In this document: positions 1 to 64,000 of the stretch, piece by piece
Layout: the number at the start of each line of letters is the position of its first letter
How positions within the stretch are numbered: the first letter of the stretch is position 1
From: Bacillota bacterium
GTDB lineage: Bacteria; Bacillota; Dethiobacteria; DTU022
DNA length: 64,000 nt
Direction: 5' to 3'
Assembly (NCBI GenBank): GCA_012799185.1
Contig: JAAZLS010000078.1
Span: 2,849-66,848, forward strand
The notes under the pieces: generated by a model
What the model saw: only the letters and a program-made list of their open reading frames with translations
What the model was told of the DNA's origin: nothing
Database searches by the model: none
Translations under genes and position numbers: made by a program

Positions 1-112
1 CGCCATCGGGCATCTGGATCTCGGCCAGCTCTTCATATTTTACCCCCTCGACCTGCTCGACCAGCATTAAAGGGCCGGCTACCTCTGTGATCGTTTTATA
101 CTCTTTAAGCAT
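1..112 (-). CDS. atpB: V-type ATP synthase subunit B, N-terminal fragment (gene continues beyond window start)
   Basis: Reverse complement of 1..112 starts ATG at 112 and reads [37 protein letters not shown], the typical V1 B-subunit N-terminus. Sits immediately downstream of subunit A with an 8-bp overlap, as expected for A-B order. Confidence 0.6.
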
Positions 113-1889
113 CTTCTTCTTCCCCCTCACCGCTTAATGAGGCCACCTGCTCTTTTATTTTTCCATAAAGGGCCTCCAGGCCGGCCAACTGCTCCTCCGG
201 GACATACTTGGCCCGGGCAATCTGCTCCCGAACCGGTAGGGAGAAGAGTCTCTCCAGGTCTAAACCGATATCGTCTTTCTCCACCAGTTTCAGTGCCTCC
301 TGGTAGTAAGATAAAATTAGATCCAACATCAGTAACTGTTTTTCCACCGGGGTATAGGTATCTATCTCATGCATGGCATTCTGATGTAAAAAGTCTTCCC
401 GGATAGACTTGGCGATCTCCAAAATCAACCGCTCCCGGGGCGATAACGCATCTATTCCCACCAGGCGGACAATCTCTTCCAGTTCTGCCTCCTCCTGTAA
501 TATCCGCATCGCCTCCCGGCGTCGTTCGGACCATCTTTCACCGAGAAGCTGCTCAAAATAAGGAGTTACATCTTCCATGTAGAGGGAATAACTTAAAAGC
601 CAGTTGATCGCCGGAAAGTGTCGCCGGTAGGCTAGAGAGGCGTCGAGGCCCCAGAACACCTTTGCTACCCGCAGGGTAGCCTGGGATACCGGTTCCGACA
701 GGTCCCCACCGGGGGGCGAGACCGCACCCACCACCGTCAGTGCCGCCTCCCGAGAGTCGCTGCCCAGGCAGACCGTTCGACCGGCTCGCTCATAGAAATC
801 GGCTAGCCGGGTCCCTAGGTAAGCCGGGTAGCCCTCCTCACCGGGCATCTCCTCCAGGCGCCCGGACATCTCCCGGAGCGCCTCCGCCCAGCGAGAGGTG
901 GAATCGGCCATTAGGGCCACGCTGTAGCCCATATCCCGAAAATATTCAGCGATGGTGATCCCGGTATAGATAGAGGCCTCCCGAGCAGCCACCGGCATAT
1001 TGGAGGTATTCGCGATCAGCACCGTCCGTTTCATCAGGGGTTCACCGGTTTTTGGATCCTCTAGCTCCGGGAACTCCATTAAAACATCGGTCATCTCGTT
1101 ACCCCGCTCGCCACAACCGATATAGACCACGATCTCTGCATCGGCCCACTTGGCCAACTGGTGTTGGGTGACCGTCTTCCCGCTGCCAAAAGGCCCGGGG
1201 ATACAGGCTGTTCCCCCCTTGGCAATCGGGAAAAGGGTATCGATAATACGCTGGCCGGTAATCATCGGGATATGGGGGCCCAATTTTTGTCGGTAGGGCC
1301 GTCCTTGCCGGATCGGCCATCTATGCATCATGGTTAGCTCCACGACCTCCTGCCCCACCTCTACCCGGCAGATAACCTCGGTAATGGTAAATTCACCGCT
1401 CCGGATCTCCAAGATCTTCCCGGAGGCAATGGTCGGGGGAAGCATGATCCGGTGTTCAACCAGGGTCGATTCCTGCACCGTCCCCAGGATATCCCCCGTC
1501 TGAACCTGCTCCCCGACCTTAACCCGGGGTTCAAAAAGCCACTTCCGCTCCCGATCGAGGGAAAATACCTCTACACCCCGGGTAATATAATCTCCCACCT
1601 GTTTATGGATAATGTTGAGGGGGCGCTGAACACCGTCAAATATCCCTTCAATAAGTCCCGGGCCCAGCTCCACGCTTAACGGTGTACCTGTATTATAAAC
1701 CGGCTCCCCCGGCCCCAATCCCCCGGTTTCCTCATAAACCTGGATCGAAGCCTGCTCACCATGCAGTTCAATTATCTCGCCCATCAGCCGGGCCTTGCTT
1801 ACCCGGACCAGGTCATACATCCGGGCGCCGGCCATATTATCCGCTATAACCAGTGGGCCGGAAACTTTGATTATTCTTCCTGCTTCCAA
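105..1889 (-). CDS. atpA: V-type ATP synthase catalytic subunit A
   Basis: 607-aa ORF with Walker A GPFGSGKT and strong overall resemblance to V1-A (NtpA). The likely true start is TTG at 1889, giving [13 protein letters not shown], right after the subunit F stop with an AAGGGTGA Shine-Dalgarno. The listed ORF extends back to 1928. Confidence 0.93.
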
Positions 1890-1893
1890 AGTA

Positions 1894-2223
1894 TCACCCT
1901 TCTTTCCTGAAGAGGATATCAGCACCAATTGCTTTCTCCACTTTTTGTTTAATATTCTGCATCCCTATTCCGAGGGCTCCCCGGCTATTAGGAATCAGCA
2001 CTACCGCCGGCAAAAACCGCCGGTTTAACTCCTCTAGAGGATCCTTCAACTCCTCGGCCAGCTCCTCGGTAACAAAGATTACCCCGTAAGATTGACCGGA
2101 AAGTCGCCTTAATACCGCAAGTCCCTCCCCGGCATCAGCCACCGGAAAGGTATCTATGCCCAACGTTTTAAAGCCCAGTATAGAATCCTTGTCGCCGATT
2201 ACGGCGATCTTATAGGTAGACAT
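1894..2223 (-). CDS. atpF: V-type ATP synthase subunit F
   Basis: 109 aa reading [24 protein letters not shown], typical of V-ATPase F. Position between subunits C and A. Confidence 0.8.
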
Positions 2224-3217
2224 GGCGTAATCTCTCCCTAATCGCTTCCACCGGCAAACCGTTAATTTTCCCCACCAGGATTAAACGGATATTTTTTATC
2301 TCGATCTGTTTGCCCCACAGGTAACCGATCAGCGGTTCTAACCCGAAGGGAGGGGATTTCCTCTGGCGGAGGTAGCCGGTAATATAATCGTCGGCCAGTT
2401 TCTCCAGGCGGATTGCCGATCCCTCTTCCATCCACCCCCGGATCCCCTCCGCTGCGATCTCCCCATAGGGGCTGTTGGCCAGCCGGTCAATTAACCCCTC
2501 CAGCCCCTCCCCCAGGAGATTTAGAAACAGGGCCTCTTCGAGCAGTCCCCCCGGTAGCAATGCTAACTGTAAAAATTCCTTCGACCGCCCCATTTTTTTT
2601 ACCCGCAAAAAGGTATTGATATTAAGCAGGTCAATCTCCCTTTGAAAGAGCTCTACTAAAAATACAGAACCGCCCTCCCGGGCTACCGCCAGCTTCATTT
2701 CAAAGAGGGCGCGATCCAGGTGAAGCTCGATCAGCTGGGGATCCGGAGATAGGGCAAACTCCATTAAAATATTTTCAGCAGCCCGCCGGATAACCGGGGG
2801 GAGATCCCGGAAATTTTCCTCCTCCACTCCTGATCGTAACCGTTTTAACGGGATCATCCCGGGCGGTAATAGGGGTTCCTCCCCCTGCCGGCCCAGGTAC
2901 TTGCATTTAAATAGAACTTTTAGATTGTGGAAATCCTGGTTGAGAGCCATTAAGGCCACCATCTCCGGCTGGGGGCTCATTTTTTCAAATTCGGCGATGA
3001 CGTAGGCCATCTCCTTACTAAGGATTATTTCAAAATCATGAACTCCGGTAGCCTCGGCAAAATGGTTGCCATAGCTGCTTTCTGCCAGTACCTTCAGCGA
3101 TTCCTCCGCCGTGGCGGCCTCCAGCATCCGATCGAGGCGCCCGTAATCAAAAAGCCTGGTTTCTAAAACTCTTACCCGTCCAACCGCATAGGCATATTTA
3201 TTCTTACTTACAGCCAT
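2210..3217 (-). CDS. atpC: V-type ATP synthase subunit C (V0 d-like)
   Basis: 335-aa helical protein in conserved operon position between E and F. N-terminus MAVSKNKYAYAVGRVRVLETRL resembles NtpC. Confidence 0.8.
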   Translation of the reverse strand: MAVSKNKYAYAVGRVRVLETRLFDYGRLDRMLEAATAEESLKVLAESSYGNHFAEATGVHDFEIILSKEMAYVIAEFEKMSPQPEMVALMALNQDFHNLKVLFKCKYLGRQGEEPLLPPGMIPLKRLRSGVEEENFRDLPPVIRRAAENILMEFALSPDPQLIELHLDRALFEMKLAVAREGGSVFLVELFQREIDLLNINTFLRVKKMGRSKEFLQLALLPGGLLEEALFLNLLGEGLEGLIDRLANSPYGEIAAEGIRGWMEEGSAIRLEKLADDYITGYLRQRKSPPFGLEPLIGYLWGKQIEIKNIRLILVGKINGLPVEAIRERLRHVYL

Positions 3218-3258
3218 CTATTTCCGCTCCCTTTTGCAAAACCGATCGGCGGTTACCC

Positions 3259-3879
3259 TTACCTGTCATCAAATAAGAGGGCGGCCACCGCCGGTTCCAG
3301 CTCCTCCCGGTACATCTCTAATAGGGCACCGAAAGAGCTGTTAATCTCCACGCCCCCGGCCTGGAGAACCACCCCCCCGGCTAGATCCCGGGACTCCTCC
3401 GCCGGTACAAGTTGCCCCTTCCGTCCATCTTCCACCAGGCGGCGGTTGAGCTCCTCCCAAAACCCGGCGGGGATCTCCTTTCTATCCCGCGGTGACATGA
3501 TTACCACCTCGTCACCCTGCTCCGCCGCGGCCAGGATCATTTTACCTAAAAGCTTAAAGTAGCTTTCCCGATCCATGTGGGAAAGATCGTGAAGGGCTTG
3601 CTTAAATGCACCTTCTATCATGTCCTGCTTGGTCTGCAACAGTTTTTTTCGGGTTTCCAGGTCAGAGGCCCCCAAAATACAACGCCTCTGTTCCTCTGCC
3701 TGTAGCTCGGCCCGCCGAAGGGCCTCTTCCCGGCGCTCCATCGCTGTCTTCTCCGCCGCGGCAACTGTCCGAGCCGCATCTTCCCTTGCTTCGGCCAGGA
3801 TCGTTTCCACCTGGGCCCCGGCCCCCTCTAAAATACGTCTTATAATCGGCCCCGCTCCCTGGTTTTTCACCTTCAACAC
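3259..3879 (-). CDS. atpE: V-type ATP synthase subunit E
   Basis: 206 aa with a charged Ala/Glu/Arg-rich coiled-coil N-terminus and a C-terminal globular part. Operon position fits. Confidence 0.75.
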   Translation of the reverse strand: MLKVKNQGAGPIIRRILEGAGAQVETILAEAREDAARTVAAAEKTAMERREEALRRAELQAEEQRRCILGASDLETRKKLLQTKQDMIEGAFKQALHDLSHMDRESYFKLLGKMILAAAEQGDEVVIMSPRDRKEIPAGFWEELNRRLVEDGRKGQLVPAEESRDLAGGVVLQAGGVEINSSFGALLEMYREELEPAVAALLFDDR

Positions 3880-3882
3880 TCC

Positions 3883-6294
<2,412 letters not shown>

Positions 6295-6308
<14 letters not shown>

Positions 6309-6633
6309 GAAGCTCCACAATCCTTTCCTTTATGAAGGCTACCGCTGCCGCCATATTATCTCCTGCTATCTTCCGCAACCTGTTTACCTCCTGTTGCCGG
6401 GCTTCCACCTGAGGCTCGGCCTGCTTACAGGCCTCCTCCTCGGCCGCTTCAAGCATCTCCCGGATCCGGGCCCTGGTCTCTTCCCGGGACCGTTCTGCTA
6501 TCCGGGCCGCTTCAGCCTCCGCCTCCTTGCGGATCTGCCGGGCCTCCAGGGTAGCCTCCCGGATCATGGCAGTGGCTTTTTCTTCCGCCTCCCGGATCGA
6601 TTGCACCAAATGTCGGGTCAAATAGCTCACCAC
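6295..6633 (-). CDS. V-type ATP synthase subunit G/H (small coiled-coil stalk subunit)
   Basis: 112-aa Glu/Ala/Arg-rich coiled-coil protein (EAEEKATAMIREATLEARQIRKEAEAEAARIAE) at the head of the V-ATPase operon. Exact start uncertain. Confidence 0.55.
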
Positions 6634-6764
6634 CTCATCCTAGCCTTCAATCCCTGCGGATCGCTTGACTATTATTTAACTTCAATTCACACCGGGGCCG
6701 GCCTGACTATATTATTCTAACATAAAGCAGATACCATGTTAACTAAACCAGCAAAGCCAAAATG

Positions 6765-6785
6765 CACCCCTACCTGAAAGGGGTG
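6765..6785 (-). terminator. Putative intrinsic terminator overlapping the dCMP deaminase stop
   Basis: Hairpin CACCCCT-acctgaa-AGGGGTG. On the minus strand it is followed by CATTTTGGCTTTG. Separates the glyA/comEB transcript from the V-ATPase operon promoter region. Confidence 0.35.
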
Positions 6786-7222
6786 ATCGCTATCCCCGCC
6801 TCCTCTAACAGTTGCCGGGCCAATGAATCGGGATAGTCCGCCGCTACTACCAACCGGCAGATTCCAGCGTTAATCAACATTTTAGCACATAGGCTACAGG
6901 GAAAATGGGTGCAGTAGAGGGTGGCCCCCTTAATCGAGACGCCATAGATAGCAGCCTGGATGATAGCATTCTGCTCCGCATGGAGACCCCGACAAAGCTC
7001 ATGCCTCTCCCCCGAGGGAACCTGCAACTTTTCCCGCAGGCATCCCAGTTCCCGGCAATGGGCAAGCCCGGTGGGGCTCCCGTTATAACCGGTGGTAAGC
7101 AGGCGACGATCCTTTACCATTACCGCCCCCACCTGGCGACGGAGGCAGGTGGAACGGGAGGCCACCACCTGCGCAATCTCTATAAAATAAGAGTCCCACG
7201 ATGGTCTGCCCATCCCCGACAC
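6770..7222 (-). CDS. comEB: dCMP deaminase (ComEB-type cytidine/deoxycytidylate deaminase)
   Basis: Zinc-binding CDA motifs HAEQNAI and [14 protein letters not shown]. 150 aa. Confidence 0.85.
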
Positions 7223-7252
7223 CCCCCTTTCCCATTTATAGCATGACGACCG

Positions 7253-8545
7253 CTAGCAGCCCCGCAAGGGGTAGCGCCGGCAAAGATTGGCAACTTGCTC
7301 CTTGATACGGCTTAAACGCCCCGGGTTGTCCCGGTAACGGAGGGCCTCCTGGATTAGCATGGCGATCTCATGGACCTGGTCCGCCCCCATGCCCCGGGAG
7401 GTAATCGCCGGGGTACCTAGCCTTAGGCCACTAGTTATTTTCGGGCTCTCGGGATCAAAGGGGATGGCATTTTTGTTGGCCGTAATATTAACCCGGCCCA
7501 ACACTTGCTCCGCCTCCATCCCGGTTATCCCCCGGGAGCGAAGATCAATGAGCACCAGATGATTATCGGTACCGCCGGCTACCAGCCGGAAACCGTAATC
7601 TTGCAGGGCCCCGGCCAAAACCGCCGCGTTTTCTTTCACCCGTTCTTGATAAAGCTTAAAGGTAGGCTGCAATGCTTCCTTTAGAGCTACCGCCTTGGCG
7701 GCAATGACATGCATTAACGGCCCCCCCTGCAACCCGGGGAAAACCGCCTTATCGATCCGGCGGGCATATTTTGAACGGCAGAGAATCATCCCTCCCCGCG
7801 GCCCCCGCAGGGTCTTATGGGTAGTGGTAGTCACAAAATCGGCACAGGGAACCGGGCTGGGGTGGAGACCGGCCGCTACCAGCCCGGCGATATGAGCTAT
7901 ATCAACCATTAAGTGGGCACCACATTCCCGGGCAATATCGCCAAAGGCAGCAAAATCAATCCGGCGGGGATAGGCGCTGGCGCCGGCAACAATCATCTTC
8001 GGACGAATAGCGAGAGCCTGCCGGCGGACCTCTTCTAAATCGATTCGCTCAGTCTGCCGGTCGACACCATAACTAAAAGCCTTGTAATAAGTTCCCGAAA
8101 GATTAACACGGCTGCCGTGGGTAAGATGCCCCCCATGGGCCAAATCCATCCCTAAAATCCGGTCGCCGGGCTTAAGCATGGCAAAATATACGGCCAGATT
8201 GGCCGGCGCCCCGGCGTGGGGCTGCACATTGACATGTTCCGCCCCAAACAGTTTCTTCGCCCGGGAACAGGCCAGCTCCTCGGCCCGATCCACCTGGAGA
8301 CAACCCCCGTAGTAACGGGCCCCCGGATACCCCTCCGCGTACTTGTTGGTTAAGACCGAACCTTGGGCCTCCAGCACTGCCTTACTGGCAATGTTTTCGG
8401 AGGCAATCATCTCCAGGTGATTCCGCTGGCGATCCAGTTCCGCCTCAATTATTTCCGCTATTTCGGGGTCACTCTGCCGAAGACAATCTGCCCCGACCTG
8501 ATCAGCAACCAGCTTTTGATTCAATGCTTTAACCTCCTCTTTCAC
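7253..8545 (-). CDS. glyA: Serine hydroxymethyltransferase
   Basis: Strong SHMT signature ([58 protein letters not shown]). True start may lie a few codons inside the listed ORF. Confidence 0.95.
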
Positions 8546-8609
8546 AACCAGCAGAGAGATTATCCTGCTGAAGGCCCGGTAATGACCGGGACGGTACTAC
8601 AGGCAGGCT

Positions 8610-9053
8610 CTAACTGGGGTCGGATAACAATTTGATCTTATCGAGTCGCCGCTGGTGCCTTCCCCCCAGGAAAGGGGTACGTAGAAACACCTCTACTATT
8701 TCCAGTGCCAGGCCAGGACCGACTACCCGGGAGCCAAGGGTTAAAATGTTAGCATTATTATGTTCCCGTGAACAGCGAGCAGTATAGGGATCGCCACAGA
8801 GGGCGGCCCTGATCTCCTGAAAACGGTTGGCAACCATTGATACGCCAATCCCGGTGCCACAGATTAAAATCCCAAATTCAAACTCCCCGGAGGCCACTCC
8901 TCGGATTACCGGAAAAGAGATATCCGGATAGTCGGCCGCTCTTTCGCAAAAAGTACCAAAATCAGAATAGGCAATACCTTTGTCTTTAAAATAATCAATA
9001 AGGACCTGTTTTAATGCCAGGCCGGCATGATCGCTGCCCAGGGCTACCCTCAT
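8610..9053 (-). CDS. rpiB: Ribose-5-phosphate isomerase B
   Basis: MRVALGSDHAGLALKQVLIDYFKDKG, an RpiB/LacAB family N-terminus. 147 aa. Confidence 0.9.
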   Translation of the reverse strand: MRVALGSDHAGLALKQVLIDYFKDKGIAYSDFGTFCERAADYPDISFPVIRGVASGEFEFGILICGTGIGVSMVANRFQEIRAALCGDPYTARCSREHNNANILTLGSRVVGPGLALEIVEVFLRTPFLGGRHQRRLDKIKLLSDPS

Positions 9054-9541
9054 TGGTCGGACTCCTCCTCACCAAAATTTAGTGTCTCCTTCCCAGCCAA
9101 TTTGTCAATTACTTTCTCTACCGCTTCCCGTATTTCCTCCAACGTTCGTCTATATATTTCCCGCGAGCCCCCAAAAGGATCTTTTATCCCCGGGGCATCG
9201 CCCCCGATACCGGCAAACTCTTTTAATAAAAACAGTTTTCCGGCGGCCGCCGGATATCGCTCCCCGATCAACCGGCGATGATGTTCCTCCATGGCTAAAA
9301 TAAGGCGGGCCTCCCGAACCAAGGAGGCGGTTAACCGGCGGGGGATATGTTCATCCATGGATAACCCCTCCCGGGATAGTAACTCCCGGGCATAGGGCGA
9401 AGCCTCCTCCTCTACCGGGGCCAGACCGGCGGAGGAGATCTTTATCCTGGGGTCGCCGCCGCTCCGTTCCCATAACAGCCGCGCCAACCCCTCGGCCATC
9501 ACGCTACGGCAGGTATTACCTGTACAGACAAACAAAATCAA
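9050..9541 (-). CDS. ywlE: Low-molecular-weight protein phosphatase (YwlE-like protein arginine/tyrosine phosphatase)
   Basis: P-loop CTGNTCRS at the N-terminus, 163 aa. Sits in the conserved sua5-ywlE-rpiB-glyA arrangement known from B. subtilis. Confidence 0.8.
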   Translation of the reverse strand: MILFVCTGNTCRSVMAEGLARLLWERSGGDPRIKISSAGLAPVEEEASPYARELLSREGLSMDEHIPRRLTASLVREARLILAMEEHHRRLIGERYPAAAGKLFLLKEFAGIGGDAPGIKDPFGGSREIYRRTLEEIREAVEKVIDKLAGKETLNFGEEESDQ

Positions 9542-9553
9542 GCACGCTACCCC

Positions 9554-10471
9554 CTAAACCCGGATGACCCGGGTCGCTAGATTCTGTAACCGGTTCATAA
9601 CCCCCGCCCCCAACCCCCTAGGGGAAATCTCTTCCGCCAAGATTACCCTAACCCCCCGTAACTCACAGCGGCGCAGCCGGCCATAAAGAAGGGGAGCCAA
9701 TCCTATCTTGCCCGACGTAGCACCCTTTGCCCCGGCCGGATTTAACCAGGCTACCGTCATTCCGCGGCCCCGGTAATAGCGAATCAGGGACCAAATTAAT
9801 CTTCGGCGCCGCTCCGGAACCCCCCTTATTAATAACAGCCCACTCCGGGGAAGACAGGGGCGGGGCTTTGTAACCCGGGGGGGCGGGCCCGCCCCCCTGA
9901 ACCGGCCGACGGAGCTTACTGTTATCCCCAGTTCCCGCTCCAGCTCCTCCCGGGAGACCCCTCCCGGCCGGAGGATAACCGGACTACTGCCGCTGGTTAA
10001 ATCAAGCACCGTCGATTCAATTCCCAGGCGGCAGGGGCCCCCGTCAATTACCGCCTCTATTTTCCCGACCAGGTCCGCCAGGACATGGCCGGGGGTGGTG
10101 GGGCTGGGTCGTCCGGAGAGGTTGGCACTGGGAGCTACCAGGGGTACCCCGACGGCACGGATCAGAGCCAGGGCCAGGGGGTGGGCGGGCATCCTTACCG
10201 CTACTGTGGGAAGCCCGGCACTGATCTCCGACAGGAGGGCCGCAGCCCGAGGCAGGACCAGCGTTAAGGGACCCGGCCAGAACCGAGTCATCAGCCGGGC
10301 AGCCACCGGCGGAACAGATGATACCACCTGCTCGAGCTGCTCCCGGTGAGAGATATGAACAATTAAAGGGTTGCCCAAGGGGCGCCCCTTGACGCTAAAG
10401 ATCCGCCTAACCGCTCCCCTACGGTTAATTGCCGCCCCTAACCCGTAAACCGTCTCCGTGGGGAAGGCCAC
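9554..10471 (-). CDS. tsaC: L-threonylcarbamoyladenylate synthase (Sua5/YwlC type, YrdC domain plus Sua5 C-terminal domain)
   Basis: VAFPTETVYGLGA motif, KGRPLGNPLIVHIS, 305 aa with a Sua5 C-terminal domain. The listed ORF begins with GTG directly at the AFPTE motif. The conserved N-terminal helix is encoded in-frame upstream without a canonical start codon (see findings). Confidence 0.85.
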   Translation of the reverse strand: MAFPTETVYGLGAAINRRGAVRRIFSVKGRPLGNPLIVHISHREQLEQVVSSVPPVAARLMTRFWPGPLTLVLPRAAALLSEISAGLPTVAVRMPAHPLALALIRAVGVPLVAPSANLSGRPSPTTPGHVLADLVGKIEAVIDGGPCRLGIESTVLDLTSGSSPVILRPGGVSREELERELGITVSSVGRFRGAGPPPRVTKPRPCLPRSGLLLIRGVPERRRRLIWSLIRYYRGRGMTVAWLNPAGAKGATSGKIGLAPLLYGRLRRCELRGVRVILAEEISPRGLGAGVMNRLQNLATRVIRV

Positions 10472-10621
10472 CAGCCCTCCCCTTAATAAAATTTGGGCCG
10501 CCTCATCGACCGCTGCCCGCCCCCCCCTTAACAGGCGGGTCCCGGCTCCTCTCCCGTCGAAAGGATTTTTAACGGTTTTTTGTTGCCTAGGATCAAAAAA
10601 AATAACTGTATACCTCCAATA

Positions 10622-12292
10622 TTAGGGCCTAAAGCTAACATCCTCGACCACGCCCTCGGCCAGGTTGTTTGCATGGTCGGCTATCCGTTCCAGATTGCTT
10701 AATACATCCAGGTAGATTACCCCGGAGGAGGGGTGGCAACTTTTCTGATTGATCCGCTGGATATGTCGCTGCCGGAGCTCCTTCTCCATTTCATCTATCT
10801 CATCATCATCATCAATTACCTCCAGGGCCAGTGTAAAATCTTCCGATTCAAAGGCCCTAATCGCTTTATTTATAACCGCATCAACCTTGCTATAGAGAAG
10901 TTTTAGCTCCTCCAGGGCCGCCTCTGTAAACGGCAGGCGCTCCTCATACTTTGCTATTGCCAGCTGCAGGATATTCTGCGAGTGATCACCGATCCGTTCC
11001 AGGTCGTTGGCCGCCGACATATATCCGGCTATGCTGTTCGATTGGCGAGGGGTTAAGGAATGCTGGGAGACCTCGGCCAGGTAAACATTGATCTCTTTTT
11101 CCAGGCCATCCAACAGCTCCTCCATTTGATCGATATGCTGAACTTCCCTCAGATCACTATGTAAGAAAGAATGGATTGTCTTACCCAGCATCTCCTGGGC
11201 CAGGGAGGCCATGCGAAGCAGCTCCATCTTGACCCCGCCGATAGCCATGGGTGGGGTTTTTAAGATGCGCTGGTCTAGGTACTTAGGCTTTAATCCAACC
11301 AGGCCCTCCGGGCCGGGGACAATACGGTTTACCAGCCGGAGGAAAACATTAAAAAATAACAGGACGAATGCGGTGTTCGCCAGGTTAAAAATCGTATGAG
11401 CGTTGGCTACCTGGCGGGGGATCGTATGGGCAGTACCTAATACCAGGTCGGTGAAGGGATTAATAAAAATAAGGGCCAGGGCCACCCCGATCACATTAAA
11501 TAATATATGGGCCACCGCCGCCCGGCGGGCGATAATATTGGTCCCGACACTGGCCAACATTGCGGTAATACAGGTCCCGATGTTAGAACCTAAAATAAGG
11601 GGTATCGCAGAGGCTAGTGGAATTAAACCCTGGGTTGAAAGGGCGATAATGACCCCGGCGGTTGCACCGCTGCCCTGGATAACCGCAGTAAAAAGGGCGC
11701 CGGCCAGCACACCCAGTAGGGGGTTGGCACTAAATGTAAGCAAAAAATGATGAAAGGCCGGGAGCTCTTTTAAAGGGATAACGCCGTTAGACATGGTCAT
11801 AATCCCCAGAAACAAGAAGCCAAACCCCAATATGGCCTGTCCCAGGTAACGATAAAGCCGGCGGCGTCCAAAAAAGTTCAGAAACGAACCGATGCCGATA
11901 GCAGGGTAAGCCAGGGCATAGATATTAAAGGATACTATCTGGGCGGTAACGGTAGTACCGATATTGGCACCGATAATCACACTAACTGCCTGGGCAAGAT
12001 TGATCAACCCAGCGTTGGCAAACCCTACTACCATGACGGTGGTGCTGCTGCTGCTCTGGATAAGCACGGTAACAAAAATACCGGTAAGAACACCCATTAT
12101 AGGCCGGTGGGTTAATATCTCCAGGAAACGCCGCAACCGATCCCCGGCCGCCTTCTGCATACCGGAGGCCATCATTTGGATGCCAAATAAAAAAAGGCCT
12201 ACCCCACCGATTAAACTAATAGCAATTTTTATAAACACCCCAACCCTCCCCCCAGACAGTACTAGGAACCCGACTTCAAAAACCTTAACCAT
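10622..12292 (-). CDS. Na/Pi-cotransporter family protein with C-terminal PhoU-like domain
   Basis: N-terminal duplicated Na_Pi_cotrans hydrophobic repeats (GANIGTTVTAQIVS... / GSNIGTCITAMLAS...). C-terminal soluble helical PhoU-like domain with repeated ...ERIGDH.../...ERIADH... motifs. Confidence 0.8.
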   Translation of the reverse strand: MVKVFEVGFLVLSGGRVGVFIKIAISLIGGVGLFLFGIQMMASGMQKAAGDRLRRFLEILTHRPIMGVLTGIFVTVLIQSSSSTTVMVVGFANAGLINLAQAVSVIIGANIGTTVTAQIVSFNIYALAYPAIGIGSFLNFFGRRRLYRYLGQAILGFGFLFLGIMTMSNGVIPLKELPAFHHFLLTFSANPLLGVLAGALFTAVIQGSGATAGVIIALSTQGLIPLASAIPLILGSNIGTCITAMLASVGTNIIARRAAVAHILFNVIGVALALIFINPFTDLVLGTAHTIPRQVANAHTIFNLANTAFVLLFFNVFLRLVNRIVPGPEGLVGLKPKYLDQRILKTPPMAIGGVKMELLRMASLAQEMLGKTIHSFLHSDLREVQHIDQMEELLDGLEKEINVYLAEVSQHSLTPRQSNSIAGYMSAANDLERIGDHSQNILQLAIAKYEERLPFTEAALEELKLLYSKVDAVINKAIRAFESEDFTLALEVIDDDDEIDEMEKELRQRHIQRINQKSCHPSSGVIYLDVLSNLERIADHANNLAEGVVEDVSFRP

Positions 12293-12336
12293 TATATCTA
12301 ATCGGGGGGCTATTTACAATTACCGGGACCGGAGTT

Positions 12337-12981
12337 TCAATAGAGCCACTTTTCTAACCATTCCCAAAGGAACCATCGCCGGCGAGGCGGCTCCTGGACG
12401 ATCGACCCTTCTTCTGGGCCCAGGGTCTCCGCCGTAAAATCCGGTTCATCCTCCTCCCCGGTTTCAACAACAGGCAGGCAGAGGGAGGGAAATAAGAGGC
12501 ACCACCAGTTCTCACCCTGGCCCGCCCCCAGGACCACTTTTAGGGCAAGATATTGTCCGGGGGGAAAAAGCCGGGTACCGTAAGCTCGCAGGGGGAAGTC
12601 ACTCCGGGTAAGACCCAGTGTAACCGCCTGCCCGGGGGCAGATTCCTGCAAGTGCAACCTAATCTCTTCCTCCAGGCAGGGGAGTACCTGCCGAAGATGG
12701 TTCCGGCAGTCCCCCATCGTCTGAAAAGCGTAAGGACTACCTAGTCGACGCCGGACTAGGGCCACCACCTCCTCCTTAAGCAGCTGGTCGGCGGTGGCAT
12801 CGCTGGAGGCGATCACATGTAGGCGGAGCACCGGTTCCCGGAGAGAATATAACTGCCAAGATAACCGGGCCGGGGCCGCCGGGTTATTCAGACTCCCCGT
12901 TACCAGGACCGCTCCCGCCACAAGCATAAGGAAGAAAGCCAGGCCGTAGAGAATAAACCGGTTCCGTTTCAGTGCGGACAT
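12337..12981 (-). CDS. spoIIR: Stage II sporulation protein R
   Basis: N-terminal signal/TM segment. The conserved LRLHVIASSD block matches the SpoIIR family signature (RLHV[IL]ANSD). 214 aa. Synteny near prfA/prmC as in B. subtilis. Confidence 0.75.
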   Translation of the reverse strand: MSALKRNRFILYGLAFFLMLVAGAVLVTGSLNNPAAPARLSWQLYSLREPVLRLHVIASSDATADQLLKEEVVALVRRRLGSPYAFQTMGDCRNHLRQVLPCLEEEIRLHLQESAPGQAVTLGLTRSDFPLRAYGTRLFPPGQYLALKVVLGAGQGENWWCLLFPSLCLPVVETGEEDEPDFTAETLGPEEGSIVQEPPRRRWFLWEWLEKWLY

Positions 12982-12982
12982 C

Positions 12983-13786
12983 TTAAGCTCTCTCCCCCCG
13001 CCCGGGGTCCCCGGTACAGTAACGGCGGATTAGTTTTAAAGCTGCCTTCTCAATCCGAGAGACCTGGGCCTGGGATATTCCTACCTGCCGGGCAATCTCT
13101 ACCTGGGTTTGCCCCTTCATAAAACGGGCCTCTAAAATTGATTTTTCCCGGGGGGCCAGCTTGGAAAGGGCCTCCTGCAAGGCCAGGTTGTCTACCCAGT
13201 CTTCGCACCGGCTACTGGAATCACTAATGGTATCCATCACGTAGACCGGGTCGGTACTATCATTATAAATTGGATCATGCAGGGAGACCGGCTCCTGGAC
13301 CGCATTATAGGCAAAGACTACCTCCTCCGGTGAAAGCCCCATCTCCCGGGCCAGCTCGCTAATACTTGGCTCGCGATGGTTTTTCTTGACTAATTTTTCC
13401 CGGGTTTGTTGAATTTTATAGGCCAGGCTCTTTACCGCACGGCTAATGTGGATCCGGTTATTGTCTCGAAGGTAACGCTTTATCTCTCCTATAATCATCG
13501 GAACAGCATAGGTGGAAAAATTAACCCCCTGTTCCAACTGGAAATTATCAATGGCCTTGATTAGACCGATACATCCCACCTGGAAGAGGTCGTCCAGCGG
13601 TTCCCCCCGGTTTTTAAATCGTTGCAGGATACTTAAAACCAGGCGTAGGTTACACTCCACCAACTGCGCCCGGGCCCCTTCATCGCCCTGCTTCACTTTC
13701 AAAAGTAGTCCCCGCATCTCTTCGGGAGACAGGGTAGCTAACTGATAGGTATTGACCCCACTGAGCTGTACCTTATACGAACTCAT
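12983..13786 (-). CDS. sigG: Sporulation sigma factor SigG (forespore-specific sigma-70 family)
   Basis: Near-collinear similarity to B. subtilis SigG across regions 2-4: KVQLSGVNTYQLATL, GDEGARAQLVECNLRLVLSILQRF, DDLFQVGCIGLIKAIDNF, FSTYAVPMIIGEIKRYLRDNN, PIYNDSTDPVYVMDTISD, GQTQVEIARQVGISQAQVSRIEK. Confidence 0.8.
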   Translation of the reverse strand: MSSYKVQLSGVNTYQLATLSPEEMRGLLLKVKQGDEGARAQLVECNLRLVLSILQRFKNRGEPLDDLFQVGCIGLIKAIDNFQLEQGVNFSTYAVPMIIGEIKRYLRDNNRIHISRAVKSLAYKIQQTREKLVKKNHREPSISELAREMGLSPEEVVFAYNAVQEPVSLHDPIYNDSTDPVYVMDTISDSSSRCEDWVDNLALQEALSKLAPREKSILEARFMKGQTQVEIARQVGISQAQVSRIEKAALKLIRRYCTGDPGRGERA

Positions 13787-13802
13787 TCTCTTACCCCCTC
13801 AC

Positions 13803-13836
13803 CCCTATTATTGCCAATATTGGTATTACTTAGACG
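13803..13836 (-). promoter_or_regulatory. Putative forespore (sigma-F/sigma-G type) promoter upstream of sigG
   Basis: On the minus strand: GTCTA (-35-like), 15 nt spacer, then GGCAATAATA, which fits the sigma-F/G -10 pattern GGnnAnAnTA. It lies about 20 nt upstream of a GGGGG RBS and the sigG ATG. Confidence 0.3.
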
Positions 13837-13854
13837 TGGGGAGGTAAGATTTAT

Positions 13855-14745
13855 TTACGAGGAGAACCCTTTTATCACCCGGGGCCAGCCCTGGTAATCC
13901 TGCACGACCGCCACCCGCTGAAATAACCCGGTGGCTTTAAACAGCTCTACCACCTTCTCCCGTTGCCCGGCCCCGATCTCTACCGCCACCAGAGCCGGGG
14001 AGCGGAGGTAAGAGGGAAGGGCAGAAAGCAGTTTGCGGTAGCCCTCCAGCCCATCGGCCCCCCCATCGAGGGCCTGGAGCGGCTCGAATTCTTTAATCGA
14101 TGGGGGGAGGGCAGCCAGTTCATCGTGCGGGATATAGGGGGGGTTGGAAAGGACCAGGTTGAACTTGGGAGGGGGCTCCAGCCCGGCCAGGGCGGAAAAA
14201 TAGCTACCCTGGTGCCATGATATCCGCCTCTGCACCCGGTGGCGGGAGGCATTTACAGCGGCTACTGCCAGCGCCTTCGGGGAGATGTCGACCGCATAAA
14301 ATATTGCTTCCGGCCACCGGGTGGCCAGGGTAACCGCCAAATTACCGCTACCGGTACCGAGATCGAGCACCTGCAAGGCTCCTCCCCGCTTGTACCCACA
14401 CCCCTCGGCCCAATCCAGGGCACTTTCGATTAATAGCTCGGACTCGGGCCGGGGAATCAGTACCGCCGGGTCGACCATAAACTTCAACCCGTAGAAAAAC
14501 CGGCTTCCAGTAATATAGGCCAGCGGTTCGCCCCTCGCTCTCCGGGCTACTGCCTGTTTAATCTCCTTCCTTTTCCCCGGCGGCAGAGCCGTATCGCTTT
14601 CCAAGAACAGTTTTAGCCGGTCCCAGCCCATCACCCGGGCGATCAGGAACTCGGCCTCCCGGCGGGGGCCGCTAATCCCCGCCCCTTTAAATAAAGTAGA
14701 AGCCCTTTCTAGGGCTTCCCGAAATGTTAACCGGTGGTCGGTCAT
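13855..14745 (-). CDS. prmC: Release factor glutamine N5-methyltransferase PrmC (HemK)
   Basis: SAM-MTase motifs VLDLGTGSGNLA and NPPYIP. Immediately downstream of prfA. Confidence 0.9.
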   Translation of the reverse strand: MTDHRLTFREALERASTLFKGAGISGPRREAEFLIARVMGWDRLKLFLESDTALPPGKRKEIKQAVARRARGEPLAYITGSRFFYGLKFMVDPAVLIPRPESELLIESALDWAEGCGYKRGGALQVLDLGTGSGNLAVTLATRWPEAIFYAVDISPKALAVAAVNASRHRVQRRISWHQGSYFSALAGLEPPPKFNLVLSNPPYIPHDELAALPPSIKEFEPLQALDGGADGLEGYRKLLSALPSYLRSPALVAVEIGAGQREKVVELFKATGLFQRVAVVQDYQGWPRVIKGFSS

Positions 14746-14750
14746 GGACT

Positions 14751-15827
14751 CTATCCCTCCACCGCCTGTAGCTGCCGGGCTCTCTCCGCCGCCGCCAGCT
14801 CCCGGACCACCTCATCCAGCTCCCCCTCCAGTACCAGGTCCAGCTTATGCAAGGTTAAACCGATCCGGTGATCGGTAACCCGGTTCTGGGGGAAATTGTA
14901 GGTGCGAATCCGCTCGCTGCGATCACCGCTGCCGACCATCTGCCTCCGCACTTGGGCTGTTTCCGCCTCCTGATCGGAGATATACTTGTCAAGCAACCGG
15001 CTGCGCAACACCCGCAGGGCCTTATCCTTGTTTTTATGTTGGGACTTTTCGTCCTGGCAGCTCACCACTATCCCCGTAGGAAGGTGGGTTACCCGTACCG
15101 CCGACTGGGTAGTATTAACGCTCTGCCCTCCCGGGCCGGTGGAACAGAAGGTATCGATCCTTAAATCCTGCGGATTGAGCTCCACATCAACCTCCTCCGC
15201 CTCCGGAAGTACAGCTACCGTTGCCGCCGATGTATGGATACGACCGCTCGATTCAGTGGTGGGTACTCGCTGAACCCGGTGGACACCGCTTTCATATTTC
15301 AAAAGACCGTAGGCACCCTTCCCCTCTACCCCGACCACTACCTCTTTAAAGCCGCCGATATCGGTGGGATGACCCTCTACCATCTCTGCTTTCCAGCCCT
15401 TACGCTCAGCAAAACGAGCATACATTCTAAGCAGATCCGCAGCAAACAGGGCCGCCTCATCCCCCCCCGTCCCGGCCCGGATTTCAATAAATACACTCCG
15501 GTGATCACTGGGATCTTCGGGGATTAGCATACCGGCTAAGGTTTCTTTTAGCTCCTCCTGCCGGGCGGTTAACCCGGCTAGCTCCTCTTCTAAAAAGGAG
15601 GTCATCTCCTGGTCGTCACTCTCGGCAATCATCTGCCGGCAATCTTCCAGCTCTTGCAAAACCTGCCTATATTTATGATATAGCTCTACCGGCTCCATCA
15701 GGGAGGCCAGCTCCCGGGAGTAGTTCTGCCATATTTCCCGTTGTTCGATAATTTTAGGATCACTTAACAACCGTTCCAACTCTTCATAACGGTTTTTCAG
15801 TATCTCCAATTTTTCCAACATTCCCAA
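14751..15827 (-). CDS. prfA: Peptide chain release factor 1
   Basis: GGQ motif ([27 protein letters not shown]). 358 aa of RF1 family. Confidence 0.95.
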
Positions 15828-16727
15828 TCACCCTGTACTTACCGGTTTGTAATGACCGGCTTCTTTAAACGCACCCGGTTCCATTACCGCCTGCAGGGCC
15901 TTAATCGCCACCTCCAGCTGGGCATCATCGGGCTCCCGCGTGGTTAGGGCCTGCAACCAGATTCCCGGTCCCCCCAACAGCCGGGAAATAAACCTTCCCT
16001 TATGCGCGGTTAACCGGGTCACCTCGTAGGAGAGCCCCGCTACCAAGGGAAGCAGGGCCAGCCGAATGATAATCCGCTGAACTGGCGACGGCCAACCAAA
16101 AAAGGAAAACAGCACGATGCTGATAATCATCACCGTGAGAATAAAACTGGTCCCACAACGAGGGTGGCGGGTAGAAAATTCCCGGGCAATAGCCGGTTCC
16201 ATCGCTTGTTGATGCTCAAAACAATGAATTACCTTATGCTCGGCCCCATGATATTGCAAAAAACGCTCAATATCCCCCCAGCGGGAAATCAAGGAGAGAT
16301 AGGCCAGAAAAATGAGCATCCGAACCAAACCCTCGACCAGGTTCAGCCCCAGAGCGGATCGGAGAGGCAGGTAGCGAACCAATAAGGTGGGCAGGATAAA
16401 AAACAGGCCCACCCCCAGCCCCAGCCCCAGGAAGGCCATCAATACCATATGCCAGCTGGCGAGCTCCTCCCCCTCTTCCTCAAGGACCCGGGCCGCCGAG
16501 ATGTTTAGTGCCCGCATGCCGGTCACCAGGGATTCAAGAAATACCACCCCTCCCCTGATCACCGGCCACCGCAATAGCGGGTAGCGATCCCCCAGGGGGA
16601 CTAATTTTTCCCGGTAGATACCGATCCCATGATCCCCGCAACGGTACGCGATAGCCATTAAATCGCGGTGACGCATCATAACCCCTTCTACCACCGCCTG
16701 GCCCCCAACCCATTGTGGTGTAGGCAT
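15828..16727 (-). CDS. DUF1385 family protein (YqhQ-like)
   Basis: VGGQAVVEGVMMR N-terminal motif plus a central hydrophobic segment, typical of DUF1385. Commonly found upstream of prfA. Confidence 0.65.
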   Translation of the reverse strand: MPTPQWVGGQAVVEGVMMRHRDLMAIAYRCGDHGIGIYREKLVPLGDRYPLLRWPVIRGGVVFLESLVTGMRALNISAARVLEEEGEELASWHMVLMAFLGLGLGVGLFFILPTLLVRYLPLRSALGLNLVEGLVRMLIFLAYLSLISRWGDIERFLQYHGAEHKVIHCFEHQQAMEPAIAREFSTRHPRCGTSFILTVMIISIVLFSFFGWPSPVQRIIIRLALLPLVAGLSYEVTRLTAHKGRFISRLLGGPGIWLQALTTREPDDAQLEVAIKALQAVMEPGAFKEAGHYKPVSTG

Positions 16728-16752
16728 AGCCTCGACTCCTTGTAACCGACAT

Positions 16753-16777
16753 TAAAAAGCAGGGTAAAACACCCTGC
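16753..16777 (-). terminator. Intrinsic terminator downstream of rpmE
   Basis: On the minus strand: GCAGGGTgttttACCCTGC followed by TTTTTAATG. Confidence 0.55.
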
Positions 16778-16791
16778 CCTTTACCCGGTAA

Positions 16792-16992
16792 CTATTCTAA
16801 ACCATATTTCCGCTTAAAGCGTTCCACCCGGCCACCGGTATCGACAAACTTCTGTTTACCGGTAAAGAAAGGATGGCAACGGGAGCAGATCTCTACCCGC
16901 AAATTCTCCTTAGTGGAACCGGTTTCAAAGGTTTCGCCACAGGCGCAGGTAACCGTGGTGCGGAAATAAGGAGGATGAATCTTGCTTTTCAT
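16792..16992 (-). CDS. rpmE: 50S ribosomal protein L31 (zinc-binding type A)
   Basis: [47 protein letters not shown], with the CxxC...CxxC zinc ribbon typical of L31. Confidence 0.95.
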
Positions 16993-17065
16993 GGGTCTAA
17001 ACCTCCTTCAACTTACTCTACACAGGAAAAGATTGTACCACATTTCAGGGTAATCCGCAATCTAA

Positions 17066-17926
17066 TTAAAATTCCCGACGGAGGAGGACCGGTAAAGGAT
17101 CGAGCCGTATACCCCGATGCAGGACTTCAAAATGGAGGTGTGCCCCCGTTGTATTCCCGGTAAGCCCCACCTCCCCTAAGAGTTGCCCACCGGCAACCCT
17201 TTCCCCGACGGAAACAGAGACCCGGCCGGCATGGGCATAGCGGGTTTGCCAACGATGCTCATGTTCCAGCTCGATCATTAAACCGTAACTACCCCGGTAG
17301 CCCGAATAGGTAACCGTCCCGGCGGCAGCGGCATAAATCGGGGTCCCCAACGGTACAGCCAGATCAAGCCCGTAATGAAACTCCCCATCCCTCCAACCGA
17401 ACCGGGAACTGATATGGCCACCGGTGACCGGCCAGCCCAGGCACACCGCCGCCGGTCCCTGGACGGTCCCGGTTACCAGGACCCTTTCGCCCCGCTGGAG
17501 CAAAGGGGCAGGGCTATCCCGGTTAACTGCTATAACAGAGCCGGGCTCTACCCCGTAAAGCCGGGCGATACTGGCCACGGTTTCCCCGGGCTCCACCCGG
17601 TGCACCGCCCCGGGGACCGTTACCACCTGGAGGGTCTGACCCGTATATATTAAATGGGGATCAACAATATTGTTTAAATGGGCCAGGGTCTCCGCCCGGG
17701 TCCCAAAACGCCGGGCAATTGCTGTCAAGCTATCCCCTTTTTGTACCTTATAGTTAAAAAAAGTTACTTTCTCCCGTTCTAACCGTTCAGTAAATCTTTG
17801 CAATTGTAATATGTAGAGGGGGACCCCATCGGTCCCATCTTCTTCGGCCCTTACAGGGGGAGAAAACGTTGTCGCCAGGATTAGTATCACCAGTATTCCC
17901 ACCGGTACTTTTAATCTTCCGGACAC
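17066..17926 (-). CDS. LysM domain-containing M23 family peptidase
   Basis: Signal peptide, then two LysM repeats (YKVQKGDSLTAIARRFG..., HRVEPGETVASIARLYG...). C-terminal M23 motifs HYGLDLA and GAHLHFEV. Confidence 0.85.
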   Translation of the reverse strand: MSGRLKVPVGILVILILATTFSPPVRAEEDGTDGVPLYILQLQRFTERLEREKVTFFNYKVQKGDSLTAIARRFGTRAETLAHLNNIVDPHLIYTGQTLQVVTVPGAVHRVEPGETVASIARLYGVEPGSVIAVNRDSPAPLLQRGERVLVTGTVQGPAAVCLGWPVTGGHISSRFGWRDGEFHYGLDLAVPLGTPIYAAAAGTVTYSGYRGSYGLMIELEHEHRWQTRYAHAGRVSVSVGERVAGGQLLGEVGLTGNTTGAHLHFEVLHRGIRLDPLPVLLRREF

Positions 17927-18012
17927 GGCTACCTTCTCCTTCGCCTAGTTTACAGCTATTCTGCGAATAGGGGCGAAATAATATACCTTTAGCCGTTCCC
18001 GATCAGCCGGGG

Positions 18013-19257
18013 TTAAAGGGTGTGCATACTGCTTAAAAACTCTTCGTTGGTTTCAGTTTGCCGTAATTTGTTCAAGATAAGTTCGAGAAATTCCCCGCTG
18101 GAACTATTGCCCATGGCCCTCCGCAGGGCCCACATTAACTCTATCTTATGCTCATCGAGCAGCAACTCTTCCCGGCGGGTACCCGAGCGGGAGATATCGA
18201 TCGCCGGGAATATACGGCGCTCGGCGATCCGGCGGTCCAGGTGAAGCTCCATGTTCCCGGTCCCCTTAAATTCCTCGTAGATAACGTCATCCATCCGGCT
18301 ACCGGTATCAATTAAAGCGGTGGCGATAATAGTCAGGCTTCCCCCCTGATCGATATTCCGGGCCGAGCCGAAGAAACGTTTCGGCTTATAAAAGGCCGCC
18401 GGATCGATCCCGCCGGAAAGGGTGCGCCCGCTGGGGGGTATAACCAGGTTATAGGCCCGGGCCAGGCGGGTAATACTATCCAGAAGGATGGCTACGTCGC
18501 CCCCCATCTCCACCAACCGCTGGGCCCGGTCTAGGACCAGTTCGGCAATATGAATATGGTTTTCCGGCCGTTGATCAAAGGTAGAGCTGACCACGTCAGC
18601 ATTAACGCTACGTTCCATATCGGTAACCTCTTCCGGCCGTTCATCAATCAGTAAAATGATTAACTTAACCTCGGGATGGTTGGTCGATATGCTGTTGGCG
18701 ATCTGTTTTAACAAAACCGTCTTACCGGCTTTCGGCGGGGAAACAATCAGCCCCCGCTGGCCTTTACCGATGGGCATTAGTAAATCAATGATCCGCGTCG
18801 ATAAAACTCCCGGTTCGGTCTCCATTTGAAACGGCTGCCGGGGATGGACAGGGATGAGGGATGTAAAATTACTCCTGGTTGCAAAGGAATCCGGATCTTT
18901 GCCGTTTATCTCCTCTACCTGCAATAAAGCATAATAACGCTCATTATCTTTGGGCGGACGTATAATCCCGCTTACCAGGTCCCCATTTCGCAAATTAAAC
19001 CGACGGATTTGTGAAGCGGAGATATAGATATCATCATCCGAATAATAGTAATGCTGCCGACGAAGGAACCCAAAACCCTCATTCATGGTCTCCAAGAGCC
19101 CGGATGCTGTCGTCTTCCCCTTTTCAGCCGTAAAGAGCTTGGTTAACGTCTCAACCAGAGCCGGCTTGCGCATTGTATAGTAGCCCTTAACGCCATGCTC
19201 CCGTGCCAGTTGTTGCAGATGACTTAAATTCATCTCTTTGATCTGTTCAACTTCCAA
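18013..19257 (-). CDS. rho: Transcription termination factor Rho
   Basis: Rho N-terminal domain (MNLSHLQQLAREHGV), RNA-binding OB domain, Walker A (PPKAGKTVLL). The listed ORF starts at TTG 19290. A GGTGGTG Shine-Dalgarno sits inside it, so TTG at 19260/19257 or ATG at 19233 are more plausible starts. Confidence 0.93.
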   Translation of the reverse strand: MEVEQIKEMNLSHLQQLAREHGVKGYYTMRKPALVETLTKLFTAEKGKTTASGLLETMNEGFGFLRRQHYYYSDDDIYISASQIRRFNLRNGDLVSGIIRPPKDNERYYALLQVEEINGKDPDSFATRSNFTSLIPVHPRQPFQMETEPGVLSTRIIDLLMPIGKGQRGLIVSPPKAGKTVLLKQIANSISTNHPEVKLIILLIDERPEEVTDMERSVNADVVSSTFDQRPENHIHIAELVLDRAQRLVEMGGDVAILLDSITRLARAYNLVIPPSGRTLSGGIDPAAFYKPKRFFGSARNIDQGGSLTIIATALIDTGSRMDDVIYEEFKGTGNMELHLDRRIAERRIFPAIDISRSGTRREELLLDEHKIELMWALRRAMGNSSSGEFLELILNKLRQTETNEEFLSSMHTL

Positions 19258-19573
19258 CAAAAATACACCACCTTTAGTAATTGCCGGCAAGGCCGGCCAT
19301 AACCGGAAAAAATCATATTAAAAGATACCTGCAGGTCAAGGGTTCATTTTGTGGCCTCGTTTTCCAAAATGTTGGATTTTACAGGGGGGTAACGTGGCTG
19401 GGCTAACAGAGCCGTTTAATCGAAACCTGCATGAGCCTGCTGCCCTTTGACAGCATTGATAATTGAAGACCGCTTGGAGAATGGCTAGACTGATTTTTCT
19501 TTCCCTATTCAATTATGTTCGCTTTCTTGCCGGTTTATTCTAGATATTCGGCCGGGATCCGGTTTATAACAAC

Positions 19574-20221
19574 TTATTGTTCTGATAGCTGTCGCCAGTC
19601 GGCCAAGAATTGTTCCAATCCCCGCTCGGTCAGGGGATGTTTAACCATCTGTTTTAAAACCCGGTGGGGCAGGGTGGCGATCGAAGCACCGGCCAACGCC
19701 GCCCGGGTAACATGTTCCTGGTGGCGTATACTGGCGGCAATAATGCGGGTCGGTAACTGGTGCTGCTTAAAGAGGGCCACCAAATCTTCCAGCAAGGCAA
19801 TGCCACTACCACCAATATCATCTAACCGCCCCAGGAAAGGGCTAACATAGGTGGCCCCAGCCCGGGCAGCCAATAGGGCCTGATTAACCGTAAACACCAG
19901 GGTAACATTGGTCTCTATTCCTTCCCCGGCCAGAAGTTTCACCGCCTGCATACCGGCCCAGGTTACCGGAATTTTTACCACCACGTTATCGGCAACCGCC
20001 GCCAATTGCCGGGCCTCCTCCACCATTCCCTGCCAGTCTTCAGAAATTACCTCGGCGCTTACCGGCCCGTCAACCAGGCGGCAGATCTCCGGCAAAATTT
20101 CCAGGAAATCTTTTTTTTCCCGGGCGGCCAGGGTGGGATTAGTGGTTACACCATCGATAACTCCCCACTGGACCGCCTCCCGGATCTCTTCAACATTTGC
20201 CGTGTCCAGAAATAGTTTCAA
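19574..20221 (-). CDS. tal: Transaldolase / fructose-6-phosphate aldolase (short Tal/Fsa type)
   Basis: [31 protein letters not shown] signature. 215 aa. Confidence 0.9.
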
Positions 20222-20467
20222 TTAAAAAGCCTCCTCATAGCATGGATTAATTGTTTGCGAATTTGTGTTTTGCCGAAACAGGGGAGTCGGCCGTTTAAAG
20301 CAAATAAAAGCCGGTAGAAGAACATATGGGTCGGACCGCTTACTGTGAAAAGTTCGCTACAAATATGATAATCCCTGCTACCGGCAATAAAATACTTGGA
20401 GTCGCTTATTTTTTTTCCCTATATTACCCATAATACCTGGGAGTAGATCTTGACAGGGAGCGGGCTA

Positions 20468-22477
20468 ATGAAAGCAAGAAAGGTTCTCCTTCTATTTAGC
20501 ACTATTCTATTGCTGGCGCTATCCGCAGGTTTTAATTTTTTCGTTTATAATCTAGTCTATTCTAGCCCGATCGAATCGGTCGAAATTCCTTTGACCACCC
20601 GTATTTACGATGACCGGGATCAGCTTTTAGCGGTCCGCTATATTGAAAACCGGTTGGAGATCCCGCTGGAGGAGATCCCCGTGCCGGTGCTCAAGGCCAC
20701 CCTGGCTATCGAAGATCACCGATTTTACCAGCACCGGGGGTTTGATCTTTCCGGCTTCGGAAGGGCCTTGATCAATAACTTGAAGCAGAAACGCTTCTCC
20801 CAGGGGGGTAGCACCATTACCCAACAGCTGGCTAAAAATCTTTACCTCTCCAATGACCGGACCCTAATCCGTAAAATTAAAGAGGCTGCCTATACGATCC
20901 GCCTGGAACACTCCTATGACAAGGATGAAATTTTAGAACGGTACCTTAATACCATTTACTACGGTCACTCGGCCTACGGCATTGAGGCGGCCGCCCGGAC
21001 CTATTTTGCCAAAAGTACCGCTGAACTATCCTTAGCGGAGGCCGCTCTCCTAGCCGGTCTACCAAAGGGCCCCGCGTACTATTCGCCTTTTATCAACCCG
21101 GAGGCGGCCCGGGAGCGTCAGAAAAATGTCCTGCAGGCAATGAACCGGGCGGGTTATATCACCGCCCAGGAGAAGGAGAAGGCCCAGGCAGAAAATATAG
21201 ACTACCGGGAACCGGCACAACAAGGGCAAGCCTCCTACTTCGTAGATTATCTTATAAATATCGAGCTGGCCCGGTATTTTAACAACTCAACCGATGATAT
21301 CTACCGGAGCGGCCTGGAGATCTATACTACCCTGGATGCATCGATGCAACAGGCAGCCGAAGAGGTCGTAGCCCGCATACCTCGGCAGCGGATCGATCCC
21401 CAGGGCTGTTGCCAGCCCCAAGGAGCCCTGGTGGCCCTAGATCCGACCAACGGCTTTATCAAGGCCCTGGTAGGGGGGCGGGATTTTTCAGAAAGCCAGT
21501 TAAACCGGGTCTTTTCCCGCCGTTCGCCCGGTTCAGCATTCAAACCCTTTGTCTATGCCGCCGCCCTGGAAGAAGGTAAAAAGGCCACCACGACCTATCT
21601 CTGCGAGCCGCTCTCCCTGGAGGAGCCCTCCGCAGGCAAACCCTACGAACCGACCGATTACGGGGGGGGGTTCCATAATCGCGAATTGACAATCCGGGAG
21701 GCTATTGCCTCCTCCTGTAACCTGGTAGCCATCAAAACCTTTTTGGATATTGGACCGGAGAAAACGGTAGAGATGGCCTCCCGCCTGGGTATTTTAAGTC
21801 CGCTAAACGGTTACTATTCCCTACCCCTGGGAACAGCAGAGGTTAGTTTGCTTGAGTTAACCGCCGCCTTTGCCCCTTTTGCCAATGGGGGAACACGGGT
21901 GGAACCGGTGGCCATTCGCCGTGTGGTTGATTCCAAGGGAAATATATTACTGGAAAACCGGCCCTGCCGAAAAAAAGTGCTGGATGAAAAGGTGGCCTTT
22001 ATCCTAACCGATATGTTGACCGGCGTGCTGGCGGAGGGGGGAACCGCCGAAAAGGCCGGCCCTATTTTGCACCGGCCGGCGGCGGGAAAATCGGGAACCT
22101 CCCATGCCGGGATAAATGCCCACATGATCGGCTATACCCCCGAGCTATTGGCGGGTCTTTATATCGGTGACGATTTTGAGCAGCCCCTGGGCACCACCGG
22201 GGGAGAGCTGGCAGCCCCCCTCTGGGCCGAGTTCATGGAGAATGCCCTGGCGGGAGAGACCCCCCGGGAATTCCCTCTACCACCGGGGGTAGTCCGGAAA
22301 ACTATCTGTCCCCATAGCGGCTTATTGCAATCCCCCAACTGTAAGGGGCACGGCAAGGAAGAATATTTTATCGCCGGGACCGCTCCTACCGAAGAATGTA
22401 GCTTCCTAACCTGCCCCCACTGCCCTCATGATAGCTGGTGGCCCTGGCTACCCGACCGGTTCCGCCGCCAGCCCTAA
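20468..22477 (+). CDS. Class A penicillin-binding protein (PBP1A-type transglycosylase/transpeptidase) with Cys/His-rich C-terminal tail
   Basis: GT51 motifs (EDHRFYQHRGFD, GGSTITQQLAKN), transpeptidase SxxK (SAFKPF), N-terminal TM. GGGAG RBS 7 nt before ATG 20468. The last 55 aa contain 7 Cys and several His (CPHSG...NCKGHG...EECSFLTCPHCPH). Confidence 0.9.
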   Translation: MKARKVLLLFSTILLLALSAGFNFFVYNLVYSSPIESVEIPLTTRIYDDRDQLLAVRYIENRLEIPLEEIPVPVLKATLAIEDHRFYQHRGFDLSGFGRALINNLKQKRFSQGGSTITQQLAKNLYLSNDRTLIRKIKEAAYTIRLEHSYDKDEILERYLNTIYYGHSAYGIEAAARTYFAKSTAELSLAEAALLAGLPKGPAYYSPFINPEAARERQKNVLQAMNRAGYITAQEKEKAQAENIDYREPAQQGQASYFVDYLINIELARYFNNSTDDIYRSGLEIYTTLDASMQQAAEEVVARIPRQRIDPQGCCQPQGALVALDPTNGFIKALVGGRDFSESQLNRVFSRRSPGSAFKPFVYAAALEEGKKATTTYLCEPLSLEEPSAGKPYEPTDYGGGFHNRELTIREAIASSCNLVAIKTFLDIGPEKTVEMASRLGILSPLNGYYSLPLGTAEVSLLELTAAFAPFANGGTRVEPVAIRRVVDSKGNILLENRPCRKKVLDEKVAFILTDMLTGVLAEGGTAEKAGPILHRPAAGKSGTSHAGINAHMIGYTPELLAGLYIGDDFEQPLGTTGGELAAPLWAEFMENALAGETPREFPLPPGVVRKTICPHSGLLQSPNCKGHGKEEYFIAGTAPTEECSFLTCPHCPHDSWWPWLPDRFRRQP

Positions 22478-22512
22478 ACTGACCCCTTCCTAGTCAACCG
22501 TCCCTTATATGC

Positions 22513-22522
22513 CGTAATTACG
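22513..22522 (+). promoter_or_regulatory. 10-bp perfect palindrome CGTAATTACG, candidate enhancer (UAS) for the sigma-54 promoter
   Basis: Perfect dyad about 65 bp upstream of the -24 element. Enhancer-binding proteins typically bind dyads 70-150 bp upstream. Confidence 0.25.
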
Positions 22523-22586
22523 TCACCCGTCCGCCGGTTTCCAGTCCAGAAGGGCGACCGGAGCCGGTTTACAGCCCCTTTTAACC

Positions 22587-22602
22587 TGGCATGCAACTTG
22601 CA
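22587..22602 (+). promoter_or_regulatory. Sigma-54 (RpoN) -24/-12 promoter
   Basis: TGGCATGcaacTTGCA matches the TGGCAC-N5-TTGCW consensus with correct GG/GC spacing. It is 55 bp upstream of the ATG at 22657 and in the same locus as a sigma-54 activator gene (27081..28544). Confidence 0.7.
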
Positions 22603-22656
22603 GCTTATATAGTTGGAAGGTTCCCAATGACCTAAAAATTGAAAGGAGGCTTTAAA

Positions 22657-23712
22657 ATGGCTAATGGATGCCAGTTTTGGAAGGACTATGATTCCATCGG
22701 AGGCGCTGTCTCTTACTGTGAGCTGGCAGCTTTTAACCGCCCGGTTAACCCGGATTTTTTAGAACGGATCGGTTGCACAGCAGATAAAAGGAGGCAATGC
22801 TTGGGGGCAATGGAGCTAAATATCGGTACGGGGGCGGTCCCTACCCCCAAAGCCCCGGTATCTTGCGATCCCCCTCCCGAAATTGCCCGGACCTGCGTAG
22901 CCGTGGCTACCAACAAGGCATCTACCGGCGCCCCGGCGCTACAGGTATTATCCCTTCTGGCCGGGGCCTATATCGCCATGGGAGCGATCATGTTTACCAT
23001 TATCACCAATGATATCTCTTCAATCGTCGGTGATGGGCTCACCCGATTAATCGGCGGTATTGCATTCTCCCTGGGACTGATCCTAGTCGTCCTGGGGGGG
23101 GCGGAGCTCTTTACCGGAAACAACCTGCTGGTCACAGGATATCTAGAGAAAAAAGTGACCCTTAAACAGGTCTTATCCAACTGGGGTTGGGTGTACAGTT
23201 TCAACTTTATTGGTTCGCTGCTGTTGGCAGTCCTATTCTTTTATTCCGGTATCTGGAAAGCCAATGGGGGGGCAATCGGTCTAAGGGCGATCAATATCGC
23301 CTTTGCCAAGAGCTCTTTAACCTGGACTGAGGCCCTATTTAGAGGGATTCTCTGCAACTGGCTGGTCTGCCTGGCCGTCTGGCTATCCTTCGCCAGCAAG
23401 GATGCCATCGGTAAAATTGTTGGAATCATGATCCCCATCGCCGCCTTCGTAGCAGCCGGTTTTGAACACTCCGTGGCCAACATGTACTTTGTTCCGATGG
23501 GCATGTTTCTGAAAGGCCAGGCTTTTTTTGAAACCCTTCTCTCCCCGGCGATCCTGGAGGGATTGACCTGGCAGGCGTTCTTTATAAACAACCTGATTCC
23601 GGTTACCATCGGCAATTTGATCGGGGGAGTTCTATTTGTAGGCGTTTTTTATTGGAACGCTTACCTGCGCCCGGCCGCCCCCGGAAGAATGATTGCCAAC
23701 GGCCGGCTCTAG
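22657..23712 (+). CDS. FocA-like formate/nitrite transporter (FNT) family channel with ~90-aa N-terminal four-cysteine domain
   Basis: The C-terminal ~250 aa are unmistakably FNT (GAELFTGNNL, GILCNWLVCLAVWLSFASK, AAFVAAGFEHSVANMYFVPMG with the conserved His). AAAGGAGG RBS 7 nt before ATG 22657. The N-terminal 90 aa carry 4 Cys (C-x15-C-x18-C-x7-C) and are paralogous to the next gene. Confidence 0.85.
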   Translation: MANGCQFWKDYDSIGGAVSYCELAAFNRPVNPDFLERIGCTADKRRQCLGAMELNIGTGAVPTPKAPVSCDPPPEIARTCVAVATNKASTGAPALQVLSLLAGAYIAMGAIMFTIITNDISSIVGDGLTRLIGGIAFSLGLILVVLGGAELFTGNNLLVTGYLEKKVTLKQVLSNWGWVYSFNFIGSLLLAVLFFYSGIWKANGGAIGLRAINIAFAKSSLTWTEALFRGILCNWLVCLAVWLSFASKDAIGKIVGIMIPIAAFVAAGFEHSVANMYFVPMGMFLKGQAFFETLLSPAILEGLTWQAFFINNLIPVTIGNLIGGVLFVGVFYWNAYLRPAAPGRMIANGRL

Positions 23713-23744
23713 TCCTCTAGCATTTTTCAAAAGGAGGTAACCTG

Positions 23745-23972
23745 ATGGAGAAACTAGTAAAATGTAAGTACTGGAAGGAGTACCTGGGATTAAACGGGTG
23801 GGTCATGTTCTGCAGCGCCGGTGCCTTTGACCAGATTTTTACCCGCGAAGAGGCGGAAAAAATTGGCTGCACCGACCGGCAAAGGGCCAAGTGCCACCAT
23901 ATCATGGAGAGCAACCTGGGATTTGGCCTAGTCCCCGGGATCAAGGAGGCCATCGTTGAGGAGGCCAAGTAA
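23745..23972 (+). CDS. Small four-cysteine protein, paralog of the FNT N-terminal domain
   Basis: 75 aa, AAGGAGG RBS. Aligns without gaps to residues ~4-62 of the upstream FNT protein (CxxWK[DE]Y...G.V..C...AF.........E.IGCT....R..C...ME.N.G.G.VP), about 40% identity with all four Cys conserved. Confidence 0.6.
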   Translation: MEKLVKCKYWKEYLGLNGWVMFCSAGAFDQIFTREEAEKIGCTDRQRAKCHHIMESNLGFGLVPGIKEAIVEEAK

Positions 23973-24015
23973 CAGTTACCGGGCCGGGGACCCGCCGCCC
24001 GGGAAGAGATCGCCT

Positions 24016-24059
24016 AAAAAATCGGCCCCTACCCAATAACAGGGGGGTGCCGATTTTTT
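24016..24059 (+). terminator. Intrinsic terminator after the small Cys4 gene
   Basis: AAAAATCGGCCCCtacccaataacaGGGGGGTGCCGATTTTTTAC. GC stem with T-run. Confidence 0.55.
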
Positions 24060-24162
24060 ACAATAAAATAAATTGAGAAAAGGAGGAATCTGGGCCACAA
24101 TTACAGAATAAGCTACTGCCGGGCAACGCCTATTTTCCGATAGGAGGTCGGGTCTATTAGGG

Positions 24163-25311
24163 ATGTATATCAGTAAATTTGTATCCCCGGAAATTATATT
24201 TGGTAAGGGCTCCCTTAACCAGATAGGAGAGTGCTGCTTCCGGCTGGGGGCAACCAAGGTCTTTTTAGTAGCCGACCGGGGAATTATTGATTGCGGCTGG
24301 GTGGAGAAAGCCCTCCCCTACCTGGAAAACAGCCGCCTCCAATATTACACCTGGTCTAATTTTTCAGCCAACCCCAGGGATTTTGAGGTGGAAAAAGGGG
24401 CGCTCTTATATTCGGAAGAGGGATGCGATGCGGTACTGGCCATTGGTGGAGGAAGCGCCATCGACGCCGCCAAGGCCGTGGCTACCCTGGCTAGCAATGG
24501 AGGCCGGATCCAAGAGTACGAGGGGATAGACCTGATTACAAAGCCGTTACCCCCAATTATCGCCGTTCCCTCTACCGCCGGTTCCGGCTCCGAGGTATCC
24601 CAATTCTCCATCATTGCCGATAGTAAACGGAAGATTAAAATGACTATAATATCTAAATCCCTGGTTCCCGATATCGCCATCTCCGATCCGATCATCCTTT
24701 CTACCGTCAATAGCCGGTTGACCGCCCATACCGGGATGGAAGCCTTAAGCCATGCGATCGAGGCGTTTGTCTCCCTGGCTTCAACCGACCTCACCGATGT
24801 TCATGCCCTCCATGCGATTAAACTTATTGCCGGCAACCTGAGAGCCTCCGTAGCCAGCCAGGTTAATGAGGGGGCCAAGGTGGCCATGGCCAAGGCCAGC
24901 CTTCAAGCCGGACTAGCCTTTTCAAATGCTGTGCTAGGACTGGCCCATGCCATGTCCCACCAGGTGGGGGGCCTGCTAGATCTACCGATTGGCGAAACCA
25001 GCGCTATCTTACTGCCAGCGGTAATGCGCTTTAACCTTATCTCCTCCATCGATAAGTTTGCAGAGGTCTGCCGAGCCATGGGGATAAAGGATAACCAGAT
25101 GACCAATCGCCAGGCCGCCGAAAAAACTATCGATATGGTTCAACAGCTGGCCGAAGATGTGGGAATACCACCCGGCCTATCCCAGCTAGGTCTTTCGGAG
25201 GAGGTTATACCGGAACTAAGCCGGAACGCGATTAAGGATGCCTGTTTTATTACCAACCCCCGAGATGCCACGGTAGAAGATATCATGGAAATATTTCACC
25301 GGGCCTTTTAA
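24163..25311 (+). CDS. Iron-containing (group III) alcohol dehydrogenase
   Basis: GGGSAIDAAKA NAD-binding motif and the metal-binding His cluster (HAMSHQVGG). 382 aa, similar to 1,3-propanediol dehydrogenase and lactaldehyde reductase. Confidence 0.9.
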   Translation: MYISKFVSPEIIFGKGSLNQIGECCFRLGATKVFLVADRGIIDCGWVEKALPYLENSRLQYYTWSNFSANPRDFEVEKGALLYSEEGCDAVLAIGGGSAIDAAKAVATLASNGGRIQEYEGIDLITKPLPPIIAVPSTAGSGSEVSQFSIIADSKRKIKMTIISKSLVPDIAISDPIILSTVNSRLTAHTGMEALSHAIEAFVSLASTDLTDVHALHAIKLIAGNLRASVASQVNEGAKVAMAKASLQAGLAFSNAVLGLAHAMSHQVGGLLDLPIGETSAILLPAVMRFNLISSIDKFAEVCRAMGIKDNQMTNRQAAEKTIDMVQQLAEDVGIPPGLSQLGLSEEVIPELSRNAIKDACFITNPRDATVEDIMEIFHRAF

Positions 25312-25344
25312 CCGGTAAGCAGCGCGAAAAGGAAGCGATGAAGA

Positions 25345-27084
25345 ATGATTATTTCCAACAAAAAAGAGCTCATAGAGAAATTAACCGGTATTCATAGCTC
25401 TAAAAAATCCTACTATGTAGAACTTAAGAAAAAAATATCAGAGATCACCAGGCAAAATTTACAGCTGGATATTATTAACCAGCTTACCAGAAGTATCGGG
25501 GTCGATATGACCCTGGAACAGATCCTTAGAAATATTATTCCCCGCCTCCAGATCTTAATCTCCTTTGACTTGCTAAATTTATACATAATTGAACAGGATC
25601 GGCTGGCCGATCAGTCGACATTTTTGGTGGAGGACAATCATGATAACGGCGGAGCTACCATTAAGTACAGCCAACAGAGAAAGCACCCGGAGTTAAAGAA
25701 GCGCCGGCTCAGCACCGCCTTAAAGGAGGCTGTGGCCAAGAAAAAGCCGCTTCTCCGACAGCGCCGGAAAGAGGAAGATCCCGGAGAGGGGGAACAGGCA
25801 GGCCCCCCGGGAATTGTCTCCACCATCCTTATCCCGCTAACGGTAAAAAACAAGACCATTGGGGTCCTAGAACTGGCCAGCAAGTCCAATTTTCATGAAC
25901 GGGAGCTCCCCTTTTTATCCCAGGTTGCCGACCAGCTGGCGGTCTGCCTGGAAAATGTCCGTCTCTATAAAGAGGTGTGGCAACATAAGCAGGAATGGGA
26001 GACCACCTTCTCAGCTGTAACCGATCTCTTAATGTTTATTGATAACAACCATGAAATATCTAGGATTAATCGGGCTGCCCAGGAGTTCTTTGCCCGTCGG
26101 GAAAAAGATATTTTAGGTCAAAAATGCTACCGTCTGCTCTACGGCCGTGAGACAAAATGCAATCCCTGCCTGGCAGACCAGGTAATAAAATCCGGGCAGA
26201 CAGCCTACTTACAGTCGAGGACCCGCTACCATCGGGTGCTGGATATCTTTGCCTACCCGGCTTACACCGAGCGCAATGCTCCGCTGGGGGTAACCTATTA
26301 TGCCAAGGATGTAACCCGGTTTGTCGATTCAATAAAATTTGTATCCTTGGGGGAGATGTCGGCCGGGGTGTCCCATGAGCTAAATAGCCCCCTTACCGCC
26401 ATTGTTGGCAACTCCCAGTTGCTGCTTCGCGAGACCCCTTCCACCAGTCCCCACTACCAGCTAATTAAAGATATTAAATCCTGCGGGATGCGCTGCCAGC
26501 GGATAATCCAAAACCTGTTGACCTTCTCCCGCCAGGACGAATATTCATTTGAGGAGATTAACCTGAACCGGGTCGTAGAACAGGCCCTCTCCCTGGTCGC
26601 CTACCAGATAGAAAAAAATAAAATTAAAATATCTAAAAAACTGTACCCCTCTCTCCCCCCGGTGCTGGGCAATGCCCAGGGGCTGGAACAGATCGTGATC
26701 AATTTGATGCTAAACGCCAAAGATGCCATCGATGCCCAGGTTACGGGGAACGGTAATGGGAAAAAAGGGTTAATTGACATTAAAACCCGGGTCCAGCCGG
26801 ATAAATTTGTAGCGGTCGATATCATTGATACGGGCTGCGGCATTGACCCCTCCTCTATCCCCCATGTATTTAATCCTTTCTATACCACCAAGCGCACCGG
26901 GCAGGGGACCGGGCTGGGTCTCTCCGTAAGCTTGGGTATCGCCCAGGCACACCGGGGCTTTATCGATGTCGACAGTGTTCCCGGTAAGGGCAGCCGATTT
27001 AGCCTGATTATTCCCCTGGATGAACCGGAAACAGGAGAGGAGGAAGCGGTCGGTAAGGCCGCCGGGGGAGGTGAAGAAAAATGA
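25345..27084 (+). CDS. Cytoplasmic sensor histidine kinase (GAF-PAS-HisKA-HATPase)
   Basis: No TM segments. GAF-like region (ILIPLTVKNKTIGVLELAS...), PAS with Cys cluster (CYRLLYGRETKCNPC), H-box GEMSAGVSHELNSPLTAI, G-boxes DTGCGI and GTGLGLSVS. Confidence 0.85.
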   Translation: MIISNKKELIEKLTGIHSSKKSYYVELKKKISEITRQNLQLDIINQLTRSIGVDMTLEQILRNIIPRLQILISFDLLNLYIIEQDRLADQSTFLVEDNHDNGGATIKYSQQRKHPELKKRRLSTALKEAVAKKKPLLRQRRKEEDPGEGEQAGPPGIVSTILIPLTVKNKTIGVLELASKSNFHERELPFLSQVADQLAVCLENVRLYKEVWQHKQEWETTFSAVTDLLMFIDNNHEISRINRAAQEFFARREKDILGQKCYRLLYGRETKCNPCLADQVIKSGQTAYLQSRTRYHRVLDIFAYPAYTERNAPLGVTYYAKDVTRFVDSIKFVSLGEMSAGVSHELNSPLTAIVGNSQLLLRETPSTSPHYQLIKDIKSCGMRCQRIIQNLLTFSRQDEYSFEEINLNRVVEQALSLVAYQIEKNKIKISKKLYPSLPPVLGNAQGLEQIVINLMLNAKDAIDAQVTGNGNGKKGLIDIKTRVQPDKFVAVDIIDTGCGIDPSSIPHVFNPFYTTKRTGQGTGLGLSVSLGIAQAHRGFIDVDSVPGKGSRFSLIIPLDEPETGEEEAVGKAAGGGEEK

Positions 27085-28544
27085 TGACAAAGGCCCAATT
27101 TTTAGTGGTGGACGATGAACCGGAGGTCTGTAATTTTTTTGCATACCTGCTCAAAAGCAGGGGCGGCCGGGTAGAGACCGCCCATACGGGGAGAGAGGCC
27201 TACGCCCGGTTGAATCGTTTCAAATTTAATGTGGCCCTAGTTGATCTTAAGCTTCCCGACAGCGACGGCCTACAGATACTCAAAAAGATAAAAGAAAAAC
27301 AGCCGGAGTGCGAGGTCATCATCATTACCGGCTACTCCACGGTGAAATCGGCGGTAGAGGCGATACAGCTGGGTGCTTTCGATTACGTGGAGAAACCCTT
27401 TGCCGACATCGAAGAGATGGAAGATTTAATTAAAAAGGCGCTGAAGGCCCGGCAAGAGGTCGACAGGCTAAGCTCCCAGGAGGAGTACGGGTTTGTAGTC
27501 GGCCGTAATCCTAAAATGATCAGCCTGGTTACAGCCGCCCGCAAGATCGCCAAAAAGAATATCACCGTCCTGATCCAGGGCGAAACCGGTACCGGCAAAG
27601 AGGTCCTGGCCCGTTATATCCATGCAGTAAGCCACCGTAGCGATCGCCCCTTTTTGGGATTCAACTGCGGGGCATTTACAGAAACCCTCCTGGAAAGTGA
27701 ACTCTTTGGCCATGAAAAGGGGGCTTTCACCGGGGCCACCAGTAAAAAAAAGGGGATCTTTGAACTGGCGCATAAGGGAACCCTGTTCCTGGATGAGATC
27801 GACTCCGCCTCCCCGGCGATCCAGATAAAATTACTACGGATCCTGGAAACCGGGGAGCTATTGCGAGTCGGAGGGGAGGAGATCAGCAAGGTAGATGTGC
27901 GAGTAATCACTGCTACCAATGCGGACCTGGCCTGCAAGGTTGAAAATCGGACGTTCCGCGAGGACCTGTTCTATCGCCTGGATGTAGCCTCCCTGGTCAT
28001 TCCACCGCTAAGGAGGCGGGCAGAGGATATCCCCCTTTTCGTCCACTATTTCCTCTCCAAGGAGACAGGAGAATCGGAACCGACAAAACAGTTCACCGAT
28101 CAAGCCATGGAACTGCTCGTAAAATATCCCTGGCCCGGCAATATCCGGGAGCTGGCAAATACTGTCGCCCAGTCGGTACTATTGGCCAAGGGGCCCCGGA
28201 TCACGGTCTCGGACCTGCCGCCCAAGATGCAACCGCCCCGGGAAAAAGAACCGGAACAATCCGTCGTAGAGCTACCCAAAGAGCCGGAACGTTGGCCGGA
28301 CCACCCCCACCAACAAGAGCTGCTACAGCTATCCCGCCGGTGGGAGGAACAGCTGCTAGAGATAGACCTGCGAAAAGGATTCAACTTTACCGGGTTCAAA
28401 GATGATTTTAAACACTGGAACCGGCATCTACTGTTGACAATCGTTAAACAGGCCCTAAAAACCACCTTTGGAAACCAGGTGAAGGCGGCCGAGCTGCTGG
28501 GCATTACCCCCCGGGCACTGCGCTACTATTTAAAAGAACAGTAG
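27081..28544 (+). CDS. Sigma-54-dependent response regulator (NtrC family enhancer-binding protein)
   Basis: Receiver domain (LVVDDE...VDLKLPDSDG), AAA+ sigma-54 interaction domain (GETGTGKEVLARYIH, ESELFGHEKGAFTGA GAFTGA motif), C-terminal Fis-type HTH (AAELLGITPRALRYYLK). Start overlaps the kinase stop (ATGA). Confidence 0.92.
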   Translation: MMTKAQFLVVDDEPEVCNFFAYLLKSRGGRVETAHTGREAYARLNRFKFNVALVDLKLPDSDGLQILKKIKEKQPECEVIIITGYSTVKSAVEAIQLGAFDYVEKPFADIEEMEDLIKKALKARQEVDRLSSQEEYGFVVGRNPKMISLVTAARKIAKKNITVLIQGETGTGKEVLARYIHAVSHRSDRPFLGFNCGAFTETLLESELFGHEKGAFTGATSKKKGIFELAHKGTLFLDEIDSASPAIQIKLLRILETGELLRVGGEEISKVDVRVITATNADLACKVENRTFREDLFYRLDVASLVIPPLRRRAEDIPLFVHYFLSKETGESEPTKQFTDQAMELLVKYPWPGNIRELANTVAQSVLLAKGPRITVSDLPPKMQPPREKEPEQSVVELPKEPERWPDHPHQQELLQLSRRWEEQLLEIDLRKGFNFTGFKDDFKHWNRHLLLTIVKQALKTTFGNQVKAAELLGITPRALRYYLKEQ

Positions 28545-28566
28545 CCTTAACCCGCCTCACTTCCCT

Positions 28567-29181
28567 CTACCGCCTTAAAAAAGGGTTCGTTTCCCTTTCC
28601 CGGCCAATGGTTGAGCTGGGGCCATGTCCCGGGTAAACCCTGGTTTCGCCAGGTAATACCATTAACCGGGAATGGATACTCTCGATCTGCTGCTCAAACG
28701 AGCCCTCGGGAAAGTCGGTGCGCCCGATGGAGCCGGCAAAGAGGGTATCCCCGGTAAAAACCACGCCGGGCCCGAGAAGGGAGATTCCCCCCTCGGTATG
28801 GCCGGGGGTTTCTAACACCTCCAACCGGAGGGTACCGAGCTCTATTAGATCCCCCTCCTTCACCAGCCAGTCCGGTTCCGGTTGCCTGGCAGTCCCTGTC
28901 GGTAACCGGAAGGAGGGATTTCGGTAAAGGGGCAAATCCTTTTCATGGAGACAAATTAAGGCCCCCGTAGACCCCTTAAGCGCCGAGTTGGCAGAAATAT
29001 GATCCAGGTGGGCATGGGTATTAATAATATACTTTACCTTTAACTTTAGCCGCCTAATCTCTAACATTATTTTTTTTCCCTCAGAGCCCGGATCGATCAC
29101 CGCCCCCTGGCCGGTCTCCGCACATCCCAACAGGTAGCAATTCGTGTCGAGCATCCCTACTACCAGGGATTTAAGGACCAT
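28567..29181 (-). CDS. MBL-fold metallo-hydrolase (glyoxalase II-like)
   Basis: HxHxDH motif (THAHLDHI), GloB-like N-terminus (LKSLVVGMLDTNCYLL). About 205 aa. Confidence 0.8.
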   Translation of the reverse strand: MVLKSLVVGMLDTNCYLLGCAETGQGAVIDPGSEGKKIMLEIRRLKLKVKYIINTHAHLDHISANSALKGSTGALICLHEKDLPLYRNPSFRLPTGTARQPEPDWLVKEGDLIELGTLRLEVLETPGHTEGGISLLGPGVVFTGDTLFAGSIGRTDFPEGSFEQQIESIHSRLMVLPGETRVYPGHGPSSTIGRERETNPFLRR

Positions 29182-29198
29182 TGCGCCGCTTCCTCCCA

Positions 29199-30320
29199 TC
29201 ATTTTGTATCTCCCAGTTCTACTGTAACCGTAACCGGGGTACCCCCCCTGTTTACCGTTATATCAATTCTTTCACCGGGATAGTAGTTCAACAGCGAGTC
29301 AAAGAGCTGGGCAGAGTAGTTTACCTCCCGCCCCTCCACCTTTACAATAACATCGCCCTCTTTTAATCCCCCGGCCTCGGCCGGGCTCCCTGCAAATACC
29401 TCGACCACGTAGACCCCTAAATCGGAGGGCATCCGCGTCTGCAGGGCATAATCTCTCACGGTTATGCCCAGTTGAGGCCGCTTGACCCGGCCGTAATCCC
29501 GCAGATCTTTGACCACCCGTTTTGCCGTATTGCTGGGAATGGCAAAACCGATCCCCTCGACGCCTACATCTTTGATCTTGGCCGAGTTGATTCCAATGAT
29601 CTCCCCCTCCAGGTTAACCAGGGGACCGCCGCTGTTACCGGCATTGATAGCGGCATCGGTCTGGATATAGGTATAAGAATAGTTGCTATCACGGAAGGTT
29701 ACCTGGCGCTCCACCGCACTGATAATTCCCCCGGTAGCAGTCTGCTGGAAATAGCGCAACGGGTTACCGATGGCAATCGCTGTTTCCCCCACTCTGGTCT
29801 TTGAAGAATCCCCCAGGGCCAGGGAGGGCAGTTGCTCCCGCTCGACCTTCAGCAAGGCTAAATCGGTTAACTCATCCTCCCCCACCAGTTCTGCCGTTAG
29901 GATCTCGGCATTTGAGAGGACGACGGCGATCTCATCGGCCCGGTTGACTACATGCTGATTAGTCACAATGTAACCATCGGCAGATATAATCGCCCCCGAT
30001 CCCGAGCCCTGTTCCTGGAGCATTTTTTGCCCTCCCCGGTATAGATAAAGGTAATTATTAACCCCCACCACCGCCGGCTTGGCTTTTTCTACTACCAGTG
30101 CGGCGGCATCACCACCGGATATCTCCACCCGGTTGACCACCGGTGGTGGAAACTCCGGCGTCCCCGGTTCCGTTCTCAGTCCATAATAACCGCTGAAAAA
30201 CCAGAATAGGGCCGCCCCAACAATGCCCCCTAGAACCCCGGTCAGCAACCAGGGTAAGTATGAACCCCGGGGACGGGGAGAATCCCGATACCCTTCATAA
30301 TAATCCATCCCTATTACCAC
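29199..30320 (-). CDS. htrA: HtrA/DegP family serine protease with PDZ domain
   Basis: N-terminal TM segment, catalytic triad region (TNQHVV, GNSGGPLVN), C-terminal PDZ. Confidence 0.9.
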   Translation of the reverse strand: MVIGMDYYEGYRDSPRPRGSYLPWLLTGVLGGIVGAALFWFFSGYYGLRTEPGTPEFPPPVVNRVEISGGDAAALVVEKAKPAVVGVNNYLYLYRGGQKMLQEQGSGSGAIISADGYIVTNQHVVNRADEIAVVLSNAEILTAELVGEDELTDLALLKVEREQLPSLALGDSSKTRVGETAIAIGNPLRYFQQTATGGIISAVERQVTFRDSNYSYTYIQTDAAINAGNSGGPLVNLEGEIIGINSAKIKDVGVEGIGFAIPSNTAKRVVKDLRDYGRVKRPQLGITVRDYALQTRMPSDLGVYVVEVFAGSPAEAGGLKEGDVIVKVEGREVNYSAQLFDSLLNYYPGERIDITVNRGGTPVTVTVELGDTK

Positions 30321-30390
30321 CTCCTAGGCTGAGAGCATCTTTTCTTATCAACATGAGTTTAACCCAACAGGATGGCGTTAGTAAAGATGT

Positions 30391-30993
30391 TTATGACAAA
30401 TGATGACAATCGTTAAAAAACCGCAGTTTAAATAATCTTTCTTCCGGGCGGTACTCCAAAACAGTGCAGGAGGCGGGAGCGGGAGAAAAGGGCCAGGGAT
30501 CCCGGGCCTTTAAACCGAGGCAGGTTGAGATAAAAGCATTGATAAACCGACCGTGGCTAACAAGGAGCACCCGGCCCCGGAGACCGACGGTGGCGAGCAG
30601 GGTGGCGAAAGCGTTCCGGGCCCGGACCATCAGTCGCCGTTTTCTTTCCGCACCGGGGATACCGGCCGGGAGCTGGTGGAGCCCCAACCGGGTATAACGG
30701 GCGACCACCGTCGCTCGGGTCAATCCTTCAATTGTGCCCCAGGAACATTCCCGCAATAGGGGCATCGGCCGGGCCTTAATATTTATTTCCCGGGAAATAA
30801 TGCTGGCCGTTTCCCAGGCCCGTTTTAGATCGCTGCTAAAGAACCAACCGGGGGGTTGGCTGTTTAGGCGCCGGGCCAACCGGATCGATTCCCACCTTCC
30901 CTGTACCGAGAGGGCGGTATTTCGTTGGCCCTGGAAACATTTCTCCAAATTGGCCCGGGTAGTACCGTGGCGAGCCAGCCAAAGTTCCATCAA
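30391..30993 (-). CDS. Histidine phosphatase family protein (phosphoglycerate mutase-like)
   Basis: RHG catalytic motif at the N-terminus (LARHGTTRAN). 200 aa. Confidence 0.8.
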   Translation of the reverse strand: MMELWLARHGTTRANLEKCFQGQRNTALSVQGRWESIRLARRLNSQPPGWFFSSDLKRAWETASIISREINIKARPMPLLRECSWGTIEGLTRATVVARYTRLGLHQLPAGIPGAERKRRLMVRARNAFATLLATVGLRGRVLLVSHGRFINAFISTCLGLKARDPWPFSPAPASCTVLEYRPEERLFKLRFFNDCHHLS

Positions 30994-32280
30994 TTAGCTG
31001 CTCTCCCCGGGGAGAGCAGGGAAACTGCTGCGGATACGCTTTAGCCGGGCCCCCAGGCGCGTTAGCTTGGCTTCAATATCTTCATACCCGCGATAAATCT
31101 GCCCCACCCCGCTTAAAATTGTCCTACCCTGGCCCATGAAGCCGCCTACTAACATGGCGGCACCGGCCCTTAAATCGGTGGCTTTTACCGGTGCCCCGGT
31201 AAGGGGGGGTCCCCCCTCAATGATCGCCGTCCGCCCCTCCACCTTGATCTGGGCCCCCATCCGCTTTAATTCATCTACGTGGTGGAACCTGGATTCAAAT
31301 ACATTTTCTGTAATGACGCTGGTCCCCTCCGCCGCGGTTAATAGGGTCATTGCCAGTGGCTGGAGATCGGTAGGGAAGCCGGGATAGACGAAGGTCTTAA
31401 TATCTACCGGTAATAGTTGGGGCCCCCGCTTAACCCTCACCCGATCGGCCTGTAGCTCGATTTCCGCCCCGGCCTCCCGGAGCTTGGCGGCTACCGCCTC
31501 CAGGTGCTTGGGAATAACCTCTTCGATCACAATTTCCCCGTCCGTTGCCACCGCCGCAATCATAAAAGAGCCCGCCTCTATCCGGTCGGGAATAATGGTA
31601 TGGTTGGCACTAAATAGGGGCCTCCCCCCCTTGATGCGAATTACGTCGGTACCGGCCCCCTTGATCGAGGCACCCATAGCACTTAAAAAGTTAGCCGCAT
31701 CCACTATTTCCGGCTCTTTGGAGGCATTTTCAATCGTCGTCTGGCCCTCCGCCGCCGTTGCCGCCAGCATCAGGTTAATCGTGGCTCCCACGCTTACCAC
31801 ATCCAGGTAGATATGGGCCGCCTTCAACTTTTCCGCTCTCAACTTAACCAGCCCGTGCTCGATCTCAATATCGGTCCCTAAAGCGGAAAATCCCTTTAAA
31901 TGTTGATCAATCGGGCGGGGCCCAAAATCGCACCCGCCGGGAATAGGTACCTCCGCCCGCCCAAACCGGGCCAGCAGGCTACCCATAAGGTAATAAGAGG
32001 CCCTTAATTTTTTTACCATGTCATAAGGAGGGGAATAACTTCTTAACCCCGGGGATCTAAGCTCAATTGAGTTTCGGCCCCGCCGGCGTATTGACGCTCC
32101 CAAATCCTCCAGGATGGCGATCAGTACCCGGACATCTGTAATATTGGGAAGATTATGTAGCTTAACCCTTTCCTTAGTCATAATCGCAGCCGCTAATATG
32201 GCTAGCGCTGCATTTTTAGAGCCACTTATTTTTACCCGACCATGTAATTTTTGACCGCCTTCAATTATTAGCTGTTCCAT
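30994..32280 (-). CDS. murA: UDP-N-acetylglucosamine 1-carboxyvinyltransferase
   Basis: MEQLIIEGGQKLHGRVKISGSKNAALAILAA, full-length EPSP-synthase fold. Start at ATG 32280 with a GGGAGGGG RBS; the listed ORF extends 15 codons further. Confidence 0.95.
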   Translation of the reverse strand: MEQLIIEGGQKLHGRVKISGSKNAALAILAAAIMTKERVKLHNLPNITDVRVLIAILEDLGASIRRRGRNSIELRSPGLRSYSPPYDMVKKLRASYYLMGSLLARFGRAEVPIPGGCDFGPRPIDQHLKGFSALGTDIEIEHGLVKLRAEKLKAAHIYLDVVSVGATINLMLAATAAEGQTTIENASKEPEIVDAANFLSAMGASIKGAGTDVIRIKGGRPLFSANHTIIPDRIEAGSFMIAAVATDGEIVIEEVIPKHLEAVAAKLREAGAEIELQADRVRVKRGPQLLPVDIKTFVYPGFPTDLQPLAMTLLTAAEGTSVITENVFESRFHHVDELKRMGAQIKVEGRTAIIEGGPPLTGAPVKATDLRAGAAMLVGGFMGQGRTILSGVGQIYRGYEDIEAKLTRLGARLKRIRSSFPALPGESS

Positions 32281-32296
32281 TAGCCCCTCCCGTAGT

Positions 32297-33175
32297 TTAA
32301 ATTTTAGATGATCTCTCTTCCCCATCTATATTCAATCCATGTTCCAAATGACCTGTAAAGGCATTTATATAGTAGATCTGCCGGTGATCAATTATAACCC
32401 GCCAGACCGGGGGGATATCCCACTGCTCAGCCTCGTATTCTTCTGAATAAAACCCCAAGTCAATCCGGGTAATCCACCGCTCCCGGTCAGCGGGCCCCAG
32501 CTCTTCTACCAGTTTTAATACCGCTTCCGCCGAAGAGATCATTTCCAGCGGATGCTCACCGGACTGTTTAAGAAGCTTTAGCCAAAGATATTCGATCGCA
32601 GTTAAGCGCTCCCCGGTTACGGTCACCCGGATAAAACTCGAGTATAACCCCGCCCCCCCAGCATCTTGAATATAAGTAATAATTCGCTCTCCCGGGATTT
32701 CCTCCTGTAACCGATCGAATTTCACCTGAAAAAAATTAAAATTATCCTGTAAAAAGGCTTCTACTCGCCCTTTTAGCGTCTCTTCCTTCGGCTCGGAAAG
32801 CTCCAGGGGAATTCCAGGGATATAATGGATTACTGTTCGCCCCCCGGGATAAAGGTGAACCTGCCTCCCGGCACAATGGTATATATCCGCCTCCTCTCCG
32901 GCAATGAAGGAATAGGTTTCATCGGCCGATGGGGTGCGATCGGCCAAGGAGGGGGCCACGGTGATAAATGTCCCCGTCCGTACCTCCCGGTCCAGGGGGA
33001 GGGCGAGCCTGTATCCGGCGTCTTCAATATGTTTTTCAATCTGCCGCAATTCTTTCACCGGCAGGCTGCCGGACTGGAGTCTTTTCAGATCGGGCAGAAA
33101 CAGGTTGTATATTAAAAAAAGGTTTAGGCTTAAAAAGGCCACGATTAAGGCGACCTTAGCCCGGCCGGTATTCAT
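32297..33175 (-). CDS. yycI: YycI (WalI)-like regulator of the WalK kinase
   Basis: About 290 aa with an N-terminal TM anchor. Occupies the yycI position directly downstream of the yycH-like gene with an ATGA overlap. Assigned by synteny and size only; sequence conservation in this family is weak. Confidence 0.45.
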   Translation of the reverse strand: MNTGRAKVALIVAFLSLNLFLIYNLFLPDLKRLQSGSLPVKELRQIEKHIEDAGYRLALPLDREVRTGTFITVAPSLADRTPSADETYSFIAGEEADIYHCAGRQVHLYPGGRTVIHYIPGIPLELSEPKEETLKGRVEAFLQDNFNFFQVKFDRLQEEIPGERIITYIQDAGGAGLYSSFIRVTVTGERLTAIEYLWLKLLKQSGEHPLEMISSAEAVLKLVEELGPADRERWITRIDLGFYSEEYEAEQWDIPPVWRVIIDHRQIYYINAFTGHLEHGLNIDGEERSSKI

Positions 33176-34506
33176 TGGTCACCCCCCTCGAACGGGGTCA
33201 GATCCTCGGCCTGTAGCAAAATTTGTTTCCCGTTAATTATTACTTGCCAGGCCGGCACGGCGACCGGTTGATAAGACGGACCGCCTTTAACGTAGTACAC
33301 CAGGTCTATCGCCTCTAGGGCCGGGGGGCTTGTTTCCCCATAGAGCCGGTCATAAAAATCGGTTGCCTCCTCTAATGCTGACGACCAGGAAGCAACTTGA
33401 TAAAGCCTTTCACCGAGCGAGCGAACCGTATAAACGAGGCGGCAATACTCTACCAAGCCGCTGCTGGTAAAGACCAGGGAGAGGGCTGGGTTGCTCCCCA
33501 CCAGGGGATAGCCTTTCCAGTAGTACTCCCAGCAAGCCCGGCCTACCCGGTAGCCATCTTCACTATGAATAATCAGCTGTTTCAGACGGAGCTCCGCCGG
33601 CCACCCCCCGTAAGAACAGATATATTTGTTACAGGCATTAAGAGCCGATAGGTAGGCAAGGGGGGTAAGACTTTTCTCCCGAATCGGATCGGAGAACTCC
33701 ATCCCCTTCTTTATACGCAACCCCTTGGTTCCATCCGTATAAATAACCGCCCCGGCCTTCTCCTGGATTTTACGCACCAGGTTGCGATCAACGAAAAATG
33801 CATCGACCAGGCTCTCCCGATCCAGATTTTCCTGTACTAGGACCAGCTCCGGCAATACTGGCGGTGATAGGGGAACAACCAACTCCTCCCCTCCGCTTAG
33901 CCGATCGGATAGCACGGTATCCGGCAACTCCGGGGCCAACAATATATAAGGGGTAGAATCCGCGAAGGCGGCCTCCCCGAACAGGGTGGCCAATCGACCG
34001 GGCAGCTTCAGGGCCATCGCATCGCCGCCAGATTTCTCCTGTAAAATTGCCCAGGACTCCTCTCCATCAAGCCACAGTTCTAACTTCGCCAACTCCCGAT
34101 AACGATCCTCTTGCAACCAGGGGGTACCCGCCCCCACCGGTAAGGGGGGATTAAACCAGATTTTTAGGCCGGCCCCGGTCTCTCCCAAGGATTCGCGGGC
34201 CCGGTACTCGTACTTGGTCAGGGCCTGCAAGGCCAGGGAAATCTCCTCCCAGGCCAAGTTAAAGTTTTCCTGCCCATAGCGCAACAGATAAAAACCGTCC
34301 CCATCCCCCGACTCAACCAGAATCCGCTCCGGGGTAATAGTATCCTCCAGGGGCCGGGGCAGTTCAAAGAAAACCTTTTCCGGCACTTTTTCATCGAGCG
34401 GCTCTACCTGGCGGGAGGGATGGTGGCCATACCAAAGCCGGTAGGTTAACAACAGGCTGGAGAAAACCAACAATGCCAACAAAAAAGTAGTTAACTTTTG
34501 TTTCAC
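33172..34506 (-). CDS. yycH: YycH (WalH)-like regulator of the WalK kinase
   Basis: About 445 aa with an N-terminal TM anchor, immediately downstream of walK. TAAGGAGG RBS 5 nt before GTG 34506; the listed ORF extends to 34596. Assigned by synteny and size. Confidence 0.45.
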   Translation of the reverse strand: MKQKLTTFLLALLVFSSLLLTYRLWYGHHPSRQVEPLDEKVPEKVFFELPRPLEDTITPERILVESGDGDGFYLLRYGQENFNLAWEEISLALQALTKYEYRARESLGETGAGLKIWFNPPLPVGAGTPWLQEDRYRELAKLELWLDGEESWAILQEKSGGDAMALKLPGRLATLFGEAAFADSTPYILLAPELPDTVLSDRLSGGEELVVPLSPPVLPELVLVQENLDRESLVDAFFVDRNLVRKIQEKAGAVIYTDGTKGLRIKKGMEFSDPIREKSLTPLAYLSALNACNKYICSYGGWPAELRLKQLIIHSEDGYRVGRACWEYYWKGYPLVGSNPALSLVFTSSGLVEYCRLVYTVRSLGERLYQVASWSSALEEATDFYDRLYGETSPPALEAIDLVYYVKGGPSYQPVAVPAWQVIINGKQILLQAEDLTPFEGGDQ

Positions 34507-34519
34507 CCCGGCCTCCTTA

Positions 34520-36289
34520 CTAAACCTGTACCGGAAGGGTAAACCAGATCGTTGTCCCTTCCCCCAATATGCTATCGGCCCCGATATCGCCGCCATGGGC
34601 CTCTACAATCTTACGGGCGATCGAGAGCCCGAGGCCGGTCCCCCCATAATCCCGGGATCGATTCTTCTCTACCCGGTAAAACCTTTCAAATAACCGGGGT
34701 AAATCTTCCCCCGGTATACCGATCCCGTTATCGGCAACAACTATCTTGACAAAACCCGGCTGCAACGATGCTTCAACCCGTACTTTTCCCGAAGGGGGAG
34801 TATAATGAACCGCATTATTAATAATATTATTGACCACCTGCATAACCCGGCGCCGATCCAGGGCCACCCTTGGTAGATGCCCGGGAAAATCCAGCAAGAT
34901 CTCGGGTAGGTTTTCCTGGCTCTGCTGGATATAGTCCACTGCCTCCCGGACCAGATCGGCCAGGCTTACCCGGACCCGGTGCAGCTCCACCTGCCGGGAA
35001 TCCAATAGGGAGAGAACCAATAAATCCTTAACAAGCCGGACCATACGATCGGTCTCTTTCTCCAGGACCTTTAGAAATCGATAGCGTAACTCCCGATCAC
35101 CGGTAGCCCCATCTAACAAGGCCTCCACGTAACTCTTGATCGTAGTCAAGGGGGTACGGAGCTCATGGGAGACATCGGCTACAAATTCCTGCTGGAGGCG
35201 AATCAACTCTTTCTCCTTGGTAACATCGTGAATAACAATCAGGGTTCCACCGATCTGCCCCTTTTCCTGTTGAAAGGGGGCCAGCTGAACCTGGTAGACC
35301 CCCGGTGGCTGCCGGCGAACCACCTCGAAATTAGCCGGCTCTCCCCGATTATCCAGTAGTCCATCAGCGGGGGAGCCCACAAATTGTTTCAGCCTCTCTA
35401 TTCCCAAACTCCCCGATTCCAGCCGGTCAACCGCCGGCGCGGCGATTATTTTCCGGGCAGCCGGATTAATATGAATCATATTGCCGTGGGAATCAAGGGC
35501 AATCACCCCATCGTTCATATAGTTAATTATGGCCTCAACCTTACTTTTTTCTGTAGATATCTCTTCCAGGTTTTGGCTTAAACGCGTGGAAAGATAATTA
35601 AAAGAACGGCCCAGCTGGCCAATCTCATCCCCGGATACAACCTGGATCTTCCGGGTAAAATCCCCCCGGGCCATTTTCTCCGCCGTTTTAGTAACCTCTA
35701 GAATCGGGGCAGTGATTGTACCGGTTAAAATTAAACCCAGGACCAGCCCGATAGCCAAAACAATTGTCGACCCGGTAATCAAGGTTAATTTAATCTGGTT
35801 TAGGGTACTATCCACGCTCTTTAAGGAGCCTCCCAGGTAAATCAAGCCGGTTGTGCTGCCCCGGCTGGCCAGTGGTACCGCCAGGTAGTAGCGCCTCTCC
35901 CGGGTAGACGGATCTGTTCTCACCACGCCGCTGGTAGTATTAGAGAGCGCCGCCATAACCTCCTCCCGGATTAACCGGCTGCCAATAACCTCCTGGCTGC
36001 CAGAGGAACCTACCACCTGGGCATTACTGTCTAGGACCATTATATCCATCTCCCAGAGGCCCCGGAGTTCCCTAGTCAGATGGGCAATATCTTCTGTGCT
36101 CCGCTCTTCTAACGGCCGGGGAGCGATAAAGGTTGAGATCAACTTGGCCTGGTTCTCCAGGTTCTCTTTATAGCTGTCCAGGTAATACCGCTCCAGATCC
36201 TGAACCAGATAAACCCCGATTAACTGCAATGTAAAAAGTAATAGAAGAGAGTAAATTAACACGATCTTCCACTGCAGGCTTTTAAGCAT
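34520..36289 (-). CDS. walK: Cell-wall homeostasis sensor histidine kinase WalK (YycG)
   Basis: Two TM helices flanking an extracytoplasmic domain, then HAMP, PAS, HisKA (ADVSHELRTPLTTI) and HATPase (GGTGLGLSIARKIVEAHGG). The start overlaps the walR stop. Confidence 0.85.
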   Translation of the reverse strand: MLKSLQWKIVLIYSLLLLFTLQLIGVYLVQDLERYYLDSYKENLENQAKLISTFIAPRPLEERSTEDIAHLTRELRGLWEMDIMVLDSNAQVVGSSGSQEVIGSRLIREEVMAALSNTTSGVVRTDPSTRERRYYLAVPLASRGSTTGLIYLGGSLKSVDSTLNQIKLTLITGSTIVLAIGLVLGLILTGTITAPILEVTKTAEKMARGDFTRKIQVVSGDEIGQLGRSFNYLSTRLSQNLEEISTEKSKVEAIINYMNDGVIALDSHGNMIHINPAARKIIAAPAVDRLESGSLGIERLKQFVGSPADGLLDNRGEPANFEVVRRQPPGVYQVQLAPFQQEKGQIGGTLIVIHDVTKEKELIRLQQEFVADVSHELRTPLTTIKSYVEALLDGATGDRELRYRFLKVLEKETDRMVRLVKDLLVLSLLDSRQVELHRVRVSLADLVREAVDYIQQSQENLPEILLDFPGHLPRVALDRRRVMQVVNNIINNAVHYTPPSGKVRVEASLQPGFVKIVVADNGIGIPGEDLPRLFERFYRVEKNRSRDYGGTGLGLSIARKIVEAHGGDIGADSILGEGTTIWFTLPVQV

Positions 36290-36983
36290 CGGGGCTCTCC
36301 TTAAAATAATAGCCAACCCCCCGCCGGGTATAGATATACACCGGCTCCGCCGGATCCGGTTCTATTTTTTCGCGAAGACGCCTCACGGTAACATCCACCG
36401 TCCGTTCGTCCAGCATGTAGTCGTAACCCCATACCTCATCGAGAAGTTGCTGCCGGCTAAACACGTGCCCCGGACGCCGCATCAGGTAGACCAGCAGCTC
36501 AAACTCCCGGTAGGTTAGATCAACCGATTGCCCGGAACGGAAAACCTCCATTCGATCAAAATCAACCGACAACAGGCCGCAGCGCAGCCGCTTTGATTGT
36601 TCCACCTTCGGCAGGGATACTTGGGAGCGCCGAAGGACAGCTTTTACCCGGGCCGCCACCTCCCGGGCACTAAAGGGCTTGGTCACATAATCATCGGCCC
36701 CCAACTCCAGCCCAAGAACCTTATCGATCTCCGTTTCCCGGGCCGAAAGCATAATAATGGGGACCTGTCTGGTAGTGCGAATCTCGCGGCATACCGTAAA
36801 GCCATCCTTCTTCGGCAGCATGATATCGAGGATAATCAGATCCGGCTGCTCTTTTGCAACCAGGTCCAGGGCCTCCGGACCATCAAAAGCCAGGATTACC
36901 TCGAATCCTTCTTTCTCAAGATTATATTTTAAAATTTCAGCAATCGGCCGCTCGTCATCTACAACTAGAATTTTCTCAGCCAT
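36282..36983 (-). CDS. walR: OmpR-family response regulator WalR (YycF)
   Basis: Very high similarity to B. subtilis WalR: KILVVDDERPIAEILKYNLEKEGFEV, LIILDIMLPKKDGFTVCREIR, winged-helix C-terminus. Confidence 0.9.
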   Translation of the reverse strand: MAEKILVVDDERPIAEILKYNLEKEGFEVILAFDGPEALDLVAKEQPDLIILDIMLPKKDGFTVCREIRTTRQVPIIMLSARETEIDKVLGLELGADDYVTKPFSAREVAARVKAVLRRSQVSLPKVEQSKRLRCGLLSVDFDRMEVFRSGQSVDLTYREFELLVYLMRRPGHVFSRQQLLDEVWGYDYMLDERTVDVTVRRLREKIEPDPAEPVYIYTRRGVGYYFKESPDA

Positions 36984-37077
36984 CTCGCCCGCCCATTCCT
37001 AACAATCATAATTATGTAATCTTTTCGCCCCGCTATTAAGGATCTCCTGCTGATACCGGTTGAAGCCGGTACAGAAG

Positions 37078-37104
37078 AAAGCCCTTTCGTTGAACGAAAG
37101 GGCT
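37078..37104. terminator. Bidirectional-type hairpin terminator between the M23 peptidase gene and the walR promoter region
   Basis: Perfect 9-bp stem GCCCTTTCG-ttgaa-CGAAAGGGC. On the minus strand it is followed by TTTCTTCTG. Confidence 0.5.
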
Positions 37105-37120
37105 CGCCGTAAAATTTATC

Positions 37121-38551
37121 CTAGGGATGAAAATAATTGAGGGGATCAACCGGGGGATTACTGTCCCAGGAGGACCACCGGCCGCTGCCATCGCTGCGCC
37201 GGATTTCAAAGTGAAGGTGGACCCCGGTAGAGCGCCCCGTGGCGCCCATATAGGCAATGGTCTCTCCTTTGTTAACCACCCTACCGGTTGAAACCAGGAT
37301 CCGGCAGGTATGCAGGTAAACCGTATAATAATCACCATGGTAGAGAATGAGATATTTCCCCAAACTACCCCGGTTGCCCGTCTGCACCACCACGCCGCTA
37401 TCGGCGGCCAATATGGGAGTACTGGTCCCGGCGGCCGAAGAGATATCAATACCCCGGTGGGCGTACCCCCTAAAACCCTGGGTAATCCTACCACCGCGGT
37501 CAACACTGTAGGGGATGGGCCAGATAAACTGGCCGGTACCGTACGAAGGAACCCGGGCAGTCCCCCGTTCAATAACCCGGCTTACCGGTTGTTCTAATAC
37601 CGATTCGGAAATTTTCTTACGTTCTACCTCCCGGCCGTTCTCCCGGGTAACATGATAAACCACCTTCTTGCTACCCGGCTCACCCGGGGTAACAACCTTT
37701 GATTGCACGTTCCACAATTTGTCGGTCCATCGGTAGCTGGTAGAATAAGGAACCGGCTCTAGCTGCTCAACCTCCTCAACCGTAATTACATGCACCTGCG
37801 GTAGCTCCTCCGCCGCCTTTTCCGCCCCGTCATCGTCGGTCGGCTGCATTTCGTAGCGTTGGGCAAAACTGTTCCCCCGGGAGAGAGTATAAATTTCCCG
37901 GCGCGCCGTACCCCCGGCGAGCATACGGGCCGCCTCTTCTGCCGGGTAGATCTCCTCCGGCCTAACCCGGCATTCCGCCCCTTCCAGTTCCTCCGCCAGC
38001 TTAACCTCCAGCAACCTGTTCCCCGCACTCTGACCGGCGTAACTATCACCCAACAGCTCAACTATACTCTCTACTTCCCCCTGATCCCTTACCGGCACTA
38101 TCGGCTGCCCATCCACGGTAAGCATCGCCGCCCCGGTAACCATGGTCAACTGTTGCCGCAGCCTCTCTTTAACCCGCGGCAGGTTATCCGTGCCATGGGG
38201 TCGGTATTCCCGGCAACAGACCACCTCCTGGAGAGGCGTCACCGGCATACGATAGAGAAGGGTGCATTTTTCGACAAGAGAGCCGACAAACTCTTCCACC
38301 TCTTGGGACTCCCGCACCAGGCCGATCTCCCTGCCATCCACCAGCACCACCTGGAAAAAACTTTGCCGGTAAGCCAAGAGCCCCATCACCGCCCCTACCA
38401 AGAGAGAGACCGTGGTTATGTAGACAGCCCAATGTAACCTCTTACCCTTTAACCAAAAGAACCATTTCCGAAAGACACTGTAACGGAAAACCTTGCCTAG
38501 CTTAACCGCCAGTGCCTGTAGCCATGGAAAATCATCCCCGACCTTCATCAA
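37121..38551 (-). CDS. M23 family metallopeptidase (membrane-anchored)
   Basis: N-terminal TM anchor, long linker, C-terminal M23 motifs (HRGIDISS, GVHLHFEIR). Confidence 0.8.
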   Translation of the reverse strand: MMKVGDDFPWLQALAVKLGKVFRYSVFRKWFFWLKGKRLHWAVYITTVSLLVGAVMGLLAYRQSFFQVVLVDGREIGLVRESQEVEEFVGSLVEKCTLLYRMPVTPLQEVVCCREYRPHGTDNLPRVKERLRQQLTMVTGAAMLTVDGQPIVPVRDQGEVESIVELLGDSYAGQSAGNRLLEVKLAEELEGAECRVRPEEIYPAEEAARMLAGGTARREIYTLSRGNSFAQRYEMQPTDDDGAEKAAEELPQVHVITVEEVEQLEPVPYSTSYRWTDKLWNVQSKVVTPGEPGSKKVVYHVTRENGREVERKKISESVLEQPVSRVIERGTARVPSYGTGQFIWPIPYSVDRGGRITQGFRGYAHRGIDISSAAGTSTPILAADSGVVVQTGNRGSLGKYLILYHGDYYTVYLHTCRILVSTGRVVNKGETIAYMGATGRSTGVHLHFEIRRSDGSGRWSSWDSNPPVDPLNYFHP

Positions 38552-38728
38552 TTACCTCCTTTACGGATGCCAAGAGGTTGCTAATAAAGACCTGGCCTGC
38601 CCAAGAATATTAAGCCTACTTCTGGTTCTTTCCGCCAAAATCCTGCCGTCGCTAATATTACTTTCCGATTACGGTTAGATCCCCTCCCGGCAGCTATTAT
38701 TAACCTGCCGAAGATTATTTTATGCACC

Positions 38729-40090
38729 TTAGCCCCCCACCGCAGAGTCGGGCTCACCCTCTTTCCCCCGGGCAATATTGGCAAATTTGCCGTAACGATC
38801 GTGGAAATAGAGCTCCACCGTGCCGGTAGGGCCGTTTCTCTGCTTGGCCACGATAAGCTCGGCTAAATTACCATCCTCCGCATCCCGAGTATAATAAGCT
38901 TCGCGGTAGATAAAGAGAACCATGTCGGCATTAGCCTCGATCCCCCCCGATTCCATGAGATCGCTTAATATCGGCCGGCGATCCGGTCTCTTTTCCACGG
39001 CCCGGCTTAACTGGGAAAGGGCTACCACCGGCACATTAAGCTCCTTGGCTAACGCTTTTAAAGAGCGGGAAATTTCAGAGAGTTCTTGTTGCCGGTTCTC
39101 AGCCCGACTAGAACCCCTCATCAGCTGAAGGTAATCTACAAAGATTGCGTCCAGGCCCTTCTCCGCTTTTAAACGCCGGGCCTTGGAGCGTAGCTCCATA
39201 ACCGATAGGGAGGCGGTATCGTCAATATAGAGCGGTGCCGTGCTTAGCGGCCCTACCGCCCGGGTGAGCTTCTGCCAATCCTGCTGGCTTAAAAAACCGC
39301 GGCGCAAGTTTTGGGCATCAATGTGGGCCTGCGCAGAGAGAAGCCGCTGGGCCAACTGCTCCTTGGCCATCTCCAGGCTAAAAAAGGCAACCGCCTTCTC
39401 TTCGTTAACCGCTATATGCTGGGCAATATTTAAAGCAAGGGTGGTTTTACCCATACCGGGCCGGGCCGCCACGATAATCAGGTCTGCCTCCTGTAGACCA
39501 GCACTAATATGATCTAGATCGGTAAAGCCGGAAGAGAGACCGGTTACCCCTTTTTTATGGTCATATAATTTTTCAATCCGCTCAAAGGTCCGCACCAGGA
39601 CCTCTTTTAGGGGGGAGAAGCCTTGGCGCTTGCCGCGGCGCCCCACCTCAAATATTTTCTGTTCCGCCCGGTCCAGAAGCTCATCTACATCCTGGGGAGA
39701 GCCAAAACCGGCGGAGATAATCTGCGTGCAACCGCTAATCAGTGCCCTAAGTATAGCCTTTTCCCTGACAATTTCCGCATAATACTGTACGTTGGCCGCC
39801 GTGGGGACCACGTCGGCCAGTAGGACCAGGTACTGCATGCCACCGGCCTCTTGCAAACCTTTTCTGCCCCTGAGTTCGTCGGATAGGGTTATTAAATCGA
39901 CCGGTTCCCCCCGATCACACAAGGAAATAATGGCTTCAAATATTTTTTGGTGCGCCGACCGATAAAAGTCCTCCCCTGTTAAAAGCTCCGAAGCAGTATA
40001 GATCGCCTCTTTATCGATCAACATTGAACCCAACACCGACTGCTCGGCCTCCAAGTTTTGTGGAGGAACCCGTTCTCCAACAGTAGCCAT
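38729..40090 (-). CDS. dnaB: Replicative DNA helicase (DnaB family; DnaC in Bacillus nomenclature)
   Basis: NLEAEQSVLGSMLID N-terminus, Walker A GMGKTT, H4 motif. 453 aa. Confidence 0.95.
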   Translation of the reverse strand: MATVGERVPPQNLEAEQSVLGSMLIDKEAIYTASELLTGEDFYRSAHQKIFEAIISLCDRGEPVDLITLSDELRGRKGLQEAGGMQYLVLLADVVPTAANVQYYAEIVREKAILRALISGCTQIISAGFGSPQDVDELLDRAEQKIFEVGRRGKRQGFSPLKEVLVRTFERIEKLYDHKKGVTGLSSGFTDLDHISAGLQEADLIIVAARPGMGKTTLALNIAQHIAVNEEKAVAFFSLEMAKEQLAQRLLSAQAHIDAQNLRRGFLSQQDWQKLTRAVGPLSTAPLYIDDTASLSVMELRSKARRLKAEKGLDAIFVDYLQLMRGSSRAENRQQELSEISRSLKALAKELNVPVVALSQLSRAVEKRPDRRPILSDLMESGGIEANADMVLFIYREAYYTRDAEDGNLAELIVAKQRNGPTGTVELYFHDRYGKFANIARGKEGEPDSAVGG

Positions 40091-40092
40091 CC

Positions 40093-42000
40093 CTATCCCT
40101 CCCTGGTGGGAAACAGGCTCTTTAACACGGAGGGGCTAAAAAAATGTGAACAGAGATCTGGAATTCCACGGGCGGTAATTAGCTCCATATCCGGGAAACC
40201 CTGGATCAGATTGTCACAATTTCCCTCCGGGATAATCACCTTTTTAAAACCCGCCAGCCTCGCCCCGTAAATCTTCTCAACCACTCCCCCTACCGCCTTA
40301 AGAGCCCCCTGTAATGAAATTTCCCCGGTTACTACGCAGTCTTGTTTTACCGGTATTTTTTTAAGAGCGCTTAACAAGGCGATAAAGATAGCCGCCCCGG
40401 CCGATGGCCCATCGATATTACCGCCACCGATAACATTAAGATGCAGGTCAAAATCATTTAGATCCAACCCGGTAAGGCTACGAATAACGGTAGCGGCGAC
40501 AAATACCGAATCCCTAGTCATGGTACCGGCGGTGTCATTAAATCGCAACCGCCCCTTCCCCGGAAGCGCCGAAGGGAGGGCTACCGCCTCTATCTCCAGC
40601 ACGGAGCCGGTAAAACCCGATACTCCCAACGCGGTAGTCTTCCCGACCTCCCCGGAGGCACTGGAACAGATCCGGGTTAGCGGGAGCAAACGGTTATCCT
40701 GAAGTATCTCTTGCATCAACCGGCCGGTAATTCGGGGCGCGGGGGCACCCTCTCCCGTGTAGAGCACCCGGCTATAGGCCTCTACCAGCAAATTAATCGC
40801 CTGCCGCCCCTCGCCGGTGTAACTGCTGATCATTGCCGGTATCCCCGGATCAAATTCCACTTTTAATTTTTTGGCGGCACCCTCAATGATCCGGGTAATA
40901 TCCCCGGGGGTTAGCGGATCAAAAAATACCGGCGTACAACGGGAGCGAAGGGCCGGAGATATCTCCTCCGGCAAACGGGTAGTAGCACCGATAAGCACGA
41001 AATCCGCCGGGGCCCCCCGTTCAAATAGTAATTTGATATATTTCGGCACCCGGGGATCGGTTGAATCATAATAGGCCGATTCGAAATAAACTTGCTTATC
41101 CTCCAACACCTTTAGCAATTTGCTCTGCAACTGCAAATCCATCTCGCCGATCTCATCAATGAATAAAACCCCGCCATGGGCCTCACTAACTAACCCCAGC
41201 TTGGGCTCCGGGATGCCTACATCAGCCAACTCCCGTCGCGCCCCTTGGTAAATAGGATCATGGACGGAGCCGATCAACGGGTTGGAGGCCTCCCGGGGAT
41301 CCCACCTTAAAGTAGTCCCATCAATCTCCACAAAGGGCGCCTGCTTGCTGAAAAGAGAGTGTCTAATTTTTTTTGCTTCCTGCAAGGCTAGCCGGGCGGC
41401 GGTAGTCTTCCCTACCCCGGGTGGTCCGTACAGCAAAATATGGGTCGGGTGAGGCGAGGCCAGCATAGAGATCAATGATTTGATAGCCTTGGACTGGCCG
41501 ATTATTTCATCTATACTACCAGGGCGCAGCATCTCCATGGCACTCCGGGAGAGCTCCCGGGAGTACATCTTTTCAATCTCTGCATATTTCCGTAGGGTAT
41601 GGGGGGTTTCAATACCACTAATATCCTTAACAACCTGGCTTTTAATCTCCCGAAGATACTCCTCGTGCCGCTCCTCAACCTTGCGGCGGACCTTCTGTTC
41701 GATGGATTTTTCCAGAGAGCGCCGGGCCAACTGGGTAGCCAGCTCATCTTCCAGCTCCTCCAGCACCCCGGGAATCAGTTTCTTCGCCGGCGGTTCCTTT
41801 AGGGTAGGATCCTCAAGAATAAGCCTCTGCAACCCCAGGACCTGCCGGGGAACCTTGGCAGAGCGCAGGAGATTTAATGCCCCCAGCTTACTGGCTTTTA
41901 AAATCATTTTTTCATGCCCATAGATATTGAAAAAGAGTTCCAAAAGGGCGTCAACTCGCCGATCTTCCGATCCTAAATCCTTGTTTTTTTGAACAGGCAT
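40093..42000 (-). CDS. LonB-family ATP-dependent protease (AAA+ plus S16 domain, no N-terminal membrane anchor)
   Basis: Walker A LLYGPPGVGKTT. Collinear with B. subtilis LonB (QAPFVEIDGTTLRWD...PLIGSVHDPIYQGA). S16 catalytic region GPSAGAAIFIALLSAL with the Ser-Lys dyad. Confidence 0.8.
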   Translation of the reverse strand: MPVQKNKDLGSEDRRVDALLELFFNIYGHEKMILKASKLGALNLLRSAKVPRQVLGLQRLILEDPTLKEPPAKKLIPGVLEELEDELATQLARRSLEKSIEQKVRRKVEERHEEYLREIKSQVVKDISGIETPHTLRKYAEIEKMYSRELSRSAMEMLRPGSIDEIIGQSKAIKSLISMLASPHPTHILLYGPPGVGKTTAARLALQEAKKIRHSLFSKQAPFVEIDGTTLRWDPREASNPLIGSVHDPIYQGARRELADVGIPEPKLGLVSEAHGGVLFIDEIGEMDLQLQSKLLKVLEDKQVYFESAYYDSTDPRVPKYIKLLFERGAPADFVLIGATTRLPEEISPALRSRCTPVFFDPLTPGDITRIIEGAAKKLKVEFDPGIPAMISSYTGEGRQAINLLVEAYSRVLYTGEGAPAPRITGRLMQEILQDNRLLPLTRICSSASGEVGKTTALGVSGFTGSVLEIEAVALPSALPGKGRLRFNDTAGTMTRDSVFVAATVIRSLTGLDLNDFDLHLNVIGGGNIDGPSAGAAIFIALLSALKKIPVKQDCVVTGEISLQGALKAVGGVVEKIYGARLAGFKKVIIPEGNCDNLIQGFPDMELITARGIPDLCSHFFSPSVLKSLFPTREG

Positions 42001-42008
42001 CCCCCGGA

Positions 42009-42455
42009 CTAACCCTCTTTCTCAACCTTTACCTGGATCGATGCTTTTACGCCAGCGCTTAATCTAACGGTGACCTGGTGATCCCCCAGTTCCTTAAGGG
42101 GCTCCTCCAACACCACCCTCTTTTTGTCGATGTCAAAGCCCCGGGCCTGTAGCGCAGCCGCTATCTCGGAAGAGGTAACCGAGCCAAACAGCCGCCCCTC
42201 TTCCCCGGCAGCCATCTTAAAACCTATTTGGGTCCCCTCCAGCTGCTGGCCTAGCTTCTGGGCCTCCGCCTCCTGCCGGCGAGCCCTTCTTTCCAGGATG
42301 CGCTCCCGCTGTTCCATCTCCTGCAACCGTTTGGGGGTAGCCTCCACCGCCCAACCCCTGGGCAGCAGCAGGTTCCGAGCATAACCGTCAGCCACCTCTT
42401 TAACCTCGCCGCGGCTACCCAGGTTTTTTACATCTTTGATTAAAATTACTTTCAT
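42009..42455 (-). CDS. rplI: 50S ribosomal protein L9
   Basis: [32 protein letters not shown]. Confidence 0.95.
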
Positions 42456-42584
42456 ACCGTCACATCCCTAAACTAATGCTACCTAGTTCGATATCCCTTA
42501 AACCGGCTCCTGCCTGTAATGGTCACATAAAAAATGGCGCCGGTAATTAAAAAATTCCAGCACCCCTAAAATGAACCCCGTTAC

Positions 42585-42815
42585 CTATTCAGAGGTAAAC
42601 GGCAACAGGGCCATGATCCGCGCCCTTTTAATCGCGGTAGTCAGTTGCCGTTGATGACGGGCACAGTTACCGGAAATCCGGCGGGGTAATATCTTCCCCC
42701 GTTCCGAAACAAACCGCTTTAATTTTTCATATTCCTTGTAATCAACCATCTCTACCTTGTCCACACAAAAGCTACAAATTTTTTTTCTAGGTCTACGACC
42801 TCTATCACGCCTCAA
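42585..42815 (-). CDS. rpsR: 30S ribosomal protein S18
   Basis: [36 protein letters not shown]. Confidence 0.95.
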
Positions 42816-42836
42816 CTAACCGGCCTCCTTAATTTA

Positions 42837-43241
42837 CTAGAACGGAATATCATCTTCCCCCACTGGTTCTCCACCCCTGTCGGCCTCCGTTTCTTCGTCG
42901 CTTTCCGGACGGACCCGATCTAAAAACATGACATTATTAGCCACGACCTCGGCCGATTTTCTCCTAATACCCTGGCTATCATCATAGGAACGAACCTGCA
43001 GTCGCCCCTCCAGGGCCACCTGCCTCCCTTTTTTGAGGTAGTTGGCGCAGGTCTCCGCTGTTTTTTCCCAGGTTACAATGTTGATAAAATCCGTATCTCT
43101 TTCCCCCTGGCGGCTGGTAAAGGGCCTGTCTACAGCCAAAGTAAAAGTACCTACCGCTTTCCCATTGGCTGTAAACCGTAGCTCCGGATCCCGAACTAAC
43201 CGGCCGACCAGTACTATCCGGTTAATCAACAGTTTCACCAC
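42837..43241 (-). CDS. ssb: Single-stranded DNA-binding protein
   Basis: OB fold N-terminus NRIVLVGRLVRDPELRFT. Acidic C-terminal tail ending DDIPF. Confidence 0.92.
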   Translation of the reverse strand: MVKLLINRIVLVGRLVRDPELRFTANGKAVGTFTLAVDRPFTSRQGERDTDFINIVTWEKTAETCANYLKKGRQVALEGRLQVRSYDDSQGIRRKSAEVVANNVMFLDRVRPESDEETEADRGGEPVGEDDIPF

Positions 43242-43257
43242 CTTTCAATGGCTAAAA

Positions 43258-43548
43258 TCAACCTTTTTCACGGATCACCAGGTAGCGCATGACCTTATCG
43301 CTAACCCGGAAAAAATGTTCCAGCTCTGGAACGATCCTCGCCCCGGATTTAAAGGTAATTAAAAAATAGTGGCCTTCTTTTAGCTTGTTAATCTCGTAGG
43401 CCAACCGGCGGGTTCCCCAGTCCTTTACTTCAATTATTTTGCCTTCGAATTTTTCAATTAAGCTCTGGAGGCTGTCGAGAAATTCCTGTGCTTGCTCCTG
43501 ATCCTGCTCAGGATGAAGAATAAACATGGTTTCGTAGCTGTTAGTCAC
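43258..43548 (-). CDS. rpsF: 30S ribosomal protein S6
   Basis: MTNSYETMFILHPEQDQEQAQEFLD... Sits in the rpsF-ssb-rpsR operon. Confidence 0.95.
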   Translation of the reverse strand: MTNSYETMFILHPEQDQEQAQEFLDSLQSLIEKFEGKIIEVKDWGTRRLAYEINKLKEGHYFLITFKSGARIVPELEHFFRVSDKVMRYLVIREKG

Positions 43549-43681
43549 CTAAAACACCTCCCTTTGGTCTAAAACGGCCCCTTTCGCAGGAGCAGGGACG
43601 TTTGAAGAAATTCTACCATACTTGCAACCTACAAACAAGTGGAAAAGCTTTTTACCCCGCCTACTACAAAGATTACCTCGG

Positions 43682-43873
43682 CTAGGAAGTTTCATCATCC
43701 GTTATGATCCGTTTTACCCGCCGCTCAAACCGGGATCGGGGCAATAGCACGCTGCGCCCACACTTGAGACATTTTATCCGGAAATCCATCCCGACCCGTA
43801 GTATACGCCAGCGGTCCGAACCGCAGGGGTGAGTTTTTTTAAGTTGCACCTCCTGCCCCACCCGGTACTCCAT
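43682..43873 (-). CDS. DUF951 family protein (YyzM-like)
   Basis: 63 aa with KKTHPCGS...IKCLKCGRSVLLPRSRF (four Cys). Sits directly upstream of rpsF as in Bacillus. Confidence 0.6.
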   Translation of the reverse strand: MEYRVGQEVQLKKTHPCGSDRWRILRVGMDFRIKCLKCGRSVLLPRSRFERRVKRIITDDETS

Positions 43874-43903
43874 GCTTCGGCCCCCTACCGATAATAATAG
43901 CAG

Positions 43904-44551
43904 CTAGCGCTGATCCAGCGCTGCGCTGATCTGGTTAAAAACCTGGGATATTTCCGTGTTTCCATTAACAACCGTCAACAATCCCAGTTCCCGATAATAG
44001 TCTACTACCGGCGCCGTCTGCTGTTTGAATACTTCCAGTCTTTCGGTAACCGTCTTCAGGGTGTCATCATCCCTTTGGAACAGCTCCCCGCCGCACCGAT
44101 CACAGACATTGCGCACCTTGGGCTGATTAAATTTTAAGTGGTAGGAGGAGGCACATTCCCGACACACCCTTCTCCCGGTAAGCCGGGTTACCAGCTCCTC
44201 CTCCGGTACCTCGATATAAATGGCCCGATCGATACCGGTCCCCCGCTGTTTCAGGGCCCGTTCAAGGTAATTCGCCTGCTCCAAGGTCCGGGGGAAGCCA
44301 TCGAAAAGAACCCCGGGTATATCACTCAACTCTTCAAGCTTCTCAAAGACGGCCTGGACGACAATCTCACCGGGTACCAACTGGCCCTTATCCATAAATT
44401 CCCGGGCTTTCTTGCCTAACGGTGATCCCTTATTAACCGCACTGCGTAAAATATCACCGGTAGCAATATGTAACAGCTGGTACTTGGCTGCCAAAAGTTC
44501 CGCCTGGGTACCCTTACCTGCTCCCGGGGGACCCAGCAAGATGATTAACAT
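43904..44551 (-). CDS. adk: Adenylate kinase (long form with zinc-binding LID)
   Basis: P-loop GPPGAGKGTQ. LID with CRECASSYH...CDRCGG four-Cys zinc site. Confidence 0.9.
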   Translation of the reverse strand: MLIILLGPPGAGKGTQAELLAAKYQLLHIATGDILRSAVNKGSPLGKKAREFMDKGQLVPGEIVVQAVFEKLEELSDIPGVLFDGFPRTLEQANYLERALKQRGTGIDRAIYIEVPEEELVTRLTGRRVCRECASSYHLKFNQPKVRNVCDRCGGELFQRDDDTLKTVTERLEVFKQQTAPVVDYYRELGLLTVVNGNTEISQVFNQISAALDQR

Positions 44552-44667
44552 TTAATACTACCCTCTTTCCCGTAAAGCAACTAGCTGAAAACAAGAGCCA
44601 TTATGTCAATATATTGTTCTTCTTAGACAACTTAATTCCTGCCTACCCCCAAAATAAGCCGGTAGCT

Positions 44668-45288
44668 TTACCAGATCTGAAGCCGGATGGCTATCACCCA
44701 AACATATTGAAATAGCGCTGACTGCTCCAACCGTAGAGCACCGAAAGGCAACAGGGTTAAAAGGGGCACGCCAACCCCTATAACTAGGGCAGCCAGCAGG
44801 ACTGCCCCCGCTACACCGATCATAACCCCCACCCACTGTTCCCGCCGGGTAATGCCGCCTGCGCCTTTTTTCACCCAGGCTGCCGAAATAACATAACATC
44901 CGCTCCCCCATACCAGGAAAGCCAGGCAAAAGCAGAGCACATTTAAAAGCGCCTGGCAGAGCGGATCCAACCAGCCGCCGCCCCCCACCGACAGGGAGGG
45001 ATACCCCAAATAAAGTTGCTTTAAAAACAGCGGGAGGGATGACCCGGTATCACCGGCCGGGGCAGCAACAGGGAGAGCCAGCCGCTGTCCAACCACCTCC
45101 CTGATATAGCCCGCCACCGGGTAGCTATGCCCCAATATTCTCCTTATTTCCGGCTTAAAGCCATTTGAGACAAATATCGTCGCCATTAAAATGGCGATCC
45201 GATTACCCATCCGGCGAGCTCCAGAGATATATCCGATCGCGCCCCCCCATAATAGCCAGCATATCACTAGTAAATCGACCGGGTTCAT
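44668..45288 (-). CDS. CvpA-like integral membrane protein
   Basis: 206 aa with several TM segments. N-terminus MNPVDLLVICWLLWGGAIGYISG resembles colicin V production protein family members. Weak assignment. Confidence 0.4.
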   Translation of the reverse strand: MNPVDLLVICWLLWGGAIGYISGARRMGNRIAILMATIFVSNGFKPEIRRILGHSYPVAGYIREVVGQRLALPVAAPAGDTGSSLPLFLKQLYLGYPSLSVGGGGWLDPLCQALLNVLCFCLAFLVWGSGCYVISAAWVKKGAGGITRREQWVGVMIGVAGAVLLAALVIGVGVPLLTLLPFGALRLEQSALFQYVWVIAIRLQIW

Positions 45289-45407
45289 AGGTTTCTCTTC
45301 CGTAAGAGCCTTTATTAAGGTGTCAATCCTTACCTTCCCGCTCTCCTTAATACATATTTCAAACCCCCTTTTAATATACTTTAAATATATATCGAGAGGA
45401 GAAGTTA

Positions 45408-46022
45408 ATGCCTACCTGGACCCCCGGGATTGACCGTCACCCTGCCCTGGAAACTAATTGGAGAAGGATCGATTGCCGGGATCCGCTGGCTGCAAACGAG
45501 ATTGCAGCGGCACTGGGAATCCTTATTCCTGCCTCTACCGTTGGCACCCGGGTAATAATATGTATCGGTTCGGATCGCTCCACAGGCGATGCCCTCGGCC
45601 CCCTGGTCGGAACGGCCCTTTCAGCGCTAAAATTGCCCCGGACCCGGGTCCTGGGAACCCTGGCCCGACCGGTTCATGCCCTAAATCTAAAATCTACCCT
45701 AGCCGATTTAAACCGGCCAAAACATTGCTCCCCGGTAATAATTGCCGTGGACGCCTCCCTGGGCAGCCCTGAACGCATCGGTACCATCGAGGTGGGGGTG
45801 GGCCCCTTACATCCCGGTGCCGGTGTCAATAAGGGCCTTCCCCCGGTGGGCCACTATTATTTAAGCGGCGTGGTTAATATTGGGGGTTTTATGGAACAGA
45901 TGGTTCTCCAAAGCACCCGCTTGTTCCGGGTAATGGAGATGGCTGTCATAATGTCGACCGCCCTGCAACAATACCTGGCTACAACGGCCGATGCAAGGCA
46001 CAAAACCCCACCCATCCCCTAG
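45408..46022 (+). CDS. yyaC: Sporulation protein YyaC (DUF1256 putative spore protease)
   Basis: VIICIGSDRSTGDALGPLVG motif characteristic of YyaC. Conserved position next to spo0J/yyaB. Confidence 0.75.
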   Translation: MPTWTPGIDRHPALETNWRRIDCRDPLAANEIAAALGILIPASTVGTRVIICIGSDRSTGDALGPLVGTALSALKLPRTRVLGTLARPVHALNLKSTLADLNRPKHCSPVIIAVDASLGSPERIGTIEVGVGPLHPGAGVNKGLPPVGHYYLSGVVNIGGFMEQMVLQSTRLFRVMEMAVIMSTALQQYLATTADARHKTPPIP

Positions 46023-46077
46023 GCCTGGAGGCCGGTAAAAGATACCGGGCCACCCAGCTCGGGCGGCCCTTAAATCA

Positions 46078-46464
46078 TCAGGTTTGAGGCGGATCCTCTT
46101 CCAAGCCCTGGGCCTGGGTCTCCATTTCACAGCTACCGCTAAAAAAGGCCCCCTCATCAATGACCAGCCCGGCGGCCTTAATCGCTCCGGTTACCTTACC
46201 TGTACTGCGAATTTCTAGTTTTCCCGACAGCTCCACGGATCCTTTGAAATAACCGGCGACGGATACATTCCGGGCCTGGATATCCAGCAAGGCTCGCCCC
46301 TTTTCACCTACTATGACATCGCCCTCGGTTTCTAACTCCCCCTCCATAACACCGTCAATTCTCATCAACCCCTTGGATTTAACGGTGCCCTGCAGATAGG
46401 TTTCCGGCCCGATCAACGTCGCTACTTTATCCGGTGATGTCTCCTGCCTGCCTCGCTTAAACAA
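46078..46464 (-). CDS. Bactofilin (CcmA-type polymer-forming cytoskeletal protein)
   Basis: 128 aa. Beta-helical repeat pattern (GTVKSKGLMRIDGVMEGELETEGDVIVGEKG...VSVAGYFKGSVELSGKLEIRSTGKVTG). Confidence 0.8.
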   Translation of the reverse strand: MFKRGRQETSPDKVATLIGPETYLQGTVKSKGLMRIDGVMEGELETEGDVIVGEKGRALLDIQARNVSVAGYFKGSVELSGKLEIRSTGKVTGAIKAAGLVIDEGAFFSGSCEMETQAQGLEEDPPQT

Positions 46465-46484
46465 TCGGCGCCCTCCTTAGCATA

Positions 46485-47369
46485 TCAATAAATATAATTC
46501 AGGGGATTAACCGCTACCCCGTTTACATGAACCTCGTAATGTAGATGCACCCCCGTAGAACGCCCGGTTCGCCCCATGTAACCGATTACCTGCCCCTTGC
46601 TCACCCTCTCCCCGCCGGAGACGGCAAAACCGGAAAGATGGGCATAATAGGTCTCGTAACCGTAACCATGGTTGATTGTTATCAGGTTGCCCCACCCGCC
46701 CCGGTACCCAGCCCCGGTTACAGTGCCCGCAGCGGTAGCATAAATTGGGGTGCCGTAAGGGGCCGCAATATCTATCCCCTTATGAAATTGACCAACATAC
46801 CGGTTAAAAGGAGAACGACGATTGCCGAAACCGGAGGTAATCCGCCCCCAGGCCGGCCATATAGAGGGTGTGGCCTCCAGCCGGCGGGAATATTCTTCCA
46901 CCTGTTCATTGATCTGGTTCAATGAATCGGACTGTTCAGAGACAGCCTGCTGCAGACGGGTAATATTATGAGCCGCCCGGTTAAATACCCCTTCGCCCGA
47001 TCGACTGGCATACAACCGGTTTTCGTAATCGGGGAGGCTCTCATCGGTAGCGGCGATCCCAATCCGGCTGGTTACCTTCCCGGTAAGCGACTCCACCCGT
47101 TCAAACTGGGCCAGGAGCTGCTGCGTTTCAAAGGCACATAGGTTCATCTCTTCGTTTTGACGACGATTTTCCTCACGCAGGCTACGCGCCTCCAGCGATT
47201 CATTCCACACCTGGCGATAAGAACAGGCGATCATCATGAATAGGCTGAGACCGGCAATTAATGCTCCCACCAATAATCGCACTGCCTTTAATGATAGCCG
47301 GAGGCTATATGTAGTCTCCTCTGAATGGGGAACAATAATCATTGTGAAACAAGACTTGGTCTTCTCCAC
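46485..47369 (-). CDS. M23 family peptidase with N-terminal TM and coiled-coil region (EnvC/Csd1-like)
   Basis: TM anchor, about 150-aa coiled coil, C-terminal M23 motifs (HKGIDIAA, GVHLHYEVHVNG). Confidence 0.8.
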   Translation of the reverse strand: MEKTKSCFTMIIVPHSEETTYSLRLSLKAVRLLVGALIAGLSLFMMIACSYRQVWNESLEARSLREENRRQNEEMNLCAFETQQLLAQFERVESLTGKVTSRIGIAATDESLPDYENRLYASRSGEGVFNRAAHNITRLQQAVSEQSDSLNQINEQVEEYSRRLEATPSIWPAWGRITSGFGNRRSPFNRYVGQFHKGIDIAAPYGTPIYATAAGTVTGAGYRGGWGNLITINHGYGYETYYAHLSGFAVSGGERVSKGQVIGYMGRTGRSTGVHLHYEVHVNGVAVNPLNYIY

Positions 47370-47411
47370 AACCTAAGCCCACCCCCCGGGTCATTAAGTT
47401 TTACGGTCCGG

Positions 47412-47912
47412 CTAAATCGCTTCCCGGGCCTTTTCTAATGCCGCTTTTTCCTCCGGACTCAATGGATAGAGCGAGCCACCCTGCCGAACCGGCTTACCAT
47501 AAAGGCGGTTCTCCTCCCGCCCAAAAATACTGGTTACGATTGCCCCATCGCCAGCATGGTTGAGCAGGGCCAGCGAAAAACTTAAATCGCTCCCCGTATC
47601 CTGAAAAGCATTGTACCGCACCAGCCCAACACCCACAAACCGGGAGGCCAGGCTTTCGAGGGCCCCCAAACGCTGCCCCAAATTGCTGTTTTGCTCCTGC
47701 ACCCCGGCGATTGCCGCGTTCATCTGGTTGAGCAACTCCTCCAGGCTAAGCTGGTCACCTCCGGCCAGCAGCCGGCGATAGCGTTTTTTAAGCCGGGAGA
47801 GCTGAACCCACAACACCAGGCATGAAACCGTTAAAACCAGCAGGACGGCAACCAGGGTCAGCAGGATCGCCCCCTGGTGAACAGTCATCAAGGTCGGTAA
47901 TTTTCCCCACAT
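47412..47912 (-). CDS. DUF4446 family protein (YyaB-like)
   Basis: N-terminal TM, short coiled coil, conserved block VRYNAFQDTGSDLSFSLALLNHAGDGAIVTSI. Located directly downstream of spo0J as in Bacillus. Confidence 0.5.
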   Translation of the reverse strand: MWGKLPTLMTVHQGAILLTLVAVLLVLTVSCLVLWVQLSRLKKRYRRLLAGGDQLSLEELLNQMNAAIAGVQEQNSNLGQRLGALESLASRFVGVGLVRYNAFQDTGSDLSFSLALLNHAGDGAIVTSIFGREENRLYGKPVRQGGSLYPLSPEEKAALEKAREAI

Positions 47913-48013
47913 CTCGTTAATCTAAAAACACCACCTGGCCGAAGCCCGTAGTAAAGAGTGTTATTCGCTACCGGGCCCCTTAATCCTTTTTGTTTCACGT
48001 GAAACAGGCCCCA

Positions 48014-48886
48014 CTATTTGCCAGGCATTATTATTCCCAGCAACCGTTCCAGGTCTTCCATTTGATAAAATTCGATCTCGATAGTTCCACCCTGGGCCCG
48101 TTGGGTGATCTTAACCTTTGTCCCTAGGTGATACTGCAACTCTTCCCTTATCTCTTCCCAAACCGGGTCCGGCGCTGCAACCATATTCTCTCGGGGCTCT
48201 TTTTTAAGCTCCGGGCCCGGCTCACTAAATTTTTTCCTACCGGAAACCAGCCGCTCAACCTCCCGGGCAGTTAGCTTTTCACGGATGATTCGCCGTGCCA
48301 GGCGATTTTGTAACTCCTTATCAGAAAATCGCAGCAGGGGCCGGGCCTGTCCTTCGGTTAGGCTTCCTTCTTCCAAGGCCTTTTTAACCTCTTCGGAAAG
48401 GCTCAAAAGCCGCATTGTATTGGCAATCGCCGGGCGGCTTTTTCCTAGGCGACGGGCCAGTTTCTCCTGGGTAAGCTTAAATTGAGTGACAAGTTGATGA
48501 TAGGCCCTGGCCTCTTCAATAGGGTTTAAATCCTCCCGTTGTAGGTTTTCAATCAGGGCGATCTGTAGCATCATTTTGTCATCCAGCTCCCTGGTCAAAG
48601 CCGGAATGGTTTGTAAACCGGCCAGGCTGGCCGCCTTAAGCCTTCTTTCCCCGGCTACTAAAACGTACCCGTCCTTCCCCGGGGTTACTATAACCGGTTG
48701 GACTACGCCATGCTCCCGGATTGAATCGGCTAACTCTTGCAGTTTTTCTTGATCAAATTGTACCCGTGGTTGAAACGGGTTCCGGCTAATGCGCCCGATA
48801 TCGATCTCCCGCAGGGCAGCCCCCCCGTCAATAGTTTCCGGGATTAGCGCTCCCAGCCCCCGTCCTAACCTCCTCTTTCCTGTCAT
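48014..48886 (-). CDS. spo0J: Chromosome partitioning protein ParB (Spo0J)
   Basis: GLGRGLGALI N-terminal motif, ParB box (LIENLQREDLNPIEEA), HTH. Adjacent to and overlapping soj. Confidence 0.9.
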   Translation of the reverse strand: MTGKRRLGRGLGALIPETIDGGAALREIDIGRISRNPFQPRVQFDQEKLQELADSIREHGVVQPVIVTPGKDGYVLVAGERRLKAASLAGLQTIPALTRELDDKMMLQIALIENLQREDLNPIEEARAYHQLVTQFKLTQEKLARRLGKSRPAIANTMRLLSLSEEVKKALEEGSLTEGQARPLLRFSDKELQNRLARRIIREKLTAREVERLVSGRKKFSEPGPELKKEPRENMVAAPDPVWEEIREELQYHLGTKVKITQRAQGGTIEIEFYQMEDLERLLGIIMPGK

Positions 48887-49641
48887 CTGTCTATCACCTC
48901 CCGGGCAAGGGCCATGTATACCTCCGCTCCCCGGCAGCGGGGATCATAGGTTATAATCGGCTGCCCATGACTGGGGGCCTCACTTAACCTAATATTACGG
49001 GGTATGATAACCTTGTACACCAAATCCTTGAAGTAAGTTCTGACCTCTTCAGCCACCTGTTCCGAAAGGTTTGTCCGCCCATCATACATGGTCAAGACTA
49101 CCCCGGCAATAGTTAGCCTCTCGTTTAAATGTTTTCGGACCAGGTTTATGGTATTAATAAGCTGCCCCAGCCCTTCAAGGGCGTAATATTCACATTGGAT
49201 CGGTATTAATACCTCGTCGGCGGCAGTAAGCGCATTAATGGTCAATAGACCCAACGAAGGAGGACAATCAATGAGCTGATAATGATATTTTTTCTTTAAA
49301 CTTCCCAGGGCCCGCTTTAATTTAACTTCCCGGTTAATTGTCGGGACCAGCTCTATCTCCGCCCCGGCAAGCTTTATCGTTGCCGGCACCAGGTCCAGGT
49401 GCTCCCATGAGGAGGGGATTACAACCTGTTCTAAGGGAATATCATTAATTAAGGCATCATAAATACAAAATTTTATCCCCGTCTTAGAAACTCCGATCCC
49501 GCTGGTAGCATTCCCCTGGGGATCTACATCGACCATCAGTACCTCTTGCTTGTAATAAGCCAATGCGGCCGAAAGGTTTACAGCCGTTGTTGTCTTACCT
49601 ACCCCTCCCTTTTGATTGGCGATAGCTATTATCCGGGACAT
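48883..49641 (-). CDS. soj: Chromosome partitioning ATPase ParA (Soj)
   Basis: Deviant Walker A KGGVGKTTT. 252 aa. Confidence 0.95.
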   Translation of the reverse strand: MSRIIAIANQKGGVGKTTTAVNLSAALAYYKQEVLMVDVDPQGNATSGIGVSKTGIKFCIYDALINDIPLEQVVIPSSWEHLDLVPATIKLAGAEIELVPTINREVKLKRALGSLKKKYHYQLIDCPPSLGLLTINALTAADEVLIPIQCEYYALEGLGQLINTINLVRKHLNERLTIAGVVLTMYDGRTNLSEQVAEEVRTYFKDLVYKVIIPRNIRLSEAPSHGQPIITYDPRCRGAEVYMALAREVIDR

Positions 49642-49722
49642 CTTCTGCCTCCTTGGACGTAATTGGAGTCTTTTGCATGCTGTTAATTCCTGATATGGGG
49701 GCGGGTACTCACCACCACTACC

Positions 49723-50526
49723 CTAGCTCTCTTTAGGGAGGCGGATAATAACTTCATACCATTCGGGAAGATCTTGTTCCAACACCTGCGGACTAAGACC
49801 GGATTTCTCGATAATTTTTACGGCTTGATGGATAGTATTTAAAAAGATCCGTAGGTCCCTAATAACCAGCTTGCTACCCGGTGACGGAGCCGGTGGCGAA
49901 CCGGTCTCTATCTGCCGGCTGACCGCCTGTTCTAACTGCTTCACAGTAAAATCCTGAGCTACTGCTTGATTATAAAGCGTTTTTTGAAGCTCTTCTGTCG
50001 GCAATTTTAACAATGCCCGGGCATGCCTCTCGGTTATCCTACCTTCACCTATCCCCGCTTTAACCTCTGGGGGTAGCCTGAGCAGCCGGATTTTGTTGGC
50101 GATGGTCGGTTGGCTCTTTCCTAACCTTTGGGCCAATGCCTCCTGGGTATACCCGAACTCTTGCAGTAGCCGGGCATAGCCTTCAGCCTCCTCGATCAGA
50201 TTTAAATCCTCCCGCTGCAAGTTTTCAATTAAAGCCATGGCCGCCATGGCGCTTTCCCTGATATCCCTAACCACTGCCGGGATAGCTTTCCAACCCAGCC
50301 GCCGACAGGCCAACAGTCGCCGTTCACCGGCAACCAGTTGGTAGCTGTTCTTGCACCGGCGGACAATTATTGGCTGCAATAGGCCGTAGGTTCTGATTGA
50401 TTGGGCTAGCTCTCCTATTTTATCATCCGAAAAGCTGGTGCGCGGCTGGTATGGATTCCGGGCGATCTTATCTATAGCAACATTCTCTATTTTCCCGGCC
50501 CGTGAATCTTTTCCCGGTAAAGTCAT
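49723..50526 (-). CDS. noc: Nucleoid occlusion protein Noc (ParB paralog)
   Basis: ParB-like domain (LIENLQREDLNLIEEAEGY). Located between rsmG and soj, the canonical noc position. Confidence 0.8.
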   Translation of the reverse strand: MTLPGKDSRAGKIENVAIDKIARNPYQPRTSFSDDKIGELAQSIRTYGLLQPIIVRRCKNSYQLVAGERRLLACRRLGWKAIPAVVRDIRESAMAAMALIENLQREDLNLIEEAEGYARLLQEFGYTQEALAQRLGKSQPTIANKIRLLRLPPEVKAGIGEGRITERHARALLKLPTEELQKTLYNQAVAQDFTVKQLEQAVSRQIETGSPPAPSPGSKLVIRDLRIFLNTIHQAVKIIEKSGLSPQVLEQDLPEWYEVIIRLPKES

Positions 50527-50664
50527 TTTTTCACTCCAAGTTATTCTCTTAAATCACAAAACCTGTATTTTTCCGCATCCTCAAATTAACCAGGAATGCT
50601 TTACTAAAGGTAATTTGACAATAAGGCGGACAATCCTTCATCAATAGGATTTTTATAGTAATTG

Positions 50665-51348
50665 TTAAAGCTTTTCCATTATAACCAGTAGGCGCCGTTC
50701 ACCGGTAGGAAGCCGGTAAGATAATTCCTTCTTTATTCGTCCGCCTAGGCCATCTATTACCGCCTTTGCTCCGGATATCTCTTTTTCCAGGGCCGGACCC
50801 TTATAAAATACCAGCCGCCCCCCGGGAGCAGCAAAAGGAAACGCTATTTTAGCCAATTCCCTTATTGGTGCCACTGCCCGGCTAAAGAGGTAGTGAAAGG
50901 CCTCCCGGTAGCAGGGTTCACGGGCCAAGGATTCGGCCCTACCTGTTACCCCATAGGCTTTATGAAACCCTAGGCTGCGACAGGCATGTTTTACAAAATT
51001 AATTTTTCGCCGGTTTGAATCCAACAGGTAAACCGGTATCTCCGGTAAAAATATTTTCAAAGGGATTCCCGGCAACCCGGCCCCGGTTCCTAGATCCAAT
51101 AAGGGTCCCGTCTCTACCCGCATAACCGTTAACGGGTACAGGGAATCATAGAGATGTTTAAATACCAGTTTTCGGTATTCCTTATCCCCAACCAGGCTGT
51201 GGCGGCTTGAAGCCAGTTCAATTAACGATAGATAGCTTTTTAGCTTACCCAATCGTTCCGCTCCCGCCGGCAGCCCAAGCAACATTAACATCTCTTCCAG
51301 GGCCTTAATTTTTTCTTTTTCCGGTGGGGAGATCATTTCCCTAGACAA
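50665..51348 (-). CDS. rsmG: 16S rRNA (guanine527-N7)-methyltransferase
   Basis: GidB family SAM motif LLDLGTGAGLPGIPLKI. 227 aa. Confidence 0.9.
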   Translation of the reverse strand: MSREMISPPEKEKIKALEEMLMLLGLPAGAERLGKLKSYLSLIELASSRHSLVGDKEYRKLVFKHLYDSLYPLTVMRVETGPLLDLGTGAGLPGIPLKIFLPEIPVYLLDSNRRKINFVKHACRSLGFHKAYGVTGRAESLAREPCYREAFHYLFSRAVAPIRELAKIAFPFAAPGGRLVFYKGPALEKEISGAKAVIDGLGGRIKKELSYRLPTGERRLLVIMEKL

Positions 51349-52715
51349 AACTCCTTAAATATATAATCCAGCAGTTCATCGGAAACTGTATCCCCGGTAA
51401 TTTCCCCTAAATTTCCCCAGGCAGAACGGATCTCATAGCTTACCAGCTCCATGGGCTCTGTCCCCCAGGCGAGCCGGGCCCTTTGAACAGCCTCCAGCGC
51501 ACCGGTAACAGCCTCGAGATGGCGCATGGAAACCAGGAGGGGCTCCACCTCCTCTAGGGCTGGCTTATGCCCCAACAGCCCGGTGATCGCACCCTCCAGT
51601 TCCTCCAGCCCCTCCTCTTTTAGCGCGGAGATGGAAACCAGGGGGACCTCTGGATATTTTTCCGAGAGCGACCTATATTCCTCCCGGAGGCCCAAGTCCA
51701 TCTTGTTTAGGATAAAAACCGCCTTCTGATCTTCTTGCAGTAACCCGATAATTACCTCGTCCTCCTTGGTCATCGGCGAGGAGCCGTCAAATACAATCAG
51801 CAGGAGACGGGCCCGCCCGGCAACCTCCCGGGACTGCTCCACCCCGATCTGCTCCACCGGCCCAGTCGCCCCGTGAATTCCAGCCGTATCGATCAGGCGG
51901 ATGGTAAACCCTTCCAGCACTAGTAGTCCTTCCAATAGATCCCTGGTAGTACCGGGGGCTTCATGAACGATCGCCCTTTTCTGCCCCAAAAGGGCATTTA
52001 ATAAGGACGATTTGCCCACGTTTGGCTTACCAATAATTGCAGTAGCTACCCCTTCTTGGTAGATTAGCCCCCGCTCGGCCCCTTTAAGCAGCCGCTCCAC
52101 CCCTTTTTCTAGGGCTACCAACTCTTTTCCTATAAATGAAAGGTCTTGCTCCTCATTTATCTCATCGGGAAAATCTAGTCGGGCCTCTAAGTGGGCTAAA
52201 ATTACTAATGCCCGTTCCCTTAACTCTTCCACCTTGCTGGATAATATCCCCTGGACATTGGCAGTGGCAATCTTTACCGCCTTTTCAGAACGGGCCCGGA
52301 TTAACTTTAACATGCTTTCCGCCTGGCTAAGATCGATACGCCCATTTAAAAAAGCTCGCCGGGTAAACTCCCCCGGCTCCGCCAACCGGGCCCCGGCCCT
52401 AATCACCTCTTTCAAAATCATTCTTAAAACCGTCGCCCCCCCGTGGCCATTAATCTCCACCACATCTTCCCGGGTAAAGGTATGGGGAGCCTTCATAAAA
52501 GAGAGGAGAACCTCATCCAATAGTTCCCCCGCCTCATTTTTTACAAACCCATGGTAAAGATATCGATTTTTAGGATAGATGCCGCTCGGTTTTCGTGCAG
52601 GTTGAAATAATTTTTCCCCAATCCGAAAAGAGTCCGGGCCGCTCAGCCGGACAATACCGATACCGCCTTCCCCTAGGGGGGTACTAATGGCAGCAATAGT
52701 ATCTCCTCTGTTCAT
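51333..52715 (-). CDS. mnmE: tRNA modification GTPase MnmE (TrmE)
   Basis: N-terminal domain (ISTPLGEGGIGIVRLSG), G-domain GKPNVGKSSL, C-terminal CxGK (FCLGK). Confidence 0.95.
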   Translation of the reverse strand: MNRGDTIAAISTPLGEGGIGIVRLSGPDSFRIGEKLFQPARKPSGIYPKNRYLYHGFVKNEAGELLDEVLLSFMKAPHTFTREDVVEINGHGGATVLRMILKEVIRAGARLAEPGEFTRRAFLNGRIDLSQAESMLKLIRARSEKAVKIATANVQGILSSKVEELRERALVILAHLEARLDFPDEINEEQDLSFIGKELVALEKGVERLLKGAERGLIYQEGVATAIIGKPNVGKSSLLNALLGQKRAIVHEAPGTTRDLLEGLLVLEGFTIRLIDTAGIHGATGPVEQIGVEQSREVAGRARLLLIVFDGSSPMTKEDEVIIGLLQEDQKAVFILNKMDLGLREEYRSLSEKYPEVPLVSISALKEEGLEELEGAITGLLGHKPALEEVEPLLVSMRHLEAVTGALEAVQRARLAWGTEPMELVSYEIRSAWGNLGEITGDTVSDELLDYIFKEFCLGK

Positions 52716-52758
52716 TACTACTTCACTTGTCCTTGTAGCTTATTTCTACAGATTAAAA

Positions 52759-52786
52759 GGCCGCCCCCCGCTTAGGAAAGGCGGCC
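52759..52786 (-). terminator. Intrinsic terminator downstream of jag
   Basis: On the minus strand: GGCCGCC-tttcctaagcggggg-GCGGCC followed by TTTTAATCT. Confidence 0.4.
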
Positions 52787-52800
52787 ATTTTAAGGCTAAT

Positions 52801-53421
52801 TTACCTTAGTCCAATAACTATTTGCCGCCGGGGTTCTTCCCCCTTGCTGTAGGTGTAGACCTCTCCATGCTCTTTCAAAGCAAGATGAATGATCCGCCTA
52901 TCTTGGGGGGTCATCGGTTCAAGGAATACCTGGCGGCGGGTAGCCAGAACCCGTTCAGCTGCCTTCAGGGCAAGCCGGTTGAGAGTCCGTTCCCGGCGCT
53001 GCCGGTAATTCCCCACATCCATGATCACCCTTTTCCTAATCCCGGGAAACTGGCGGCGTAAGATACTGTTAACTAAATACTGCATTTCATTTAATGTTCT
53101 TCCCCGCCTGCCGATTAAGATTCCGCTGCTAGAATCATTAATCCTGACATAATAATTTTCTTCACTGCTGGTTACCTCTACCTCTCCACCCAACTCCATC
53201 AAAAACAGCATTTTCTCTATAAATTTTTGCAGGTATTCTTCCGCTTCATATCGCTTTGTCACCAACACCCGGGCATCCTTACTGCCAATAATCCCAAACA
53301 GCCCTTGGTTTGGCTCACAGAGCACCTCTATCTGCGCGTTGCTCTTTTTAATTCCCAGCTGGTCTACAGCCTTATTTACCGCCTCTTCAACTGTTCGACC
53401 GGTAACTTCCATCGCTTTCAT
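52801..53421 (-). CDS. jag: RNA-binding protein Jag/KhpB (KH and R3H domains)
   Basis: C-terminal R3H (GEVYTYSKGEEPRRQIV), KH-like central domain. Conserved position after yidC. Confidence 0.85.
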   Translation of the reverse strand: MKAMEVTGRTVEEAVNKAVDQLGIKKSNAQIEVLCEPNQGLFGIIGSKDARVLVTKRYEAEEYLQKFIEKMLFLMELGGEVEVTSSEENYYVRINDSSSGILIGRRGRTLNEMQYLVNSILRRQFPGIRKRVIMDVGNYRQRRERTLNRLALKAAERVLATRRQVFLEPMTPQDRRIIHLALKEHGEVYTYSKGEEPRRQIVIGLR

Positions 53422-54135
53422 CTATCCCCGCTTTTCCTTTCTCCTTGGTTTCTCCTTCCCTTTCACCGGCTTCGGCTTCAACTCCTCTTCGCCATTCTCC
53501 TTTCGGACGACCACGTAATGCTGCCCCAACGAAAACAGGTTGTTCATGACCCAATATAACACCAACCCCATAGGAAATTTAAAGCTTAAATAGGTGATCA
53601 GTGCTGGCATCATGTATAACATTATCTTTTGATTGGGGTCAGTCATGGTTAGCCGCTGGTGCAAAAAAGTAGTAACCCCGGATAAGATTGGAAAGATGAA
53701 ATAAGGATCGGGGGAAAGCAGATCGCCCCAGACGGTAAATGACGGAAAAATGTAGGAGCTAAAGTTAGGAATATCTAAAATGCCAAACTTGGCCGGATTA
53801 CTTAACAGCCGGAAAATACCGATTAAAATTGGAAACTGTATTAAGAGGGGAAGACAACCGGCCATAGGGTTAACCTTATTTTCCTTTAATAGCTCCATCA
53901 CCGCCTGGTTTTGCTTTTCTTTATCGTTTTTATACTTTTCTTGTAGTCTTTTGATCTCCGGCTGAACGGCTTGCATTCGTTTCGCCGATTGAATTTGCTT
54001 GTTATTAAGTGGGAAAGTAACTAACTTTACCAGTATTGTAAGGATTATAATAGCTACTGCATAATTTTGCCCACTAAAGTTCAGATAGATAAATCCCAGT
54101 GCAGTATTAAAAAAACCAGCAATCGCATCCAACAT
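53422..54135 (-). CDS. yidC: Membrane protein insertase YidC (short Firmicute SpoIIIJ/YqjG type)
   Basis: VTFPLNNKQIQSAKRMQAVQPEIKRLQEKYKND. Multi-TM C-terminal half with a basic tail. Confidence 0.9.
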   Translation of the reverse strand: MLDAIAGFFNTALGFIYLNFSGQNYAVAIIILTILVKLVTFPLNNKQIQSAKRMQAVQPEIKRLQEKYKNDKEKQNQAVMELLKENKVNPMAGCLPLLIQFPILIGIFRLLSNPAKFGILDIPNFSSYIFPSFTVWGDLLSPDPYFIFPILSGVTTFLHQRLTMTDPNQKIMLYMMPALITYLSFKFPMGLVLYWVMNNLFSLGQHYVVVRKENGEEELKPKPVKGKEKPRRKEKRG

Positions 54136-54146
54136 CGTTCTCCCCC

Positions 54147-54440
54147 TTACTCCACCGGATCATATCCGCCGGCGTGAAACGGGTGACATCGTAGCAGGCG
54201 TCTAATACCCAGGTAAGTTCCTTTTATTACTCCCCATTTTTCTACTGCCTGGTAAAAATACTCCGAACAGGAGGGGTAAAAACGGCATACCGGGGGCCCT
54301 AACGGGGAAATGAGCACCTGGTAAAACCGTAGCAAAGCTAAAATTATATTTTTAACTGCCTTTCCGCTAGTTAGTTGGAGGTAGTCAAAGCTAGGTTTGC
54401 TTTTTTGCAAATAGACCACAGCTCCTCCCGGGCCTGCCAA
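54147..54440 (-). CDS. yidD: Membrane protein insertion efficiency factor YidD
   Basis: [59 protein letters not shown]. The listed ORF overlaps rnpA by 70 bp, so the true start is probably further downstream, about 54360-54420. Confidence 0.8.
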
Positions 54441-54724
54441 TATCCCGTATCTACCGCCGGCTTCCGAGCCACTAAAACTAGATCGTATCCCGGTTTAATT
54501 TTTTCTTGTAGCGACCGGAATGCCTCTTTATAAATTCTTTTAATGCGATGTCGCTGCACACTTTTACCTATTTTTTTACTGATCGAAAATCCTAATCGGT
54601 GCCCCGGTTGCCGGCTCTTGCGGTAGTATACAACCACACCCCGGGATACAACAAATTTTCCCTTACGGTAAATTACTCCAAATTCCCTGCTTTTCCTAAT
54701 CCGACCCAGTATGAGGGCACCCAT
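54371..54724 (-). CDS. rnpA: Ribonuclease P protein component
   Basis: 117-aa basic protein with the RNase P protein motif ([20 protein letters not shown]...[19 protein letters not shown]). ATG overlaps the rpmH stop (ATGA). Confidence 0.9.
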
Positions 54725-54858
54725 CAGGCAGTAATTTTATTTCTTGATTTTCTCCGCCGGCGCCTGATAATCGCCCTCCCCCCCCGGGTCCTCATCCGGC
54801 TTAAGAAGCCATGCCTCTTTTTTCTTCTTCTTTTTTTTGGCTGGTAAGTCCTTTTCAT
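54724..54858 (-). CDS. rpmH: 50S ribosomal protein L34
   Basis: Not in the supplied ORF table (below the 60-aa cut-off). The reverse strand encodes [44 protein letters not shown], 44 aa, a classic L34. GGAGAAGGGG RBS upstream. Confidence 0.85.
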
Positions 54859-54959
54859 CTAAAGCCCCTTCTCCGTTTCTATTTCTTTCAGGGTTAAACA
54901 TAGAAAATTATACCTTAATAAGAGGGACAATGCAAGGAACCGGGAAGGAAACCGGGTAT

Positions 54960-55215
54960 TTAAAAAAATGTGGCTTAATAGAGCTATCTCGATAATACCT
55001 GATTTACCTTGAACCGGGTTCCCCCTCCTTATTAATCCCTATATTTAACCTTTTACGCACGCTGTTGGTAATTGCAGTAAAAGAAGGTTTTTGTTAATAT
55101 AAAGTGTGAAATCGATAATAGGTTGATCCTCCTTATCCACATAACACTGTTAATAACCCTTAAGATTGTTAGTAACTAATCATTTCTTCCATCCCTTAAC
55201 CTATTTATCTACAGG
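54960..55215 (+). promoter_or_regulatory. oriC upstream DnaA-box region and dnaA promoter region
   Basis: Perfect DnaA box TTATCCACA at 55133..55141. Near-consensus boxes TGTGGCTTA (54969..54977) and TTATCTACA (55205..55213). Lies between rpmH and dnaA, as in the bipartite B. subtilis origin. Confidence 0.6.
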
Positions 55216-55227
55216 GAGGTTAAGTCA

Positions 55228-56604
55228 ATGAACAACCAGCTCTCCCAAATATGGGACCTGATGTTAACAGAAATAGAAAAAAACCTAAGTCGCCCCAGCT
55301 TCGAAACCTGGCTAAAATCCACCCGCCCGGTCTCTTTAACCGGTAAAACCATTCTCATCGAAGTTCCTAATGATTTTACAAAAGATTGGCTGGAATCCAG
55401 GTATCAAAATTCAATATTAAAGATAATTAAAAACTTAACCGGTGAAAATTATAATATTCATTTTGTAATTTCCTCCAGCCTTGAACCGGAAGTAGACAAG
55501 CCGGCTGATCTGCAATTTTCGGACCCCTCCCCCCCTCCCAATGTAAAACCAAAAAATAGCTATCCTAAATCTTACCAGGGTACCCCCTTGAACCCCCGCT
55601 ATACTTTTGAGAGTTTCGTAGTCGGTAACTGTAACCGCCTTGCCCATGCCGCCTCACTAGCGGTAGCCGAGGCCCCCTCCCGGGCCTATAACCCCCTTTT
55701 TATTTATGGCGGTGTCGGCCTAGGAAAAACCCACCTCCTTCATGCCATCGGTCATTATATTGTCGACAACAATCACGGGATTAAAAAAACAACCTACATA
55801 TCAACGGAAAAATTCACTAATGATTTTATTAACTCCATTCGAGACAATAAAACCGTGGATTTCCGCAATAAATATCGCAGTGCAGATGTGCTCTTAATTG
55901 ACGACGTCCAATTTTTAGCCGGAAAAGAACAGACCCAGGAAGAGTTTTTCCACACTTTTAATACCCTTCATGAAAGCTATCGGCAGGTAGTAGTCTCCAG
56001 CGATCGCCCTCCAAAGGAGATTCCAACCCTGGAGGATCGTTTACGTTCCCGCTTTGAGTGGGGGTTAATTACCGATATTAATTCCCCTGATTTGGAAACC
56101 CGGATAGCAATTCTCAAGAAGAAGGCGACCCAGGAAAACCTAAAAATTCCCGATGATGTGATCATGTATATCGCTAATAAATTTGAAACAAATATCCGGG
56201 AACTGGAGGGGGCGTTAATTAGGATTATTGCCTATTCCTCTCTTTCCGATTCCCCGGTTACCCTAGACCTGGCCAAGGAGGCCTTAAAGGATATTATTTC
56301 TACCTTCCGTAAAAAAATAACAATTAAACAGATTTTAGAAGAGACCGCTTCCTGTTTTAATATAACCCCCCAGGAGATGAAGTCTAAAAAAAGGACCCAA
56401 ATTATAGTTTTCCCTCGCCAAGTAGCCATGTATTTAACCCGGGAATTAACAGATTCTTCATTAATAAAAATTGGCCGTGAGTTCGGCGGTCGCGATCATA
56501 CTACTGTAATTCATGCCTGTAAAAAAATTGAGGCGGAACTCTCGTCTAACAGCGAATTAAAAAACAAGCTGGCCCTTATTAAAAGCAAGCTAAAGGAAGG
56601 TTAA
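55228..56604 (+). CDS. dnaA: Chromosomal replication initiator protein DnaA
   Basis: Domain I N-terminus ([23 protein letters not shown]), AAA+ Walker [14 protein letters not shown], domain IV HTH ([32 protein letters not shown]). Confidence 0.97.
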
Positions 56605-56625
56605 CTGTAACCGGTTGATTATCCG

Positions 56626-56850
56626 GTGGACAAGCTGTGGATATCTATTTTTTTTATAAACCTTGTTAACTATTATCCCGGTTATCCACAGCTTGTCCAC
56701 AAAAACGGGGGGGGACCAACCCATTATTATCAACTTTATCAACAACTCGTCTACAATATCCACCGCCATTATTACTGTTACTATTTATATCTATTAAAAT
56801 AATCATAAGCATTTATTTGTGTAGAACTAATTTAAAATCAAAGGAGGAGG
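56626..56850 (+). promoter_or_regulatory. oriC downstream DnaA-box cluster and AT-rich DNA-unwinding element (dnaA-dnaN intergenic)
   Basis: Boxes GGTGGACAA (56625..56633), TGTGGATAT (56636..56644), perfect TTATCCACA (56682..56690), TTGTCCACA (56693..56701), ATATCCACC (56756..56764). The first and second pairs form a 17-bp inverted repeat (TGGACAAGCTGTGGATA / TATCCACAGCTTGTCCA). A >75% AT stretch follows at 56766..56846. Confidence 0.7.
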
Positions 56851-56857
56851 TCTTCAA

Positions 56858-57964
56858 ATGATTTTTGATAAGAGGGAACTTCTAACCTGCCTGGAGGTAA
56901 TAGAGAAAGCGCTACCAGTACGCTCCCCGGTCTCTGTAATTAACAATATTTTTCTAAATTGCCAGGAGGAAAAGGTGCTATTTTCTGCAACCAACTTAGA
57001 GCTGGAAATAAAATACACATTACCCCATCCCGGTCAAAACAAATTCAAGGTCCTTCTTCCCCCTAGGATCGTTGATATTATTCGTTACCTTCCTGACCAA
57101 CAGGTAAAGATCTCCTGTGACCTAGAGCGCCATGGTATCAATATAACATCCGGACCGGCCAGCTATTCCCTTTATGGGGCCGATGCAGCTGAATACCCGG
57201 TTTCCTCCCTTTCAACGGAGGAATCAACCTATGTTGATATTAGCCAGGCCCGTTTAAAACAGGCCCTGCGGCAGGTCGTATTTGCCTCCTCCAACGAAGA
57301 AGGTCGCCCGGTCTTTACCGGTCTACTATTTACTTTTGATGAGACAGGGGTTACCATTACCGGCTCCGATACTTACCGGGTAGCCCTACTTAAGATGTCC
57401 GTTTCCGGTAGCCTATCTACCCCGCAGCAGGTTTTAATTCCGGCCCGGACTATCCGGGAACTGGTTAAAATATTAAACGACGTAGAGCAAACGGTAAGGA
57501 TCGGTTTTCATAAAAACCAGGTATCTTTTGACTTTCAACAGGTAAATGTAGTGGCCAAGGTCCTGGATGAAAAATTTCCCGATATTACCGGGATCATTCC
57601 ATCGGATTATAAAACAAGGGTCCAACTTCCCCGCGAGCAGTTCGAAGAGACTGTAACCCGGGCTTCCCTGTTGGCGGAGGGGATCAACCGGGCGGTCTGC
57701 CTTTCCCTTAACGGATCCAACTTACAGGTTAGTACCAGTTCCCAGGTAGGGAAAATGGAAGAGGGGCAGGCAGTCGAGGCGGAGGGAGAAGATTTTAAAA
57801 TCTATCTTAACTCCCGATTTTTATTAGAAATGATGCGGGCGGTCGACTATAAGCTCTTTAGGGCCGAGTTTAACGGTACAAATGGCCCGGTAATTTTCAG
57901 ACCGGGTGAGGAGGAGGAGGAGAATTATCTTTACCTAGTGTTACCTATAAAAATGACCTCCTGA
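56858..57964 (+). CDS. dnaN: DNA polymerase III beta subunit (sliding clamp)
   Basis: 368 aa, three-domain beta-clamp. N-terminus MIFDKRELLTCLEVIEKALP. Confidence 0.95.
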   Translation: MIFDKRELLTCLEVIEKALPVRSPVSVINNIFLNCQEEKVLFSATNLELEIKYTLPHPGQNKFKVLLPPRIVDIIRYLPDQQVKISCDLERHGINITSGPASYSLYGADAAEYPVSSLSTEESTYVDISQARLKQALRQVVFASSNEEGRPVFTGLLFTFDETGVTITGSDTYRVALLKMSVSGSLSTPQQVLIPARTIRELVKILNDVEQTVRIGFHKNQVSFDFQQVNVVAKVLDEKFPDITGIIPSDYKTRVQLPREQFEETVTRASLLAEGINRAVCLSLNGSNLQVSTSSQVGKMEEGQAVEAEGEDFKIYLNSRFLLEMMRAVDYKLFRAEFNGTNGPVIFRPGEEEEENYLYLVLPIKMTS

Positions 57965-58026
57965 TGCAGGAAGGGTATAATAGGAGAAGGGGTTAGGAAG
58001 CTGTACTGCCAACAGGAGGGTAACCG

Positions 58027-58431
58027 TTGAAACAGCTCCGCGAAATTATAAACGGCTTGCTCCAATCCCGGGGATTGTGGTCCCAGTTTAAGATCAGTGA
58101 ATTAATCTTTAATTGGGACGAAATAATCGGGGAGTCCCTATCCACGGTTACCCGGGCTACTGATTTTAACCGGGGCCGGTTAAGGGTACTGGTAGAGGAT
58201 CCGGTTTGGGGGCATCACCTATCTTTAATGAAACCCCAGATTATAGAACGCCTTAATAGGTACCTGGGTAAAAAAATAATTAAAGAGATCTATTTTCAGG
58301 TGGGCGAGGTCAAACCGGCTTCTGGAAAAAAAAAGAGGGCTGCTGCCGGCAGCCGGGAGGAACAGTTTTCCCGGGGGCAGGAGTTTAAAAATAATATTAA
58401 AAAGCTTCAAGATTTAATAGATCCCCGCTAG
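58027..58431 (+). CDS. DUF721 domain protein (DciA-like)
   Basis: 134 aa. Conserved DUF721 block GRLRVLVEDPVWGHHLSLMKPQIIERLNRYLGKKIIKEIYFQVG. TTG start with an AGGAGGG RBS. Occupies the slot between dnaN and gyrB where recF normally lies. Confidence 0.55.
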   Translation: MKQLREIINGLLQSRGLWSQFKISELIFNWDEIIGESLSTVTRATDFNRGRLRVLVEDPVWGHHLSLMKPQIIERLNRYLGKKIIKEIYFQVGEVKPASGKKKRAAAGSREEQFSRGQEFKNNIKKLQDLIDPR

Positions 58432-58473
58432 TTGGTTACCTGGCAATCATTCTTAGTTCAAGGTGGTGAGCGG

Positions 58474-58722
58474 ATGTTTATTCATATTGGCGGTTCTCGG
58501 GTAGTTTACACCAAGGATATTGTGGGAATATTTCACCTCCTGCCGGAGGAGAGGGGAATTAATAGGGAGTTTATAGAATCGTCAGCGGTAGCATTTTTTG
58601 ATCAGGAGGAGTTGGCGCGAAATAAGTCATTTATTGTCACCACCGATAGGGTGATACTATCGACAATTTCACCTTTAACCCTAGGCGAACGCAGTAAAAG
58701 TACCTTGGTGGAGGGGATGTAA
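58474..58722 (+). CDS. DUF370 family protein (YaaB/RemB-like)
   Basis: MFIHIGGSRVVYTKDIVGIFHL matches the DUF370 N-terminal signature. AAGGTGGTGA RBS 4 nt before ATG 58474; the listed ORF extends 14 codons upstream. Confidence 0.6.
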   Translation: MFIHIGGSRVVYTKDIVGIFHLLPEERGINREFIESSAVAFFDQEELARNKSFIVTTDRVILSTISPLTLGERSKSTLVEGM

Positions 58723-58870
58723 GCTTCGCCCGGTTTAACCGGCCCGTATTGCCGGTTCCTTAAACAAGAATAAAAATTATCGACCAACAATTATAAACTT
58801 TTGGGGATGGTATATACCCCGCCCATCCAGCCGAAGCGGTCCATGGATAACTGTGCTCCGGCGGGGATTG

Positions 58871-58884
58871 TGCTATAATATGTA
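58871..58884 (+). promoter_or_regulatory. Putative extended -10 promoter for gyrB
   Basis: TGcTATAAT (TGn + perfect TATAAT) about 55 bp upstream of the gyrB ATG. Confidence 0.35.
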
Positions 58885-58930
58885 AGTATGGAAGTTTAGA
58901 AAAGAAAAACAGCATTCGGGAGGATAGTGA

Positions 58931-60847
<1,917 letters not shown>

Positions 60848-60874
60848 GCATTTAAAATTATAAAGGGGATAAAT

Positions 60875-63292
60875 ATGGCAGAGCAAGAGCGGATTGTACC
60901 AGTAAATATATACCAGGAGGTTAAAACTTCCTTCCTCGATTACGCCATGAGTGTGATTGTTAGCCGGGCTTTACCGGACGTGCGGGATGGGTTAAAGCCG
61001 GTTCATCGCCGGATTCTTTATTCGATGCATGAGATGGGGTCAACTCACAATAAACCCTACCGTAAATCGGCACGGATAGTGGGGGAGGTTATGGGTAAAT
61101 ATCACCCCCACGGTGATACGGCCATTTACGATACTTTAACCCGGATGGCGCAGGATTTTTCCAGCCGTTACTGCCTGGTAGACGGCCATGGTAATTTCGG
61201 TTCCCTTGATGGGGATGCGGCGGCGGCCATGCGCTATACGGAGGCGCGGTTGGCACCTATCTCCTCCGAGCTGTTAACAGATATTCAGAAAGATACGGTG
61301 GATTTTAGGCCTAATTTTGATGAAAGTTTACAGGAGCCGGTGGTTCTACCATCTCGTTTCCCTAATTTACTAGTTAATGGTTCAGCCGGGATTGCGGTCG
61401 GGATGGCTACTAATATTCCGCCCCATAATTTAGGTGAGGTGATCGCGGCCCTACATCACCTAATAGCCCATCCCGAGGCCTCCCTAGAAAGTCTCTTACA
61501 ACATATAAAGGGACCAGATTTCCCCACTGCCGGTATTATTTTAGATTCCGGGAACATAAGGGAGGCCTACCGGACAGGGCGAGGGGTAATTAAGATTAGG
61601 GGCCGGGTCTATATTGATAAAAAAGGTAAGGGTCGCAACCAAATAATTATTAGCGAACTTCCTTATCAGCAAAATAAAGCCCGGTTGGTAGAAAAAATTG
61701 CGGAGCTGGTAAAAGGTAAAAAAATTGAGGGAATTACCGATTTACGGGATGAATCAGACCGCTCGGGAGTCCGGGTAGTAATCGATGTCAGGCGAGATTA
61801 CGACCCCCAAGTAATCATTAACCAGCTCTACCGGTTTACCCCGTTACAACAAAGTTTTGGGATCATTTTATTGGCCCTTGTAAACGGGGAGCCAAAGGTT
61901 TTAAATTTAAAAGAGATCCTTGAACATTACCTGGAATACCAGCGGGAGGTAATCAGGCGACGGACCCGGCATGACCTCCAGCGGGCTGAAGATCGGTTGC
62001 ATATTGTTGAGGGATTAAAGGTGGCTCTCTCCCGGTTGGACGAGGTTATCGCCCTGATTCGGCGCTCCCCCGATGTGCCTGCTGCCCGCAATGGATTGAT
62101 GAAACTGCTTGAAATTACAGAGAGACAGGCCCAGGCTATTTTAGATATGAGGCTACACCGGTTAACCGGGCTGGAGATCGGTAAGCTTGAGGAAGAGTAC
62201 CGGGAACTGGTAAAACGGATTACCTACCTTAGGAAAGTTCTCGCCGATCCTGGGCTGGTGTTACAAATTATCAGGGATGAACTGCAGCAGATAAAAGAGA
62301 GGTATGCCGATGGGCGACGCACCCAGATTATCGGGGATGACGAGGAGTTTTCGGAGACCGATTTAATTTTTGAAGAAGATGTAGTAATTACTATTACTGA
62401 CCGGGGTTATATAAAACGGCTCCCCCTTTCAACCTATCGTAGCCAGCGCCGGGGAGGGAAAGGGGTCATCGGGATGCAACCGCTGGAGGATGATCGGGTC
62501 GAGCAGATCTACATCACCTCTACCCATCACCGGCTGCTCTGCTTTAGCAATTTAGGTAAGGTATACATGTTGCAGGCTCACGAGGTGCCGGAGTCGAGCC
62601 GCCAATCCCGGGGGACCCCCCTGGTAAACCTTCTCCCCCTGGAGAAGGAGGAATTTATTACCGCCCTTTTACCGATCTATCGTTTTGAAAAGAAAATTAC
62701 CTTGTTGATGGTTACCTCCCTGGGGGTTGTTAAGAAAACCCTTTTGAGCGAGTACCGCTATACCAGGAAAAATGGAATAATTGCCTTAACGTTGGGTAAA
62801 GGTGATGAGCTCATCGCTGTGCAGCCCACCGATGGCGAGAGGGAAATATTAATAGGGAGCAGTAGCGGGCTCTTTATTCGCTTTAATGAGAGCGAGGTCC
62901 GGACCATGGGGCGCACCGCCCGGGGGGTAAGGGGAATAGCCCTCGATAAGGGTGCCCGGGTAGTGGGAGCCGATTTAATTAGTGATAAACAAGAGGTATT
63001 TATGGTTACCGAGCAGGGGTATGGGAAACGGGTTTTAGGTAGCGAATTTAAAGGCCAGCGCCGGGGGGGAAAAGGAGTTATTGGAATAAAGGTAAGCCCC
63101 ACCAGCGGCCCGCTGATCGGATTTCTTATCCCCGACCAGGATCAGGAAGAGGTAATTTTAATTACAGCCCGGGGGCAGGTAATCCGGCATAAGATTAAGG
63201 AGGTCTCGGTCCTGGGCCGTTATTCCCGGGGGGTGACCCTAATGAATGTGGAACAAGAAGACCGGGTGGTTAACTTTAGCGGGGTAGAATAG
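60875..63292 (+). CDS. gyrA: DNA gyrase subunit A
   Basis: Active-site region ([11 protein letters not shown] with catalytic Tyr), QRDR-like segment ([11 protein letters not shown]), C-terminal beta-pinwheel repeats. 805 aa. Confidence 0.97.
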
Positions 63293-63297
63293 TATAA

Positions 63298-64000
63298 TGA
63301 AGGGTATAGTAGCCGCCACAAAAAATAGGTTTATCTATTTCGTCCTACTAATATTAATGGTCGTCGTAAGCGGATGTGGGCAACCGACGGGGCACACCGG
63401 GGAAAACCTGACGATAAGTTGTGATGTTGCTATCGTTGGTAAGGGTATGGCGGCGTTTACCGCAGCGTTGGAGGCTACCCAGCAGGGAGCGCAGGTGCTG
63501 ATGCTGGTGGAACCCGGCGTTTCGGCGGGAGGGCTGTTGGAAGAAGGGGTAGGGGTAATTTCGCAAAAGGTTGTCCTGGATCTGGCGGAGGGTAATGATG
63601 CGGTGGGGGAGAACCGGGAAGGAGAGGGGGAACCCCCGCCTGAGTACGACCAATTTTCCGGGAAGGGCTGGTGCTTTGACCTTATTACACGCAGCTCTTA
63701 CCGGGATTTAAACTGGCTTAGCCGGGAGGCGGGGTTGAAGTTACTAGCAAAACCCCCGGCTAGGTACACTTTTGCCAATCCTCCGGGGGTTCAAAAAAAA
63801 CTACTGGAGGCGGTGGTCGCCAGGGGGGTCCAGGTTATAGAGCAGGTAACTATAACCGGTATCGAAGAGAGCGAATCGCCCCCGTTTTTTAAGATTAGCC
63901 TGAAGCCGGTTGAAGGTTTGGGGGAAGAGGTATATGCCCGGGCGGTAATATTGGCCGATGGGGGCTACCTGAACTGTCCGGCGATGCTGAAAGAGTATGC
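63298..64000 (+). CDS. FAD-dependent oxidoreductase, predicted lipoprotein (3' end beyond window)
   Basis: Open frame from ATG 63298 to the window end, absent from the ORF table because it has no stop. Lipoprotein signal (basic n-region, hydrophobic core, lipobox VVSGC). Followed by a Rossmann dinucleotide motif DVAIVGKGMAAFTAALEA. Confidence 0.55.

Follow-up and report, generated by a model that had tools for sequence, protein, structure and literature searches.

YiaY, an iron-dependent alcohol dehydrogenase (Fe-ADH) homologue, forms a physical complex with the kinase YiaZ through the N-termini, and neither gene is dispensable for alcohol sensing (PMC12551699, PMC12997753). Signalling depends on the 14 residues at the N-terminus of YiaY and is also lost in the YiaY-H281A variant of Pseudomonas putida (PMC12551699). 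In the published view, the ErcA-ErcS/YiaY-YiaZ pair is restricted to approximately 20 Pseudomonas genomes (PMC12551699). The mapped target of DVU2394, a sigma-54 regulator of Desulfovibrio vulgaris, is the adh-hdr-flx operon of ethanol metabolism, to which it binds, and DVU2396 is an Fe-ADH, Adh2 (PMC3333781, PMC4641369, PMC10920352). The mno operon of Mycobacterium smegmatis (msmeg_6242-6238) carries an Fe-ADH gene directly before mnoS (PMC11303327). Finally, translocation through the Escherichia coli channel FocA is controlled by its cytoplasmic partner PflB (PMC9380403).

We analyzed a 64-kb window (the whole stretch of Bacillota DNA under study, 64,000 nucleotides), which contains a cassette of two predicted operons (Table 1). 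Our reading of the whole cassette, which we favor with modest confidence, is that a channel operon would be controlled by a three-component sensor of ErcA/YiaY-YiaZ type, whose output runs through sigma-54.

Table 1. Features of the cassette, in window coordinates.
Feature	Position	Strand	Basis or detail
18-bp dyad ATGCCGTAATTACGTCAC, predicted to serve the adjacent activator as upstream activating sequence	22509..22526	n/a	
-24/-12 promoter element TGGCATGcaacTTGCA (= TGGCATGCAACTTGCA)	22587-22602	+	GG 22588-22589, GC 22600-22601
Ribosome-binding site AAAGGAGG of the channel gene	22642-22649	+	Read from sequence
Cys4-FNT, FocA-like formate/nitrite-family channel	22657..23712	+	Pfam PF01226, 6.5e-81
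Cys4 domain of the channel, residues 1-62 (C5, C21, C40, C48)	22657..22842	+	Alignment of homologues
75-aa soluble Cys4 protein (C7, C23, C42, C50), second gene of the operon	23745..23972	+	Paralogue of channel N-terminal domain
Hairpin between A-run and T-run, predicted bidirectional intrinsic terminator closing the channel operon	24015..24060	+	Inverted repeat
Motif pair AAAGGAGGA ... TTACAGAAT 5' of the dehydrogenase gene, candidate non-sigma-54 promoter of the sensor operon	24078..24109	+	Recurrence in orthologous loci
ErcA-like Fe-ADH homologue, predicted co-sensor of the kinase	24163..25311	+	NCBIfam NF041833; Pfam Fe-ADH
Soluble histidine kinase: N-terminal motif, GAF, Cys3-PAS, HisKA, HATPase_c	25345..27084	+	Pfam
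Kinase N-terminal motif LTGIHSSKKSYY, predicted dehydrogenase docking site	25381..25416	+	Pattern search
C-x11-C-x2-C cluster in PAS, candidate metal/cofactor site, CYRLLYGRETKCNPC, kinase residues 261-275	26125..26169	+	Alignment
NtrC-type sigma-54 activator: REC, AAA+, Fis-type HTH	27081..28544	+	Pfam REC+Sigma54_activat+HTH_8; NCBIfam

The dehydrogenase homologue matched the NCBIfam ErcA model (NF041833) end-to-end over residues 3-382 of 382 with 467.5 bits, the next model reaching 342; because this score lies below the ErcA cut-off of 550, we regard the protein as a relative of ErcA and not as an equivalog. All seven kinase-linked dehydrogenases likewise scored best against ErcA (460-492 bits, 125-150 bits over the next model), and the best model for the putative target ADH of Desulfoscipio was of the YiaY/threonine-dehydrogenase type. 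Within the cassette, the dehydrogenase gene shows the highest conservation (71-89% identity), and it was never found apart from the kinase and activator in the loci examined, with or without the channel. Its N-terminal motif (MYISKFVSPEIIFG) corresponds to xISKFxxPEI(I/V)FG, conserved at the N-terminus of kinase-linked dehydrogenases from Bacillota to Actinomycetota; we could not detect it in the Desulfoscipio catalytic-type ADH, the one paralogue compared. GGGS is retained. Alignment to Z. mobilis ADH2 and DhaT places E193, H197, H262, and I276 at the metal-ligand positions, two of the four canonical ligands being altered (D to E and H to I). E193 and I276 are present in 7/7 contiguous cassettes; among the 124 nearest homologues, 94-95 have them too, and more distant dehydrogenase-kinase-activator triads retain all four canonical ligands. 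As Glu can still bind metal, the dehydrogenase may keep some activity. I276 appears from DhaT numbering to occupy the position of YiaY H281; if so, Ile fits poorly with an identical mechanism. Upstream of the gene, the motif pair AAAGGAWTT-N11-15-RNAGAAT recurs in L001, L002, L005, L010, L012, and L096.

The kinase is predicted to be cytoplasmic from its hydrophilic N-terminus and Pfam domain cover. A search with the pattern LTG[ILVM]x[ST]x[KR]x[STN]YY gave 15 matches in 2.7 million six-frame residues, and all 15 were N-termini of kinases encoded after ErcA-like dehydrogenases, including the MnoS-type kinase of Tsukamurella. The motif LTGxxSxKxSYY is common to partner kinases of the HisKA and HisKA_3 classes, in Bacillota and Actinomycetota, even when the GAF domain is deleted. 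Among seven aligned orthologues GAF is variable, and it is deleted in L012. The PAS domain with its C-x11-C-x2-C cluster is the best conserved part of the kinase; the cluster is retained in every orthologue examined, including those of Desulfoscipio (L095) and L096, and no close relative of the domain was found among solved PAS structures. The kinase stop and activator start overlap as ATGA (27081-27084), which points to translational coupling, and the activator carries GAFTGA at residue 214 (27720-27737) and its HTH at 28476-28538. The best NCBIfam matches of the two regulators are AtoC and AtoS, neither reaching the equivalog cut-off. The initial annotation had described a soluble GAF-PAS kinase coupled to a GAFTGA regulator, with an unusual cysteine cluster in the PAS domain, and these features were all recovered.

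The sensor operon could be read instead as the plain two-component system of the initial annotation, in which the kinase would sense through its GAF or Cys3-PAS domain and the dehydrogenase would be an ordinary metabolic enzyme sharing the operon. We consider this unlikely, although it deserves serious attention. The strong conservation of the PAS domain and its cysteines would suit such a kinase, yet partner kinases also share a private N-terminal motif over two kinase classes and two phyla. An enzymatic role would agree with the retained GGGS, with three of four ligands (E, H, H) that are potentially metal-binding, with the complete ligand sets of more distant triads, and with current accounts of the mycobacterial equivalent MSMEG_6239, which treat it as a 1,3-propanediol dehydrogenase under the control of MnoSR (PMC11303327). 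However, one would not expect a purely metabolic enzyme to be better conserved than every other gene of its cassette or to lose a His ligand under strong purifying selection; the dehydrogenase keeps an N-terminal motif not present in the single catalytic-type paralogue compared, and Desulfoscipio has a separate catalytic-type ADH beside the triad as the apparent target. Because the dehydrogenase is conserved, inseparable from its partners, and ErcA-like, with an N-terminal motif and a degenerate metal site, a three-component sensor is the likelier of the two.

The channel consists of an N-terminal Cys4 domain, a Pro/Ala-rich linker, and an FNT core (approximately residues 75-340; pLDDT 80-90 in the AF2 model). 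It scores over the NCBIfam fnt cut-off (252.4 bits against 232.3) and under that of FocA (249.7 against 290). Its closest PDB relative is Vibrio FocA (1e-53), and hydrosulfide and nitrite channels score 1e-34 and 5e-24. Across 30 homologues there is no variation at the nine FocA pore residues, all of which the channel has (E150, T153, K218, N234, E270, H271, S272, N275, and N320). The four-cysteine domain is previously undescribed: no family was matched in Pfam or NCBIfam, and a profile search of 1.84 billion representative proteins recovered only 41 clusters. Its invariant residues are C5, W8, Y11, S13, G16, C21, A25, L35, G39, C40, R45, and C48. The domain is 38% identical (E=2e-17) to the 75-aa protein encoded downstream, whose AF2 model has a pLDDT of 90.7 and no fold match in the PDB (best Foldseek E=3). 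This small protein adjoins the channel in all cassette loci, as well as in L092 and L093. Elsewhere, Cys4 domains are fused to HTH domains in the manner of a sensor module. The two genes form a predicted two-gene operon ended by a hairpin terminator with a 15-nt inverted repeat (93% complementary); region 23970-24070 folds at -40.1 kcal/mol (z = -2.7), and a terminator scan also detects the minus-strand side of the hairpin.

The same wiring may serve another physiology, with a channel for hydrosulfide, nitrite, or another anion and a response to sulfide, redox state, or metal rather than alcohol, but we find this improbable. The FNT family does include hydrosulfide and nitrite channels, but FocA is clearly nearest to Cys4-FNT and its pore residues are all kept, even if the FocA equivalog cut-off is missed. 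The cassette has three separate cysteine clusters, all conserved, and the HTH fusions of Cys4 domains would fit a metal or redox response. The triad, however, lies elsewhere beside alcohol or aldehyde enzymes: in Desulfoscipio geothermicus it adjoins an aldehyde:ferredoxin oxidoreductase (AOR) and a second Fe-ADH, with -24/-12 elements upstream of both, and in Actinomycetota the dehydrogenase-kinase context is NDMA-methanol dehydrogenase. No sulfite or nitrite reductase genes were found in the neighborhoods examined.

The -24/-12 element sits 55 nt 5' of the channel ATG at 22657, the same M-A-N-x-C position at which orthologous channels begin, and predicts a transcription start at about 22612. 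A match to the pattern was found in the -130 to -30 interval of the orthologous channel gene in 12/12 independent loci, against 0.002 expected per locus (background rate 0.0205 per kb-strand), always 60-105 nt upstream of the gene and with spacer letters that differ between loci. Statistics within the window are weak (14 sites with up to two mismatches observed against 20 expected; only two with at most one, the second at 14202 on the minus strand within an ORF), and the decisive evidence is this comparative conservation, which supports the element as a conserved sigma-54 promoter of the Cys4-FNT unit. No such element with up to two mismatches lies ahead of the dehydrogenase (23973 to 24162), and none was found ahead of any other nearby gene. 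We detected no RpoN box within the 64-kb window, the part of the genome searched.

The palindrome CGTAATTACG (22513-22522), 65 bp 5' of the -24 element, is the core of the 18-bp dyad, which is centered about 95 bp ahead of the predicted transcription start. The dyad consensus GTGACGTAWWTACGTCAC was built from L009 (no mismatches), L008 and L010 (one), and L001, L002, and L012 (four); the site studied here has two mismatches to it, and L005 has a 17-bp variant. Each contiguous-cassette locus carries a single copy, 70-150 bp upstream of the -24 element, and in the window no other site has four mismatches or fewer. Comparative genomics thus supports a conserved dyad that is enhancer-like in position. 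The activator HTH (KAAxLLGITPRALRYYLKE) is conserved in dyad-bearing loci and differs in L095, which is without the dyad. We could not find the dyad in channel loci that lack an adjoining triad (L088, L090, L093), though their sigma-54 promoter is present, or in L092, whose triad lies 4 kb off; the pairing of activator and site therefore holds only for the contiguous-cassette clade. There is one dyad per promoter here, and many activators use at least two sites, which counts against the proposal. The initial annotation had pointed to a near-consensus element oriented for the FNT gene, to a perfect 10-bp palindrome about 65 bp further upstream as a plausible enhancer, and to the want of a convincing element before the dehydrogenase; all three observations hold.

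Linkage of the adjacent kinase and activator to the channel is likewise supported by comparative genomics: they occur with it in seven contiguous cassettes with differing flanks, the five genes remain side by side although their flanks represent at least three unrelated contexts, and the 4-kb insertion of L092 falls exactly between the channel pair and the triad. At two loci (D. geothermicus and L096) the triad occurs without the channel. Another sigma-54 activator elsewhere in the genome might serve the channel promoter, the triad controlling other genes and its adjacency reflecting shared physiology. Some other or distant activator must indeed serve L088, L090, and L093, which carry the -24/-12 element without an adjoining triad, and in Desulfoscipio the triad apparently has other targets. 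For the present locus we nevertheless think this most improbable, given the seven cassettes, a dyad that is unique in the window and co-varies with the HTH, the lack of a second GAFTGA protein within 64 kb, and the lack of -24/-12 elements ahead of other nearby genes. A sigma-70-type reading of the conserved element (TTGGCA/CTGGCA, 16 nt, TATAGT-like) is highly implausible. A consensus scan does give CTGGCA-16-TATAGT at 22586-22613, and in several orthologues TTGC is followed by an A/T-rich, TATA-like stretch. However, TGGCA is kept in 12/12 loci and TTGACA in none, TGC follows the TGGCAY hexamer by exactly 5 nt in 12/12 where a sigma-70 spacer would vary freely, and the invariant GG and GC would land in the -35 region and spacer. 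The GC-rich orthologues L092 and L093 retain -24/-12 without a TATAAT-like hexamer, and the adjacent gene encodes a dedicated sigma-54 activator.

In the three-component reading, the dehydrogenase would dock on the kinase via their co-conserved N-terminal motifs, as YiaY does on YiaZ in P. putida, and signal to it a short-chain alcohol, an aldehyde, or the NAD(H) state. In this clade it may do so without normal catalysis, since the fourth metal ligand is changed from His to Ile. The kinase would phosphorylate the activator, following the established chemistry of the family, and conservation suggests that the activator binds the dyad and remodels sigma-54 RNA polymerase at the -24/-12 element. 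The predicted transcript would span Cys4-FNT and its soluble paralogue up to the hairpin. The channel most likely passes formate or another small monocarboxylate from anaerobic alcohol oxidation, and the cytoplasmic Cys4 domain with the soluble paralogue could act as a gate or docking site that depends on metal or redox state; both the substrate of the channel and the Cys4 ligand are guesses. Of the self-contained signaling module first proposed to drive the channel operon, the conserved promoter, dyad, and linkage stand, but the dehydrogenase, there left outside the module as an intervening gene, travels with the kinase and activator and is not a bystander.

As in ErcA-ErcS/YiaY-YiaZ (PA1991-PA1992; PP_2682-PP_2683), an Fe-ADH protein is co-cistronic with a soluble PAS kinase here; the likeness to ErcA comes via the NCBIfam model, and N-terminal motifs were compared in Bacillota and Actinomycetota. 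Unlike ErcS/YiaZ, the kinase is non-hybrid, with GAF and Cys3-PAS domains; its predicted partner is a sigma-54 activator in the same operon, whereas that of Pseudomonas is LuxR-type and encoded elsewhere, and the predicted target is an FNT channel instead of PQQ dehydrogenases. The dehydrogenase differs from ErcA in its E and I at two metal-ligand positions and in its score under the equivalog cut-off. DVU2396-DVU2395-DVU2394 of D. vulgaris Hildenborough, likened by gene numbering and description, also combines an Fe-ADH with a sigma-54 response regulator, and DVU2395 between them we take to be a histidine kinase. DVU2394 binds a direct repeat rather than a dyad, its target is the ADH/Hdr-Flx operon rather than a channel, and the Fe-ADH there is not discussed as a co-sensor.

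The mno operon with MnoS-MnoR (msmeg_6242-6238, 6236) shares an Fe-ADH gene immediately before the kinase gene, in an operon for alcohol oxidation. Among plasmids, our dehydrogenase is best matched by the versions from Tsukamurella (47% identity) and M. chubuense (45%), both ErcA-like by NCBIfam; their kinases have an N-terminal LTGxRSGKxxYY/FY, followed by GAF in Tsukamurella, with no GAF match reported for M. chubuense. The mno kinase, however, is HisKA_3 without PAS, the regulator is LuxR-type with no co-encoded sigma-54 activator, and the current view of the Fe-ADH is that of a catalytic 1,3-propanediol dehydrogenase. With E. coli FocA the channel shares the pentameric FNT core, T91/H209, and seven other pore residues; it differs in having a folded Cys4 domain on a Pro/Ala linker as its N-terminus, with a soluble paralogue predicted to be co-transcribed, no pflB nearby, and predicted sigma-54-dependent transcription. 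NtrB-NtrC and AtoS-AtoC have the same REC, AAA+ (GAFTGA), and HTH_8 architecture and a dyad enhancer about 100 bp upstream of -24/-12, but here a third, dehydrogenase-like component comes first in the operon. The dehydrogenase-kinase sensor design has so far been reported only from Pseudomonas, and the present data argue for a much wider distribution.

The locus comprises five plus-strand genes within positions 22480-28544, listed with their signals in the table below. A hairpin parts the channel gene and its small Cys4 companion (the channel pair) from the dehydrogenase, kinase and activator genes (the triad), which therefore form two transcription units. Gene order, motifs, the conservation of promoter and dyad, and the terminator can be read directly from the DNA.

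Coordinates and strands of the genes and signals of the channel and sensor operons
Feature	Position	Strand	Remarks
-24/-12 element TGGCATGCAACTTGCA	22587-22602	+	1 mismatch; 55 nt upstream of ATG
Cys4-FNT channel, 70-residue N-terminal extension	22657-23712	+	formate/nitrite family
75-aa ORF	23745-23972	+	
Hairpin with flanking A- and T-runs	24015-24060		between genes 1-2 and genes 3-5
Fe-type alcohol dehydrogenase homologue	24163-25311	+	
GAF-PAS-HisKA-HATPase kinase	25345-27084	+	
REC-AAA+-HTH_8 activator	27081-28544	+	

Among the related loci that we collected for comparison (L-numbers), the five genes form an unbroken cassette amid three or more unrelated sets of flanking genes (L001; L002-4; L005-7), and it is also intact in L008, L010 and L012. 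In L092, an insertion (6943-10909) splits the cassette precisely where the channel pair ends and the triad follows. Channel genes without the triad are found in L088, L090 and L093, where the sigma-54 promoter is still kept, and the triad without the channel in Desulfoscipio geothermicus (L095) and in L096. Neighbours of the Desulfoscipio triad are a gene for an aldehyde:ferredoxin oxidoreductase and one for another Fe-ADH, each with -24/-12 elements upstream. Because triad and channel each occur without the other, and because L092 is split between them, the dehydrogenase is part of the regulator unit and not of the regulated one. This calls for a substantive change to the initial annotation, which had placed the dehydrogenase outside the signalling module: across loci it belongs with the kinase and activator, lying immediately upstream of the kinase in every related locus (33 nt apart in the window). 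The L092 insert itself encodes a HepT/MNT toxin-antitoxin pair, a MutS domain V protein and small ORFs.

The dehydrogenase has the Fe-ADH fold (PF00465, 4.1e-50; PF25137, 6.1e-57) and a GGGS nucleotide motif at residue 95. Among NCBIfam models it is matched best by NF041833, 'alcohol dehydrogenase-like regulatory protein ErcA' (467.5 bits, aligned over residues 3 to 382 of the 382-position model), which is ahead of the next model (342 bits) by 125 bits. This score stays under the curated ErcA cut-off of 550 bits and leaves the protein outside the ErcA equivalog; the resemblance in organisation and motif is strong. ErcA is likewise the best model (460-492 bits) for six further kinase-linked dehydrogenases, from L005, L092, L095, L096 and two actinobacterial plasmids; the apparent target ADH of Desulfoscipio has a YiaY/threonine-dehydrogenase-type model as its best match.

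In Zymomonas mobilis ADH2 the metal is held by Asp194, His198, His263 and His277. Alignment to ADH2 and DhaT places E193, H197, H262 and I276 of the window protein at these positions, and the four-ligand set of a catalytic iron-containing ADH is thus incomplete. The two changed positions hold Glu and either Ile or Met in 7/7 contiguous cassettes, as they do in 94-95 of the 124 nearest homologues; the Asp and His ligands are retained in triads further removed. No other cassette gene is as conserved as that of the dehydrogenase (71-89% identity), and ligand loss combined with such conservation fits selection for something other than turnover. It is probably not a normal enzyme here, and this clade variant lacking a metal ligand offers a natural experiment on whether signalling needs catalysis.

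Dehydrogenase and kinase share a pairing of private N-terminal motifs. Kinase-linked dehydrogenases begin with xISKFxxPEI(I/V)FG in Bacillota and with ...KFHAPEIVFG in Actinomycetota, and the single catalytic-type paralogue that we compared has a different N-terminus. Their partner kinases open with LTGxxSxKxSYY, a pattern that has 15 matches in 2.7 million six-frame residues, every one of them (15/15) the N-terminus of a kinase that follows an ErcA-like dehydrogenase. A Tsukamurella kinase carries the motif though it is of the HisKA_3 class and is paired with a LuxR-type regulator. Besides this motif, a PAS domain with C-x11-C-x2-C is strongly conserved in the Bacillota kinases; the cysteine cluster CYRLLYGRETKCNPC previously pointed out in the window kinase is indeed there, at residues 261-275. 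A search for a close solved relative of this Cys3-PAS domain found none. The GAF domain seems dispensable, since the L012 kinase (10734-11918) lacks it entirely (residues 37-209 of the window protein) and joins the N-terminal motif directly to the Cys3-PAS. These sequence patterns lean slightly towards the dehydrogenase acting as a co-sensor of the kinase, and the paired motifs, present in two phyla, constitute a signature for finding such systems anywhere. In L095, the kinase region (10165-11840) is read as two overlapping ORFs, one with the N-terminal motif and GAF (202 aa) and one with PAS-HisKA-HATPase (356 aa), through either a frameshift or a natural split.

The initial annotation had assigned the channel gene a sigma-54 promoter, and its coordinates for the -24/-12 element (TGGCATGcaacTTGCA) are exact. 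Its GG and GC are separated by 10 nt, it faces the gene, and it departs from the pattern TGGCAC-N5-TTGCW at one position. A scan of the window allowing up to two mismatches returned 14 matches versus 20 expected, and only two sites have one mismatch or fewer; the other of these, at 14202 on the minus strand, was dismissed as lying inside an ORF. Because within-window statistics are weak, we gathered orthologous loci through the channel protein, obtaining 12 independent ones. TGG[CT]A[CT]-N5-[TCA]TGC is found 60-105 nt upstream of the start codon in 12/12, with differing spacers, against a chance expectation of 0.002 per locus for a 100-nt interval (background of 0.0205 per kb over 2.7 Mb of strand sequence). 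A sigma-70-like reading of the same stretch (CTGGCA-16-TATAGT) leaves the invariant TGC, which would fall in its spacer, unexplained, and GC-rich orthologues keep the -24/-12 element yet have no TATA-like box. No RpoN box was found in the 64-kb window or the fetched loci, too little DNA to speak for the whole genome. The conserved element argues that the channel gene is very probably served by a working sigma-54 promoter; taken alone, this is an ordinary result, one more such promoter with its activator.

The palindrome CGTAATTACG at 22513-22522, proposed earlier as an enhancer 65 bp upstream of the element, is also exactly placed and extends to 18 bp (22509-22526). Aligned upstream regions give the dyad consensus GTGACGTAWWTACGTCAC, from which L009 has no mismatch, L008 and L010 one, the window two, and L001, L002 and L012 four; L005 has a 17-bp variant. 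In each of these loci we found a single copy, 70-150 bp upstream of the -24 box. A second dyad with up to four mismatches was sought across the 64-kb window and none was found, nor was any dyad detected in L090, L092, L093, L095 or L096.

The adjacent activator (PF00158, 1.1e-66; PF00072, 6.6e-27; PF02954, 3.2e-08) has the receiver, AAA+ domain and Fis-type HTH of an NtrC-class enhancer-binding protein. The GAFTGA motif, already noticed, is at residue 214, and no other protein of the window carries one; the activator gene overlaps that of the kinase as ATGA, in agreement with the coupling suggested before. Proteins of this class act from an activating sequence that typically precedes the promoter by about 80-150 bp, and the conserved dyad is the predicted activating site: it is placed accordingly and co-varies with the HTH, though each promoter shows only one such site. 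Dyad-bearing loci have in common the recognition region KAAxLLGITPRALRYYLKE, and in the dyad-less loci that offer an activator for comparison (L095, L096) the HTH diverges from the cassette consensus, the Desulfoscipio activator having a different helix. We infer that the activator binds the dyad, and the co-variation makes it likely that the adjacent activator acts through it. Comparative evidence thus supports the core model of the initial annotation, in which the adjacent regulators control the channel operon; its observations were confirmed, and the role that it gave the dehydrogenase is the part to be changed.

Further sigma-54 signals were seen in two of the collected loci. A Syntrophaceticus-type contig (L088) carries, downstream of its channel gene (8001-9134), a near-perfect dyad copy GTGCCGTAATTACGACAC at 9286-9303 within a longer palindrome GATAAGATGTGCCGTAATTACGACACATCTTATC. 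About 430 bp beyond it, at 9717-9733, is a second -24/-12 element TTGGCATGATATTTGCT, identical to that upstream of the channel gene; the only gene called there is a 54-aa ORF at 10185. In L096, two -24/-12 elements (8636 and 8777, minus strand) precede an MTTB-type methyltransferase/corrinoid-protein operon beside another triad, and a separate PAS-type sigma-54 activator is encoded adjacent.

Upstream of the dehydrogenase we found neither a dyad nor a -24/-12 element, the absence of the latter having been remarked on before. A motif pair, AAAGGAWTT-N11-15-RNAGAAT, lies there instead, at 24078-24109 in the window (TTACAGAAT), and also precedes the dehydrogenase in L001, L002, L005, L010, L012 and L096. 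It resembles a sigma-H-type promoter in L005, L012 and L096, where it would fit the Bacillus sigma-H consensus; against this reading are the irregular spacing in the window (15 nt) and the absence of the motif from L095. L012 has a copy, TTACAGAATAG, upstream of the channel promoter as well. An Rfam search of 22300-25400 gave no riboswitch or leader RNA match with an E-value below 0.9.

The channel scores above the cut-off of the FNT subfamily (TIGR00790, 252.4 bits against 232.3; PF01226, 271.7) and below that of the FocA equivalog (TIGR04060, 249.7 bits against 290). Its core is closest to Vibrio FocA (1e-53), followed by the hydrosulfide channel (1e-34) and NirC (5e-24). Nine FocA pore residues are kept (E150, T153, K218, N234, E270, H271, S272, N275, N320) and are invariant in 30 homologues; the reference positions are T91, H209, D/E88, K156, N172, E208, S210, N213 and N262. 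By these comparisons the channel is FocA-like, yet outside the assigned FocA, and the chances that formate is its substrate appear evenly balanced. A group of FNT channels about 45% identical to that of the window (P0113-P0120 among the protein matches) is fused to a receiver domain (PF00072), which would place such a channel under direct phosphorylation control.

The N-terminal 62 residues of the channel form a Cys4 domain with four invariant cysteines and several invariant aromatics and glycines, and share 38% identity with the 75-aa protein encoded downstream. Neither Pfam nor NCBIfam has a model that matches the domain, and a profile run against 1.84 billion representative proteins recovered only 41 clusters, mostly small stand-alone proteins, the rest including channel fusions, two HTH fusions and one tandem chain. 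Three matches (P0253, P0255, P0270) have either the channel-type and small-type domains in tandem in one 173-aa chain or a fusion to HTH_17/HTH_3, and such arrangements suggest a portable sensor or interaction module. The small Cys4 protein is modelled as a beta-hairpin plus helices (pLDDT 90.7), for which a PDB fold search gave nothing better than E=3; an AF2 model of the full channel was set aside, its N-terminal domain having a pLDDT of only 53-64. Given the co-transcription, the tandem fusion and the precedent of FocA, which the cytoplasmic protein PflB controls (PMC9380403), the two Cys4 paralogues may contact each other where the pentamer faces the cytoplasm.

Some candidate Cys4 proteins were rejected. 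Spirochaetales, deltaproteobacterial and other loci outside Bacillota, whose matches start from residue 11-40, are all missed by the Cys4 profile, which indicates that their N-terminal extensions are unrelated. P0281 (643 aa, six 'Cys4' stretches) proved misleading, being a DUF4214 repeat protein, and P0288, with Cys4 and an activator fragment, looks like an assembly chimera.

The presence of dnaA, dnaN, gyrB and gyrA identifies the window as chromosomal DNA, with the cassette about 30 kb from the origin. Positions 52801-63292 are the chromosomal replication origin region, with jag and yidC on the minus strand, dnaA/dnaN/gyrB/gyrA on the plus strand and a strand switch at about 54-55 kb. As the plus-strand cassette (20-28 kb) sits amid minus-strand genes, its transcription is probably head-on to replication. 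Proteins identical to those of the window occur in a metagenome-assembled 'Firmicutes bacterium' genome, and several related loci come from biogas-fermenter metagenomes. The PBP1A-like protein encoded just upstream (20450-22477) has a cysteine-rich C-terminal tail at 22300-22477 (CPHSG...NCKGHG...ECSFLTCPHCPH), and inspection of the L001 DNA by eye suggests a similar tail at the corresponding place.

Phosphotransfer from kinase to activator and ATP-dependent opening of the sigma-54 closed complex are established chemistry of these families. In the mechanism that we propose, the dehydrogenase would dock on the kinase and convey alcohol, aldehyde or NAD(H) status; the kinase would phosphorylate the activator, which, at the dyad, would open the closed complex with ATP. 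The channel might then move formate or another small acid arising from anaerobic alcohol oxidation, with the Cys4 modules gating or scaffolding it. That the signal is alcohol-related is a tentative suggestion, falling a little short of even chances.

Taken jointly, these elements allow a reading that we put forward with some reserve: an old, cross-phylum three-component sensor, of which Pseudomonas would be one branch, recognisable by the paired signature xISKFxxPEI(I/V)FG and LTGxxSxKxSYY. Its outputs would be interchangeable, a sigma-54 activator in Bacillota and, from the literature, probably Desulfovibrio, and a LuxR-type regulator in Actinomycetota and Pseudomonas. In the window clade, the dehydrogenase, its His metal ligand lost, would now serve as a pseudoenzyme co-receptor. 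The sensor's target would be a FocA-like channel with a new Cys4 metal- or redox-binding fold on its cytoplasmic side, to which the soluble paralogue would dock. If true, alcohol or redox status would bear on whether an organic-anion channel is expressed and also on its gating. The locus is a candidate for connecting alcohol sensing with the export of formate or acid in uncultured digester Bacillota.

How ErcA/YiaY-type dehydrogenases communicate with their kinases has been a question since 2010-2013, partly answered in 2025 by the demonstration of a physical YiaY-YiaZ complex (PMC12551699). In Pseudomonas, ercA/yiaY shares a transcript with ercS/yiaZ, and alcohol-induced expression requires both genes (PMC12997753). 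The predicted contact joins the first 14 residues of YiaY with the YiaZ N-terminus, and truncating these residues or mutating H281 abolishes signalling (PMC12551699); by DhaT numbering, H281 would occupy the position of I276 in the window protein. Close YiaY-YiaZ homologues were stated for about 20 Pseudomonas genomes only (PMC12551699), whereas the pair appears much more widespread here. The additions of the present analysis are this wider distribution and its signature, the ligand-deficient clade variant, and a Cys4 module, undescribed so far, attached to an FNT channel. Desulfovibrio vulgaris has a sigma-54 regulator, DVU2394, with a binding site at the adh-hdr-flx operon, and an Fe-ADH, DVU2396 (PMC3333781, PMC4641369, PMC10920352). 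In the mno operon of Mycobacterium smegmatis, an Fe-ADH gene directly precedes mnoS (PMC11303327), the same architecture as in our actinobacterial plasmid loci. Set beside these systems, the window locus is best described as a Bacillota, sigma-54-output version of the dehydrogenase-plus-kinase sensor.

Follow-up and report, generated by a model that had tools for sequence, protein, structure and literature searches.

Here we describe a domain of approximately 62 residues with an alpha/beta fold and a Cys4(+Met) signature, designated 4C, which is previously undescribed. It is present at the N terminus of a FocA-like FNT channel and again as a free 75-residue protein encoded by the next gene. 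Both genes lie in a stretch of 64,000 nucleotides of Dethiobacteria/DTU022 DNA, which was analysed as a whole and is referred to below as the 64-kb window. The initial annotation of this DNA had singled out the channel gene and the small gene. A palindromic enhancer upstream of the pair and three genes downstream, encoding an Fe-ADH-like protein, a histidine kinase and a response regulator, are also part of the module (Table 1), whose order is palindromic enhancer, sigma-54 promoter, 4Cys-FNT gene, small 4Cys gene, terminator, Fe-ADH-like gene, kinase gene and regulator gene. The source organism is an uncultured anaerobe of biogas digesters, and the Dethiobacteria/DTU022 lineage is regarded as a group of syntrophic acetate oxidisers using the Wood-Ljungdahl pathway (PMC11932165).

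Table 1. Features of the module in the 64-kb window, numbered from the first nucleotide of the window
Feature	Coordinates	Strand	Remarks
Putative enhancer (UAS), imperfect palindrome TGCCGTAATTACGTCA	22510..22525	.	Consensus TGACG-N6-CGTCA
Sigma-54 (-24/-12) promoter TGGCATGCAACTTGCA	22587..22602	+	Matches TGGCAY-N5-TTGCW
FocA-like FNT gene, whole	22657..23712	+	351-aa product
N-terminal 4-Cys domain of the channel, F-type copy	22657..22842	+	Residues 1-62; C5, C21, C40, C48, M52
Pro/Ala-rich linker	22843..22872	+	Residues 63-72; closes with a mostly conserved Cys ahead of the PPPE motif
FNT channel body	22873..23712	+	Residues 73-351; FocA-type N-terminal helix, pore Thr/His, stop codon included
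Free-standing 4-Cys protein, S-type paralogue	23745..23972	+	75 aa; C7, C23, C42, C50, M54
Intrinsic terminator	24015..24060	+	Hairpin flanked by A-run/U-run
Degenerate Fe-ADH-like protein, ErcA-like	24163..25311	+	Best NCBIfam model NF041833 (ErcA)
Cytoplasmic GAF/PAS histidine kinase	25345..27084	+	Pfam GAF, PAS_4, HisKA, HATPase_c
NtrC/AtoC-type response regulator	27081..28544	+	Pfam Response_reg, Sigma54_activat, HTH_8

The 4C domain and its two copies

The initial annotation had proposed that the region ahead of the channel and the small protein are homologous, share one cysteine spacing and belong to no recognised family. When residues 1 to 90 of the FNT protein were compared with the 75-residue protein, BLASTP aligned them ungapped with 24 identities in 64 positions (38%) and an E value of 2e-17; because this value was obtained with composition-based statistics, the similarity is not compositional. 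Homology of the two sequences is thus confirmed. The spacing C-x15-C-x18-C-x7-C is exact in both copies, and the columns invariant in 33 diverse relatives are the four Cys, one Met and three Gly/Ala positions. In an AF2 model of channel residues 1 to 110, the domain adopts a beta-hairpin plus three-helix topology (pLDDT 85 to 91 over residues 11 to 60), and the model of the small protein (pLDDT 84, pTM 0.68) has the same topology. These data support the 4-Cys region as a genuine, independently folding domain that has been duplicated as a free protein. The F-type copy is conserved at a level comparable to that of the channel body (median identities of 72% and 69%, respectively). Some loci carry a second 4C-FNT copy, in which the Trp and Met that are invariant elsewhere have been lost.

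The profile searches with the 4-Cys region that the initial annotation had called for, against Pfam and PDB, found no characterised family. The 4-Cys sequences had no match in Pfam at an E value of 10 or below, their best NCBIfam matches had E values of 0.17 and 0.19 to unrelated families, and the best E value against PDB sequences was 0.29. When ten family members were scanned in Pfam, only their HTH, FNT or AAA parts were matched. Comparison of the confident 4-Cys model with solved structures returned no matching fold, zinc-ribbon and treble-clef folds included; the domain corresponds to no described family in Pfam or NCBIfam and to no solved fold. The family is rare, forming 46 clusters among 1.84 billion representatives, and the profile returns family members only. 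A description of the domain or of the operon was not found in the literature on FNT N-terminal extensions or cysteines, on sigma-54 together with formate transporters, on ErcA or on DVU2394. The 4C domain is probably metal- or Fe-S-binding.

The small protein is identical to a database entry annotated merely as hypothetical (P0001). Its gene follows the first 4Cys-FNT gene directly in 45 of the 48 homologous loci, and the ORF is kept at 53 to 79% identity in approximately 49 species with its own ribosome-binding site, conservation that rules out a spurious ORF. We saw nothing in favour of, and give practically no credence to, the idea that the 4-Cys similarity reflects chance or composition or that the small ORF is no real gene, in view of the composition-corrected E value, this conservation and the selectivity of the profile among 1.84 billion proteins. 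The F-type and S-type domains each form a clade of their own, and the two clades branch in parallel, as a result of which we infer an ancient duplication after which both copies were kept. Residues conserved in one clade only include the NRPVNPxFL motif of the F clade and the GLNGWVMFCSAGA motif of the S clade. On a single short contig of 1.7 kb (P0016), F-like and S-like ORFs run together, and this tandem is the sole hint of physical association between the two types. It was downgraded as 'Rosetta stone' evidence, because an RBS-like sequence and an ATG are found at the junction and the tandem may perhaps be simply two neighbouring genes.

The channel and its probable substrate

That the channel is a FocA-like FNT protein, as the initial annotation had stated, was borne out by family models and pore motifs alike. 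Residues 75 to 333 match PF01226 with an E value of 6.5e-81 (271.7 bits, the cut-off being 34.6, with profile positions 1 to 239 of 240 covered), and the NCBIfam model TIGR00790 is matched above its cut-off (252.4 versus 232.3 bits). GAELFTGNNL, with the pore Thr, and GFEHSVANMYF, with the His, are both present; GAELFTGN and GFEHSVANM align with the equivalent FocA segments (T91 and H209 of Escherichia coli FocA), and T153, H271 and K218 are invariant among 32 full-length channel homologues. The closest solved relatives are FocA structures (3kly, with an E value of 1e-53, 3q7k and 3kcu), which rank ahead of HSC (1e-34) and NirC (5e-24); LCIA is matched at 5.6e-45. The alignment with solved FocA starts at residue 73, which corresponds to FocA residue 11. 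The N-terminal extension claimed in the initial annotation is therefore real, but it measures approximately 72 residues (domain 1 to 62 plus linker 63 to 72) rather than the 90 given there. Across 41 homologues the linker is between approximately 5 and 35 residues long, and its pLDDT drops to 50 to 60. The fifth Cys, ahead of PPPE, was excluded as a required part of the Cys site, being missing in the locus of a distant Clostridia MAG (L074) and in several further loci.

Formate is the likely substrate of this channel and not an established one, because the protein scores below the cut-offs of the FocA equivalog models (TIGR04060, 249.7 versus 290.1 bits; NF008069, 198.7 versus 440 bits). The same shortfall would suit a channel for another small monovalent anion, one connected with whatever the Fe-ADH-like sensor detects, such as acetate, lactate, another alcohol- or aldehyde-derived acid, nitrite, hydrosulfide or bicarbonate, with the 4C domain relating to that substrate. 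The FNT family does contain nitrite, HS-, lactate and bicarbonate channels, LCIA is among the solved relatives, and an alcohol-dehydrogenase-like protein belongs to the control system. We nevertheless consider such a substrate quite improbable, since FocA structures are clearly the best matches, well ahead of HSC and NirC, the other genomic link of the 4C domain is to formate dehydrogenase (see below), and formate serves organisms of the presumed lifestyle as a key carrier of electrons between species.

Transcriptional control and the downstream trio

The initial annotation had described the channel gene and the small gene as a transcription unit driven by sigma-54 and bounded by a terminator, and conservation of the promoter together with the stability of the hairpin upholds this description. 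The promoter is the only exact match to its consensus in the 64-kb window, and at 46 of 54 starts the first 4Cys-FNT gene is preceded, at a distance of 59 to 90 nt, by an equivalent TGGCAC-N5-TTGCA element. The Fe-ADH genes, by contrast, lack a sigma-54 promoter of their own upstream (0/44), which excludes a separate promoter of this type at that position. The enhancer palindrome, present in a single copy in the window at one mismatch or fewer, precedes the sigma-54 promoter by 67 to 168 nt in 34 of the 48 homologous loci, compared with 2.6 expected from shuffles; this count used a 170-nt extraction range that cut off several of the misses. An AGGAGG ribosome-binding site precedes each of the two ORFs by 7 to 8 nt. 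The terminator hairpin folds at -24 kcal/mol (z = -4.3), and none of 200 shuffled sequences folded as well. Since the consensus scan flagged it on the minus strand too, it could terminate transcription in either direction.

In the window, as in every locus, the neighbours of the channel gene are PBP1A upstream and, downstream, the small 4C gene and the Fe-ADH-like gene. The five-gene module is kept in approximately 45 species-level MAGs with differing flanks, and it survives a change of gene order in the distant L074. The Fe-ADH-like protein scores 467.5 bits against the ErcA model NF041833, which is its best-scoring model and is covered over its full length, with the cut-off of 550 not reached. 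Compared with all five solved Fe-ADHs examined, it has Glu in place of the metal-ligand Asp and Ile in place of the last ligand His, so that the canonical Asp-His-His-His set of catalytic Fe-ADHs (PF00465) is absent. Both changes are fixed in the lineage (43/43 and 39/40 homologues, respectively), and the protein is probably sensory or regulatory. The Fe-ADH of L074 retains the canonical metal ligands, and a reading as a degenerate sensor therefore fails for some versions of the module.

The kinase gene begins 33 nt downstream of the Fe-ADH-like gene, a pairing kept in approximately 37 loci. Its Pfam domains were read on the identical gene in L001, its best NCBIfam match is AtoS, and all 37 homologues share a conserved Cys motif within the PAS domain. 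The response regulator matches the NCBIfam AtoC model with an E value of 1e-122 and is linked to the 4Cys-FNT pair in approximately 36 loci, as well as in L074 with another gene order. We presume that this regulator activates the promoter at 22587, and the three proteins almost certainly control that promoter.

Possible roles of the 4C domain and comparison with known systems

The 4C domain is also found alone and fused to HTH DNA-binding domains, in the orders HTH_3-4C (P0041) and 4C-HTH_17 (P0018 and P0059-61). XRE-4C genes are located directly upstream of operons for selenocysteine FdhF (Sec-FdhF) on three independent contigs. The initial annotation had suggested a survey of whether the domain co-occurs with FNT genes or with pfl or fdh genes. 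In the loci compared here, it accompanies FNT genes in approximately 45 MAGs and lies beside fdh operons on the three contigs; focA-pflB operon linkage is absent from the window and from every homologous locus. Several stand-alone members lie in contexts unrelated to formate, next to a MocR-type regulator in Desulfosporosinus, an MFS transporter, a DUF432 gene with MscS, or AOR. A fusion of 4C to a sigma-54 AAA fragment (P0031) was rejected as a genuine architecture; its AAA part begins mid-domain, and it is probably a deletion or chimera. Taken together, the HTH fusions and the FDH neighbourhoods shift the likely role of the domain from a channel-specific plug to a general formate-linked sensor/interaction module. 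The 4C domain is best seen as such a module, whose dedicated task in syntrophic anaerobes is to coordinate the production of formate with its export.

For the locus in the window, we propose a two-gene sigma-54 operon whose products are a formate channel of the FocA type and its small soluble partner, in which the 4C sensor/interaction module controls formate export, a proposal that we judge to have an even chance of being correct. The trio would sense an intracellular cue, and the phosphorylated regulator would bind the TGACG-N6-CGTCA palindrome and switch on the -24/-12 promoter. This transcriptional part is strongly supported. In the channel, the flexible Pro/Ala linker would tie the 4C domain to the cytoplasmic N-terminal helix, the gate of FocA in E. 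coli, so that a pentamer would display five 4C modules at its cytoplasmic mouth. The co-translated free paralogue may bind these modules or compete with them, and channel opening would be set by a signal read at the Cys4 site, which may be redox poise, a metal or formate itself. In the XRE and HTH_17 regulators, 4C forms the half that does not bind DNA. We infer the contact between the F and S copies, the gating of the channel and the role of the small paralogue as a partner.

The invariant Cys4 of so small a domain would also be typical of structural zinc sites, which raises the possibility that 4C is an oligomerisation module only (zinc-stabilised, for example), dimerising the HTH regulators and forming a static cytoplasmic cap or scaffold with the free paralogue. 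C-terminal dimerisation domains are common in XRE-family regulators, 4C holds that position in P0041, and F-like and S-like ORFs are joined on one contig. The wide spacing (x15, x18, x7) without a CxxC knuckle and the invariant Met are unlike common structural zinc sites, however, and no zinc-ribbon or treble-clef fold was matched. The close ties of the domain to FDH operons and to an operon under signal control also point to regulation; we regard a purely structural function as unlikely.

A further alternative places the domain as a docking adaptor that brings a cytoplasmic formate-producing or -consuming enzyme, for example FDH or formyl-THF synthetase, to the mouth of the channel. The free paralogue would then be the counterpart adaptor, either borne by this enzyme or forming a bridge to it. 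In E. coli FocA, the N-terminal helix gates the channel and docks PflB (PMC11841067). The 4C domain is carried on this helix, the family is associated with FDH operons, and pflB is missing beside the focA-like gene, all of which would suit an adaptor. Such a function appears improbable to us, as the conserved module encodes neither an FDH nor another candidate partner and an adaptor that served only to dock enzymes would not readily account for the fusions to DNA-binding domains.

Returning to the sensor/interaction module, we can also envisage, as a tentative extension, that 4C represents a new class of cytoplasmic Fe-S or metal sensor with two functions. Attached to the gating helix and under the influence of the free paralogue, it would gate a formate channel directly, and as the input domain of XRE/HTH regulators it would switch selenocysteine FDH operons. 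If this is true, one dedicated module would make both the production and the export of formate in syntrophic anaerobes responsive to redox or formate status, and the channel would be the first natural FNT protein to contain a ligand- or redox-gating domain of its own. The gating of FNT channels and the matching of formate efflux to metabolism are still debated, and the locus offers a natural experiment in which a folded Cys-rich domain is placed on the gating helix, with a co-expressed free paralogue and dedicated signal transduction. Formate export is central to interspecies electron transfer by the presumed syntrophic acetate oxidisers of biogas reactors. If 4C does sense redox, a metal or formate, the gain would be a new sensor fold, a way in which formate release can be regulated and, possibly, a compact part for engineering that responds to formate or redox; should it be structural only, it would still be a new domain family without a known fold.

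The channel belongs to the same PF01226/TIGR00790 family as the pentameric enterobacterial FocA and retains the pore Thr, His and Lys as well as the N-terminal helix. It differs in the Cys4 domain of approximately 62 residues and the Pro/Ala linker that precede the helix, in the absence of a pflB neighbour and the presence of a co-transcribed free 4C paralogue, and in its control by a sigma-54 promoter and a two-component system, whereas enterobacterial focA is under FNR/ArcA control. Among signaling systems, ErcA/ErcS, which regulates ethanol oxidation in Pseudomonas aeruginosa, is similar in that an Fe-ADH-like gene is located immediately upstream of a sensor kinase gene, and ErcA is the best NCBIfam model for our protein. 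ErcA is described as regulatory, not catabolic (PMC12997753). The protein described here scores below the ErcA cut-off (467.5 < 550) and has two canonical metal ligands replaced; its kinase is a soluble GAF/PAS protein, the output is an NtrC-type sigma-54 activator, and the target is a channel operon instead of the PQQ alcohol dehydrogenase genes targeted by ErcA/ErcS. The regulator shares with the NtrC/AtoC/ZraR activators its receiver, AAA+ sigma-54 activation and HTH_8 domains and a palindromic enhancer approximately 70 to 170 nt upstream of a -24/-12 promoter. Formate-related genes are also under sigma-54 control in the FhlA regulon of E. coli (PMC6615313); FhlA is a one-component, formate-binding GAF activator, whereas the regulator of the present module is controlled by phosphorylation. 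Finally, the 4C domain resembles the WhiB-like, FNR/NreB-type and RsrA-type Cys4 domains, by analogy only, in being small and cytoplasmic, in having four invariant Cys and in occurring alone or on DNA-binding or effector domains, and its spacing of x15, x18 and x7 is unlike theirs.

A four-cysteine domain at the gating end of a FocA-like channel and as a free paralogue

The two genes listed first in the table encode copies of one four-cysteine (4C) domain, the first fused to a channel of the FNT family (4C-FNT; its domain is called F) and the second free (S). Channel residues 1 to 68 align with the small protein without gaps, as the initial annotation had proposed (24 of 64 positions identical; composition-corrected BLASTP, E = 2e-17), and the C-x15-C-x18-C-x7-C spacing it had read in both copies is indeed common to them. 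The same E value excludes a chance similarity.

Features of the 4C-FNT locus in the window and of related loci (L0xx) on other contigs
Feature	Location	Strand	Details
4C-FNT ORF	22657..23712	+	351 aa from ATG; AAGGAGG 7 nt upstream
Small 4C ORF	23745..23972	+	75 aa; own AGGAGG; start 32 nt past 4C-FNT stop
Sigma-54 promoter	22587..22602	+	single exact consensus match in window
Enhancer-like palindrome	22510..22525		consensus TGACG-N6-CGTCA; upstream of sigma-54 promoter; window copy TGCCGTAATTACGTCA
Terminator hairpin with U-run	24015..24060	+	-24 kcal/mol, z -4.3; closes two-gene operon
Fe-ADH-like gene	24163..25311		
Histidine kinase gene	25345..27084		PAS motif at about residues 255-275
Response regulator gene	27081..28544		
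Housekeeping region	28567..42000		
Second 4C-FNT gene	L009 8517..9590		
4C-FNT region of MAG JAAZPQ01	L066 3500..15446		
Desaci_2414	L070 7001..7252		
Stand-alone F-like 4C region	L068 922..3053		
P0016 frame	L078 123..644		173 aa
XRE-4C/FDH operon regions	L080 6001..10330; L079 528..1621; L081 879..1728		

The assignment of the channel body to the FNT family was confirmed by Pfam PF01226 (residues 75 to 333, E = 6.5e-81) and by a score above the cutoff of TIGR00790. Its closest solved relatives are FocA structures (3kly, E = 1e-53; 3q7k; 3kcu), with the hydrosulfide channel (1e-34) and NirC (5e-24) clearly behind. Formate is the presumed substrate, since regulated formate export would make physiological sense for syntrophic acetate oxidizers, as which the host lineage, with its Wood-Ljungdahl pathway, is regarded (PMC11932165). 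The rival reading is a substrate other than formate, and the channel scores below the FocA equivalog cutoffs.

Alignment to the solved FocA structures begins at channel residue 73 (PPEIA...), equivalent to FocA residue 11, so that the N-terminal extension noted initially is present and has about 72 residues, not about 90. The FocA-type N-terminal helix, which in Escherichia coli is needed for formate translocation and docks PflB (PMC11841067), is kept, and the 4C domain is joined to its front. The fusion is thus at the gating end of a FocA-like channel, and we propose that the 4C module would modulate gating. Alternatively, 4C could be an enzyme-docking adaptor, by analogy with the FocA-PflB contact; pflB is not among the neighbors of the 4C-FNT gene. 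The linker between domain and helix is Pro/Ala-rich and, in 41 homologues, between about 5 and 35 residues long; model confidence falls there to a pLDDT of 50 to 60. The F domain is conserved like the channel body (median identity to the window, 72% versus 69%); the median for the small protein is 61%.

Our results clearly show that 4C is a new and rare Cys4(+Met) domain family without known relatives in Pfam, NCBIfam, or the PDB sequences, in agreement with the early impression that its cysteine pattern matches no recognized domain. In a word-indexed search of 5.8 billion proteins, the small protein retrieved 12 clusters, every one "hypothetical," and the channel N terminus 3; an exhaustive run of a profile of 14 4C copies against 1.84 billion representatives found just 46 proteins at E ≤ 1e-3. 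Both window copies and ten relatives matched Pfam and NCBIfam models only in their HTH, FNT, and AAA parts, and the profile had no match among all PDB sequences (best E, 0.29). In small-protein numbering, C7, G18, C23, A27, C42, C50, M54, and G59 are invariant in 33 diverse members, and G41, R47, and P64 almost so. From the family alignment, AlphaFold2 modeled the small protein with confidence (pLDDT 84, pTM 0.68), giving it a beta-hairpin (residues 10 to 23), short helices, and a long helix (44 to 58); the channel copy was modeled with the same topology (pLDDT 85 to 91 over residues 11 to 60). Given absolutely invariant cysteines, a cytoplasmic domain, and strictly anaerobic hosts, the four cysteines would be expected to bind a metal or an Fe-S cluster, with a purely structural oligomerization module as the rival explanation. 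Everything proposed here on the function of 4C derives from context and conservation, which is the chief limitation.

A conserved five-gene module with a predicted sigma-54 control system

The species of the window was found again in biogas-reactor metagenomes with identical gene order. A locus scan limited to a single genome for each species yielded 54 loci. All come from uncultured Bacillota MAGs labeled "Syntrophomonadaceae," Dethiobacteria, or DTU022, and the window proteins and the 4C profile were placed on them. About 45 share the order 4C-FNT, small 4C, (sometimes a second 4C-FNT), Fe-ADH-like protein, GAF/PAS histidine kinase, and sigma-54 response regulator, in flanks that vary from lineage to lineage. 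The small paralogue is cotranscribed with the channel and is its near-constant companion, following the first 4C-FNT gene in 45 of 48 cases. Of the three exceptions, two (L024 and L069) appear to be second FNT copies with the first copy off the contig, because their domains fall in the second-copy clade; L024 also starts with a small 4C gene upstream of FNT. The third is L066. In distant Clostridia MAGs, the pair occurs without the regulatory trio (L072) or with the five genes reordered as ADH-HK-RR-[4C-FNT]-[small 4C] (L074); linkage that outlasts rearrangement argues for a functional unit.

In L066, whose MAG published work has suggested to be a syntrophic acetate oxidizer, 4C-FNT lacks the small gene and the trio, the promoter match is weaker, an [FeFe]-hydrogenase with an NADH-linked subunit lies upstream, and FdhD lies 3.6 kb downstream. 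In the domain of the second 4C-FNT genes, which follow the small gene (L009, L019, L023, L024, and L029), L replaces the otherwise conserved Trp and V, T, or G the otherwise invariant Met; these genes therefore look like diverged or degenerate copies. Downstream of the window's module are genes for an MBL-fold hydrolase, an HtrA-like protease, a histidine phosphatase, an EPSP-synthase-family (PF00275) enzyme, YycI, YycH, a WalK/WalR-like two-component system, an M23 peptidase, DnaB, and a Lon-like protease; these housekeeping surroundings are consistent with a chromosomal, not mobile, location.

The initial proposal that the pair forms its own transcription unit is supported by its promoter and terminator. 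At 46 of 54 starts, the first 4C-FNT gene is preceded by an equivalent TGGCAC-N5-TTGCA at a distance of 59 to 90 nt. The other starts belong to second copies or lie at contig ends, and none of the 44 Fe-ADH genes examined has a sigma-54 promoter upstream. The palindrome occurs in 34 of 48 loci (2.6 expected), several misses having fallen outside the extraction window; some loci (L020, L031, L045, and L058) carry two or three copies. Palindrome and -24/-12 elements together would form the classical layout of an enhancer-dependent promoter, with the adjacent NtrC/AtoC-type regulator (receiver, AAA+, HTH_8) as the obvious predicted activator. Judged from these motifs, a conserved sigma-54/two-component control system accompanies the pair.

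The top NCBIfam model for the Fe-ADH-like protein is ErcA ("alcohol dehydrogenase-like regulatory protein"), at 467.5, under the cutoff of 550. Relative to five solved Fe-ADHs, two metal ligands are replaced, the Asp by Glu (GMEALSH) and the last His by Ile (PIG, not PHG). Both changes are fixed within the lineage (43/43 and 39/40 homologues), which suggests a noncatalytic, sensory, ErcA-like protein; the L074 protein retains the canonical ligands. In Pseudomonas, the gene for ErcA, a cytoplasmic Fe-ADH implicated in regulation, likewise adjoins that of a kinase, ErcS (PMC12997753). Given this precedent, the ErcA match, and the altered ligands, we read the trio as a putative sensory apparatus. 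The kinase PAS domain carries C-Y-x-L-[FL]-Y-G-R-x3-C-x-P-C in 37 of 37 homologues, with the C-x11-C-x2-C spacing preserved in L074; this motif could provide the signaling chain with a second metal or redox site.

Evolution of the two copies and 4C domains outside channels

In a neighbor-joining tree of 136 4C domains, the main-lineage F and S copies separate into two clades that branch internally in parallel, which implies one old duplication with both copies kept. F and S of L074 cluster with each other, as would follow from an independent duplication or from gene conversion. A distinct conserved surface motif marks either clade, S-[IV]-G-G-x-V-S-Y-C-E-L-A-A-F-N-R-P-V-N-P-x-F-L in F and G-L-N-G-W-V-M-F-C-S-A-G-A in S. 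We propose that the F domain and the S protein would interact. P0016, from a single 1.7-kb contig, joins F-like and S-like ORFs in one frame, with AAAGGAG, an RBS-like sequence, and an ATG where they meet; as either a true tandem fusion or neighboring genes minus a stop codon, it is only a hint of F/S pairing. In P0031 (199 aa), an F-type domain is directly joined to the C-terminal half of a sigma-54 AAA+ domain, which looks like a deletion fusing channel and regulator genes or an assembly chimera.

The family also occurs apart from channels. Desaci_2414 of Desulfosporosinus acidiphilus SJ4, a stand-alone 4C protein beside GntR/MocR-type regulator and aminotransferase genes with no FNT nearby, is the sole member found whose organism is in culture and fully sequenced, and it could serve as a tractable source for biochemistry. 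Another stand-alone gene lies close to an aldehyde:ferredoxin oxidoreductase gene, an S-like one follows an MFS transporter (L062), and an F-like one precedes a DUF432 protein and an MscS-like mechanosensitive channel (L068); 4C may thus also be linked with other membrane transport proteins.

The family is clearly associated with HTH regulators and with formate dehydrogenase (FDH) operons. Two kinds of fusion were found, 4C-HTH_17 (P0018 and P0059 to P0061) and HTH_3(XRE)-4C (P0041), and on three independent contigs (L079, L080, and L081) an XRE-4C gene, its products mutually 65 to 68% identical, lies about 24 nt upstream of an FDH operon. Its molybdopterin subunit is of the FdhF type (best solved relative, HDCR FdhF 7qv7, E = 8e-69), with the selenocysteine position encoded by an in-frame TGA; an Fer4_22 subunit and a FAD/NAD-binding subunit come next. 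This arrangement is a second link of 4C to formate metabolism, independent of the channel, and the XRE-4C architecture is as would be expected if 4C were the input domain of a one-component regulator.

Three parts of the system are already known separately: its channel family, sigma-54 control, and ErcA-like sensing. As far as the databases and literature searched show, the 4C domain, its fusion to the FNT gate, the free paralogue paired with it, and the XRE-4C regulators linked to FDH are undescribed; the 4C-FNT system consists of known parts built around a new domain family.
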